This document shows, in pieces, positions 1-64,000 of a DNA stretch of 64,000 nt. The DNA lies in contig CDPCPM010000207.1 in NCBI GenBank assembly GCA_976551045.1, forward strand, positions 5,518,001 to 5,582,000, in the 5' to 3' direction. Under the pieces are notes generated by a model, which saw nothing but the letters and a program-made list of their open reading frames with translations, was not told where the DNA came from and made no database searches. Source of the DNA: Glaucostegus cemiculus (Eukaryota). The number at the start of each line of letters is the position of its first letter. The first letter of the stretch is position 1. The translations under genes were made by a program, and so were the position numbers.

Positions 1-860
1 AGTGTTGTCCCTATTTTTTGTGCAGCTGCCATTCATTTTCAGTTCATTGCAGATGCAGGCAGACCCGATCACTGAATAGTTCGTTGCTTGGTTGGAAAAT
101 GGAGTCTGTGCTATAAACTCGGTTCATTGTTTTGCCATCAGGGGGGAAATTAAGTCCGATTTTAAATTGGGAAGTATAGATAGATGAGCCTCATGATGAT
201 CCACTGTTCAAGTGGGAGGGGATGGTGATGAGGACCTGGAATTGCTAATATTATTAATAATAAAAATTGCTGGAAGTATGAAGCAACTTTAATGCTTACA
301 GAATACAGAAAATCCATATTAAAAATCTTTCATTGGAATCGTGGAGTGGATTCTCTCTAAAATATTAACCTGTTTATTTTCAGTAGTTTTAGTTTTATTT
401 TACTCTGAATTGATTTGTTTTAATCAAAATTGGATATTAAGTACCAGCTCTGTACACTTTAAGGTACTGTTGCCTAGAAATATATCCCTGGTTGGGATTG
501 CTAAATTAGCTATATAGCTGTATCTGACTGGTGTACTCTGCTTCCAAATTTATTCCATTAATGTTGATATTGTGACTGGGTATGAATTTCTGAGTGTATG
601 TTCCCTTTTTATTTCACCAGTGATGTGAATATATTGTACCAAATTTTATATGGAGGTTTTCTTGGTACAGTGCAACTTTGTTTGCATCTTGCTCTATGTG
701 GAAGAATTACTGTATGATGAATTTCTAATTTTACAAGTGGAATATTACACGGGCTTTAAACTTTTTTTCATCTGAACGGTACATTTTATAAACACCTTTT
801 TACTTATGAACATTGCATCTACTTGGTCAATAAAATTTTTACAGAATGGTGTTTGGTTAT
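1..860 (+). other. Probable terminal 3' UTR of a convergent upstream gene (possibly DET1 by synteny), with poly(A) signal AATAAA at 829-834
   Basis: Repeat-free, U-rich, no ORF. AATAAA is followed by a GU-rich tract (TGGTGTTTGGTT). In human, DET1 converges on MRPS11. No coding exon in the window confirms the identity. Confidence 0.3.
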
Positions 861-928
861 GCAGTAATTTGTTTACCTCCACTCAGTTGTTTACATTATA
901 GATGCATTATTGCCGGATGCATTATTGG

Positions 929-1555
929 AATAGAACAGGTAACACAGGAACAAGTGCCTTTTGGCCCACAATGTCTGTGCCAACCATGATGCTAAATTAA
1001 TCCCATCTGCTTGCACGTGAGTTGTATCTGTCCATTCCCTGCACATTTATGTGCCTGTCTAAATGTCTCTGAAATGCCACTATCGTGTTTGCTTCCACCA
1101 CTGTCCCGGCAGGGTGTTCCAGATACCTACCATTCTCTGTGTAAAAAAAATTACTGCACCTTTCTTTAAAACTTCCCCCTCTCAAAGATTGGCCCTCTAG
1201 TATTTCACATTTCCACCTTGGGGAAAAAGAATCTATCTACCCTATAAATGTCTCTTATGACTATATGAATTTCTATCAGGTCTCCCATTAGCCTCCATTG
1301 CTCCAGAGAAAACAATCCAAGTTTGTCCAACCCCTCTTTCCAGCTACAAATCTCTAATCCAGACAGCGTCCTGGGGAATCTCTTCTGCACCATGTCCAAA
1401 GTCTCAGCATCCTCCCGGCAATGGGGCGACCAGAACTGCACACAGTACTCTAAATGCGGCCTAACCAAAGTTTTATACAACTGTGACAGGACTTCCTGAC
1501 TCCTGCACCCAGTGTCCTGACTGACGAAGGCAAGCCTGCCATATGCCTTCTTTAC
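929..1555 (-). mobile_element. CR1-clade LINE 3' fragment
   Basis: ORF 1205..1480 has [19 protein letters not shown]...LGLFSLEQWRLMGDLIE (CR1 ORF2 C-terminus), followed by a CR1 3' UTR. Confidence 0.9.
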
Positions 1556-2735
1556 AGTCCAAGAAAATCACCTGTTCCAATTCTATGCTGTAATTTTGTC
1601 ATCCTCAAGGTATGTATGTACCTTTGTTTTTGTAATCACAGGAATGTCTGGCACCATGCAACTACTGCGATTAGCCCCAAAGTATGCTAATTTCATACCT
1701 TTGACTTGCTTTACCAATATTTTACTGAATTACAGAAATTTATAGCACAAGGAGGTCATCTGGCCCGTTGTGTCCATACCAGTATTCCCTTATAAAAATT
1801 GCCGTTACCTCGCTGTTGTCTTGGGCAGTCTTGTGTGTGAGGTTTTAAATGTGTTTGCTTCCTTTAACAACAGTCTGTATTTTCCTGTGATTTTATAGCT
1901 TTCTTAAATTATTTTGTATCTTGAAGTCCTCATGTCCTTGAGTCTTTCTTTACAAAATATGGTTTGTGTGCGTCAGGGCAAAGGCGTTTTAAAAAAAGTA
2001 CTTGTGCAACAGCAGTTTTATTGTGCTGTCTCGATGACATAAGAATGACAAAAAGCTGTGTTCTGCTGACAGGCATAATAGAATCTAATGACCTGAGTGA
2101 CTAGCTGGACTCATCTTCTCTTTTCAGAATTGAGTAGCCTGCTAATTGCTGCTGTCTTGGCAACCCAGAGCAGTGTAATGGAGATTGTTGAAATAATTTG
2201 TATGCTTCAGATTCACCCTCCTGTATTATTGTAATAAAACTGGACATTGACAGAAATAACCAGCACCTGAAATAAGAAAAGACAGGACAATATTTTCGAT
2301 AGAGATTTGTTTCCTGAAACTGATGTTCACAATTTTTCCAGATGAAAACAAAGCTGTGTATTCTTGAGATTCTCGATGTTAAAATATAGACTTATTTTAG
2401 ACCAAATCTTTTCACCTTCTCAACTTGTTTCATCCTCTGTTGTAAGATGGCCTCATTCAGTAATAGCCAGTGATCTTGTCAGAACTACAGCAAGGCTTTG
2501 TAACTAAACTAATTCAGGATCACTCTATTTAGTGGGCAATCGTATTTGAAATAAACATACCACAAAATCTGGGTCCCAGTTTTCCTTAGATGATCAGTTC
2601 TTTTTAAATAAAAGTATCCAGTGGATTAAAGTTTGCTTCACAGTGGAGGCCATTTATGTCATCATGCAACTATTGATGTAAACTCTTCACTGCAAGCAAT
2701 ATACTCCCAATCCCCCAACATACTGTGACTGGGAA

Positions 2736-3400
2736 GAGAACATACCTCAGCACAGACAGGTCCTTCAGCCCAACTGCCCTTATGCCAACCAGGATGACCA
2801 TCTAAGCTAGTCCCACTAGCTCACATTTGGTCCCTATCCCTCTCAACCTTTCCTCTCCATGCATCTGTCCCAAGTGCCTTTTAAATGTTGTCAATGTACC
2901 TGCCTCAACCACTTCCTCTGGCAACTCATTCCGTAGTGTAGGGGCAGACACAGTAGTGTAGCGGCTAATGTAACGCTATTACCTGGGTTCAGTTCTGGTC
3001 ACTGCCTGTAAGGAGTTTGTACGTTCTCCCCGTGTCTGCGTGGGTTTCCTCCGGGTGCTCCAGTTTCCTCCTACATTCCAAAGACGGGTTAGGAAGTTGT
3101 GGGCGTGCTATGTTGGTGCCAGAAGCGACACATGTGAGCTGCCTCCAGAGCACTCTATGCAAAAGATGCATTTCACTCTGTGTTTCCATGTACATGTGAC
3201 TAATAAAGATATCTTCTTTAATGACCCTCAGGTTCCTATCAAATCTCTACCCTCTCACCTTAAGCCTATACCCTCTAGTTTTTGGTTCCCTCACCCTGGG
3301 AAGAAGGGTACATTCATCCTATCCATGCCCCTCATGTTTTAATACACCTTTATAAGATCACCCCTCATTCTCTTACGTTCCAATGAATAAAGTCCTATTT
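2736..3400 (-). mobile_element. CR1 3' fragment interrupted by a SINE
   Basis: CR1 3' UTR and C-terminal motifs at ~2736-2934 resume at ~3216-3400. Confidence 0.75.
2941..3213 (+). mobile_element. tRNA-derived V-SINE with TTTCACT..GTACATGTGACTAATAAA tail
   Basis: GGGGC start, A/B-box-like head, V-domain core TGCGTGGGTTTCCTCCGGGTGCTCCAGTTTCCTCC. Confidence 0.85.
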
Positions 3401-3689
3401 TGCATTAAAAAAAAATTGAATACAATAGAAATAGAGAAGACAGTGGAGATGAAAAGGAACACTGTTGATACTGGAAATCTTACATGAAGTACATGTGCAT
3501 GAAATAGCTACAAGTACATGAAAAGCTTTTCTACAACCACATTCTTTAGTGGATAGATAAAACTAAAACCTGCTCTGCAATTTCATGCACCAGCTACTAA
3601 AGTACCCAACAAAAGCTGAATAAGTATTCTAATTAAAAAGAAAATGCAGACCATGAAAAGTTCTTAGTGATTGTAGGAAGTATGAGTGA

Positions 3690-4312
3690 TAAGTTTGCAT
3701 TTGACATGAAAGTTAGTGCTGTGGATAGCAAGGAAGGTTTTCTGTGGTAACAGCAGGATATAGATCAGATGGAAAGTTGGATAGTGTGTTGGCAGATGGA
3801 ATTTAATCCCAATAATGGTAAGGTTATGCATTTTGGGAAGCAAAATAGGGATGGGACAGAGACAGTTAATGGTAAGGCACTAAGGAATGTTGATAAACAG
3901 AAAGACCTTGAGGTTCAAGTCCATAGTTCTCTGAGAGTGGCAACACAGGTAAATAAGGTGTTTGTTGACCTGATGGAGGTATATAGAATTATAAGAGTCA
4001 TAAGATGGGGTAGATAGTCAAAATCTTTTTTTTTTACAATGGTAGGGGTATCAAAAACAAGAGAGCATAGGTTTAATATGAGAGGGCGAGATGTAAAGAG
4101 TATCTGAGACAAAAGTTTTTATGTATAGAAAGTGGCTGATAGCTGGGACACACTGCCAGTGGAGGTGATGGGAGTCAGATGCAATCACCAATTTAAGAGC
4201 CGTTCAGATAGGCACTTAAAAAAGCAAGGCATAGAAGGAAATTAAAATGGGCAAATAGGATTAGTGTAGGTGGGCAAAAAGGGCCTGTATCTGTACTGTG
4301 TAATTTTATGAC
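3690..4312 (+). mobile_element. CR1 fragment, internally deleted
   Basis: WQMEFNP..KVMHFG...KDLEVQVHSSLRVATQV motifs and a GGGCCTGT tail. Confidence 0.85.
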
Positions 4313-5892
4313 TGATTTTATAGTCCATGTAGATTATTCTTTACCTTATTATTTACTTATAACATATACAAATATATATCCTGAGGCACTCCAGAATATC
4401 AAATATAAAGAGCACGGTTAAGCTGCTGTTCCATTATTCCACTGGTTGCTCATCAAGCCTTTCCAAAGTGAGCACTAAGTATGCAAACATAATGTTAAGT
4501 GAACACAGCTTGATGTAAACATCAGAAGGAATGATTGCAGTGAAACTCCTCCAGAACACCTAAATAATTTCAGAATGCTCTTTCTGAAGAGATGTAATCA
4601 TAAAATATGTCATGGAAAAGTTTTAAGATGTAATAAGGGAGGGAAGGGTATGTTTGCTTTGTTGTGTGACAGCTGTGCATTCTGTGCAGATAACCCTGTA
4701 TGCGTTGCGTCAGTTTCAGGAGACTGTTCGAGCGTACTCGACTGCCGATTTTCCTGTTTTCCACTATCAGACTACTGGGGGGACTTGCAATTACCCAAAT
4801 TATTCTTGGAAGGAACATTACAGCCAATAATTCTCAGGAGAGCCAACTAAAAGGATAGTTATGATTGAACGACTATTCCAGTGAAGCACACAGCATATAT
4901 ACCGAGTAGATATTTCTGGAAAATGATTACAGTAGTAATAGTTTTCCTTTTTAGGTCCCCACTGATATAATCCCAATAGGGGTCTGTCCATGGACCCTTC
5001 TACAGCTCAATTAGTGTGTGGCTTAGGCATGCTGTGCGGTGGCTGTGTCACCTCACAATCAATACTCTTGTAAGGTTAGAAGTTTGGTACCAACCCTGGT
5101 GTCATTGTCTTCATTTGAAATATCATCCCAACTAACCTGCAGCTGAAATTATTGTCCAAATGTGATTTAGGAACTGGAGGAAATCTTCATTAATATCTTT
5201 AATGTATTCGTGAAGGTTGTGGATGTAAATGACAGGTTTACTGGGATAGAATGAATCTTTGCATTCAGCAGCTCCCTGCTGAATGGAAAGTAGGGCTTTA
5301 ATTAATATTAATGAATTTTGATGAACAATAATTCATTCATACTACAACCCAAAATCAGTCTAAATGCAGCAGCTCTGAGGTGAATTAGCTCATCATACTA
5401 TTCAAGCTGCACTGGGAACACATTGGACATTAAAAGATTAGAGTGGGGAACACGCCTGGCATGGTGAGCGGTCAGACTTCTGCATGCATCTCATTTTAAT
5501 GTATTGCTAATTTTTTTCTACAATGATCACACTACCACATCAACTTTTAAAAAAGGCAGTGGAGTTCAGAGTTTTAAGGTAATGAAATAATAAAAAATAA
5601 CTGGCAAGAAAAACACAGGATGCTTTTGAGGCAAAAAAGTTGAATTGCTGTATTTTCAATATTTTATGACACTTTTTGTAGCTGTCTGTGCTTGTTAGGA
5701 TGAAGAGTCTTGATGCTGTGAAAATGAACACCTTCCGATCAGCCCCTTCAATGGGAACACATCTCCTCATCATTTACCCAGCACAGTCTGATAATCAGAG
5801 TTCAAACATTTCATGTTGCTGTGTGTTGAAAAGACGACATTCTAGAACAAATGACTGGTCCTGTTGATTCCTTTAGCTGCACTATGCAAGGT

Positions 5893-6000
5893 TCACATCC
5901 TGCGGACTTTCCGTGGTCGGCAGCCATTGTGGGGGATTGGAGTGTCGTCCGTAATTGAAACCACCTGGAGACCACCCATACTCAATCCTTTTATGGCAGA
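5893..6000 (-). CDS. MRPS11: MRPS11 coding exon 6 (last): [35 protein letters not shown]
   Basis: uS11 C-terminal signature [10 protein letters not shown]; pyrimidine tract and AG acceptor; phase 0; TGA stop at 5895-5893. Confidence 0.97.
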
Positions 6001-6067
6001 CTGCAATAGAAAAATAGCAACATTTTTTTCTTACATCCATATCCTCGAAAGTATTTAAAAGGCATTG

Positions 6068-6566
6068 TTTCTCAAACTATATCATATCTTAATTTGGAAA
6101 AAATTAAGAGTGGTACTGTTGATTCTTCGCTTAAATTTGAAGATATTTGGAGTCCGTTTATTCAATACTTTCACATGATGTAGTTTCCCCTTCTGCAACT
6201 TTTTTTTAATTCAGAGGAACGGAGTTGACAACATTGCTCTGTTTCTATTGAAAATTTTAGCCCAGTTTTTTTTTCTTGTTTTGTTTTTTCCTTTTTAAAA
6301 AATAATTTTTGGTTCAATTTACTCTGTATTGTTATAATTTTTTTTTCTAATTATATAACAAATCTTTTTCTTTCCTATCTTTTACCTTATACTTATGAAC
6401 CAAGAGATTGTTGGAACTATTTCTTTTATATATATCATACTTTATTGTATTTTTTTTAATGATTATCTATGATTGTTACCTGATATCTCTATAATACATG
6501 TGCAAACATTGTTGCTATATATATTAACCTGTATTGATTTGTTATCAATAAAAAGATTGATAAAGA
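6068..6566 (+). mobile_element. 5'-truncated L1-clade LINE with 11-bp target site duplication
   Basis: SQTISYLNLEKIKSGTVDSSLKFEDIWSPFIQYFHMM* resembles fish L1 ORF2 ends. T-rich UTR, AATAAA and A-tail. AAAAGGCATTG flanks both sides (6057-6067, 6567-6577) at a TT/AAAA site. Confidence 0.85.
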
Positions 6567-7063
6567 AAAAGGCATTGGACAACTTTTTAATCAGAAACTC
6601 TATGAACTTCTCCTGTCAATAACTCTGTTTAGCTGGCCAAAAGTTCAAAATCTAGAATTCACCTGAGGTGGCAGTAAAGACACTAACTGGGCATCAGTCT
6701 CCTTGAGCTAGGAAGTGAAAGAAACACCACCTGGATCCATCTACCCAGCACTTTCCAGCAACTTCAGCCTGAAAATTTGTACATTCATCAGTTGACACGA
6801 TTAGTTTTGAAGCTCACCATAAACAATCAGCATATTTTCACAATGTCAGGGCTTACTGGTGAATATTCACATAAGATGAGGGACTGAAGGTCGACTGCCA
6901 ACAGCATAACTGTACCCCAGTGAAGAAACTACCTTCAGGAGAGGAATGAAAACCAGAGAGGGACAAGTGTTTCAAAGGACACAGTATGTAGACTATTACC
7001 AGATACTAAGTAATAGCAATTGAAAGGGAATAAACAATCAGACAAGACTCATAACCAATAATT

Positions 7064-7289
7064 GGGCAGCACGATAGCGTAGTGGTTAGTGCGACGCTGT
7101 TACAGCGCCAGCAATCGGGGTTCGATTCCCATCGCTTACTGTAAGGAGTTTGTACGTTCGCCTGTGTCTGCGTGGGTTTCCTCCCACATTGCAAAAGACG
7201 TACGGGTAGGTTAATTTAAAATGGGTGGCGCGGACTCGTTGGGCCGAAAGGGCCTGTTACCACGCTGTAAATAAATAATAAATAAAAAA
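7064..7289 (+). mobile_element. V-SINE (HE1-like) with CR1-type tail
   Basis: A box TAGCGTAGTGG, B box GGTTCGATTCC, V core, tail TTGGGCCGAAAGGGCCTGTT and A-rich end; AATAATT duplicated on both flanks. Confidence 0.9.
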
Positions 7290-7340
7290 AATAATTACCT
7301 GCTATCCCACTGTTTGGAAATCCCAATGGCACATCATCTG

Positions 7341-7450
7341 ACTCACTGGAGCCCCATTTCATGTGCTTCCTTTAAACTCACTGGAGCCCCATTTCCAGTG
7401 CTTGTTTTAAACTCACCAGGGCCCCATTTCAAATGCTCCTTTTAAACTCA
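7341..7450. repeat. 35-bp tandem repeat, about 3 copies
   Basis: ACTCAC(T/C)(G/A)G(A/G)GCCCCATTTC...TTTAA units start at 7341, 7376 and 7411; a partial unit starts at 7446. Confidence 0.9.
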
Positions 7451-9149
7451 TCATGTTTCTTGGAAAGTTTATTATACTATTGTCTAACATCTAAACAAAA
7501 AGGTAAATTAAAAGTGTGTTGATGTATTAACAAGCGGACTATCCAGAAGTTTGGAATCTGCTAATCTGGTACCACCAAAGTCTCAAGGGCACCAGATTAT
7601 CAGAGTTTCACTGGAATCAGACAAAGTAGAAATAGACAGTAAAAAATGCAATAAACAACATGAGGAAGGATCATTGAGAAAATCCTCTACTCATTCAGAG
7701 ACCTCAACAGTAAGTTGTTTACATACACATAAAAATCATCTTTGGAGGTTAAAAGAACACTTGAACCATTGAATAATAGCCAAGTTAGACGTCATGCTTC
7801 ACAGATTCTTGATAATGGGCCTAGATTGGTGAGCCATTAACATCTCATCCAATGCATGTATGTTTGTACTCAAGAGCCACATTTGTTTCTTCCTCCTTTT
7901 TCCTGCCATTATTGGGCCTGAAGCTTCACATTCTTTCAGAAAAATAAGAGGCTAATAGTTGCAAAGCTTTAGCATTGTCAAGAGGGATTCAATAGCGACA
8001 GAACAAGCAGGAGGAACATGGAGAATGAAACCTCACATCATGTGTATAATATATACATACATGGCTACCCCATCCTTTCCTTTTAGTCCCTTATAAAATG
8101 CAGGGAACAAGCTCTTTCTCGCAAAAAAACCCAAGCTTGCCCTTTTATAGCAACGCTACAAGTAGATTTACGAATAGGACACCTCTTCAATTTTATCTTC
8201 TTTCATATGGCTGCACTGCACTCAATGATGTTGATACATAGCTAAACCCACAGGGAATTAGAGAAACATTTGGAGAAAAAGATTACAAAGGGAAATGGGA
8301 TCAGAGTATAAAAGCATAAATACAGACAATGAGCTAAATAAATACCATCTCCATATACCGATATTTCTATAACCCTACGAATGTATATAGTGGTAACTCT
8401 CTCAAATTAACCATTCAAAGAAGTCTGAAAAAACTAAACACTTATGGATTAAAGCCAGGAGGAAGAAAACATCAGCATGGTGACATACAGCAGTGAGATC
8501 ATAGAGTGAAGAGGCTAATACCATCAGTATATGCAGCATCAGGTCTGGTTTACCAAATAAATGTTTCCATAAGTTAATTTGCTAAGAATTAATCTCTGAG
8601 CAGCCTGGGGTATAATAATTAATGCTGTTTATGTGCAGTGTTCTGAGAAGCCATCTCTGGGGTGTAAAGGCTTAATTTTTTTTCCCAAAGCACTGGGGAC
8701 AGAGGGAATCAGTTTGTTGAGGCGAATGCATTTTCTGTTTCATGCTTTCTTAACCACCCACGGCAAGTTAATATGTTTCAGAGGACATGGTTAATATTGG
8801 TTAACTGCAAGTCTGATTCCACACCCTCCCTGTCCAATTAGTATATTTTATTTTTATTATTTCTAGTGAAATGGTATTCCATCTGTAATATAGTGACCAG
8901 GGAAAGTGAACTTCAAAGGCACAAAACTAATACTTGGTTTAGGTAAAGCTCTTATTGCAGATTTGCCTGTTGTATGGAGATCCATCTTTTGTTCTTTCTC
9001 TCAATACCATCCCTTTCTACCCAGATCCCACATCACTGTCGTCATTTAATGATTCCAGGGAAAAAATAATAATTCAAGCCAAATTAAACCTAACTCTATT
9101 GATGGGAATATTTTGCCCAAAAGCTGACAACTTTTCTCAATGTGGTGGA

Positions 9150-9340
9150 GCAATAGTTAAATTACCAGACTAGAATTCGGAGACCTGAACTACAAAGGAT
9201 GCTGTATGAAAATAAAAACACAACTAGTTCATCAATGACTTTCAGTGTAGGAAATCTGCTGACCTCACTTGTACCTAATTCTCATCTTACCCCAGCATGG
9301 ATGGTCCTCAATTTTGTCCTGGCCAACTAGAGCATTTAGT
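9150..9340 (+). mobile_element. Old degenerate SINE, same family as 40675, 45700, 57270 and 58030
   Basis: Shared GGAAATCTGC...ATG(G/T)GGT..CTC.AA.T motifs. Confidence 0.45.
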
Positions 9341-10662
9341 TGTACCCCCCCCCACTGTCCTACAATATGACTAACCATATTATGGAAAGTCCAATAATAG
9401 TAACTTGTGCCACGGTAGTGTTTTCAAACAAAAATTGACACAAAACCATTGAAAGAGCTACTAGGGATAGGGGTTTTAAGGACCAGCTCAAAGAAAGTTG
9501 AACGGCAGTAGGAAATTCCAGCATCTAGGTTCTGGATATTGAAGGCAGGATGACAATGAAAGCCAGGGGTGTGAAAGAGGGCAGAATTGTAGTGTCAGGG
9601 GAAATCAAATGTAAAAAAAATCACTTGACACCCAGGTCCATTCCAATTGTTGAAGGTTTATTGTTTTACACTGGTGGGAGAAAACTACTGAATGTCTCAG
9701 GCAACTGCTCTGCTGAACAAAGAAAATCATGCAATTTTTATAGCTTTTTCTCCAGCCTATCCTGACTGGCTATAAACCTATCACAATATTAATTGATTAC
9801 ATGCACATGCAACTGAGTTAACAACTGGGCATCATGTAAAAACCTCATCAGATTATGGACAGCTCTGAGCCATCCAATGATGTTTACCACATTCTTTATC
9901 TACTGTCCCTGGGCCTATACAAGAGTCCCAGAGTTCAGGATTCCTCTGGGCTGATAAGAGGGACAGTCTGCATTGGAGTACACACAGGAAGGGTGAAACA
10001 TTAGACAGAACTCCATAATCCAACGTCTTCTGTATCTGAATACTCAAGTTCAGTCCTGATGCTGTCCCACTCTACAGTGAGCACAGCAGGAAGATCAACA
10101 TGATGGTTGCTAATTTTAAAAGTTTGAGCAGGGAGAATGATCACTCAGACAAGGTAATGAAGGACTCGATTTGTTATGAAATCAATACCTTCAGTAGAGT
10201 GGGGGAGGGAGCAAGTCTGTGATGAGATTTAAAATATATAGGTGGAGATCTTGAACATAATGCATAATTTACTTTTTCAGGATTAAGGCAAGATTCTGCT
10301 CCATCTTAGTATGAAGTAAATTGTTTCAAAGTTCTTAAGATGCAATAGTTTTCAAAGGATTGACTTCTAAACAACCTAGTGTTGTCCATCTGGTAAGGGA
10401 CCTGTGGAATCATTTATCTCAATTAGTTTGTGTGATAGTACATCATAAAATAAATGCTCAATACAATAAATACTCAAGGAGACATTATTCAAATTACACA
10501 CAACCGGTGGTTGAGAAAATACACGCGGTGATCTCAAAAATGTGTCTGATAAATGTTTTCTTTCACATCGAGATTGCTTCATGAGACTCAAAGGCAACAA
10601 TAATCAGGTGATACAAAAGGAATAACAGAAACCACTTCAGCAATGTGAACACTATAACTCAC

Positions 10663-10728
10663 CATCCTGCCAGGTCCCAAACCTTTCACCACCACACGGA
10701 CAAAGGTTATTCCCCGATCATTTGCCTT
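10663..10728 (-). CDS. MRPS11: MRPS11 coding exon 5: KANDRGITFVRVVVKGLGPGRM
   Basis: uS11 motif VRVVVKGLGPGR; cag acceptor and GTGAGT donor; 66 bp, phase 0/0. Confidence 0.97.
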
Positions 10729-12689
10729 CTGTCCACAAAACAAAAATTGCAAAAACTTTATTTACAATTTTATTTATTCTAAAAGTAATGCTAAGGTTAA
10801 ATAAACTCTCTTGCCTTCTGCACTTCCTCATCATTGGTGCTATCTTTTTAAAATTTGCTGATATTATCAATTGTAATTGAAATGCTTTCCCCCTGGATTT
10901 TCCTTCTTATAATACCATTATTACTGTCTCTCAGCCTAGCTGCTTATGAAAGATCCCATGGTACTGTTAAGGAGGTGCATTTCTATAGTATTTATTTGTC
11001 TGAAAGTAGACTGCCCCATTGTTTCTGACATTAACTAATTATATTAATGGAAAACTTCCAGTGTAATGATCAGCCCTAATAGGAAGCTTTGCATTATCAG
11101 AGAAATTTACACCACTGGAGGCTGCCATTCAGCCCATTGTTTCAAGGCCTGGAGGGAACTAGGAGGCAACTTGCTTTCACATCTGAAAGATCTACTTCAC
11201 ACCTAAAAGGTCAATAAACACGAAACTGTTCAGCCAGGAAAACCTAAACCTTCTGAAAGGTCTGTGAGATCTGCAGCAGAATACAAAAACAGTGCTTCAT
11301 GACGTTTGGCAGAAAAGGAGGAAGCTTCAACAGAAGACTGTCAGCCCCAACAGAAACATGGTAGCAGGAGTCGTGGACATTTTGTCCCAGTGCAACCCAT
11401 TTCTGTTACTGGAGCTTGTACCTTGAACATGTACATCTCAAAAGCATGCCACTGAAATTTGTCTTCATTACTGCAAAACAGACCTGAGATGCACCAATTA
11501 CACAGCAAACAAACATAAAGCACATTTAATTTTAATTAATGCAACTTGTCAGTGTATGCTTTCCCATATAAAATTACTTGCCTAGTTTTCCTCATGAGCC
11601 TGGAAAAAGCTACCCCCTGCAACTTCCCATTTTAAATCTTGTTTGTTTTCTCTCAGACTCTCAGTGGTGGAAGGGGCTGTGCCAGACCAATGAACACGCA
11701 GAACCTTCAAGGTAATGATCGGTGCTATTGGCTAATTATCTGATGTCACAGTACCTTATGAAAAAGAATCTTAGAACACAAATCTTAAATACCTCCCCCC
11801 AAATTTATACGAGAGGAACTGATCAATAATATTTCAAAATCTGGCATGTTTGCAAATAAAGTTTATATACCTTTGATCTAGAATAACAGGTTTGACGCTT
11901 ACTGGCCTCCAAAATGGGATACCAAGTCACTTTGTTCAGAGGCAAAAAGGGTGGGCAAGAAATTCTTGATTTGGTAGCAGATCCCATGAATGATTGACAG
12001 AAAAATAGTTATAGATAGGCAACAGAATGGTGGATCTGTAGAATTATTGCTCATGGCATTTCTGGTGACACACTAACCTTATTATAAGAGTGTTATGCTA
12101 GATAATGTACAATGAATAATTCAAGTAATAAAATGAGGATACGTCCTTCTACGGGCACAGAGTCCAACAGTAAAATATCTAGGTTAATCAGCATTAGATG
12201 AGTGAACAAAGTGAAATTAAAACTAATGCTGTTTAGATCCAGTTTGAAAATCTCTCTTCATAATGATTACTTTTGACCAAGATGAAACTTTTTCTGTTAA
12301 TAGCATGATGTTGATGACTAATCCAAATAACAAGTTCTAAACAACAGCAAACCATTGTTGGAACAAACTTTGATTATTAAATCAGATACAAACACAAGAC
12401 AGGAAAGGTAGAAAAAACACTTAAAACCAAATATTGAAATTACCAGTGATCATTTCAAGCTCACGTATCAAATCAGAGGATGTAATATTACTGAGCAACT
12501 CAAACATCAGATCGAAGTACAAGTTTCACTTGATAAAGCACAGCTTTGGTTCATTGTGGTGCTGGGGATAATTGTGAAGACAGTTCAAGGAAGGGCATTA
12601 ATCATGACATTAATTTTTTGAGTTGGCAAATGAGACTGAGTGGAGCTTCTTGCAATGGAGTGCCAATGAAAGGTCATTGACCTGAGAAA

Positions 12690-13290
12690 TACAGAAGGGC
12701 ATGGACAGAATAGTTTTTATTTAAGATACTTTTCTTTCACAAAAATCCATGAGCATCCAATCTCTACAGCTGGGGCCTTTTTGACAACCCAGACCATCAA
12801 AGTAGCCAGTCACAAACCAGAGAACCAAATTTTACAGAATCCAAGTCATTTTTAAGAGCAATGAGGTTTTCTGTCTTGACCACTCTGGTAGCCAGCAAGT
12901 TCCAGACCCCTATTATCTCTGGGTGAAAAAGAATTTCCTCATCTCCCATCTATTCCTTCCACCAATTACAACCAATCTCTGCACTCTGATTTTTGACTCC
13001 TCTGCTAAGGGAAATAGGTCCTTCCTATTTACTCTTTCAGCACCTTCAACTTTACACACCTTGATTGTCTTTCAGCTTCCCGTTCCACCTTAACCAATCT
13101 GACTGGCTGCCAGAGTGGTTAAGGCGGAAACCTTCATCACACTTAAAGAAGACATGCATACGTACTTGAGTGTTCAGCTGTAGTCTCTGAACCTAGTGCT
13201 GGAAGGTGACATTAGCTTGGGTCAGCCATTTTCCAACTAGTACAGACACAGTGGGCTGAAGGTCACCTCTTGTTTCTGTTTACTTATGCA
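12690..13290. mobile_element. Two old CR1 3' remnants in opposite orientation
   Basis: AGTTCCAGACCCC..CTCTGGGTGAAAAAG (minus) at ~12900 and GTGGGCTGAAGGTC tail (plus) at ~13250. Confidence 0.55.
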
Positions 13291-16200
13291 ATTTTTCCTC
13301 ATAGTTCCAACTTTTCATTCCTGGCAACCTGCAATTACGTCTGGTCTGTAATGTGGCAGCTAGAATTGCCTGTCGTATTAAAGCTTTGTTGTATCAGTTC
13401 AAGCGTAATCTACCTGCTTACATTATATGCTTTGGCTAATAAAGGAAAACAACTCACGCGTCTTTCTAGCCATCTCATTAACCTGCCCTGCTACCGATAA
13501 GGATCATATTGTTAATGACTGTCCGGTAAGCTCAGACAAGAACAACGTATGGCTGGCAAAGAGGCAATTGTATGGCTTGGCGATAACAAATCTTCTGACT
13601 AACTGATTGAACCAACCTTGAGTTACATCATTATAAAATTAAATATTCAAAAAGAATGGATCTTCTACTGAACATCAGAGTCTGAGTGTTTACTGAAATG
13701 AACAATATCCTACCAAGATGTTTATTACAAATCTGAAATTTGTAAAAAGCACATATGGCTCATTGTGACTCAATATTCCTGCTTTGTGATCAGTATGTGC
13801 GCTTCTCTTCACTGTTATTTCATGGTCATAGCACCACCTACTGAAGCAATACTGCATTATGTCATTTTCAAGATGCATGAACAATGCACTACAACATTTC
13901 TTTGTATGTCCGTGTCTCTATTTATAAGAACAAGCAGAGGCACAACCAGGATCCATTTTCTAACTTCTGCAAGACACTGCACTTCATAAGTATTGCAAGA
14001 TCACAACCAGTGGAGTTGGTCATTTACTAATGGAATAGACTACAGTAGAGTCAGTGATAGAAAGCAAGCCCAGATGTAGTGATTTTATAAATTGAGTATA
14101 ACTGCAAATAGCAATGTTCATTTGATGCAATATTGTTTGCTGTCATTTTCGCAACAGATATTAAATGTCTTCTTAGAAAACGTGCTATTAAGGATCAGCA
14201 CCCTATTTTGCAAACAGATACTCTTTCAGGAATACGACAAAATTAAATAACTGAGAGTACAGAAGGAAGTTTTTGTTTCAGCTGATCAACCTGGTAGATG
14301 AAGCTTAATTGTTGTTTTGAAGCATTCACCATAAATTTACCAAACAATATGATGACTGCAGGTAGGAGCAGCATCCATTTCTAAATGAAGTTCTAATTAA
14401 ATTGCAGACCCATCTCATGTTTCCATCTGAACAACTCAATTGCTTCAAGAGATGTTTAGAATTGTAATTCAAGTTGCAGTGCATTTGGATGGTTAAAATG
14501 AATGTGAAAATATCACCTTACAGCTGAGTTTAATTCCTTCCCATCTGTCAACTTTTTACTACGGACGTCTGGTCCTTTGCAACTAGGTTCAGATTTCCTT
14601 GTTGTTTTGCTCATCAACACAGTTAAATTCTGTAGGGTTAGTTTATCAGAATAATTATTCGTAATAGCATCACAACTCTGCATATTCCATCAGTGCAAAT
14701 TTAGCCATCTTAGATTTTAAAAGACAATGGTACAGGACAAATATACATCCCGTCTTGGAATACATCAGTCAAGGCTGACAAGAGTGCAGGATCTGAGAGA
14801 AATGGAAACGAGCGAAAGGAAATCTAATAAATGGGCAAAACACAGAACTTGTAGATACAGAACGGAGTGATATGGCACCTGAACTGTTGTTTGGTGGCTG
14901 ATAGGTGTGCATCCTATGAACTGGGTTCAAAAGGGTTTTTCCCTTTTGCAGCTTTTAGGCAGTCTCTTGAAAGGACAGATCTGCATACTACGTCCAGAAC
15001 CTAGGACTAAGTGTGGAAAGTGAGAGTGTACTTCAAGACTCTGCCAAGATAACAACTTCAGTGTCATGTGTGTGTAGAGGCCCTGGACTGTTTGTCAATT
15101 ATTTTGAAATTTACAGATCATTCAGGCTAAGCCTTTAAAGTACCTCATGCATATCAGATAGAGTAGAGAATAAATAAACTGGCTGGCTAAGTAATCTATT
15201 GGTCCTCCCCAGGTTATGAATGGCCAACTTATGTACAGCCCATACATATGAATGAGTGTTTGGGAGCCAGTGTGATAGATTTGCTGACTGCTACGCGGCT
15301 GCAGGCACCTTCTGTCAAGTGGGGACTAGGGTCTGTGGCAATATCATTGTATCTTGCAGTGAAATCTGAATGATTGAGTTAAATGCACTGTCTTCAACTT
15401 TATATTGCCCTTTGTTGGCCTATGTTTTAATTTAAATATATTGCCAGGAGACCATATTTCCGACTTGAAAACTGTTTGGCATATGAAGAGTTCTCAGGAA
15501 TGGGATGTTGTCATAACCTGGAGAGGACGTATATTTCCATTTTGTAATTTCTAAGTAAACAATAAAACACACCTTTTAGATGCAAAAGTATAAATAGAAG
15601 CTTGTTGCAATCACACCTTTCAGAGGATTACATCTCAGGGTATTTTAACATGGAACAACTAATGCAAGGTTGGCCTTTTGGCTACATGTGCTCCCACAGC
15701 TGCCAAAAACAATTCATTTTGACCAAGGGGTCAAAATCTAGATCTGGTAAAAAGCTTACACATCTTCTGTGCCATAAAAGTAACTGCCACCATCTATAGA
15801 CCAGCATCCTTGGTTGATGTCAGCTTGGGACAGATCATATCAAACACAGGCTGATCTGGTTGCATATATTCCTACGGAATACATCCGTCAACTGAGGGTT
15901 TGAAGAATTTCCAGGAAATTACTCATCCCCAAGTTAAGGTTCTGAAAAAGACTTCATCTCCTAGTTATAGTAGGAGATTAAAAAAATCAAATTATCTGAA
16001 AAAACAACAATAATGCAGATTGACTAGAGGAAAATAATGCAGTCTCCTTGAAATGCAACAGAAGTTTAAAACAGATCAGGAAATGCTGCACTTCCCAATA
16101 GAGTTCATCATTAATGCCAATGACACAGTTTGAAGTGCACCTAATTTTAACTTACTCAAGGAATGAACATTAGTTCTTTGGGACAAACCACAAAGAAACT

Positions 16201-17219
16201 TGTACTTCCATTGCAGCTGTTTTTATTTAAGTCTGTAACGCCATCACCAGCTATATGTCCTCGAAATTATGCCTAGTCTTATGCTAACATCAGGTCTAGT
16301 AAATAGGGCCCAGAAAACAGATTTGATATATCTTGCTTTGAGAAAAAAAAGATAACTTGTGCAAAGCTCAGGTCTTCTGCTTCTTAAACAAAAATGAAAA
16401 ATTCTCAGCAATGTTTCTAATCGATAGCTTAATATTTCCCTGTAGAGAAAACAAAGATGCAAATGTATAATGCATGGATGTGTTGGCTAATACCACTAAA
16501 TATTGTTGAGATCCAACCTGCCATCAATCAGGAAACTGAATGAGGACTATTGTCTGCCAGTCTGAAGAGAATATCGTGTAGAATATTTACAGATTCTCGC
16601 TAGGGAAAGGGCAAATGTTATTGATGAATTTATCTGTGCTTCATGGCAAGGGACATTAATTCTCAGAAATGGAGCCAGTATCAACATCGAGTGCTCCCCA
16701 GTGAGGCAGAGAATGTGTTCAATGCAGAGTGAAGTTCCCTCTACAATGTTCAATCAAGTATTCCCAGGACACATCAATTCTATCTCTCCTACAATATCAA
16801 TGAACCAGTGCCAAAAAAAAAAATCACATAGCAGTCTGTACTACAATAACATGGCATTTTCATTTCTCACACCAACCATCTCTGTAGGCTCTCTAAAGTT
16901 GCAATCAGAATGCTTGGTCCTGTGAGACCACGTTTACTATTATTTAAACTAACACTGCCCAAACTTATCTCACGTCAAACCCATACGGCTGGCAGAATGC
17001 AAATATGTTATACCTCTTTAGATTGATTGGAGTCTTCAGCAGAAGGGACCACTGTGTAATCAAGTCCGTAAAGGAAGTTTGGTGAACCTTGGACTTGAGG
17101 ATTAGTGGATCTTATAAAAGGTTTCACAGTTCCTCAGATGCAGCAATGATAGGCTGAGCTCACTCATTATAAAGATTCAAGTTAAATATCTACATTAAGG
17201 ACAAGAAGTGCTGCTTTAC

Positions 17220-17349
17220 CGCTGCTGCTGAAATGCCGGCCGTCTGAGCAGCAATTGGGGTTCCTTTCTTTGCATTCTTAAAGCCTTCAGTACCACATGA
17301 AGTCCGCACCATACTTTGTCCATCGTGGGTAGTAACCTGAATGTGTGTG
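17220..17349 (-). CDS. MRPS11: MRPS11 coding exon 4: (N)[43 protein letters not shown]
   Basis: SCGTEGF.NAKKGT..AAQTAGI matches vertebrate MRPS11; AG/GT boundaries; 130 bp, phase 2/0. Confidence 0.97.
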
Positions 17350-18388
17350 CTTTGAAAAATACAATAGTGAGTGTGAGATGGAAACAGATAGGAAAATAAT
17401 CAATAGAAATTTGTTAACCACCTTAATTACCACAAATTTATTTTAATTGAGATAAAGAATGTTAATTGCTGATGCACAATCCCATGTCAATTATAGCAGA
17501 GTTCACAAAGACTAAAAGATGGCTCCTCCCTATCTGGGCTGCAAGAGACCCTGATCTCAGACTATATTGTGGCGCTTTTTCTATTTCCTACAAAATTCAC
17601 GTTAGGACCTCCTAGATAAGATCTCTAACTGGTACCAAACTAGGAATAGTTTAGTGGTTCTGCTGCCTGAGATGACGCAACAGTCATTTCAGCCAGCAGA
17701 AGAAACTACCAACCCGAACCAAGGTATCAGAGGCAGATGGACTACAGCAGTCAATGTAATGAAGGTAGGGAGAGAGGGAAAGTGATAGAGCACAGGGTGA
17801 AGTTGGGATTAAAGAGAAGGTAGAATTTTGATAGACATTATGTTCTGTATTGACTGCCTTGAATTATTATTATTGATTACATTTGGTTGTTCACTCTAGC
17901 GTGGCTCAGTGTTAATTTTGTTTAATATCATCTGGGCAGTTTTTATTTTAACAGTTCTATTTAAATGGAAGTCACTGTTTTTGAGGCACAATACATTCCT
18001 TACACCACTTGGAAGGTTTTAGTGCAGTACTGATTTTGTACAGTCATTTCTTCTCCTCTCACTAGTTTGCTCCCATCAAACTTTGCTCCTGAGGGCATAG
18101 GTTTTGCCAATGACCCTGAATGAGTCTTAAAGTGGATTTCCACACCCCCACCACATGGGCAACAAGTGTTTTGGAGTTTTGATTGTGACATTCACTAAGC
18201 CAAGCCCAATTCTGTCCCCAACTAATACTCAGGTACACATTTATGAGTAAGAATCAAGGCAGAGCAACAGGAATCCCTGCTAATGTTTCCTCTTTTTTAA
18301 CCCAGAGTATCAAAGGTGATAATAACGTTGCAACCAAGATGTGGCTTAGCTTCAAAAACCTTGATTTATTTAGATTATCATGACTTAC

Positions 18389-18487
18389 TTATTATATGTT
18401 GCCTTGACATGCACTATATGTAGATCTTCATACTTTTTGCCTTCCCAACGCAAAGAGCTCTCCTGTCCTGGCACTGGAGGTAGGATA
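18389..18487 (-). CDS. MRPS11: MRPS11 coding exon 3: (S)[32 protein letters not shown](N)
   Basis: Matches human [34 protein letters not shown]; tag acceptor and GTAAGT donor; 99 bp, phase 2/2. Confidence 0.97.
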
Positions 18488-19259
18488 CTACAAATAACAC
18501 AGAAATAATATTAATTTCATTACACAAATAATTAATAGACAAACAAAACACTACCTCAAATGTTATCTCCCCCTCAAATCACCTGTAATAAACAAAAGCC
18601 ATTTGGTTCATTATATTCCTGCCCAATATTATTATTCATTATTATTACACAATTGACACTGTACTGAACTTCTGCATTCATGATTCGCCATTGATAAGTA
18701 ATTACAAGCTCAGAGTGATCAATAATGAGGCTCATTACTTTGAGAGGACAAGTGGAATGAATTCATTTCACAAATTCTTTCGGAGGAATTTTTAAACCAG
18801 CCCCATCCACCTATCCAGGCAGATGCAAAAGGCTAATCTATGCCTTCACAGCTGCACTCTACAAGATGTGGTGGGAAAAATCAAAGGTAAGCTAAACGGT
18901 CACTTTCAAACAAGGATCAGTAGATGGTGAACTTGGATAATTTTTCTCCTCACCAGTCAAACTAAAGTCTGTGCTGTCAGCTACAATGCATGCCAGGTAG
19001 ATCACACAACACTAAAATACTAGGATATTTGGTGAAGTCCTCTGCTATCATCAGACAGAAAAATTTGATATCTTTTGCCCAGTTCAAAGACAGATTTAGC
19101 AATTTTAAAAAACCTCTAAACGATGTAAACAAGTTCAGCTACCACTGCAAAAAATGGGGCTGGCTCCACATGAAAGACCAGATCAAATTGCAAATGGCCT
19201 TTATCAAAATCCTATTCCAAAGCAGAGGAACAGTACTGTTCATTTTTTAAATGTTAGAA

Positions 19260-19505
19260 TTTTTTTTTTTATTTACAGCGCGGTAACAGGCCCTTTCGGC
19301 CCAACGAGTCCGCGCCACCCATTTTAAACCCCTAAATTAACCTACCCGTACGCCTTTTAGAATGTGGGAGGAAACCGGAGCACCCGGAGGAAACCCACGC
19401 AGACACGGGAGAATGTACAAACTCCTTACAGACAGCAATGGGAATCGAACCCCGATCGCTGGCGCTAACAGCGTCACGCTAACTGCTACACTATCGTGCC
19501 GCCCC
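19260..19505 (-). mobile_element. Young V-SINE (HE1-like) with CR1-type tail
   Basis: Close reverse-complement match to 7064-7289, CpG retained, poly(A) tail. Confidence 0.9.
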
Positions 19506-19589
19506 TTGTTGGCTACTAAGGAAACTGTACTATCTGGATCAAAATTAAGCATTGGTTACCCTAATGAAGCTGGTAAAGAGACTGAATAC

Positions 19590-19718
19590 CTGAAGTCTGC
19601 TGACTGACTGGATTGTGTTAGCTGTGTAGAAGCTCCCTCCTTTTCTGCTGTTTCCGGTTGCTGCTGTAAACTTGTTTGTATTAATCGGCACTGGGCTTCC
19701 AATGAATTAACATGAGAA
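19590..19718 (-). CDS. MRPS11: MRPS11 coding exon 2: SHVNSLEAQCRLIQTSLQQQPETAEKEGASTQLTQSSQSADF(S)
   Basis: Open frame between cag and GTATTC; 129 bp, phase 2/2, compatible with exons 1 and 3; ends F-S as in human. This presequence region is poorly conserved. Confidence 0.85.
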
Positions 19719-20469
19719 CTGGCAGAAGAAAACATGAACTAATTAGCACTAACATAAATAAAACTCCACACTGGAGAGATACAGAAAATGAACTGAATTT
19801 ACATTAATATTTGTAACTCATGTCAGTGAACCATGTGCATATCTGCAGAGCACCTTAACACGCTCATGAATTCCTGATTTCACTGGTTCCACTCTGATTA
19901 AGTATGTGAAGACCACCATATATAAAGCAGAACTGAAAACTGCAGTATTCTCAGAGAGAATCCTTTTTGAATACGGCATTTTATGCAATGTACCTCATAA
20001 ACAGATTTAGGCAGGCGATAAAAATCTCATGGTTCAATTACAAGAGAAGAGGTCTCCATGCCCTGGCAAATATTCTTCCTCAGCTGCTAATTAAAAACGG
20101 ATTAGTTGGCCATTCAACAACATCTTGTTTATAAGTAGTAGATTGATACAAAGCCAGGAAGGAAATTCTGGACAAGGAGACGCAGAGCTTTGTACAATCA
20201 GTTCTGAGAGCTTTCAACTTATGGCCTGAGGTGTTTCCACAAACAATGGAGGAAAAGACTGGGGGATGCAAAGAAGACTTCAGTCACAATAACAGGAAGT
20301 TTTGTAGGTGTTTAGAGCAGACTGCAGACTAAATCTCAGGTGTGGACTTGGAAGCATTTATGGTCAGAAATGCTGTTTGACAGAGCAAAGGACAATATAG
20401 ACTAGAAAGATCAGAATCCTTGAAAAATGTAGGACAAGTTTTTCTTTTATGAATGAAACATTTATCATG

Positions 20470-20620
20470 AATAGTAAGAAAGTGTACCTTTCATAAATCA
20501 GGATATCCTAAACCAATTAACATTTTTAAGTACTATTCATTGATGTTATATAGAGGAGACAACAAACAATTTGTTCACAGCAAGCTCCTGCAAACAGCAG
20601 TGATATAGAGACCGGCAATC
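20470..20620 (-). mobile_element. Deu-type SINE 3' remnant
   Basis: CAATTTGTTCACAGCAAGCTCCTGCAAACAGCA is the reverse complement of the tail at ~46745-46790. Confidence 0.55.
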
Positions 20621-21092
20621 TAAAAGCAATAACCTCCAGATGTCAAAAATCTAAGAGAATGCTGGAAATACTCAGGTCAGGTAACATCAATGGTGAAAGA
20701 AATTTAAAAAAAAACAGAAACTGTTGAAACCACTCAGCAAATCAGACAGCATCTACAGAAAGAAAAAGAATTAATGGTTCAGGCTGAAGACTCTTCATCA
20801 GAACTGGGAAAAACAGAAAAACTAATTAGATACAAGCCGCAGAGAGGACAGGGAAGGGATGATTAGGATAAATAGGTTAAGGGGGACAGTGAGAGGGTGA
20901 TAATGTAAAGAAAGACTGGAGGACCTCTACAACTTATCCCCAAGGCATTCTGGGTCTCACTCTAATCCAAATGTTCCCTCTGTCCTATCCAACTCTCCCT
21001 CTACCTTCTCTGCAGCCTAAAACTAACTTGTTTTTCTTTGCTTCCCAGTTCTGACAGAGGGACTTCAACCTGAAATGTTAACTCTGTTTCTC

Positions 21093-21971
21093 GTCGGAGC
21101 TCGTCGGAGGCGGCACCGTCTTGAAGGCCCGGGAGCCTCGTGGTGGCGTCGGGATGCGGGCGGTGAGGGGGCTGCTCGGGCCGGAGGTGGTCGGCCTGCG
21201 GAGTCGGAATTCGGGTCGGAGGTCGTCGGACTGCGAGGCTGGAATTCGGGTCGGAGGTCGTCGGCCTGCGGAGTCGGAATTCGGGTCGGAGGTTGTCGGA
21301 CTGCGAGGCCGGAGTTCGGGGCCGGAGGTCGTCGGACTGCGAGGCCGGAGTTCGGGGCCGGAGGTCGTCGGAATGCGAGGCCGGAATTCGGGTCGGAGGT
21401 CGTCGGACTGCGAGGCCGGAATTCGGGGCCGGAGGTGGTCGGACTGTGGGCCGGAGGTGGTCGGACTGTGGGCCGGAGGTGGTCGGACTGTGGGCCGGAG
21501 GTGGTCGGACTGTGGGCTGGAGGTGGTGCCGGAGGCGAAGGAGCCGGAGGTGGTCGGACTGTGGGCCGGAGGTGGTCGGACTGTGGGCCGGGGGTTGTTG
21601 ATGGTCTGTGGGCCCTGAGGTTGTAGGACTGGGGGGGTTGGAGGTGGTCGTCGGTGCGGGGTGAGGCAGGGGGGCTGTTAATGTTTTGATGTTTTTGTCC
21701 AGGTGTCCTTTGTTGTCTTTGATGTCTTTTGCACATGTATACGTGTAAGTGAAAATCGATAAATCGATCCTGAATTTAAGTTCAATCCCCTTAGCTTTTA
21801 AGGTGTAATGATCTATACTATGTATTCTGCCAAGTGTGTATGTGTCTCTGTTGGTTGTAATGTCATTTTTTTGTATGGGATGAGACCATGAGGAGGACGG
21901 TATATCGCTCCTCTGCATACTTTGTATGTATGTGGTTGTGACAATAAAACTGATTCTGGGGTTCTGATTCT
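21093..21971 (+). mobile_element. Non-coding, VNTR-containing retroposon with a Rex1/Babar-type LINE 3' end
   Basis: CpG-rich 35-36 bp and 22 bp tandem units. The last ~140 nt match the LINE tails at 48870-48995 and 60207-60335 (stem-loop, GACAATAAAA, CTGATT repeats). Confidence 0.75.
21181..21590. repeat. Bipartite GC-rich VNTR: ~35-bp CGGAGGTCGTCGGACTGCGAGGCCGGAATTCGGGT, then 22-bp CCGGAGGTGGTCGGACTGTGGG
   Basis: About 7 copies of the long unit, then about 6-7 of the short unit. Confidence 0.95.
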
Positions 21972-22035
21972 TTTTACAGATGTTGCCTGATCTGCTGAAT
22001 GTTTCCAGCACTTTCTGCTTTTATTCAGATTTCCA

Positions 22036-22560
22036 TTGTGTTCAGTTCTGGTGTCCTCATTATAGGAAGGATGTGGAAGCTTTAGCGAGGTTGCAGAGAA
22101 GATTTATCAGGATGTTGCCTGGACTGGAGAGCATGTCTTATGAGGATAGGTTGAGTGAGCTAGGGATTTTCTCTTCAGAGAGAAGGAGGTGACTTGATAG
22201 AGGTGTACAAGATGATAAGATGCATAGATCAAGTGGACAGTCAGAGACTTGTTCCCAGAGTGACAATGGCTAAAACAAGGGGACATAATTTTAAGGTGAT
22301 TGGAGGAAGATATAAGGGGGATGTCAGTGGTAAGTTTTTTTTTTACACAGAGAGTGGTGGGTGTGTGGAACACACTTCCTGCAGAGGTTGTGGGGGCAGA
22401 TACATTCGAGGCATTTAAGAGACTCTTAGATAGATACATGAATGATAGAGAAATGGGTGGGCTATGTTGGAGGGAAGGGTAAGATGGATCTTAGAGCAGG
22501 ATAAAATTTCAAAACAACATTGTGGGCTGAAGGGCCTGTACCATGCTATAATGTTCTATG
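22036..22560 (+). mobile_element. CR1 3' fragment
   Basis: CVQFWCPHYRKDVEAL...TRGHNFKV...FFTQRVVGVWNTLP and GTGGGCTGAAGGGCCTGT tail. Confidence 0.92.
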
Positions 22561-22574
22561 AGGTTTTTTGAATT

Positions 22575-24392
22575 TCATTTACTGATAAAATTTACCACCA
22601 GCTCCAACAAGATTCCACCACCAGACACATCTTCCTCTCCCCTTTCAGCATTTCCAAAGGACCGTTTTCCACGACCACCCGGTGTGTTTTACTGTCCCCA
22701 ACAAACACTCATCATCCAATGGCACTTTCTCATGTAACTGCAGGAGATGCAATACCTGTTCTTTCACCTCTTCCCTTCCCACCATCCTGTGGCCCAAACA
22801 GTCCTTCCAGGTGAAGCAGTCATTCACTCGCACTTCTTCCAATCTAATGTACAGCTTATGGCATTCACAATGTGGTCTACCATACGTTGGAGAAATCAAA
22901 CACAGATCAGATGACCACTTTGTGGAGCACCCATGTACAATTGACCTTGAGCTTCTCTTCCCACAGATGTGGGCTATTTAAAAAATGTTCTGCTTTTATT
23001 AGAGCAACTAGTTTTTCTTTTGATTTTCACATTAAGTCTCCATCCCACTCCAATCTCTCTGTGGCTTCCTACAATGTGATAGCAAGACCCAACATAAGCT
23101 TGAGGAATAACACTTCATTTTCCACGAGCACATTGCAGCCTTCTGGACTTGATTTGGAACTCTCCAATTTCAGAGAATTTGCTTTTTCTGTCAGTACCAG
23201 AACTGGTCATTTCTTCCACAAGTCACAGAGTTGTACTGCACAGAAATGGGTCCTTCAGCCCAACTCATCGTGCTTATCATTGTTTCCATCTACATTAATT
23301 CCACTTGCCCACATTAGATCTGTATCCTTCTATGCCTTGCTTATTTAAGTGCCCATCTAAATGTTTCATAAACACAATGATTGTATCCGACTCCACCACA
23401 ACCACCTCTGGTAGCAGGTTCCAGACATCAATCACTCTTTCTGTAAAAAAACTTTGCACTCAAACCTTTAGAACTCCTTCCTCTCATCTTAAACCTATGC
23501 CCTCTTGTTTTTGATACCCTTGCCACGGGAAAAAGATTCTGATTATTTACCCTACCAATGCCCCTTATAATTTTATATACGTCAGTCAGGTCACACATCA
23601 GACTCCTTCAGTCCAGGGAAAACAAACTCAGCCTATCCAATCTTGCACCATGACTGACATCCTCCAATCCAGACAACATCCTGTTGAACCTCCTCTGTAC
23701 TCTCCCTGGTGCAGTCATATCCTTCCTAGAGTCTGGCGACCAGAAATGCACACAATATTCCAAGTGCAGTCTAAACAGAATTTTTAATAAAGTTACAACA
23801 TGACGTTAAGCATACCATATACCTTCATCATCACTCTCTCTTCCTGTGTTGAAGCTTTCAGAGAACTTGGGATGTGAATCTCTTGGTCCCTCTGGTCAAC
23901 ATTCCTTAGCGCTCTACCATTTACTGTATACATGTTCTACCCCTACAAGACTTCCTAAAATGCATTAGTTCACACTTGTCAGGATTAAATGCCACCTGCC
24001 AACACTCTGCCCATCTTTGATACGGGCTCAGTTTTTTTTCTCTCCATTAGCACAGTCTGGTCTGCTGGGCACAAACCAAAGCTCTGCTATTGCAATTCAT
24101 TCTGCTTCTTTGTATGTATTATAACCCTTTAGCTTCCCCCAATAATCATTTTGTCTGGAGGACTCGTATAACCTATCCCCATGTTAACCCTGGCCTCATT
24201 CTATCACAGACATTCCCTTTATCCTATCCTCTCCCCTGCGCTCCATAACTTAAAGGACATCAACCTCAAAACATCCTGATGCAGGGTTTTTACCCAAAAT
24301 ATCGAAAATTCCTTTACCCTCCTTCATAGATGCTGCTCGACCAGATTGTTTGTTGCTCCAGATTCCAGCATCTGCAATCTCTTGTGTCTCAA
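22575..24392 (+). mobile_element. Penelope-like element remnant (GIY-YIG region plus terminal repeat), interrupted by a CR1
   Basis: GTFSCNCRRCNTC...SSNLMYSL..SQCGLPYVGEIKHR..DHFVEH is a Cys-rich linker plus GIY-YIG endonuclease typical of PLEs; terminal-repeat-like sequence resumes at ~24015-24392. Confidence 0.8.
23218..24015 (-). mobile_element. CR1 fragment nested in the PLE
   Basis: Reverse complement of LEYCVHFWSP and KCELMHF motifs, with CR1 3' UTR. Confidence 0.85.
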
Positions 24393-24612
24393 CCTTAAAC
24401 TTTAATTCTGCTTCTCCCTCCAGATTGAGTATTCCCATCGTGCTTTTAATCATAACAAATAACCAGTGATCAAAAGGCCGAATGGCCTCAGCTGTTAAAT
24501 TGGGAGGAAAGAAAGATCTACATTTAAACAGCACCTTCCATCATCTCAGGGCATGCAACATCTGTAGGGCATCATAAAATAAAATGTTACAGTCAATAAA
24601 GAACTTTTGAAG

Positions 24613-25099
24613 CAACACACAAACGTGCTGGAGGAACTCAGCAGTCAGGCAGCATCTGTGAAAGGAAACAGACAGTCGACATTTCAGGTCAAGACGCTTC
24701 ATCTGGGCTGGAAAGAAAGGGGGGGAGATAGCTAGTATAAAAAGATGGGGGGGGGTTGCAAAGAGGGTTGGAGCAAGAACTGGCAGGTGGATGAGGGAGT
24801 GGGGAGTGTGGGAATGATGTCAGAAGCTGGGAGATGATAAGCAGAAGTGACAAAGGGCTGGCCAGCTTCTGACATTGTTCCCACTCTCCCCCCCCCTCGG
24901 ATCCACCCATTACCTGCCAGTGCTTGCCCTGCCCCTTCCCAGCTTTTTATACAGGCTATCCCCACTCTTTCTTTCCAGTCTAGACGAAAGGTCTCCACCT
25001 GAAATGTTGACTGTCCACAGAGGGTGCCTAACCTGCTGAGTTCCTCCAGCTCCTTTGTGCATTGCTCGATTCCCAGCATCTGCAGTCTCTCGTGTCTCC
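24613..25099. mobile_element. Fold-back (palindromic) Penelope-like terminal-repeat insertion with diverged ~15-bp TSD
   Basis: Arms ~24613-24830 and ~24862-25066 are reverse complements; flanked by AAAGAACTTTTGAAG and AAAGAAGTTCTGAAG. Confidence 0.75.
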
Positions 25100-25139
25100 A
25101 AAGAAGTTCTGAAGTACAGTCCCAGGAAGCCAAGATTCC

Positions 25140-25297
25140 TCATTCCAAAGGCGTACGGGTTAGGAAGTTGTGGGCATGCTATGTCAGCGACAGAAGTGTG
25201 GCAACACTTGTGGGCTGCCCCCCAGAACATTCTACACAAAAGATGCATTTCACTGTGTGTTTCAATGTACATGTGACTAATAAAGATATCTTATCTT
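25140..25297 (+). mobile_element. V-SINE 3' half (2941 subfamily)
   Basis: CATTCCAAAG..GTACGGGTTAGGAAGTTGTGGGC...GTACATGTGACTAATAAAGAT. Confidence 0.85.
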
Positions 25298-25511
25298 AGT
25301 GCAGCCAAATCCCACAAACTTGGTGACATTGCTGGGTTAAGCCTTATTTTGATTTATGCTTGTAATGTACTGTGCTGCTACAAAAAGATAATTTTCACGG
25401 CACCTATACCCTGAGTATGTATCCCCATGAAAGTAAACTCCCAACATGAATAAATGAGCAGATAAACAACAAACCACGCCATGCAGCCCACTGTGATCAG
25501 ACTATTGAAAA

Positions 25512-25700
25512 GATCTTTATTAGTCACATGTACATCAAAACACACAGTGAAATACATCTCTTGCGTAGTGATTTTGGGGGGGGGGGGGGGGGGGCAGCCC
25601 GCAAGTGTCGCCACGCTTCCGGCGCCAACATAGCACGCCCACAACTTCCTAACCCGTACGTCTTTGGAATGTGGGAAGAAACCGGAGCACCCGGAGGAAC
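25512..25700 (-). mobile_element. V-SINE, 5'-truncated (2941 subfamily), CpG retained
   Basis: Reverse-complement match to ~3045-3213. Confidence 0.85.
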
Positions 25701-25704
25701 CTAA

Positions 25705-25960
25705 ATTGAACGGTTCCCTTATACGATGAGACGGACTCTGACCTCACGATCTGCCTTGTTGTGACCTTGCACCTTATTGCACTGCACTTTCTCTGTAGCT
25801 GGGACACTTCACTCTGTGCTGTTGCTGTCTTTACCTGTGCTGCCTCACTGCACTCTGTACTGACCCAGTGTAACTGCGCTGTGTAAAGAACTGCCCTGAG
25901 CCCCCGGTGTGCGAGACAAGCTTTTCACTGCACAGGTGACAGTAACACCCCTGTACCAAT
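25705..25960 (+). mobile_element. Rex1/Babar-type LINE 3' UTR (second family), GC-shifted copy
   Basis: Aligns end to end with the reverse complement of 50741-51000. Confidence 0.85.
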
Positions 25961-25979
25961 GGGAGTCCAGGATAACAGA

Positions 25980-26372
25980 CAATAGGAGCAGAAGTAGACC
26001 TTTCGGCCCTTCGAGTCTGCTCCGCCATTTTGAGATCATGGCTGATCATCTACCCTCAATAACCTGTTCCTGCCTTGTCCCCATATCCCCTGATTCCCCT
26101 ATCTATAAGAAACCTATCTAACTCTTCCATGAAAGTGCCCAGTGTATTGGCCTCCACTGCCCTCTGAGGCAGTGCATTCCACAGATTTACCACCCTTTGT
26201 GAGAAGTTTCTCCTCACCTCTGTCCTAAATGGCATACCCTTAATTCTTAGCTCATGCCCTCTGGTCCTGGATTCCCCCAACATCTGGAACATATTTCCTA
26301 CCTCTATCCTGTCCAAACCTTTAATAATCCTATAAGTCTCAATCAGATCCCCTCTTAATCTTCTCCATTCCA
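25980..26372 (-). mobile_element. Young CR1 3' fragment
   Basis: Open frame LEWRRLRGDLIETYRIIKGLDR...RTRGH...FSQRVVNLWNALP. Confidence 0.92.
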
Positions 26373-26461
26373 GCGGTAATAAATCAGACCATCCACTGCA
26401 CCGGCCCAAGGCGCTGGGGGCTCATCCCAGTCCTTCTGCATCCAACAAGGCGGCGCCGACC

Positions 26462-26522
26462 CACCGGCGGCCGGTGACCCGCAGCAGGCGGCGGCCCAGC
26501 GCCCGGGCCCAGGCCCCGCTCC
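26462..26522 (-). repeat. Duplicate of the 3' part of MRPS11 exon 1 with its own GT donor (CG|GTGGGT)
   Basis: 26462-26504 is identical to 27181-27223 over 43 nt, and the match continues after a 6-nt insertion. Confidence 0.95.
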
Positions 26523-27180
26523 ACCCACTCCCCGGCCCCCGGGCCCCGCTCCACCCACTCCCCGGGCCCCGGGCCCCGCTCCACCCACTCCCCGGCCCCC
26601 GGGCCCCGCTCCACCCACTCCCCGGCGCCCGGGCCCCGCTCCACCCACTCCCCGGCCCCCGGGCCCCGCTCCACCCACTCCCCGGCCCCCGGGCCCCGCT
26701 CCACCCACTCCCCGGGCCCCCGCTCCACCCACTCCCCGGCCCCCGGGCCCCGCTCCACCCACTCCCCGGCCCCCGCTCCACCCACTCCCCGGCCCCCGCT
26801 CCACCCACTCCCCGGCCCCCGCTCCACCCACTCCCCGGGCCCCGCTCCACCCACTCCCCGGGCCCCGGGCCCCGCTCCACCCACTCCCCGGCCCCCGCTC
26901 CACCCACTCCCCGGGCCCCGCTCCACCCACTCCCCGGCCCCCGGGCCCCGCTCCACCCACTCCCCGGCCCCCGGGCCCCGCTCCACCCACTCCCCGGGCC
27001 CCGCTCCACCCACTCCCCGGGCCCCCGCTCCACCCACTCCCCGGGCCCCGCTCCACCCACTCCCCGGGCCCCCGCTCCACCCACTCCCCGGGCCCCGCTC
27101 CACCCACTCCCCAGCCCCCGGGCCCAGGCCCCGCTCCACCCACTCCCCGGCGCCCGGGCCCAGGCCCCGCTCCACCCACT
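26512..27180. repeat. MRPS11 intron 1 minisatellite, about 25 copies of a 23-30 bp unit with core GGCCCCGCTCCACCCACTCCCC
   Basis: Directly visible; G-run-rich on the MRPS11 sense strand. Confidence 0.95.
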
Positions 27181-27183
27181 CAC

Positions 27184-27248
27184 CGGCGGCCGGTGACCCG
27201 CAGCAGGCGGCGGCCCAGCGCCCAGGCCCCGCTCCGCACCCGCTGCAT
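27184..27248 (-). CDS. MRPS11: MRPS11 coding exon 1: MQRVRSGAWALGRRLLRVTGR(R)
   Basis: AGG-ATG start; Arg-rich, acid-free mitochondrial presequence (human MQAVRNAG); CG|GTGAGT donor, phase 2. The six exons sum to 597 nt (198 aa plus stop). Confidence 0.9.
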
Positions 27249-27754
27249 CCTCCGCCCGGCGCCCGCGCCTCAGCCTGGGCCCAGTGACCCCCAGTAACCC
27301 CGAGGTGGTGGGGGGGGGAGGGCGAAGGGCGCAGAAGGAAACGTCGTTATAACTTTACATTATTTACTCTCAACATTAACATCCCTGTTGAAAATAAAAC
27401 GTCTGTTTCGAGTGATGTTGTATAACGATTCCTCTTTTCGGAGTTAGCGGAGTTTAAAGTATTTGCTATAAAATGACCCCCCCCCTCCACCTCTGTTGGT
27501 CCCGCTCAACACAGACTGTTCCAATGTTCATTGATGGGGAGACGGGGATGGGAAAAATAATGTTCTCAGGAATGTGGCAGGAATATTGGAGTTTGGTGAT
27601 GGTCAAACATCACTAAACTGTCAGGTTTTAGATGTGTAAGCGCTGCACAGCGAGATGGTGCTGGCAGCGCCGGGAGTGAGGAGTGTTTGTGGGGTGGGTC
27701 CCCCCCCCCGGCCCGCAACACATCCCGACGTCCCTGACGTGAGGCAGCGCCGAG
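27249..27754. promoter_or_regulatory. Bidirectional promoter and 5' UTRs between MRPS11 and MRPL46, within a CpG island spanning ~26400-28160
   Basis: Start codons diverge 506 bp apart, as in the human pair. CRE-like TGACGTGA at 27735-27742; YY1-like GAGATGGCGGC over the MRPL46 ATG. Confidence 0.85.
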
Positions 27755-27997
27755 ATGGCGGCTGCGCTGCGCCGGCTGCCCGCGTTCAGCGGCCCCGCCG
27801 CCGCCGGAGCCGCCGCCGGAGCCGGGCTCCGACCCCCCGCTGCGGCCGCCGCCGGAGCCCGGGGCTTGGCGCAGCGCGCCCCACAGCCGGCGGCCGCCGG
27901 TTGGCAGCTGTGCGGCGCCGTGTGCCTGCAGCGCGCCGCCGTGGTGTCGCGGGAGATGAACCCGACGGAGAGCGCGTTCGCGCGGCTGCTGCGGCAG
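27755..27997 (+). CDS. MRPL46: MRPL46 coding exon 1 (81 codons)
   Basis: W.L.GAVCLQR..VVS....E..FARLLRQ matches human WRLLGALCLQRPPVVS...LLQQ; CAG|GTGGGG donor, phase 0. Confidence 0.95.
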
Positions 27998-28053
27998 GTG
28001 GGGGCGGGGGCGCGCACCGGGGCGCGCTGGGGCGGGGGCGCGCTGGGGAGGAC

Positions 28054-28065
28054 ACGCATGCGCGC
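28054..28065. promoter_or_regulatory. NRF1-like site ACGCATGCGCGC in MRPL46 intron 1
   Basis: Close to the NRF1 consensus TGCGCATGCGCA; NRF1 is a known regulator of nuclear-encoded mitochondrial genes. Motif match only. Confidence 0.5.
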
Positions 28066-28162
28066 TGCCGTCAGCAGCCGCGCAAGTTCTTCTTCGACCG
28101 AAAACGTTGTGTTTGACAACAAAACCTTTGGGGATCGGTCGGTGGGCGGCGGGGGCAGCGTC

Positions 28163-29055
28163 TGCCGCCCACCCCCTGACTCCCACCCCTGCCGCCCCCT
28201 GACTCCCGCCCCTGCCGCCCCCTGACTCCCGCCCCTGCCGCCCCCTGACTCCCACCCCCTTGCCTCTCACCCCCCTGATGCCCACCCCCTTGCCTCCCAC
28301 CCCCTGATGCCCACCCCCTTGCCTCCCACCCCCTGATGCCCACCCCCCTGCCTCCCACCCCCCTTGCCTCCCACCCCCCTTGCCTCCCACCCCCCTTGCC
28401 TCCCACCCCCCTTGCCTCCCACCCCCCTTGCCTCCCACCCCCTGATGCCCACCCCCCTGCCTCCCACCCCCCTGATGCCCACCCCCTTGCCTCCCACCCC
28501 CTGATGCCCACCCCCCTTGCCTCCCACCCACTTGCCTCCCACCCCCTTGCCTCCCACCCCCTTGCCTCCCACCCCCTGATGCCCACCCCCCTGATGCCCA
28601 CCCCCTTGCCTCCCACCCCCTTGCCTCCCACCCCCTTGCCTCCCACCCCCCTGATGCCCACCCCCTTGCCTCCCACCCCCTGATGCCCACCCCCTTGCCT
28701 CCCACCCCCTTGCCTCCCACCCCCTTGCCTCCCACCCCCTTGCCTCCCACCCCCTTGCCTCCCACCCCCCTTGCCTCCCACCCCCCTTGCCTCCCACCCC
28801 CTGATGCCCACCCCCCTGATGCCCACCCCCTTGCCTCCCACCCCCTGATGCCCACCCCCCTTGCCTCCCACCCACTTGCCTCCCACCTCCCTGCCTCCCA
28901 CCCCCTGATGCCCACCCCTCTGCCTCCCACCCCTCTGCCTCCCACCCCCCTGATGCCCACCCCCTTGCCTCCCACCCCCTGATGCCCACCCCCTGATGCC
29001 CACCCCCTGATGCCCACTCCCTTGCCTCCCACCCCCTGATGCCCCCCACCCCCTG
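28163..29055. repeat. MRPL46 intron 1 C-rich minisatellite: 24-bp CCCCTGACTCCCRCCCCTGCCG units, then mixed CCCCTGATGCCCA / CCCCCTTGCCTCCCA units
   Basis: Directly visible, about 0.9 kb. Confidence 0.95.
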
Positions 29056-29402
29056 ATTGCCCTGCAGAAGGTGGCAGTGAGCTGCCACCTTGAGCTGCTG
29101 CAGCCTTCCCATTCTGCCAAAGGCATCCCCTTGGCCATTGGGGACGGAGGTCCCAGGATTTAGACCCAACGCCAGTGGAACGGCTGTAAATGTTCCTGCT
29201 GGGATGGTGCATGACTTGGAGGGGAACCTTAGTGCATTCCCGTGCACCTGTTGCTCTCCCCCCTTCTTGGTGGTATGAAGTACTGTCAGAGTAGTTCGAG
29301 TAATTGCAGTGTACTCCGGAGATGGTACCCATGGATTTGGTAGTGTGGTGGTGATTTAGGGTGTTTGATGGGACGACGGGCAGTTGGGCTGCTTTGTCCT
29401 GA
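29050..29402 (-). mobile_element. 3' end of a non-CR1 LINE (clade uncertain)
   Basis: Minus-strand translation has KVPLQVMHHP...GSKSW remnants; the terminus TGCCC..CCCT.ATTGCCCT resembles the old SINE tails at 40675 and 50490. Confidence 0.65.
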
Positions 29403-29404
29403 AG

Positions 29405-30580
29405 GATCATAGAATCATATAGCACAGAAGCAGGCTCTTTGGCCCACCCATCTGTACTAATGCCATTTCCATTAATTGACCCCCTAGCCTATTCCTTGGC
29501 GATTCAAGTACTTTTCCCGTGTTTTTAGAGGTGTATTTGCACAGGCAAGCAGAGGGCATTTCGAGGTGTTCCTGCCTTATAGATATCCTTTAAGGCATGA
29601 TGCAGTTTAGAAATGGGGCAGTGAACGTTCACTGGATTGATTTCTGTGACCAATGGGTTGTCGTTGGAATAAAAAAATTGAGCAGAATGGATATAAACTC
29701 TCTGGAGTTCAAAAGAATGAGAGGAGATTTTATGGGGGGGTGGTTTGAAGGGTTTATCCTGATAGATACTGTGTGGATGTGGGGGAATTAAACTGGGGGC
29801 ACAGTCTCTCAATAAGGGGTTTAGTGACTTCAGACTGAAATGCAGACTGGAATTTCTTAGAAGGCTGTAAATCTTTGAAATTTTCGACTCCCAGAGAGCT
29901 ATGGACACTGAGTCGTTGATCTTGGGAATATAGACATTTTTTTCAGGGGAATCTAATTTTTTATGAGGATCGGGGCAGAAAGTACAGTTGAAATCAAAAA
30001 TCAAGATTAGCTAGGATCTCATTGAATGGCAAGACAACTCTAGGAGTTGTATAGCTTATTTCTGCTATTTCTTATGTTTTATGTTTATATTAGGATCTGT
30101 CAAAGAAGTAGGTTTTCAGGAGCATTTGGAGGAAAGAGGTAGTAAGACCATAAGATATGGAAGCAGAAGACTCTGGGTGAAGAAATTCCTCCTCAACTCA
30201 GTTCTAAAGGGACATCCCTTTATTCTGATGCTGTGCCTTCAGATCCTAGACTCTCCTGTTAATGGAAATATTCTCTCCACACCCATTATCAAGGCCTTTC
30301 AGTATTCGGTAGGTTTCAGTGAGATTCCCCCCCCCTCATCCTTCTGAACTCCAAGTACAGGCCCAGAGCCATCAAATGCTCCTTGTACATTAACCCTTTC
30401 GTTCCTGGGATCATTCTTGTGAACCTCCTCTGGACCCTCTCTAGTGCTAGTATACCTTGGGTACAGGGCCCAAAATCGCTCACAGTATTCCAAATGTGAT
30501 CAACGCCTTATAAAGCCTCAGCAGTACATTGTTGCTTTTATATTCTAGTTCTCTCGCTAACATTACATTTGCCTTCCTTA
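29405..30580. mobile_element. Cluster of CR1 remnants (29405-29520 -, ~29660-30075 +, ~30140-30580 -)
   Basis: SLEFKRMRGD and EYCERFWALY motifs, and CR1 tails. Confidence 0.7.
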
Positions 30581-30889
30581 TTAGTGAGACAAAGAAATTT
30601 ATGGAAGGAATTAAGCTACAAAGTTAGAGCTATAACTTAAATTTGGGGGTCAGTAAAGCTCCAATTTGGACTAGTACAGAGAGTTATGGGGTGGGGATGG
30701 CTTTTGCTGAGGGCATAGATACACTTGAAGTAAGCCATTTATTTAGATTTGAGCAAAGCATTTATTTGATTGTCTTTGATTAAAATTATTTATCTGCTGT
30801 GAACCTTTCAGTGGCTAGGTTACTGTGATGCTCTCTTTAAAAGCCTGAGGACACATTGCTATGTTAACAGCAGTATGAAATGGCTAAGG

Positions 30890-31660
30890 AAACCACAGTG
30901 GATGCTAAAGATCTGAAAGAGAATTGTCACTTGCTAAAAATGCTCAGCAATTCGGGCAGCATCTGTGGAGAGAAAAATCAAAAGTTAATGTTTCAGCTCA
31001 ATTAAACTTGTGTCAGCACTGAAAATTGTTGATATTTTAAGCAAGTACAGGCAGAAAAAAGGTGGAGAGGAAAGAAAGAACTAAAACTATGAAGCTGAAT
31101 GATGGAAGAGACAATGGTGCAAGCAAAAAGGGGATGGTTAAGGAACATGAGAAAGGAGATATACCGGGGAGATGTAAATAGTGAATGATTAGTCTGGAAG
31201 ACTAAAGTTTGCCGTTCTGAAAGCTATTCCTTGAGCTTGCATTGAACTTCATTAGAACAATACAGGAGGCCGAGGTCAGAAAAGTCAGTGTAGGAGTTGG
31301 GTGGAGAGTTCAGGTGACAAACTGGAAGTTCAGAGAAACACTTGTGGCCTAAACTGAGATAATTCTCAATGCGGTTATCCAGTTTTCATTTAGTTTCCCC
31401 TGTGTAGACAGGTTGTGTCATGGACAACAAGAAGATACAAAATTAAAGAAAGTTTCACATTGGAGGAGTTTTGAGGGCCTTGAAAATTTCTGCTTCCCAT
31501 TATTCAAGAGCAAATATTGTATCTCAGTACACTAGCAAATAAAGATATCATGGGAACCACAGGACATGTTGGGGATGATTGAGGAGTGGATCAGGGTGTC
31601 AAAGAAGGGATAGCCCCTTCAGAATGCAAAGAAGGTAGGCAAGGGGAAGTGTGTTGAATG
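30890..31660 (-). mobile_element. Degenerate Penelope-like element (terminal repeat plus GIY-YIG remnant)
   Basis: CTCAGC..GGCAGCATCTGTGGAGAGA terminus; internal similarity to the reverse complement of 22600-23170. Confidence 0.6.
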
Positions 31661-31799
31661 TTTTAGAAAGGTTTTTGAATCTAGAGGTGAAAGTGAAGAG
31701 GGTGAGAAAAGAGTGAGAACATTGAACAAAAAATGTTGCGGTTATACTGTCTTAATCTTGTTTACTAAATTTTCCTTGGCCTTGCCTGATACATTTATG

Positions 31800-31995
31800 A
31801 GTTGAACCAGTGTTCAACAACTTAACTGATTATCTAAAAGTGATTATCTTGTCATAATCACTGATGTTTATAGAACCTTGTACAAATTGGTGGATTTCCT
31901 ACACTGTAGCATTGTAGAAGTTATTTTGGCTGTAAGTCACTTTTCAGTGTTTCCTGAGGTCAAGAAAGAAGCACTATAAATGATCTCTTTTCTTT
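31800..31995 (+). mobile_element. Deu-type SINE 3' remnant
   Basis: TTTCCTACA...TTGGCTGTAAG...CCTGAGGTC...CACTATAAATG. Confidence 0.55.
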
Positions 31996-32489
31996 CCATT
32001 CAGCACATTACAAAAGGTCTTTGGTATTGGAAGGCAGGTGAAGTTGAATGATAGAACAGATAATGACAGTTTTGACCAGATGGTCTCTTTTAATGATCTT
32101 GGTTGTGGGATGAAAATTGTGATCAATATTTAATGGTGATGTTGCTGCAGGATACTCTCATTGTGAGATCAAAAGTTCTTACTTTCTTTCTGGTAATGTA
32201 TAAATAATGTAAGATTCTTATAAATAATCACAGTAACAAAAAAATGTTGTTTACAAAGAGTATAAATTCCCAGTGGATGCTGTATATGCACTGCACATAA
32301 CCATTAATTTACTTATGTTGACATAGTGCATCCGTTGTGAAAAATATTCATGACCCCTAGTCCCTGGCAAGTGGCAAAATAATCAGAGCATCACTGACAG
32401 AATAGAAAAAAATACCTTGTGTACTGATTGGTCATGGCTCAAGACTACACAAACATTTAAGAAGAAATTGTACGAAGAAGGCTCCCATA

Positions 32490-33510
32490 GAAGACAGAGG
32501 GTCATGGTAGATGGAGTGTATTCCGCCTGGAGGTCGATGACCAGTGGCTATCTGAGGAATTTGTTCTGGCACCCCTGCTCTTTGTGATTTTTCTAAATGA
32601 CTTGGATGCGGATATGGAAGGATGGGTTAGTAAATTTGCTGGTGACATGAAGGTTGGTGGTGTTGTGGATAGTGTAGAATGTTGCTGTAGATTACAACAG
32701 GACATTGATAGGATGCAAAGCTGGGCTGAGAAGTGGCAGATGGAGTTCAACCTGGAAAAATGTGAAGTGATACGCTTTGGAAGGTTGAATTTGAAGGCAG
32801 TTTATAAGGTTAGTGGCAGGACTCTTAGCAGTGTGGAGGAATGGAGGGATCTTGAGGTCCATATCCGTAGATTCCTCAAGGTTGCCATGCAGGTTGATAG
32901 GGTTGTTAAGAAGGCGTATTGTGTGCTGGCCTTCGTTAGTCGGGGTATTGAGTTCAACAGCCACGAGGTAATGTTGTAGCTCTATAAAACTCTGGTTAGA
33001 CCACACTTAGAATATTGTATTCCATTCTGGTTGCCTCATTATGGAAAGGATGTGGAAGCTTTAGAGAGGGTGTAGAGGAAATTTACCAGGATGCTGCCTG
33101 GATTGGAGGGCATGTCTTATAAGGATAGGTCGAGTGAGCTGAGACTTTTCTCTTCAGAGAGAAGGAGGATAAAAAGTGACTAGATAGGAGTGTACGAGAC
33201 AATAAGAGGCTTTTACCCAGGGCGAAAATGGTTAACATGAGGGGACGTAATTTTAAGGTGATTGGAGTAAGGTATGGAAGGATGTCAAAAGTAGGGTTTT
33301 TTTTACACAGAGAATGATGGGTGTGTGGAACGCATTGCTGGCAGAGGTGGTGTAGGCAGATACATTAGGGACATTTAAGAGGCTCTTAGATAGCAACATG
33401 AATGATAGGAAAATGGGGGGATATGTGGGAGGGAATGGTTAGATAGATCTCAGAGCAGGATAAAATGTCAACACAAGGCTTGTACTGTGCTGTAATGTTC
33501 TGTGTTCTAA
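32490..33510 (+). mobile_element. CR1 LINE, about 1 kb of the RT C-half and 3' UTR, decayed
   Basis: IFLNDLD...VSKFAGDMKVGG...LQQDIDR...WQMEFN.EKCEV, with in-frame stops. Confidence 0.95.
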
Positions 33511-33639
33511 TGCTACAAGGCCATGCTGTATCGGGTTCTTCCCTGTCTGCATTGAGTTATTTGATCTCTTGCTGAGTAGAAACCTGAATGCTGTTATTGA
33601 CAACTGTACCTTGGGTCAGAAAGGAGTAAAAACGTAATT

Positions 33640-33990
33640 GGAGCAACAGACATGGAGGAACTCGGCAGATCAGGCAGCATCTATAGAGGGAAATGGACAG
33701 TTGACGTTTCAGGTCAAGCCCCATCATCTGTATGTTCTTGTCCACCAGACATTATGAATTGGGGATAGGCCACTCAACCCCTCGAGCCTGTTCTGGCACT
33801 TAATCAGATACTGGTTGATCTGAATGTAACCTCAGCTTTGTTTCCTGAAGGATTATTAAGTCCAGGTGAAGGGTCTTGACCCAAAATATTGACTGTCCAT
33901 TTTCCTCCACAGATATTGCCTGACCCACCGAGTTCCTCCAGCATTTTGTTTGATGCTCCAGATTCTAGTATCTGCAGTCTCTGGTGTATT
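33640..33990. mobile_element. Two inverted short Penelope-like termini separated by a CR1 tail remnant
   Basis: 33640-33730 is the reverse complement of ~33860-33960; both break at the hammerhead-like motif. Confidence 0.65.
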
Positions 33991-34564
33991 CAGCTTGCTA
34001 ATTCTGTGTGTCTAGGTGCACATTTGAGGAATAGCAATGTGGGAGGGCAGCTTGTGCTTGTGACACTACTCATCATGCCATTTTCATCAAAGAGTAAAGT
34101 AATTCTTTTCTTGATGATAGCTGATTGCAGTTGCTGGAAATGTGCAGACTGTGGATTTTGAATCTTGAGATTGAAACAGCAGGAGTCCTGATCTCATCTT
34201 TTAAATGTAGCAATTGTCAGCTTTGGATATAGCAACTGCTTTAGAAAAGAAATATTGCACACCGATTCATCAAGTGCACCTTGAATCATTCTCATTTTCT
34301 AATTTTAATTCTGCTTGTTGTGAAAAAATGGATTTGGAAGCTGTGTTTAAAATGCCTACTGGTAGGTAACTGGTAGAATCTTGGGGTAGTTGATGGGGAT
34401 GTGAGGATAATAAAATGGGATTAGCACAGGTTTAATATAAATGAGTGCTTGATGTGGATTTGGTGGGTAGAAGGGCCTGTTTCTGTGCTGTATGACTCTG
34501 AATCTATGGTACATTCAGTTCATTCCTGGCTTTGTAAAATGCAGATGATTTTGACACTTTACAG

Positions 34565-34763
34565 ATGGAGCTGGAGAAAAGCCTCTATTCTGACCATGAG
34601 CTTCGAATCTTTGAAGATGAAGAGAGAATTCGAAGAAGGCAGGCATACGACTATGATTCAGATGAAGAGGAAGATGTTGGCCAGGACATTGTGACTGGCC
34701 AAGATCTGGAAGATATGTGGGAACAGAAGCTCAGACAGTTCAAATCTGCTGATAGAGTACAAG
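34565..34763 (+). CDS. MRPL46: MRPL46 coding exon 2
   Basis: [14 protein letters not shown]...[10 protein letters not shown] matches human [14 protein letters not shown]...[10 protein letters not shown]; cag acceptor and G|GTCTGT donor; 199 bp, phase 0/1. Confidence 0.97.
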
Positions 34764-35899
34764 GTCTGTATCTGTTACTGCTTTGTACCTAGAGTGTAAT
34801 ATTTGTCATAATGTAGCTTCAGTTCTTGTGCTGCATAGACACTGTGTTTTCTACCAGAGATGTGAATAGAAGCAGAAGTAGGCAATTTGACCCAATGTGT
34901 TTTCTCCACCATTTAATAAGTTTATGGCTGTTTTTTTTTAAACTTTAGAACCACTTCTTTACACAAACCCAGGGTACAAATGACCTGACTTACAGAAATC
35001 CAACTTCACACAAATTCTCCCATACATTTTTAACATATTTCTCAGGGTAGAAATAATTAAAATGTTTAATGGTATTCATTAATCACTGGATACAGTATAT
35101 ATTCCATTAGTTTAATTATAGGTAGCGTTAGGGTGACTACTTACCTCTATACTGATTTCATTAGCCGCCTTTTTCGTTTTTTTAATAGGTAAGTAAAACA
35201 CCCAGCACATAGAATATATTCTTGGAATTTCTTATATTTCACTTCTATATGTTAAAAATGTTGGCTTTATTAACAGTTTCAATTAATTAATTGTGGTTTA
35301 GAAGGTTATTATCCTGATTTTAATCTCTTTAAAGCTGACTTGTGTATTTATATTTGCTTCACAACACAAATTGATCTTTCCTCTGAGAACTCCCATTTCG
35401 ACAGATTTCTTACAGTTGTACCACGGGACCCATGTGGATTCTTTTTATCTCCACTTTACAGAGAATATAGTTCCCCCCAGTTCTAGCTGCAGCCCTTTCA
35501 GGATTTCTCAGGATAAAGTAGAAAGATTCGGGGCACTATTTTTCTGCACTGTACAGTATTTGGCTTTGAAACTATACTTCACTATTTCTGTAATTAAAAA
35601 AAATGATTGACAGGCAGTCTACTTGTTTTGGCAGTCTAAAATGGCTGGGATTCAGCACAATGTGATTCCTTGTATTCACAAAGAAGTGCATCTTGCTGAG
35701 TATGGAATACTTTAAACTGCAATCTCACTGATCTTTGACATGAGTTGCCTTGGGGAGAAGATTGCAGTGTTCTTAAATTTCACAAAGTTTCTATTGGAAT
35801 ATAGTTTTGAGTTGGAGCAACTATTGACAAAAGTAATTTTGTGGGTTTGGGAACTCAGTTTAAGGTAAAGTTACACATATTAAATGCTTTACATAAAAA

Positions 35900-37510
35900 A
35901 ACAATGGCTGGAAATGCTCAGTGGGTTGGGCAGAATCTGTGGAGAAAAGGTGAGTTAGGGGGATTCTGACTAGCGAGAACAAAAGCAAAATCTGATAGGG
36001 TGGAGACTGAGAGGGACTGGATGACACAAGTGGTAGCGGTGCTGGCTGAGAGGATTATAAGGGCTTGTTAATTGTAACTGTTCTGTCTGAAAGAGGTTTA
36101 ATTAGAAGGCTGTGAATGAAAGTGGAGGAGGAGAGAGGAAAGGGAATAAAGTTCTGAAACTGAGAGGTTCAAAACTACAGAAATCTGAACTAAATGTCGA
36201 GAATTCTAGAAACACATATGTCAGGCAACTTGTTTGGCGGAAGGAAAGCAAAATTAACACACGAGTCTTTCATCAGAGCTGGCTAGTTACAATAGAAATT
36301 AGAAAGTGATTATCTGAAATTATTAATTTATGTTAAGTCCTGATGGGGGAACTGTGCTAAATCAGAGGTGCTATTTCTCGAGCTTATGCTGGGTTTTGTT
36401 GGAATAATACAAGAAGTCAAGGGCAGGTCAAAGGGAAGGAGAATTAAAGTGGCAGGTCATTTGAAGTTCAGAATCACCTCTGGACTGGACATGGATGTTC
36501 AACGAAGCAGTTACCAAATCTACGTTTGGATTCCCCAGTGAAGAGATCCCATTGTGAAGAGATCCCATTGTGACTGCCTACGCAGAACTTATGGAGGTTA
36601 TATTCATTTCTTACATCTGCATAGCAAGACATCATTGGAGATGGAAGAATGAACCAGACCTTTTTTTTAGAGGAGTGATCCCTTTAGGATAATGAAAGGA
36701 GAGTGAAGGAGAGAATATGATGGAATAGGACTGAAGGTGGTGGAAATTGCGGAGGTTGATCCATTGAACATGGAGTCTGATGGGGGTAAAAGGTGAGGAC
36801 AAGAGGAACCCAACTTTTGCTTGAAGGAAGCGAGGGTGGCAGGAGAAGTGTGTGAAATGGAAAATACATGGTTGAAAGCTCTATCATCTATGGTGGAAGT
36901 GAAACTATGGTTTAGGAGACAGGAAGGCATCTTAGAAGCACTGAGGTGGAAGGTGTTGTCATAGGAACAATATGATAGTGCCAGAGAAATTAGAAGAATG
37001 GAACAGGTTTTTTTTGCAGGAAAGAGTTGTTGTTAAAATGGCTATGGAAATTTATGGGTTTGTAAGAGATATTGGTCATTAATCTATTCTCTGAGATGGA
37101 GGTAGAAACGTTGAGAAAGAGAAGGGCAGAGTCAGAGAGAGATCTTGTGAAAGTGACTGCAAGCAGGAACTTGGCAGCTAAAATGATGAAACATTTGAGT
37201 TGTGTGAGATCAGGGATGTAGCACCATCACAGCCATCTAGGTCATAGAAGATCCAAGTAGGCCTAAACAAGGACTGCTCCATATACCCTGCAAAGGGATG
37301 TACGGTTTTGACCCATGTGGGTTTCCGTAACTCGACTTTTGATTTGGAGGAAGCGAGTGGAGTTAAAGGAGAACTGTACAGTGCAAGAGCAAGTTCAGTC
37401 AGAAGGATGGTGGTGGAAGGAGAGTGGTTTGTCTTGTGCTCAAGGAAGATGTGAAATGCCCACAATCCTTCCTGGCGTTAGATGGAGATGTAGAGGGACT
37501 GGCTATCCCC
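35900..37510 (-). mobile_element. Degenerate Penelope-like element (tandem termini plus RT remnant)
   Basis: FAGYMEQSLF resembles PLE RT LFVGYVEQSLF; VPLVLTFYP motif; termini at ~35900 and ~36170. Confidence 0.7.
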
Positions 37511-37879
37511 ATTAAAAGTTGTATCCTAAAATCACACTGAAACACTGGGATTTTTATTTGCAGCTCAACTCTGCTAACAGCATACTGTTTATTATGGACC
37601 CTTTCAGAAATGTATACTGTCAATCATCCTGTGTTTGTAATATATGGTGCTCAGAGAAAAATTTGTAATGCTTTGCTTTTTAAAATTACCTCCAACGTCC
37701 TTGGAATGCTTTTAATTTTATTCTACCTTCAAATGTTCCGAATGATCAAAAGGGAGTGAGAAAAATATTGTCAATATTGTGGAGAACTCATGCTAGTGGA
37801 GACCCTTGAAGGATTCCAATGTTCTGTGCAATTTCAAGAGGGACCTTTTATAAATAGTTTCAGGTTCTCCTGAGTAACA

Positions 37880-38470
37880 GGACAGGTAGACAAGGTGGTT
37901 AAGAAGGTATGCATTAGCTGGAGCATAGAATATAAAAATGGCAAAGTGATGCTCAAGCTCAGGATAGCAGTTAATCCGCAGTCAGTACTGCAAGCAGTCT
38001 GGTCACCCCAGTACACGAGGAACGTGGAAATGAGAGAGGAAACAGAAGAGGTTTAGGAGAACATTAGCAGGTGGAGAATTTTAGTTTTGGTGAAAGATGG
38101 GGCAGGCTAATGTATTTTTTTTGGGGGGGGGGTGCAGGTTGGGTGGAAATAAAGGATGTTATGGGGGTGAGCAAAGATGATTATCTTTCCCTTAGCAGAG
38201 AGGTCAGAAAGTTTAGAGCATAGATTGAAGGTAGTTATTTAGAAGAAATAGTTGAAATGTTGAAAGTGCTGTTAAGAATTCTCTTTGCTCAATGGATGAT
38301 GAGAATCTGAACTTGCCTAAAATGGTGAGAGAGGCAAAAGCCTTCAGGGCATTTTAAAAACTGCTTGACCATAGGTTATTGACTGAGAACCGGAAAGTGA
38401 ACTTTGCCTTAATAGCACTTTTTGGATGGGAAGGGATTGAATGGATTTTTAATGAGTTGTTACATTTCTT
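37880..38470 (+). mobile_element. Old CR1 remnant
   Basis: CAGGTAGACAAGGTGGTTAAGAAGG...CTGGTCACC motifs. Confidence 0.6.
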
Positions 38471-39149
38471 TAATTATCGCAAATCTTAAGTGCTTGTAAG
38501 CAGTGTTCCTTTATCCTTTTTTTTCCATGTAATTAGAGCAAATAACTTATCCTGAGCTATCCCAACAGTTTCATTATTGGATTTATAGAAACAACAAAAT
38601 GTCATGATGTTTTATTTGGAACTTTTGTACAATGTGGTAGGAAGTGGATTACAACAAAGGTCACAGAAGGGAAGGGAAAGTTTTGCTTGGATTCAATGTT
38701 GCATCTTTCTAAAACTTTATAATGGGTTTCTTGATAACTGAACTGAGTATAATAACACCAGTGTGGTACTGAGAAATCTATTGGTTTGGTACCAGTTCCA
38801 TCTTCAGCTTTTGCAGTGTTAACTATTTTTCTGGAGAAAAGTGGAGCTAGTAGATAGCCTTGTTTCTTTGTGTTAAGGAGCAAAAAATTAGCAGGCTCTT
38901 GCTCCTTAATATATGCCAGAGGATAAAAGTAGACTGTCAGATCAGACTGCTTTTGTGATTGTGCTCAATAGCTGAATATTTTACCACTCCAAGCATTTAC
39001 ATTAAATGACCATTTGAGAAAAGTAGTAGAGTGTAGCCCGCGTTCACAAAACTACTCCAGAGCAGTTAGATCTAGGAGAATGGGGCAAAAATGGTGAGGA
39101 ATCATACATTTTCAAACAATACAGTCTGTCTTTCTTCTGAATTGGAAAA

Positions 39150-39495
39150 ACTCATAGCTCAGTCTTAAATATCAGAAGTGACACAATGGGTTCAATCCTG
39201 ACCTTTGGTGTTGTCTGCATAGTCTTTGTGCCTTCCCCTCTCATTGTGTTGGTTTCCCTTGGGTGCCCCAATTTCCTCGTACATCTCAAAGACATGCAGA
39301 TTGAAAGTTAATTAACCATAGTAAATTGTTGCTAGTGTGTAGGTGTGGGGTAGAATCGGGCTTGGGGGAGGGGAAGGGGTGGAATTGAGTGGAGTGTACA
39401 GGGAATAAAATAGGATGAGAATAAATGTTTGCTTGGTGGTCAATGCAGAGTTAGTGAGCCAAAGGGTCTGTTTCCATGCTGTATGACTCTGTGAC
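39150..39495 (+). mobile_element. Older HE1-like V-SINE
   Basis: GGGTTCAATCC B box, degenerate V core, GGGTCTGTTTCCATGCTGTATGACTCT tail. Confidence 0.75.
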
Positions 39496-39675
39496 TCGAA
39501 GAATCTCAGTTCCCAGGAATGATAATAGAACTATTAATGATTTGTTTGTAATTATTTATTGCAAATTATTCTTTGATAGGTAAATATTAAATAAATGTTG
39601 CTGAATCATTTCTTGAACAGTGCCCATAGTCATGCCAATCACTTTTCAAAATGTGTGTTTCCACATGCATCGTAG

Positions 39676-39849
39676 AAGCTGACAAGAAGAATGATAGATC
39701 AACATTGAACAGGCGATTGGATGAAAAGCTGCTACTGTTAATAAAAGAAAAAGTGGCGGATGAAGAGATCTGGTTGTTGCCACAGAGTTACTGGAAGCCA
39801 GGGGAAACCATGAGGCAGACCGCTGAACGCACCTTGTCTACTTTGTCTG
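39676..39849 (+). CDS. MRPL46: MRPL46 coding exon 3
   Basis: EADKKNDRSTLNRRLDEKLLLLIKEK...WLLPQ..WKPGETMRQTAERTLSTLS (Nudix-like fold region); tag acceptor and G|GTAAC donor; 174 bp, phase 1/1. Confidence 0.96.
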
Positions 39850-40217
39850 GTAACAACTTTTTTGGTAGCTTTTGATTTTGTTAGAATGATAGCATGGTAA
39901 AGCATAAGCAAAGGGCCATTTGGTCCATTGTGCCTGGGCCAGGTATTTCTCAATAGACCAGCAATAATTTGTCACTTTAGATATTTATGAACATTATTGT
40001 TTGTTTTCACTGTCCTTTCAGAGAATGCATCACACCAATTTGCAGTGGGAAATAAAACTTCTTGTATCTCCTTGGGTTATTTTGACAATAATTGTATTGT
40101 TTCCTGGCGTATTTAAGCTTGCTTCCTCTCATTTAAGGTTCTTGATACTTGGATTTGTTTCCTTCTCTTATTGTTTCCTTCGTTTTCCAACACTCCTCCC
40201 ACCATTACACTTTGCAG

Positions 40218-40480
40218 GAAATGAATTGCAAGCTGTTTTTCTGGGAAATGCTCCGTCCGGTTTCTATAAATACAAGTATCCCAAGGCTGTGCGAACTTCC
40301 AGTAGTGTTGGAGCCAAAGTATTTTTCTTCAAAGCCTTGCTGGTAAATGGAGATCTTAAGACGAGAAAGAAAGAAGACCACGTGTGGGTAACCAAGAGTG
40401 AGCTGAAGGACTACCTCAAACCAAACTATTTGAAGCAAGTTCATCGCTTCATCTTTGATAGCTCGACAATAAATGTTTAG
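40218..40480 (+). CDS. MRPL46: MRPL46 coding exon 4 (last)
   Basis: [17 protein letters not shown]...[11 protein letters not shown]...[15 protein letters not shown]; cag acceptor; TAG stop. Exons sum to 879 nt (292 aa plus stop). Confidence 0.97.
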
Positions 40481-40517
40481 AATTATGTTATTTTGTTAAA
40501 ATAGAACCATTGTGAAC

Positions 40518-40523
40518 ATTAAA
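40518..40523 (+). terminator. Candidate MRPL46 poly(A) signal ATTAAA
   Basis: Followed ~15-30 nt later by GU/U-rich TCTTGTGTGTCACTTTTTT. Confidence 0.55.
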
Positions 40524-40674
40524 TTATAAATCAAATCTTGTGTGTCACTTTTTATTGCACTTTGGTGAGCTCTTGGGTCTTTAATGTTCTTTCAGTTTCA
40601 AAAACTTGACTGGGAATATCCCATGTTAACCTAACCCTCCTAACACTCGGTCCATTTTATTTATACATTTTTTT

Positions 40675-40965
40675 TTGGAATATGTTCAACACAGGCAAAA
40701 CCAGCATTTACTATCCATCCCCAATCACCCTTGCATCTAAGGCATTTCAGGATCAACAACATAGTTGAGAGTCAGGAGCCGTGTGTAGGCCAGACCAGGT
40801 AAGATCAGCAGAGTGGCATTAGTGAACCAGGTGGATTTTTAATTGCAGTCAGTAGACATTATTATTAATGACTGTTCCAGATTATTAACAATTAACTTCC
40901 ACAACTGTTATGCTAGGAATTGAGGTCTAGTCTGTGGATTGCTAGTCTGGTAATTTAACCATTGT
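40675..40965 (-). mobile_element. Old tRNA-derived SINE
   Basis: CCAGCATTTA...GTGTAGGCCAGACCAGGTAAG...CATTAGTGAACCAG; reverse complement of the 45700-46050 copy. Confidence 0.65.
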
Positions 40966-42414
40966 ACCCTTGTACTCTGTGGATTTGCACATATGGAAAT
41001 CAGTGTGAGAACATTGACTATAGCACCCTGGGAGTCAAAAACAAAACAAACTTGCTGCTTAGCCACTTGAAGATTTGTTGCTGACTGTTAAACTGTATCC
41101 CAGTAAGGAATTGACAGTTTTGGGAATATGGGTATAAATTATGAGTGGGAGAATCTCAAATCTAGGGCATTGTTTGCTTTCAGCAGTTTATCCCCCATCT
41201 CACTGTCAGGGAGCACTGTTCCATTGATAATCATTGTCTGTTACCAGCCACCAGGTAGTAAAATCAGAAGCCTTTTGACCAATTACAAATGAAAGCTGAT
41301 TTTAAGCCACATATTGCCTAATTATTGTATTTGTTAAATGTTTATTAATGACAATGAATTTTGGCTTGGAAGATGCAAATTATTTCTGGATCTTGCCCAA
41401 CTTCACTGTACTGTCAGTGTGTGCCCAGATCTTGTAGTTGTACTTCATAGGCTTCTATTTTAAGTTACTCTGATTCATCGCATTTTCCCTTTAACTTTGC
41501 TTTGTTTGAAGATTCATTCAACAAGTCATTTATTGCTATATAGTAACATTAATTATGTATTAAATAATTGTACGCATCTTGCATTCTGTTTCAAGTCTCC
41601 AGAAACATTTCCCTGTCACATTTTGTTGCTTGGTGCAATGTTGGACAGTTGCAAAGTGTAAATAACCTGGGCATCATTGAAACAAATAAAAACTGAGCAG
41701 CAACTAATAAGGGGAACCTTCGATTAACTGTCCTAGAAACTTGCTAGTCCTTTCTGCTATTTTTCCTTCATGTTCTAGACAAAATAATGTTAAAATGCAG
41801 GTATTTTGCAGATCTAATTGAATTTACCAATTGAATTGTTTCATTTGATTAATGAAAAATAGTACAAATGTTTTAACTGGTCTGACTTGAGGCAGATTTT
41901 TTTCTTGCCTATTGAAATTGTGAATATTTCCTGCTACAATCTGTAGTTGTCTCATTTTCCTAGCTTACATAACATGGTCATGGAGTTGAGGTCTCTTTAT
42001 AGTAAATGTTAGTGTTGTGATCGTTCAGAGTTTGAATTCTCAGAACTATGTTTCAGAAGATTTTCTTCATTAGAAATAGTGACTGAAAATGTTAGCAACA
42101 TGTAGTGGAAGAACAATTTCTCAGCCAAACATCATCTGTCTTTGTAACCTTTTCCTGATCTTTTGAAAGTAAAAAGCTGGATTACTGAGCCTACATCTCT
42201 GTTTCTGTGAACAGCCAAAATATTTTGATTTGATCTTTTCTCCAAAGAAAGAAAGATGAATCTGAATTATTGGTTTCTCTTGATTTGCTACTACGTAATG
42301 GCAGTCAGAACAAAACCTTCCATCTTCGTTGTTTCTAATTCTTGTGCAAAAATCACTTCTGCTTTATTAGGGAACTGATTTAGTATTAAATATAAAAGTA
42401 ATTAAATAGATTTG

Positions 42415-44570
42415 AATTAAGAACAGGAGTGAGGCTTTCAAATCTATTTAATAAGGTGTTTAATCAAATCATTTAATAAGATCATAGCTGATCTGATTAT
42501 AACTCAACATTCCCTCTACCCATGGTATTCTTTCACCCTCCTGCTCTTTGAGAATCTATGTCCCTCTACTGTAAAATTATTCAAAGACTCTGCCTTCCAA
42601 TACTCCTTACAGCAGAGTGTTCCAAAGACTCGCTACCATAAAAAAATTCTCTTAAATTACTCATTTTCAAGAGATTCCAGTTACTGGATTTCCTCACAAG
42701 GAAACAACCACTCCACTTCCACCATGTCAAGCCCCCTCACGTATTTCAAAAGATCATCTCTCATTTTTCTAAGTTGCAGTCACCCATCCATTTCTTCCTT
42801 CTCAGGCGACTCGCCCATTCCAGCTATTGATCTCGTAAACCTACTTTGAAACTTCTCTAATTACTTGCTTATTAGCCTTTTGTGAGTCATGTACCCAGAT
42901 CCCTTTGCAGTGTCTCATTTGGATTCTGTTTTTGTATTTTTCCTGTCAAAGGGGACAATTTCACATTTTCCATAGTAAACTTCATTTGCCAGATCTTTGG
43001 CCGCTCATTAATCTATTTTATATAGCCATTTACTTTCCTACCCATCTTTGTGTCAGAAAATTATTCAACTAACTTTTGGTGCTTTCATCCAAGTCATTGA
43101 TATAAATTGTAAAAAGTTGAGGCCCCAACACTGATCCCTGTTGATCACTGATCCACTACGTCTTGCCAACCAGAAAGCGATTGTTTCCTATGGGCAGCGA
43201 GTCTTCCATTTGCACCAAAATATCACAGCCTCCTCCATGAGCTTTTATTTTTAAAATAATCTTTGACGTAGCATCATATCAAATGCCTCTGGAAATTGGT
43301 TGGTATGCCAATACCAAATGCAAGTATAGTACATCCACTGGTTTCCCTTTTATGCAGGTAATTATTACAATAAATTGGTCAAACTTGATTTCCCTGTCAC
43401 AAAATCATGTTGACGTCTAATTACCTTGAATTTTTCTAAACACCCTACTATTATATCTTGAATCATAGATTTTACCATTTACCCAATAAAAACTGGTAAT
43501 CTAGTTTATAGTTGCCTGATGTCTTTTTCTCTCTCTTCTTGAAAAATGGAGTTTCATTTGCTTCCTCCACATCCTGACCCCCCACAATCTAGTGGGACCT
43601 TCCCTGTATCTGTGGAATTTTGTAAGATGAAAGCTCCAAGAGATTAGGGGACCAAGTCTCTAGTTCCCTGAAGGTGGCAACACGGGAAGAAGGGGTATGG
43701 TATGCTTGCCTTCATAGGTCAGGGCATCAGACATTATGTTGCAACTTTACAAAACCCTGGTTAGGCCACATCAGGAGTATTGTGTGTAGTTCTGGTTGCC
43801 CAGTATAGGAAGGATGTGATGGCACTGAAGAGAATGCAGAGAAGCTTCACCAGGATGTTGTCTGGATTGGAGGACTTTAATAATTATGGGGAGAGATTGG
43901 ATAGGCTTGACTTGTTTTCCTTGGAGCAACAGAGGGTGAAGATATATGTAATTAGAGGTACAGGTGGGGTAAATAGTCAAAATCTTTTTCCATGGTAGGG
44001 GCATCAAAAACGCTATAGGTTTAAGGCGAGAGGAATTTTAAAGCAGATCTGAGGGTTAAGTCCTTTTTTACACTGAATGGTTGATTTATGGAACATGCTG
44101 CCATGGGTACTGGTGGAATCAGGTATTATTATGTTTAGGAAGCATTTAGATAGACACTTAAATAACAAAGGTATAGAAGAATACGGTCCCAATGCAGGCA
44201 AATGGGAATGGTGTAGCTGGACAAAAAGGGTCGACGACATGGTGGGCTGAAGATGCTGTTACTGTTCTGTTTGACTGTGACAATGCATCAACTACCCCAC
44301 TTAACCACTTCTAAACTCGAGGATGAAGTCCATCAGTACCCAGAGACTTATCAACCTGCAGTACTGCTCCTCCTTTCCAATTCCTGACCTACAGCTAATT
44401 CTGGGGTGTTATTTTGTCCTTTTACAGGGAAGACTAATGCAAAGTACCCATTTAATTAATTTGTCCTTGTTTTCCATTATAAATTCCCCAGACTCACTTT
44501 TTGTTCCAAGAGTACTGTGTTAACTTCTCTTTTTTAAGGATGCATGGAAGCTCTTGCTAGCTTTATCTCA
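42415..44570. mobile_element. Old minus-strand CR1 (~42415-43625, ~44290-44570) with a younger plus-strand CR1 (~43630-44285) inserted
   Basis: GGCCCCAACACTGATCCCTG is the reverse complement of the QGSVLGP motif; inner copy has [17 protein letters not shown] and a CR1 tail. Confidence 0.75.
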
Positions 44571-45699
44571 CACACTAACAGCAGCATCACAGGCACGCAG
44601 ATTCAGACAACAAACTGAACATAAATATACATAAATTATACCAGACCGGAAGAAAAAAAGACTGCGCAAAACAAGACACTCGAGCAAAATGCACTCGGAG
44701 TCTTCAAATTACTACTTGCTATATTTATTCTGCTCAGACTTTCCCTAATCCTTATGTGCTTGGGGCTATGGGATAGCAGAATGGCATTTTGCAACCTGTG
44801 CAAAATGTAAGTAAAAAGATATGGAGCATTAGAGGAGACTTTTAATCTATTGCTATGATTTTCTCAGCTTTAACAGTTTTGTGCCCTAAGTATGCTAAAT
44901 CCTTCCAGCATTCCTTTTGTTCTCATTAAATAAATACACTGAGCAATCATGTGTACCTGGGGTGTATAAATATAAAAGAGTCAAAAATAACTCCAGAGGG
45001 GATTTCTGGAAGAATATATTTACTCAAGAGAGCAGATATAATGTGGAACTTGCTGCCTTAGGGAGTAATGGAGGTGAGTAGTTCCATTTAAAGAGGAACC
45101 AGAGAGGCACCTGAGGGACAACAGAACAGATGGCATTGAAGGTGGGGGGACGGGGTGGGGGTGGTTCATAAGAAGTATAAACACCAGCAGGAATCTTTTG
45201 GCCAAGTGGTCTCTTCCTGTGTAAGTACTTTGTGGACTCCCATGTTGCAAGCTGAACAGTGTGCATTTGGAACATCTGAAACTGCTCTCTCACCTTTGTC
45301 AGCCTTCAGTGGCACCATGGCTCCTTGTGTATTGATCTTTAAAATCCCCATTCTTCCTCAGAGCACTCAATCAATGAAGGTGAGCAAGGTTAGAAATCTT
45401 ACTGCAAGCAGTTTTGACAGACTTGCTGAAGATGAGACAATTGGAGCAGTGGTTATTGGCATTGAAGGTGTCAGGTTGTGGTACAGGAGGAGACCCTTTG
45501 CTGGTAATTACTATTAAGGTTAGTGCAAAAAAGAGCCAAGAAATTAAATTGTCAGCCCTTTCAGCATTACATTTATCTGCCCAAGTTAGTGGAACAGTTT
45601 GCTGTGTTGGTAATAAATGTTATTAAAGCTCTTGTTTCTGAAGTTCCAGGACTCAGGCTGCATCTCCAATAGCTTTTAACGATCTGTGATCTATTGGGT

Positions 45700-46050
45700 A
45701 CTGTAGCAAGGTGATTAAATTATTTGACTTGCAGGCAAAGTCCTGGACTATTGATCTGAGGATGCAAGTTCAAATCCCTCAAGGTCAGGAGAGGAATTTA
45801 AATTCAATAATTAAATAAATCCAGAATTAAAAAGCAAACTACCATGAAACTACCAAACTGGAGTAAAAGCCCGTGTAGTACTCCAATAACATTCAGGGAA
45901 GGAATCTGTCATCTGTACCTTGTCTAGCCCAGACATGACTTCAGGCTCACCAATATAGTTGACTCTTAATTGCCTCTGAAATGGTCTTTGAATAGGCCAG
46001 CTATGAATGGTCACTAAATGTCTAATGTCCATGTTCTGTGAATGAAAAAA
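45700..46050 (+). mobile_element. Old tRNA-derived SINE
   Basis: AGTTCAAATCC B box; GGAAGGAATCTGTC...GTTGACTCTTAATTGCCTCTGAAATGG. Confidence 0.65.
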
Positions 46051-46499
46051 TCTGAACTGTAGCTTATGAAACTAATAAACCACTTGACTGAATTAGTCCC
46101 TGTGGTAAAAGCTTTATATCAAGGTTTATTTGGAAGCACTCTCACCTCTGGTCAGAGGTTATACAGAATATTCTGCACAGAAAAGCCATCCAGCCCAATG
46201 AGTAGATGGTGATGTTTATGCTCTACACGAGCCTCCTCTCACCATCTTCATCCAACCCTATCAGCTTAACCTTTTTCTTCCTCATGTACCCATCTTTTCC
46301 TTAAATGCATATATGCTACTAACAGCAATTATTTCTGATACCAAATTCAACATTCTGACCTCTGAGTAAGGAAGTTGATACTGGATTAGAATTACTAGGG
46401 ACTATTTACATCATCTAGTTTTGGTTTTGCTTAAGTGAAAATATTTTCTCTGTGTTTTCTATTAAACTCTTTCAATATCTTTAAGAACCTCCACCAGGT

Positions 46500-46895
46500 A
46501 TTGGTTCAAGGGTTAGTTTAGTGACTTGGGCACAAAATCCAGGCTGACGTTTTGACGGACTGTACTGAAGGAGCAATGCTCCAGGGGTGCCATCCTTCAC
46601 ATGAAATGCAGAACCAACATTGTCTGCCTTCTATTAAAAGATCAAATGGTACCACTTCAAAGACCAGGAGAGTTATCCTAATGTCTTGGTAAATATATAT
46701 CTATCAACCAACATTATTAAAGCAGATGATCCGGTCTTCATCTCATTGCTGTTTCTGAAACCTTGCTGTGCATAAACTGGCTGCTGTTTTCCCCACTTCA
46801 CAACAGTAATTACATTTCAAAATACTCCATTGACTGTAAAATGCTATGGGACAGCCTGGGGTTATAAAAGGTGGTTTATTATTTCAAATCTTTCA
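46500..46895 (+). mobile_element. Deu-domain SINE (SacSINE1/AmnSINE1-related)
   Basis: TAAAAGATC..ATGG.AC...GGAGAGTT.TCC...AATAT.TAT..TCAACCAACAT...TTGCTGTGCA.AAA.TGGCTGC pattern. Confidence 0.75.
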
Positions 46896-47059
46896 TTTTT
46901 TTCTTTTTAGCTTGTCATTTTGGCAAACCATTTCCTTGTTATACTCTCTTGTGAATCACAAGAACAGTGATTTTCACTCCCGGTGATTTGATTGTGATTT
47001 GTTAAAATGTATTTTTTCTCCTGCATTATCACTTCTCTTTCTCTACTGGGAAAGATGAA

Positions 47060-47480
47060 AGAAAAGTAGAGCATGAATTAATCAAGCACATTTCATACAC
47101 TCAGGGTTTTCCTAAGCGCTTCACATCAAATTATTTTCAAGTGTAGTCACCTTTTTTGTTAGGAGATACAGCAAGCAATATATTATACTGGCAAGATCCC
47201 ACAAATACAAAGAACTTAAGTAAAACTGGTTTATCACTTTAAGTAGTGCTGGTTGAGGGAGAAATGTTGTCCAGGGCACCAGGAAGAGTTCCTCTACTCC
47301 TCCTTTGAGATACTATATAATCTTTCATGTTCATGAGTAGAGACAGTTTAGTATCTAATTTTAAGAGGCAGAACCTCCTAGAACTAAGCCACTGCTCCCT
47401 CAATTCCATCTTAATTTAGCATTGTTGAGTCAGCCTGGATTAACTGCTATATTCACAAACCTTTGACTCAGAGCTAAGAA
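47060..47480 (-). mobile_element. Deu-domain SINE, inverted relative to the 46500 copy
   Basis: GTGTAGTCAC...GCAAGATCCCACAAA...GGTTGAGGGA.AAAT.TTG.CCAGG.CACC. Confidence 0.7.
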
Positions 47481-48469
47481 GGGTATTACTGAATTAAGCT
47501 GGTATTTAATGTTCTGCAGATATCATCAGACCTTTGATACTTTGCTCAATTGACCCAGTTTAGCCAGAAATAGCTCCCTGTCCAGTCTAGAAATGATAGG
47601 CAGGGAGCTATTTAACTACAGTAGTGTTACAGATAAACCTGATTCTGTTCTTCCCTTATACAATGTCTGTTAATGAACTCCTCAGCACACAGGACAAAAA
47701 CAAAATCTCTCCTATCTGCCATTTAAACACCATAACGTTGATCAGTACACTGAAGTCTCTCAGATCTAGTAACGTAGTGAATTGTAGTATGATATGAACC
47801 AAGGCTATTGTATAAAATACATCAGGCTTCCTGTGATTGAAGATATGAATGTCATTGATTTCCAATTCCCCTTCAGTGCTGGAGATTATGGGGATGCTGA
47901 CCTCCTACACGAGCCTCTTGTTGCCAAGCAGGTTTAATCTATTCAGCAAACTCCTCATTAGGACGATAACGTGCATTGAGTAATGTGCAGGGATGTGAGA
48001 AGTGGCTCTGGAATGAGTTGAAGGAAATGGAACCAGGAAACGTGGTTAATAAATGGTTGAGACAAAATGGTTCATTTTAGATGATCATTAATAAGTCAAA
48101 GTGAAGGAGTCTCAACTCAAAATGATGCCTGCTACAGAGCTATTTATTTCCATTGTCCTCCCATTATAACGTTTACAGAATCAGAAAGCTCAATGCAAAA
48201 GTAGGCTAGTGTCAGATCAGATTCCATTTCCCTATTCATTCCCTATCCTTTTTGATTATGGTCTTCAAGAATTTGATTCCTTCTTAAAGATCATGCTTAG
48301 CACCTTCAAATTCTGTCTTTCAATTGCACTACAAGTTCTCTTTTTCCTCTTTTATACTTCTAATACTGATTCCAGTTTATTCTCCTCATTACAGATTCAC
48401 AAATCATAGCTGTATCCTTTTCGACTCTTAAATTCTTAACACTCTTCAGTTCTGGTGAATAGAGCCCAT

Positions 48470-48996
48470 GCTGGACAGAAGTCCCTCCAGAGGATAGTGA
48501 GGGCAGCAGAGAAGATCACTGGTGTCTCTCTTCCCTCCATCGCTGACATATACAAGGTATTAGGAAGGCCAAAAATATAATGTCGGATCCTTCTCACCCC
48601 TCCCATCATCTCTTCACACTCTTGCCGTCTGGAAGAATGCTCAAATGCATCAAGGCGAGAATGACCAGGCTGTGCAATAGCTTCTTCCCGCAAGCCATCA
48701 GATCAGTGAACTCTCTCATTCCTCCATCTATCCTGCCAACACTAAAGGATGCTAGACGCTCAGAAACGCACCAGCACTTTAAATGTCCACCGCCAGTTCG
48801 CTCATTTTAAAACTATTTATTTAAGCTGCAGAATTTAACTTAATTTTCGTGGTTTTAATGTTCTTTTTCAGTGTGTGTCTGTGTGTCTCTTCTGTTTAAT
48901 ATTTAATGTGACATGTACCTGTGGAGGACGGTATCTCGCTCCTGTGCACACTGTGTGTGTGTGTATGGTTGTGACAATAAAACTGATTCTGATTCT
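48470..48996 (+). mobile_element. Rex1/Babar-type LINE 3' fragment
   Basis: DPSHPSHHLFTLLPSGRMLKCIKARMTRLCNSFFPQAIR; tail GACAATAAAACTGATTCTGATTCT. Confidence 0.92.
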
Positions 48997-50740
48997 TTTT
49001 TAACCCTTGTTCTTGACTAAACCCACTCAGCTGCAAAATCATAGGGTGGGTGTTCTTACAATGAGTAAGCAAGACATTTATGGACAAAGTTTATTTGGAA
49101 TTCATAGGGAAAATGATGTACTAGTGGCAAATAATGACATTAGTTTCACATGATATTTTTCATGTGTGTTATTGAATAGCTGCCATAGTCAGAAGGTAAA
49201 TCAACAAAGAACCAGCCTTCAAACTACTTCCAAATATAACTTATAAGCAGTAAACAGTTTTGAAATAACAAAGACAACTGCATAATGAAAACACTGCTGT
49301 CTGTGAAAGGAGTAGGCTACCAGCTCACAGTTAATAACTGCATTTTAGAAACTGGCAAGTCAATCTCAACAGATATCTGCATAAAGATAATCTGTTTAAA
49401 TAATGTGACAACTATCAGTAACACGAAAGAAATACATGAAGTTCAAGGCATTAGAACCAGGCATTAGTACTGAGACACCGTGAGCTTTGAACCTAATTTA
49501 CACCATTATAAAATAGACAAGACAGAAAGTATAGATCTTGTTCTTTTTTACAACAGACTCTTGGGTAATTCAGAATTACAAATCATGTTCTGAACTGGAA
49601 AATAAAGAGCAAGCAAATATTCCATAGAACAAGTTCCGTGCTGGCCATCTTTCCCAGCACTCCCTTTTCCTTTGGGAGATATATTACAACAAAAGAACAT
49701 ACAAGCCACTTGTACATTGACAAATGCAAGATTGAAAACTTTCTCCCAATAAAGATAAAATGATATAGATTACATTGTCCTTAACCAATGACTGAAATGG
49801 GTGAGCAGAAACATATATTAAAATCAAAAGCATAAATGTAAATCATAAACATATAATAGTCACATTATATGTTTTTGTGTTTTCATGTGTTTCACCACTC
49901 CTCTTGTAGGCTTCTTAGAAATGAGAAATATTAATTGTGTCGCTATTTAAAAGGGTGCAATTCATGACATGGGTTGAATGTGACTCAGGAGTAGGTGTAT
50001 GATTATGAATTGGAGGAAAAGAAGTCAATAAACAAAGTTTGTCAGTGCTTTCTTAAACAAAATGAGTTCAGGGGTTGGAAGCATGAAATTCTCTGCTTTC
50101 ACCATCGATTAGAAGGATCTGGGGCTGCTTTAAGCAGTATATTACAATGGCAGCCAAGGGGCTAAAATATAAAAGTGATGATGTTGTGGTGCATGGGCAG
50201 CTGATTAATCTGGCCGATGGTCTGGAATAAAGAGGGAGAGAAACAGAAAAAGAGAAAGAAATCAACAGCACAGAAGGGATTAAAAATCTGACATATAATT
50301 TCAGAATTAATAACGTGGAGTTACCATTCAGTGTTTATCAATGGCATTGGCTTTGAGCACTAGAATTTTACCAAGCCACAATATTTTTTAACCAGTTTAA
50401 CATTTAAGGAAAACAGCATTTGTGTAAATACATACTTGGAAGTTGGGGTAATACATTAAGAATCTTCATGCACATGTTTTGTTCTTTCAAGTCAGACTCA
50501 AGGCCAACATTAATTGCCCATCCATATTTGCTCCTGAACTCATTGCCTTGTTAGACAAATCACAAGGCAGCTTAGAGTTGATCACATTGATATGGATCTG
50601 GAATCCCATAAAAGCCCAGTCAAGTTAGCTCACAAGAAAATAGGAGCAGGAGTAGGCCATCTGGGTCCTCAGACCTAACTGGCCATTCAATATGATCATG
50701 GCCAATCTGCTCAAAGCTTCTTCTGTGCCAGTTCCCTATA

Positions 50741-51137
50741 GGTATTGGTATATTATTGTCACTTGTACCAAGGTACAGTGAGAAACTTGTCTTGCAAACC
50801 AATTGTACAGGTCAGTTCGTTACACAGTGCAGTTACATTGAGTTAGTACAGAGTGCATTGAGGGAGTATAGGTAAAAACAATAACAGTACAGAGTAAAGT
50901 GTCACAGCTACAGAGAAAGTGCAGTGCAATAAGGTGCAAGGTCACAACAAGATAGATTGTGAAGTTGTAGTCCATCTCATTGTATGGGGAACCGTACAAT
51001 AGCCTTATCACAGTGGGGTAGAAGCTGTCCTTAAATCTGGTGGTACGTGCCCTCAAGCTCCTGTATCTTCTACCTGATGGAAGAGGGGAAAAGAGTGTAT
51101 GTCCTGGGTGGGTGTGTCTTTGATTATACTGGCTGCT
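50741..51137 (-). mobile_element. Rex1/Babar-type LINE 3' fragment (second family), nested in a CR1 tail and an old SINE
   Basis: HPGHTLFSPLPSGRRYRSLRARTTRFKDSFYPTVIRLL; the old SINE at ~50490-50620 resumes at ~51170. Confidence 0.9.
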
Positions 51138-52979
51138 ATTGCCCGGAATTCTCTGATTTTTCTAAAGGAAAGCATATTTCTTTCAGTAAAGGACATTAGT
51201 GAATTAGACAGGGTTTTTAAAATGATCACTATTACTGATAATAAACATTTGCAAGAGTATTAAATTGACTGAATTTAAATTGCACAGATACCTCAATCCT
51301 ATCTCCCCACTGTATGTCTAATTATCTCTTGACCCAATCTATACTGTTTGATTTATACTGTAAGATTTGAAATTTGTGTTTCTAGATCATTAATCCAAAT
51401 GTCCTAATTATTTAAATTAAGTGATTACATTAAAACCATAGGGAATGCTAAAATCTGACCCGGTAACCCCACTGTGTGGCATTGACTAGCAAGTTGATTG
51501 TGGGAACAAATAGATGTTTTCTTTGTTGGTTTGGACTGCATGAGGCCCGGATATTGGCAGCCAGTTGTACCCGTGCAAAACAAGGCAGTTTGTAGACTTG
51601 GAGAATAAGTCAAAGGGGAAGGAAGTTGAAATAGTATAAACTGGGTCAAGAGGTAATTAGACATACAGTAGGGAGATAGGATTGAGGCTGGGAATGTGAG
51701 CTTAATTGAGCCAAATGCCCATTTGCTCTTGTGGAATACTCTTCCATACATATATAACATATGCAGGGTGTCAACTTAAGCTTGATATCCACATCAATGC
51801 TGGTGTGACACTAATGGTCCCTGATTGCACTGTAACACAATATATTATGTTATAAATAGCAGAGCATTACTTAATGGAAAGCACTTAAATCTCCAAGACC
51901 AGGGGTAATGCCGATCTCAGCACTCTGTGGGTTGAATCTGCTATCTTTCTGCATTTAACTGAATGACATTCACAACCCCTTCTCAGGGAGTGTCTGTTTT
52001 ACTTTTATTCAAAGAAGCAAAGTGCCTTATAAATATACTTGTGTTGAAGAGCCCCTGTCCTTCAGGGGCCAAGCACTTTTTAAACTGCATTCTTCCTTGG
52101 TGCTTTTTGCTGAAGCACTTAATAAATTGTGACTCAAACGGCTGTCTCGCTTCCCACTGCTCTGCGATGACCCACATAGGTAAGAGGAATTCAGATGAAG
52201 CTGTCATGCAGGGACTGAAGGCCAAACACAAGCATTGATCACGTGGGTGGGTGAAAGAAGCACAGTCTTTCTGACCAAGTGCCAGTTGTTCATTCAGGCA
52301 AATGTAGAACATAACTTCAGAATAAGATTAGGACGTAGGAACAGAAATGGAAATAAGGGCAAAGTAAATGGAAAACAGATTGTAGATAAAATTCTTTCAC
52401 TTAAGGCTTGCAGTAGAACTAAAAGGACATCGGGTTATTCAAAGTACAAATGACATCATCATGGTTGAGTTAATGTAGCAGAACGGTGAGTTAAACTAGG
52501 CTGTCCTTTCACTCCTTTACACAGAAAGATTTATCCATCATTTGCATTCTGTTCAGGTGAACACATGAAGAAAAGAAGGAGCCATGACCATCAAGCCCAT
52601 ATTTTGTTATCATCAGTTAGACAGTAAACCATTTCTGTCCCCCTGCAACCCCTCTCTATCTCTTGTTCAAATTAATATTCTTGCAAGAAACAAAAGCACA
52701 GAACTTCCTTTGGCAATTTCAGAAAATACTTAAGCAAACTCCTAGAAGCTGTGCTTACCCATGATGTATCATGTGACTTATTTAATTAACCACCACTTCA
52801 TAACATTTTCAGTGGGCTTCAGAAGACATCATACTGTACACTCTCCAGGAGCAAACCTATCCATTGCACTGCTCCCAAAGGTAACAGATTTCCTACATTA
52901 CTTGTCTCTCACACTCACATTATTTTCCACAGACAAGATGGAATTTAGACCACATCAGAGGAGTAATGAGTCCTGTCCA

Positions 52980-53386
52980 TGTCACAATGTTGACTGAAGA
53001 GCAAGCTCACAGAGAACCCAAATGCAGCACACTGGTACAAGACTGGAGTCAGGATACTTCCTCAGGACTGGACACAGGCAACACTGGAAGGAATCTTGCC
53101 TCAGAGATCTGAGTAGTAATCCCAACACAAACGGAATCTTCAAGCAGAACTAGAGAACACAGGACTGCTCGAGAGTAGACCAGTCTAAGCATCTGGGAGC
53201 CAAAGTAAACCCAAACGTTGACCAATCTTCTGGCCACTAGTGCTACAGAAACCCGGGTACTCATGCTAGGCCCCTGATGGGGCTCAGGTGTGTGTCATTG
53301 TGCAATCAGTCCAGCATGGAATCCATGTGCTGTACAACGAGGCATCCAAGGAACCAAATCAAGGGCCAGTACTCAGAATCATGACA
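52980..53386 (-). mobile_element. Solo LTR (Gypsy-like), 407 bp
   Basis: TGTCA...TGACA termini; exact 5-bp TSD GTCCA (52975-52979, 53387-53391); TGCATTTGGGT near the minus-strand 3' end. Confidence 0.85.
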
Positions 53387-54629
53387 GTCCAAAGTAGCAA
53401 GCCTTCAGTAAAGGCAATGATTAGGAGACAAACCTCCTTTCCCCATGGGATGGCGTAATTGTGGAACAGTTTAAAGGGTAAGGGAGCTAATTTGAAGTTG
53501 TGCATCTACTAAAAGGTTATTTCATCAATCTCCTGAAATGTATTAAATCCTCATGAGTCTTCTAGATATGAAGGCATAGATTAATTATATACTTTTTTTT
53601 TGTCTCACACACACACACACAAGATTGATATCCCCATCATGAATCTTACATACTTAGTCAATCTCTTTTTACAGTCTTGATACAATCTACCCTGCTACAG
53701 GCTCCATCCAGCCACATAAGTCTGTCTACAGCTCATGTACAAAGTGGGTTCTGTTTCATTTGATCCCTTGAGGAAAGGTTCTGCAGTTTCTTCCTGTTCC
53801 AGGAAGAGAAGTTTAATCTAACCTCCAGAATCTCCTGTCTTTTCTAATCCACCAACATTCATCCTTGACTGGTTTGTGACCCTGGACTAATCTTTCCATA
53901 ATCCCATCAGTACAGGAACCATCATTAAACACCCAAAATGAGAAATGATCATTCTGTACATCACTCCTATTCTATCCACAGTTACATTGTAGTTATAGAT
54001 ATCCCTTCTATACACCATTATAGTTGACACTAACCAAGTTCCTTTCCTCATTTCCTTTGTAAAAACAATTGAACATGGTGTTATCAATTCCTCACTAGCT
54101 CTCAATGCTCCTTCTCAGCAGAGATGGATCCAATACCTTTTCAAGGTATGCTTTGATCTTGAATCATCTTTCTAGTTTGTTATAAGGCAGACTTAATTTT
54201 TGTCTCTGAAATTATGTGAGGATTATTCTTAAGCACAGACAACCTACACTCCAACATTCATGCTCCAAGTTCAGCGTGGCATTGTCTATTCCTCAGTTTA
54301 ACCAGCCAGAGGTGTAAAACATGCCCTATCTTTTTGCAGTAAAAATGAGCGTGGGTGTTTAAGAACTGAGTGGCCCACATGGTATGATCTCGGTACGTTG
54401 TCCTCACAGCCACTGCTGGTTAGTTTGAGAATGGCTGCCTCCGGTAAAGGATATTCCGTTGTTAATTCTGTCTGGCATAAATAATAGTACTTGCAACCAC
54501 AGACACTACACTTTTGTTGAGAGATTTTAAGTAGCTGGCTGTCTCCTCAGAGAAATGTAATTGTGTTGTGTGATTTTGTTGAGTAAGTGCCTTATGTCAG
54601 CCATTCTAATGCAAACTAACAGATTTTGT

Positions 54630-54920
54630 TGGCCACTGCTATCAGACTTCTGAACAAATTACTTCTTTCACATCCCCTTCTGGGTGGTGCAGTCAGGTTT
54701 CTAAAACTCTTAATTCTCCCTCTTCTGTTATAGTCAGCATTTCTTTTTGCACAACCTCAGTTTGCACTACTATACTTTGCACCATTCATTTGATTTGTGC
54801 TCCTCGCTGTATTTATTGTTGCATTTATTATTTACTACCATGTATACTGTTTATTCTGAGCAAGAAATTTCATTGCACTCTGGTGTATATGACAATAAAC
54901 TATACTAACTAACTAACTAG
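54630..54920 (+). mobile_element. Rex1-type LINE 3' UTR remnant
   Basis: TAIRLLN end; GAAATTTCATTGCAC...ATGACAATAAAC followed by (AACT)n. Confidence 0.6.
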
Positions 54921-54959
54921 AATTCTGGGATTCATTGCAGACAGTGGAAATGGTTGCAT

Positions 54960-55500
54960 ATGTCCAGGGACTTTGTTTAAGAAGAGCTGCAAAGAAAAAC
55001 CTGGGAACTATAGACCAGGAAGCCTGACATCTGTGGTAGGTAAGTTACTAGAGGGGGTTCTGAGGGGTAAGATATGCATGCATTTGGAAAGGCAAAGGTT
55101 GATTGGGGCTAGCTGTCCCGGCTTTGTTGAGTGGGAGATCATGTCTCATGAATTTGACTGAGTTTTTTGAAAAAGTAACCAAGAAGATGGATGAGGGCAG
55201 GGCTGTAGAAGTTTATATGGACTTCACTAAGGCCTTTGATGAGGTTCCAAGTGGCAGGCTGCTATGGAAAGTTAAGATGCCATGAGGTCCAGGGAGAGCT
55301 CGCTAACTGGATACAAAATTACCTTGATGGTAGGAAGCAGAGGGTGATGGTGGAAGGTTGTTTTTCAGACTGGAGACCCATGACTAGTGGTGTGCCCCAG
55401 GGGTCGGTGCTAGGCCCATCGCTATCCCTAGCTTTGATGGGAATCCTGGTCAGTATGGACATGTTTGACCAAAGGACCCATTCCTGTGCTGTGTGACTTC
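54960..55500 (+). mobile_element. CR1 RT N-terminal fragment joined to a 3' tail
   Basis: LFKK...PGNYRP.SLTSVVGKLLE; RSCLMNL.EFFE; YMDFTKAFD; SGVPQGSVLGP. Confidence 0.92.
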
Positions 55501-56156
55501 AGGTGGGGTATGTTACAGAATACGCACAGGACTGGGGCACATTTACACCAGCATTAGTGTACAGCGATGAACAGAGAAGGGGGAAATTCAAGTGGGACAC
55601 AGTTGTGTAACTCTGGAAAAGAAAAAGCAACAGCAGATGGCTGAGTTGTTATTGGTGTAACATTAAACTGATCCAGCCAGTTGTTGTTGTGTAGTGCAAT
55701 CTGTTGAACAGTAGTCTAATCCCATCACATGGGAGCTTGAATATTAGTCAGGTCCTGTTAACCTTGAAACTGATCTCAAAGTGCTCAACCCTGCATGGTT
55801 TTTGTGAAAGATAACTAAAATGAGATTATTGCTGTACCTGCAATAATAGTACCTGTGATATTTGATCATAGCACTAAAATCCACAGTAATTTGAAGAGCA
55901 AGGCTTTCAAGATCTTGGGTTATGATGACCGCATTTTTAAAGGAACATGATTTCTATATTTACCATTCTCTGCCTCTCAATCGCAGAAATTTAATTGCTT
56001 CCTGATTTTCTCATTTATCTGCCATTCTTCTTAAGTTAACTCTTGAGTTTTAACAGGATATTTGATGGTTGATGGTATTGCATGCAAGTTTAGGATGTTC
56101 TCAATCATATCTATCTTCTTAGGTAGTCTCTTGGGTGAGAACTTGACATTGGGTCA

Positions 56157-57082
56157 TGGAGAGAGACAGCACAAAACAGACAATGGTCCATCGAGTCTGC
56201 ACCGACCATCAGCCATCCATTTTACATCAATGCTCTGCTAATCCCCCCACATTCTCATTAACTTACCTCAATTCTACCACTCACCTACACACCAGGGGAA
56301 GTTTACAGTGGCCAGTTAACCCACATATCATTGGTCAGGATATTGAGTACAAGATTTGGAAGTGTCTTGCTACAGCTGGGTAAGATGTTGGTAAGACCAC
56401 ATTTGGAGTACTGCATCCATTTTGCTCAGCCTGCTGTACGGAGGACATCATTAAACTGGAAAGGATACAAGAAAGGTTTCCGAGGATGTTACTGGGACTG
56501 GAAGGTTTGAGTTACAAGGAAAGGCTGGATAGGCTAACACTTTTTCCCCCTGGAGGACAGGAGCTGAGGGGTGACCTGACAGAAGTTTATAAAATCATGA
56601 GGAACATGGGTAAGGTGAATATCCAGTCTTTTCCCCAGGACAGGGGAGACCAAACCTACAGGGCATAGGTTTACGGTGAGAGGGGAAAGAATTATAAGGG
56701 ACCTGAGGGGTAACTCTTTCCACACAGAGGGTGGTGCGTTTATGGAATGAGCTGCCAGAGGAAGCAATGGAGGCAGGTACAATTATGACATTTACCAGAC
56801 ATCTGGACAGCGACATGGATAGGAGAGGTTTGGAGGGATACGGGCCAAACACAGGCACTAGCTCGGTTAGGAAACTTGGACGGCATGGACATGTTGGGCC
56901 GAAGGGCCTTTTTTCCATGCTGTAGAGCTCTATGATTCTATGTCAGAGGAAACTGGAACACCGGGAGGAAATCCCTGAACTTAAAGGGAGAATATACACA
57001 CTCCACCCAGATGGCACCCAAGTCGGGATTGAACCCAGGTCTCCGGGTTGTGAGGCAATGGCTCCACTTGCTGTGCCACTGC
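56157..57082 (-). mobile_element. V-SINE split by a CR1 insertion (3' part ~56157-56328, 5' part ~56943-57082)
   Basis: GAGGAAACTGGAACACCGGGAGGAAA V core and GGATTGAACCC B box (reverse complements). Confidence 0.7.
56329..56942 (+). mobile_element. CR1 3' fragment
   Basis: GLSYKERLDRL...LRGDLTEVYKIM; VVRLWNELPEE; TTGGGCCGAAGGGCCT tail. Confidence 0.92.
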
Positions 57083-58029
57083 TTCCAGGTTATATCTATA
57101 GGTGCTCTTAGCTACACAATTAGCACCTCCTACAGGCGTTTATTTGCAGGTGTCATTAGGTGAAATGTGTGATAACTTTCCTGCAGCCTCTTCAACTATC
57201 AGGGTTAATTTTCAGAACTATCTGCAGTGGTTAAGTTAATGGAAATGTTTTTAAAGCCAGTTACTAAAACAAATCTGAAATAAAACATTAGTATCAGTAA
57301 CCATGGCTGTGGAAATCAGCATCAAAAACTATTCAGGTAGAAATCTGCCTCCCTCACTCAGTCTGGTGTACGTGTGTATCTCTGGACCCACGATGTGGTT
57401 GACTCGTAATTTTTCTCCAAAATAGCCTATTTGGCAAATGAAAACAACTGCTGCTCTAGCCAGCAAGTTCGTGAATTTCCCCCAACAACTGTGACATACC
57501 TTAGCACAAAATACAGTCTTTGTGGAAGAAAAATATTAATATCTGTAAAAGCTTTTCCTTTCACTGAAAATTTCATCCTGTAAAGTTTTTATTGAAAATA
57601 CAAGCACATTGAGATTACTAAAGGACATTTGCTCTGCACCCATTTTGTGAACTGGTATTTCTTTCTGTAAGAGTTTTTTTGGACAGAAAAGGGAGTGAAA
57701 GTGCTTTTAGCACAACAGATAATTGCTGAAGCTCCATTGTTCCCTCACCATTTGTATTCCACAGTGTTAATGACTCAGTCGACTTGGAAGCAATGGCATT
57801 GAGGAGCCATTAAAGGCATACGGTGAAGGGTTTGCAATGCCTTTGTTAGTCAAGGCTACTGCTTGTTGTAAAAGATCCCAGGGCATTAGACTCCAAACTT
57901 TTGCACCCAGTTAGAGTTTAAAGAGGATGTTAGGCTTTGGTTTAACTATTGCACCAATGGCTTTTGCTCCCAACACCTGTTCAGCTCAACATGAATTCGC
58001 CACACTCACTAAAGTAAGACTTACCTATT

Positions 58030-58880
58030 ATTCATGTGAGAGTCACTGACAAAGCAAGCATTTAATCCTCATACCCACCTACCACAGAGCAGATAGCAAT
58101 AAGCTAGCCAATAAACTGGCTTTAAATACATCTTGAACAGCTAAGTTCCTTATGTAAGAGCACTTGCACAGTACTGTAAAACTAGACCTATTGAGTAGCT
58201 TGCTAAGGCCACTTTAGAGTCAATCACTTTGCTGATTAAATCTGGAGTCAATTATAATCCTGGACAAGTTAAGGATGGTAGATCACTATCTCTAAGTTAT
58301 TTTGAATGGTAATATTGTACTTTCACGGCCAACATTAGTGATATTCAGTCCTGATTATTTAGTTAACAAAATTTACATTCTCCAGTTGCAGTGGGTGGGA
58401 TTTGAATGCATGCCTTTTAATCATTAGGTCAAGGTGCTGTGATTTAATCATTATGCACAATCTCCACATTATAAAACAAAATGTAGAGAGCCTAGAGACA
58501 GTGCTGAAAAATAACTGGAAATGTTTATATTAGAACTGAAAGATTGTATGTGTCAGGAAAGATTGAACTGCCTGGGTCTTTCCTCTTGACAAGAGACGAG
58601 TATCCTGAAAGAGGTCTTTAAAATAATAAAGTGGATCAAAGTGGAGGAGATAGTTCCACTGTGGAAGTCCAAATCTGAATATAGGTACTGTTCAAGGAAT
58701 TTGTGGGGGAAAAATCTTTATTCAGAAAATGCTGAGAACATAGAACTTGCTACCAGCTGGAATATTTAAGGTGAGTAGCACTGATGTATTTAAGAGGATG
58801 TTGGACAAATTTGAGGGAAGAATAAGATGATTGGTTGAGATGAATGAGAGTGAAAGGAGCTTCTCATGCAGCAAAAGCAT
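58030..58880. mobile_element. Old SINE (-, ~58030-58450) and old CR1 remnant (+, ~58530-58880)
   Basis: Similarity to 40675-40965 and degenerate CR1 C-terminal motifs. Confidence 0.5.
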
Positions 58881-59284
58881 AGATGATTCTGTCTGATTCA
58901 GTGCTGTAGATGCACTGTAAGTCGGTATATAACTGAGGTTATCCTTAGCTGTGTAAAGCCTGTGTGGCAAGATCTCAACAATTAGTGTGGGCAAATTGCT
59001 TGTATTGAAGAACCCAGCAGAACATTACACTGTGTACTTCAGACCAGAAGCTTGTATGCAAGTTACTGATGAATCTGCATGCTCTTGGGTGGTGCTGCTG
59101 CCTACAAGGTTAATAACCCAGGAAGAGCTACCAACAAAACATCCTTTCTTGAAGACAGTCAACTCCAGTGGCTAGTACTATAGTACTTTTCTTAAAGATA
59201 CATCATCCTTCTATGTACTGTTGTCACTGGTATTGACTTTTCAAATTATAATTTCACAGTGATATTCCATTAAATATGAGATCT

Positions 59285-60000
59285 TGAAAATATAAGAAAT
59301 AGAAGCAGCAGTAGCCTGAAGGTCCCTCAGGTCATCTCTGCATTCAATATCACTGCTGACTCTCTCTTCAATTTCTTGCCAATCCCCTTATTTATTGGTG
59401 TCCAAAAATCTATCAGTTATGGTCAAATAATACTTGATAAGTGAGTGCCCCAAATCTTTTGTGGTAGTGAGTTCCAGTGTTCCAATCCTCTGCTCACTTC
59501 AGTTTTGCCCCCCATCCATGATTTAGGTGTAAAGGAAATGGACAAAGGCAAAATGAGAAACGTTTGAAGTCTCAATTCAAGGCATTTTTAGGTGGTGGAA
59601 TTCCAGATATTGGGTCAAGGCTGCTGAAGGTGTTACCACTAATTATGTAATGAAGAGAGGGGGTGGGGGAGCAGAGAATTTAGGGCACAGGGTCAGGATA
59701 TTTGGAACAGGAAGGAAGTGATTGCAGTCATGAGACAGACCAACAAGGCAGGATTGATAGATGTGGGCAAGAGTTCTAATGCTTACATTTTGGCAGATGT
59801 TGTTCTTGGGGAGGTAGGAAGGGATTAGTGTGGGATGGAAGATGAGCAGTAGAATTTTGGATAGGGCTTGGGGGAGGATGGTTGGTTAAAATTGAGAAAT
59901 TGGAGTTGAGTCTGGAAGTGACAAGAGCATTTATTCTGGTTTCATTGATGGGGTAGCTGAGGTAGGAGAGGAAGTGGACACTGATGCAGAGGAGGGCTTT
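59285..60000 (-). mobile_element. CR1 tail remnant followed by an L2-like remnant
   Basis: ETRINALVTSRLN resembles the L2 motif LIHAFVTSRLDY. Confidence 0.5.
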
Positions 60001-60206
60001 CAAACTCCAGTTCCAAAAGGAAATCCAGTCAGCAAATGACCCGATTTACCTTGGCAGAAAAGCTGGTCAGCATTCTTAAATGAAGAAAGCAAATTGACTC
60101 TCATTCCAGAGATGTGTCATGGCGTAAACTCTATATATCACACATCAAATCTATTGACCATTATTCTGTACCATTGCACACAGCATCAAACTGCAACCTG
60201 ATGTTT

Positions 60207-61020
60207 CAGAATCAGAATCAGTTTTATTGTCACAACCATATACATACATAGTATGCATAGGAGCGAGATACCGTCCTCCTCAGGTGCTCGTCCCATTAAA
60301 TAACAAACAACAGAGACACACAGACACACTTAACAGAATAAACATTAAAAACTATGGAAGTTAAAATTAAATTAATACGCAGATTAAATTAAAAATGGCC
60401 GGTAAATAAATAAATAGTTATTAAAGTGAATGGGCTGGTGTCGGGCATTTAAAGTGCTGGTGCATTTCTGTGCACCTAGCATCTCTTAGTGTTAACAAAG
60501 GAAGATGGAGGGATGAGAGAGTTTGCAGTTCTGATGGCTTGCGGAAAGAAGCTATTGTTCAGCTTGGTCGTTCTTGCCCTGATACATTTGAGCCTCCTCC
60601 CTGATGGCAAAATTGTGAAGAGGTGATGGGAGGGGTGAGAAGGGTCGGCCATTATGCTTTTGGTCTTCCTCACACAACTGTCTTTGTATATGTCTGCGAG
60701 GGATGGAAGCGAGACACCTATGATCCTCTCCGCAGCCCTAACTATCTTCTGGAGGGACTTCCGCCCAGCAGCTGAGCAGCTTCCAAACCAAACAGTGATA
60801 CATTGGGTTAGGATGCTCTCAATGGTCCCTCTATAGAAGGTTTTCATGACGGAGGGATGGGAGTTTGCTTTCCTAATTCTCCGCAGGAAGTAGAGGCATT
60901 TCTGAGCTTTCTTCGTGAGGGCCGTAATGTTAGTGGACCAGGTCAGGTCGTGGGTGATGTGCACCCCCAGGAACTTGGTGCTGCGTACTTGTTCCACAGC
61001 AGACCCGTTGATGCACAGAA
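60207..61020 (-). mobile_element. Young 5'-truncated Rex1/Babar-type LINE
   Basis: Uninterrupted frame INGSAVEQVRSTKFLGVHITHDLTW...KKAQKCLYFLRR...ESILTQCITVWFG...PSGRR...NSFFPQAIR; (CTGATT)n tail. Confidence 0.95.
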
Positions 61021-61909
61021 TATTTAGCAGTGGCTTTTTTTTCCTCCCATCTGAAAGTGAGATGGTTCTAAATCTGTTTAATTGCTTTTTTGTTTGGGGG
61101 GGGGTGGGGAGTCTGTGCAAAGGTCCACAGTCTTGGGTACTCACCTCTTTCCTGAATGACCGCTTGCCTTTGATCCTGATTACTGTTATCTCTCGATTCC
61201 CAGAGAGCCACAGTGCATCGCCAGGGTCTGATAAAAGCAAACTTAGAGACTTGATTTCTAGTCTGAATATTTTTGTGGAAGAGGGAAATAAAGTGAAAAG
61301 TCCTAATTATTTTTTTGAAGTGAAATCCCTTTAATTTATTCACCTGAAATTGGAATGAATTGTGTGAGTCTGCAAACAGGCCCCCTCCTGTGGCTGAACA
61401 GTGTAAATGCACCTTTTGGTTAAATCATCAACATGACAGTTCTGCAGCTTAACATTTAATAAGGTTGGTAAATATATCCAACCTCAAAAGAAAAAGCTGA
61501 GATTCTGTATGCTGTCCCCATAAATTACCTGTTTCTCCTTTTCATCTGCGACATAATATTCAAAGATGCCTTTAAAATTTCAACCTGAGTTTGTTGTAAG
61601 ATTTGTGTCTTCAAGAGGGATTTGTTTGCAACCAGAGGTTTTTTTGCTCCTTTCCCTGTATACATTGCACCAGGCTATATCACATTTCTCCCCAGAATAG
61701 ACTGGGAAGGATATGGGGACAGGCGAGGGCTGTCAGCACTACTTCTGCAACTTTTTAAAAGCTTATGCAAGAATTATTTGAAGCTGTCAAAAATGCACTT
61801 TCATTGCTTTCCGATATTGCTGATTGCGTTGAAGAGTTTTGTGGAGTCATTAATGCAAAAGTCATCTTCAGGTGACTTGTTTTCTTCCAATTTCTTTCCT
61901 TTCTCAGAG

Positions 61910-62735
61910 TTGGAGTAGACAGCCAGTATCTTCTTCCCAGGGTTGAAATGTGTAATACCAGAGTGCATGCATTTAAGGTGAGAGAGGGCAAGTTCAAAAG
62001 AGATGTACAGGGCAATTTATTGGGTGCCTGGAATATGCTACCAGGGGTGGTAATGGAGTCATATACAATGGAGGCTTTTAGAAAGGCACATGGAATTGCA
62101 GAGAATGGAGATATGGATCTTGTGTAGGCAGAAGGGATTAGTATAGTTAGGCATTTATTTACAAGTTTAATTAGTTCAGGGCTGAAGGGCCTGTCCTATA
62201 CTGACCAAAGTGCTTTCCTGAAGCTAGTCCCATTTCCCTGTGTTTGGCCCATTTCCATCTAAACATTTCCTACCCATGTACCTGTCAAAATGTCTGCAGC
62301 TCATTCCATATACCCACCACCTTCTGTGTGGGGTGGGGGTGGAGTTGCCCCTCAATTTAAATCTCTCCACTCTCATCTTAAAACTACACTCACTAGTTTT
62401 TGACTTCTCTAACCTGGGAAAAAGACTGAGACTATTCACTTTATCTATGTCCCTCATGATTTTATTAACCTGCATAATGGCCTATCCACCCAACACGTAC
62501 CAGCTCTTGCCCTAACCCTTCCCCTTCCTGCTTTATCACCTTCTACCCCCAGAGGAAGGGTCTCAATCCAAAGTAGCGACCATCGTTTTGCCTCCACAGG
62601 TGCTGCCTGACCAGCTAAGTTCCTCCAGCAGTTTGTTTTTCTTCCCCATTCATTCTCTCCTTACAACTCAAGGTCTCCAATCCCAGCAACATCCTTGCGA
62701 ATCTTTTCTGCACCCTCTCCAGCTTAATCACATCT
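61910..62735. mobile_element. CR1 remnants in both orientations plus a short Penelope-like terminus (~62480-62640)
   Basis: CR1 tails at ~62180 (+) and ~62200-62475 (-); GGTGCTGCCTGACCAGCTAAGTTCCTCCAGCA. Confidence 0.65.
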
Positions 62736-62844
62736 TAATTCTTTTGATTACCCTATTGTTGTACCTTCAAGGATCTCCCCATATTCACTTTGAACTTGAA
62801 GATGAAAATTTAGCTTTCAGCTTGAAGATGAAAATTTAAAAAAA

Positions 62845-63510
62845 AACTGCGGAGTCTGGAGTCTGAACACATCAAAAACACTCAGCAGGTCAGGCAGCAT
62901 CTGTGGAAGGAAAAACCGAGTTAGTGTTTTGAGTTGATCTGATTAATGTTTCATCTGAAATGGATAAGAACAGGTAATTTTAAGTTGCAGTGAAGGTGGT
63001 GGGAGGGAGGGATAGGACAGAGGGAATATCAGTGACAGGGGGGGAAGGATGAGTAGTATCGGTTGCTCAGTCAAACAGGGAGAGCTAGAGGGTGGTAATG
63101 TAAGAAGCATGCTGCATTGATAATAGCAGGGCTGTGGAATGTGTCTGGTGAGTCGGGCTGAACTAATGGACATAGAGAACCTGAGCCAAGAATACAGGTG
63201 GATGGTTTGCAGCAGAAACAGCCGTTTCTAATGTAGGTGGAGAACACGGGTCTCTTGAAGTTGGGCAACACGGTATTGAGTCCGGAAGGCTGAAACATGC
63301 CCAGGCAGAAGATCGGGCGTTGTTCCTCGAGCTTGCATCAGGCCTCGTTGTAGCCGTGCAGGAGCTCACACACACAGGTCAGAGGGGTGTGAGGAAATAA
63401 AGTGGCAGCTACTGGAAGCTGAGGGTCATTCCTGTGGACTGTACACAGGTGCTGCGCAAAGCCATCACCCAATCAGCCTTTGGCTTCTCTCACCGGCTGC
63501 GTTATAGAGT
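62845..63510 (-). mobile_element. Penelope-like element remnant (terminus plus endonuclease C-terminal region)
   Basis: CTCAGCAGGTCAGGCAGCATCTGTGGA terminus; minus-strand KLEEQRPIFCLGMFQPSGLN matches PLE C-termini and 23095-23165. Confidence 0.75.
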
Positions 63511-64000
63511 ACAAGAAGAATATTTGACAGGCAGGTGGGTTGGGATATGTTTAGTTATTAAAGGACGAGCTCAGTTGGCCCACGGTTTGAGCTCATACCA
63601 TCCCCTTCATGTCACATTGGCCAAATATCGAGATTGGTGACTTGCTGTAACTAAAGCTAACTCCACCAGTGGCCATAGATAAATGATCAAAAAGAAACAA
63701 AAATCAGGCATTCCTCACGAAAGCTGTGCTGGCAGTGAAACCTGGCAGAGGTCTAATGGCTAAAAATGGCCCTCTTTACTTTGCCTTTTCTCTATGTAAA
63801 GAGCATAGGGGCTTTGATTTATTGGTTCAGCTAAGGTGGTTCTGAGGTACAAACAATTTGGATGTTAATTTCTTTTCAAATTAAATTTAAATTGCCTTCA
63901 CTTCATAAACATACGACTTCTTGACATCTTGATTCATAATTCATGTCAGATGGTGGCTTGTAATTGATGTAGGAACCATCATGAGCTACCAGATCACAAG

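Follow-up and report, generated by a model that had tools for sequence, protein, structure and literature searches.

A young ORF-less retroposon family with LINE-homologous ends and an internal VNTR in Glaucostegus cemiculus

Background

A stretch of 64,000 nucleotides from the genome of Glaucostegus cemiculus (assembly GCA_976551045.1, contig CDPCPM010000207.1, positions 5,518,001 to 5,582,000 of the forward strand), referred to here as the window, carries an insert that combines a CpG-rich leader, a VNTR, an AT-rich segment and a LINE-type tail. In a preliminary description, this insert was taken for an SVA-like composite retroposon mobilised in trans by a Rex1-type LINE. The locus raises the question of whether such an element was put together from unrelated parts or developed within a single LINE lineage, and how it spreads. 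Based on the sequence comparisons described here, it is quite probable that the insert, truncated at its 5' end, belongs to a young family of about 1,400 copies that lacks an ORF. Both ends of this family are homologous to a LINE, and it is likely transcribed from its head and copied in trans via the 3' end shared with that LINE.

Results

The ends of the insert could be fixed by the alignment of its flanks and by contig joins. The joined flanks form one continuous alignment to positions 62830-63072 of the window on the minus strand, and position 21092 is joined to ~21975-21992 in contigs of 4/4 runs, which may represent paralogous copies of the host repeat. The description of an insert at 21093-~21971 splitting a multicopy repeat therefore holds, while the assignment of the host repeat as Penelope-like was not confirmed. 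The features of the locus and the relevant neighbours are listed in Table 1.

Table 1. Features of the insert, its host repeat and other annotated parts of the window
Feature	Position	Strand	Basis or content
Host repeat, left part	20914..21092	+	Flank alignment, contig join
Head remnant (3' third), homologous to LINE 5' end	21093..21180	+	Head consensus match from ~170
VNTR part 1, 35-36-bp units	21181..21455	+	TRF, copy comparison
VNTR part 2, 22-bp units and fixed terminal variant units	21426..21662	+	TRF, copy comparison
Decayed old tail of ancestral family	21675..21773	+	Alignment to older family vs shuffles
Newer tail from LINE 3' UTR, end GACAATAAAA	21774..21949	+	LINE subfamily B alignment, tail tree
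CTGATT microsatellite end, slightly degenerate in window copy	21950..21971	+	Sequence; other loci end alike
Host repeat, right part	21972..22034	+	Flank alignment, contig join
Putative partner LINE, 5'-truncated copy	60208..61013	-	End of RT ORF, PF09004 domain, 3' UTR
More distant LINE subfamily, short copy, same tail type	48469..48996	+	77% to 60-kb copy
MRPL46, four exons	27755-40477	+	Exon mapping
S11-family exons	5899-6003, 17220-17360	-	Exon mapping

The leader and body of the insert (21093-21660) are indeed GC-rich, with 71% GC and a CpG observed/expected ratio of 1.18; in the bulk of the window, this ratio is 0.20-0.26. The two-part VNTR was recovered by TRF as two arrays, one with a period of 35 bp (21176-21455) and one with a period of 22 bp (21426-21595), and the terminal variant units of its second part are also present in the intermediate copies L254, L266 and L267. 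Position 21093 is a 5' truncation point and not the start of the element as previously assumed, since full-length copies begin ~170 nt further 5'. The full head comprises ~256 nt, of which the window copy lacks the first ~170 nt, and its 5' junction shows a 3-nt CTC microhomology.

The AT-rich segment that was considered unique has two sources: ~21675-21773 matches the tail of an older family described below, and the sequence from 21774 onward matches the LINE 3' UTR. Its first 85 nt align to the old tail with a score of 67, reached by 0/1000 dinucleotide shuffles (165/1000 for the LINE), and its next 85 nt align to the LINE with a score reached by 0/1000 shuffles (310/1000 for the old tail). 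A loss of 32 nt of old tail after ~21736, between two CAT triplets, leaves a relic old terminus at 21745-21773. The similarity of the final part to the LINE ends in the window could be reproduced at 60213-60340 (82% over 136 nt) and 48920-48991 (88% over 72 nt). The newer tail contains two candidate stems, at 21890-21913 and 21915-21929. The GAGGAG/CTCCTC stem reported as common to the window LINEs is specific to the element, as the LINE copies read GAGGAG/CTCCTA and GTGGAG/CTCCTG, and only 1/5 tails has this hairpin in its best predicted fold. The stem at 21915-21929 is predicted in 5/5 tails, and across 11 distinct rows 98.5% of it is paired. This pairing was equalled by 182/500 shuffles, with no pair changed on both sides, and the predicted folds of the tails were not clearly better than those of shuffles (z -1.0 to -2.4).

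With the start of MRPL46 5.8 kb downstream and a minus-strand exon of the S11 family at a distance of 3.7 kb, the insert probably lies in an early intron of MRPS11, in antisense orientation. An mL46 exon of the window shares 96% identity with a protein of a ray, which points to a batoid host. The exon arrangement suggests that MRPS11 and MRPL46 likely form a head-to-head pair, with a CpG-rich promoter near 27200-28170. Two minisatellites lie in this region. A C-rich minisatellite of 660 bp with 23/30-bp units (within 26456-27269) is enclosed by 90-bp direct repeats at 26456-26545 and 27175-27269. On the minus strand, both repeats contain an arginine-rich open stretch followed by GT at the end of each copy, so that the likely end of the first MRPS11 exon and its splice donor may be duplicated. 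A CpG-poor, C-rich minisatellite of 880 bp with a 15-bp unit in ~54 copies occupies the start of MRPL46 intron 1 (28172-29054). A degenerate frame on the plus strand at 22589-22981 with CxxC and YxGE motifs had only a weak GFA match in Pfam and is presumably reminiscent of a Penelope-like GIY-YIG fragment.

An exact 30-mer had 1,397 matches in the genome (control: 0; some matches are duplicated segments), which excludes a single-copy sequence. The AT-rich segment as query yielded 871 candidates, and the best 40 of these 871 were all at 100%. Full-length copies of 898-1124 bp were obtained for 46/60 loci (16/30 selected by tail and 30/30 selected by head), giving a full length of the ORF-less young family of ~0.9-1.2 kb. 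Between the ends of these 46 copies, only head, VNTR and tail are found, with no RT or other ORF, and in all 30/30 head-selected loci the sequence continues through VNTR and tail with no ORF. In the full-length copies, the VNTR is 335-554 bp long and consists of ordered 35-38-bp and 22-bp units, with the first and the last units fixed. The copies share a 3' end of CTGATT repeats that vary in length, and a T-run of at least 5 nt precedes the 5' end in 31/43 copies. The 5' end of full-length copies is fixed, and unrelated DNA without RT lies beyond it. An interpretation as the 3' UTR of an autonomous LINE was therefore rejected.

A further 40 copies were drawn from the first 100 listed matches, skipping those already seen. 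Of these, 18 are complete to the 5' end, 10 are broken in the head and 12 further 3'. Their divergence from the consensus is 1.2%, mainly due to shared subfamily variants, with a private non-CpG change of 0.26%. The many copies with one structure and common subfamily variants show that the young family amplifies as its own unit. The postulated young non-autonomous VNTR family is thus supported by dispersed copies with a common 3' end, 5' truncation in 22/40, a VNTR varying between 335 and 554 bp and no linked RT. Target-site duplications of at least 7 nt were not in excess (2/43 loci vs 4/300 controls). As previously stated, there is no tRNA head: ARAGORN reported 0/5 loci, no A box was found, and a single B-box-like match is restricted to the tail. 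Rfam returned one chance-level match and none in the head. The Pol III head with A and B boxes that characterises SINEs of tRNA, 5S or 7SL type is absent from the element.

Most young loci have unrelated flanks; L065-L067 and L072/L073 are duplicates with common flanks. The three copies L065-L067 lie 4-8 kb apart on contig C85, and their common flanks indicate amplification together with a satellite array. The copies L005, L011, L014 and L065-L067 are located inside a ~100-bp satellite, and in satellite insertions the T-run of the element seems to extend a T-run of the target. A comparison of the 5' ends of L001-L090 with those of L124-L203 showed T-runs of 0-64 nt before young and double-tail copies and A-runs before the LINE and the old family. 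In contigs of other organisms, 21140-21805 was without cover in X3, X5 and X13 except for one trace bin in X13, and the middle of the older family's body was without cover in X3, X5, X12 and X13; as contigs show presence only, these gaps were not counted as absence.

The LINE copy at 60208..61013 is matched at 94-97% from query position ~294 by 39 other scored copies among the best 40 listed. By walking 5' from the LINE fragment of the window, 20 full-length loci of mainly ~3.5 kb were obtained, which share a start motif with the element. Their consensus contains one frame of 1063 codons with endonuclease, RVT_1 and PF09004 domains in Pfam. An intact frame was found in 0/20 full-length loci, and 6/59 protein matches were open over 1027-1057 codons with no stop in the match, three of which were confirmed. 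A partner LINE with long open frames whose tail type is found on the element, as was anticipated, is therefore present. RT fragments are very numerous in the genome, with 376,224 first-look candidates. LINE subfamily B is 1.5% from its consensus. The young family, with its low private change, is less diverged than any LINE copy examined; hence, no LINE of the same age was found among the 30 protein-selected and 20 full-length loci, the nearest being 0.7-0.9% from consensus.

According to the available part of PMC6274825, Rex1 elements have an AP endonuclease upstream of the RT, and their conserved 3' UTR leads into an oligonucleotide repeat that varies. The partner LINE has this layout, with the endonuclease upstream of the RT and a 3' UTR with an oligonucleotide repeat, features that are not exclusive to Rex1. 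Its best protein homologues are unnamed teleost RVT_1+PF09004 proteins (47-69%), and a named Rex1 protein was not among the homologues returned. We take the combination of RVT_1 and PF09004 to be the Rex1 layout; a published link between the two was not found in the literature searched. Based on this domain layout, the 3.5-kb endonuclease-RT LINE is likely a Rex1/Babar element.

Both ends of the element can be traced to this LINE lineage. The head consensus aligns collinearly to nt 5-243 of the LINE consensus with 175/235 identical positions (75%) and a score of 188, compared to a maximum of 73 in 200 shuffles. Identity to LINE subfamily B is 87% over 177 nt for the tail of the young family and 93% over 179 nt for the LINE tail of the intermediate copy L267, and the young tail differs from the LINE by 10% over the last 75 nt. 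The element thus has a LINE 5' part, a LINE 3' UTR with terminal repeat, no ORF between them and its own amplification, as is characteristic of bipartite non-autonomous LINEs (SIDEs). Since the head aligns in order with the 5' end of the LINE and the tail corresponds to the LINE 3' UTR, the element is, judged by these alignments, an internally deleted bipartite LINE derivative with a VNTR rather than a composite of unrelated modules like SVA. The head is only 75% similar to the sampled LINE, so its parent is not among the LINEs sampled.

A shorter relative was found through locus L003 (G000:C14:31485947-31489117), where a young copy has inserted into an older member's tail. Both have the same orientation, and a T-run of ~60 nt precedes the young copy. 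This older family of ~520 bp has the same head, usually 1-2 repeat units and its own tail, and its 19 copies are 6.0% from consensus. VNTR-rich relatives were searched with a ~13-unit copy as query, and 21 were examined, with 8 overlapping or already-seen loci dropped. Most of them (18/21) combine 9-38 units with the old tail; one of the others has an old tail with a long TG run, one is interrupted and one (L267) has the new tail. In the old-tail copy L256 (G000:C254), the TG stretch of the tail has grown to a microsatellite of ~90 bp. L254 and L266 carry the young linker together with the old tail. Among the loci retrieved for the older and intermediate families, none had an ORF between head and tail.

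In L267 and in 30/30 double-tail loci, the old terminus is directly followed by ~180 nt of LINE 3' UTR with 93% identity to subfamily B. The young family has the same junction of old terminus and LINE in decayed form, with the 32 nt between the two CAT triplets missing. The divergence decreases from 6.0% in the older family to 1.4% in double-tail copies (n=15; 1.5% for LINE subfamily B), followed by the young family. Apparently, 13/30 double-tail loci are duplicates of one insertion. These contain 24-46 repeat units and the remaining 17 loci 4-14, so the VNTR partly grew after insertion. In the head tree (24 rows), the young copies are nested in a ladder leading from the old family through intermediates to L270 and L266 with 93-100% support. 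The tail tree (26 rows, 73 columns) groups young copies and L267 with the LINE, apart from the old tails, at 100/100, with the bootstrap not settled. At the level of these alignments, the two trees disagree in the way a tail swap predicts. A comparison of the repeat unit with a LINE motif was matched by 46/1000 shuffles, so that a derivation of the unit from this motif is only suggestive.

The young copies contain 11 CpG transitions in 1,413 CpG bases, compared to 38 changes in 14,816 other bases, and private CpG transitions occur at ~3 times the non-CpG rate. In the old family, 169/626 CpG sites have decayed (27%), compared to 4.5% elsewhere. An earlier sample selected by identity showed no excess of CpG transitions. 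The idea of portable CpG islands is therefore consistent with the composition of the element but doubtful in view of this decay, as CpGs are lost faster than other bases in both young and old copies. Such preferential decay points to islands that are methylated and short-lived.

Discussion

A history in four steps could account for these observations. An internal deletion in an older LINE of a Rex1/Babar-like clade would have created the bipartite element of ~520 bp. Subsequently, one GC-rich motif of ~26 bp in the head region may have expanded into the VNTR, in source elements as well as in copies already inserted. A copy with a shortened old tail would then have gained the last ~180 nt of the then-active LINE subfamily behind its old terminus, either through template switching of the reverse transcriptase or through read-through of a copy inserted into a LINE 3' UTR. 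This double-tail hybrid would have given rise to the current young family.

For its mobilisation, the element would be transcribed by Pol II from the LINE-derived head, the start of which we take to resemble a YY1 site. Pol II transcription from the head has been proposed for bipartite LINEs in the accessible text of PMC5786205. The LINE protein would recognise the 3' end by pairing of the stringent type (PMC3747384, available in part), and target-primed reverse transcription would begin in the microsatellite, with frequent 5' truncation. The 5' end may be joined by short homology without target duplication, where the variable T-run likely anneals to T-rich target DNA. The tail swap likely restored a good match of the passenger to the active RT, and the VNTR is most likely GC-rich spacer sequence that is tolerated and may strengthen the promoter. 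A more far-reaching interpretation, for which we see some but clearly the smaller chance, is that of a self-assembled, SVA-like retroposon of one lineage with every step preserved, in which VNTR and tail swap were selected for raising mobilisation and the passenger outlasts and out-copies its driver.

Several other explanations were considered. The head, perhaps with the VNTR in a 5' UTR, and the tail could have belonged to an autonomous LINE subfamily not yet seen, with the swap taking place between LINEs. Monomer-bearing promoters are known in LINEs. The moderate similarity of the head to the sampled LINE would fit this scenario, as would the fact that each search scores the best 40 copies in a genome with several hundred thousand first-look RT candidates. 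Against this, every head-selected locus runs into VNTR and tail without an ORF, the fetched older and intermediate loci contain no ORF between head and tail either, and a LINE 3' UTR would not explain a relic old terminus directly before the new 3' UTR. We therefore regard an unseen autonomous LINE as unlikely, and an internally deleted LINE derivative that acquired its newer tail as the better interpretation.

In the original proposal, an unrelated leader, a captured VNTR, unique DNA and a LINE tail form an SVA-like composite that serves as a portable CpG island. The element is truly chimeric at its 3' end, and the order of its unit arrays, with the first and the last unit fixed, is also found in SVA and LAVA, as described in the available part of PMC4432496. 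This origin is nevertheless largely refuted and has become very improbable: the leader and the supposedly unique segment trace back to the LINE lineage, the VNTR arose inside the family, starting from one unit in the older family, and neither the lack of a target-site duplication signal nor the preferential CpG decay fits. A spread mainly by DNA-level duplication, or carriage by a LINE of a different clade, is the least credible of all. The duplicates with common flanks among young loci (L065-L067, L072/L073) and double-tail loci (13/30) show that duplication does occur, but the flanks of most loci are unrelated, their 3' end is fixed, with a varying microsatellite, and their 5' ends are staggered; the tail is specific to the partner LINE. 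The bipartite LINE derivative mobilised in trans is thus retained as the preferred explanation.

If correct, this adds a likely Rex1/Babar source to those of bipartite non-autonomous LINEs, in a vertebrate and at high copy number. In the available parts of two surveys, RTE, Ingi, Vingi and R2 are the only sources named (PMC5786205), to which PMC6740152 adds CR1, and neither Rex1 nor tandem repeats are mentioned there. In the literature searched, no account of a Rex1-derived bipartite or VNTR-bearing element was found, which may nevertheless be catalogued in Repbase or Dfam. The family offers a natural series for the origin of a VNTR retroposon and for a passenger tail that changes along with its LINE, both of which are difficult to approach in apes. 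One assay could directly compare versions with the old, the double or the young tail and with 1 to 40 units, and the ~1,400 very young, length-variable insertions are possible population markers if they are polymorphic.

Among known systems, the closest are the ORF-less bipartite LINEs or SIDEs, such as RIME, NARTc, Bov-A, RTE-N2_Lch, the Vingi derivatives, the R2 SIDEs and the CR1-derived Persaeus. As far as the accessible parts of PMC5786205 and PMC6740152 describe them, they consist of LINE 5' and 3' ends only, lack a Pol III head and are amplified as their own unit, like the element reported here. Unlike those listed, it has a large VNTR body and a tail from a younger LINE subfamily than its head. 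SVA, LAVA, PVA and FVA are also non-autonomous, with a central GC-rich VNTR in ordered arrays, a 3' part exchanged in evolution and VNTR change at the DNA level (PMC4432496, available in part). In contrast to this group, the element has a LINE 5' end instead of a CT-hexamer/Alu-like head and is not of L1 type. Insertions of L1 type end in poly(A). The element ends in CTGATT instead, shows no target duplication and has no modules from unrelated elements, so its likeness to the SVA group is convergent. EhSINE1 of Entamoeba is likewise non-coding, with 1-4 internal repeats of 26-27 nt and a 3' end of ~70 nt shared with a LINE, but its LINE similarity is confined to the 3' end, it has target duplications and it contains far fewer units (PMC2996970, in the part available). 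A LINE 3' end and microsatellite are also shared by UnaSINE with UnaL2, by SINE2-5_NV, which has a Rex1 tail, and by ERE4B, and tail replacement is known for SINEs (excerpts of PMC3747384 and PMC5786205). Unlike these stringent SINEs, the element has no tRNA head, keeps its old tail as a relic before the new one and has surviving multicopy intermediates. As the defining features of SVA elements and SINEs are lacking and the sequence features of bipartite LINEs are present, it is classified as a bipartite non-autonomous LINE, which would resemble the passenger of a stringent LINE in its presumed mode of mobilisation, and SVA and EhSINE1 in appearance.
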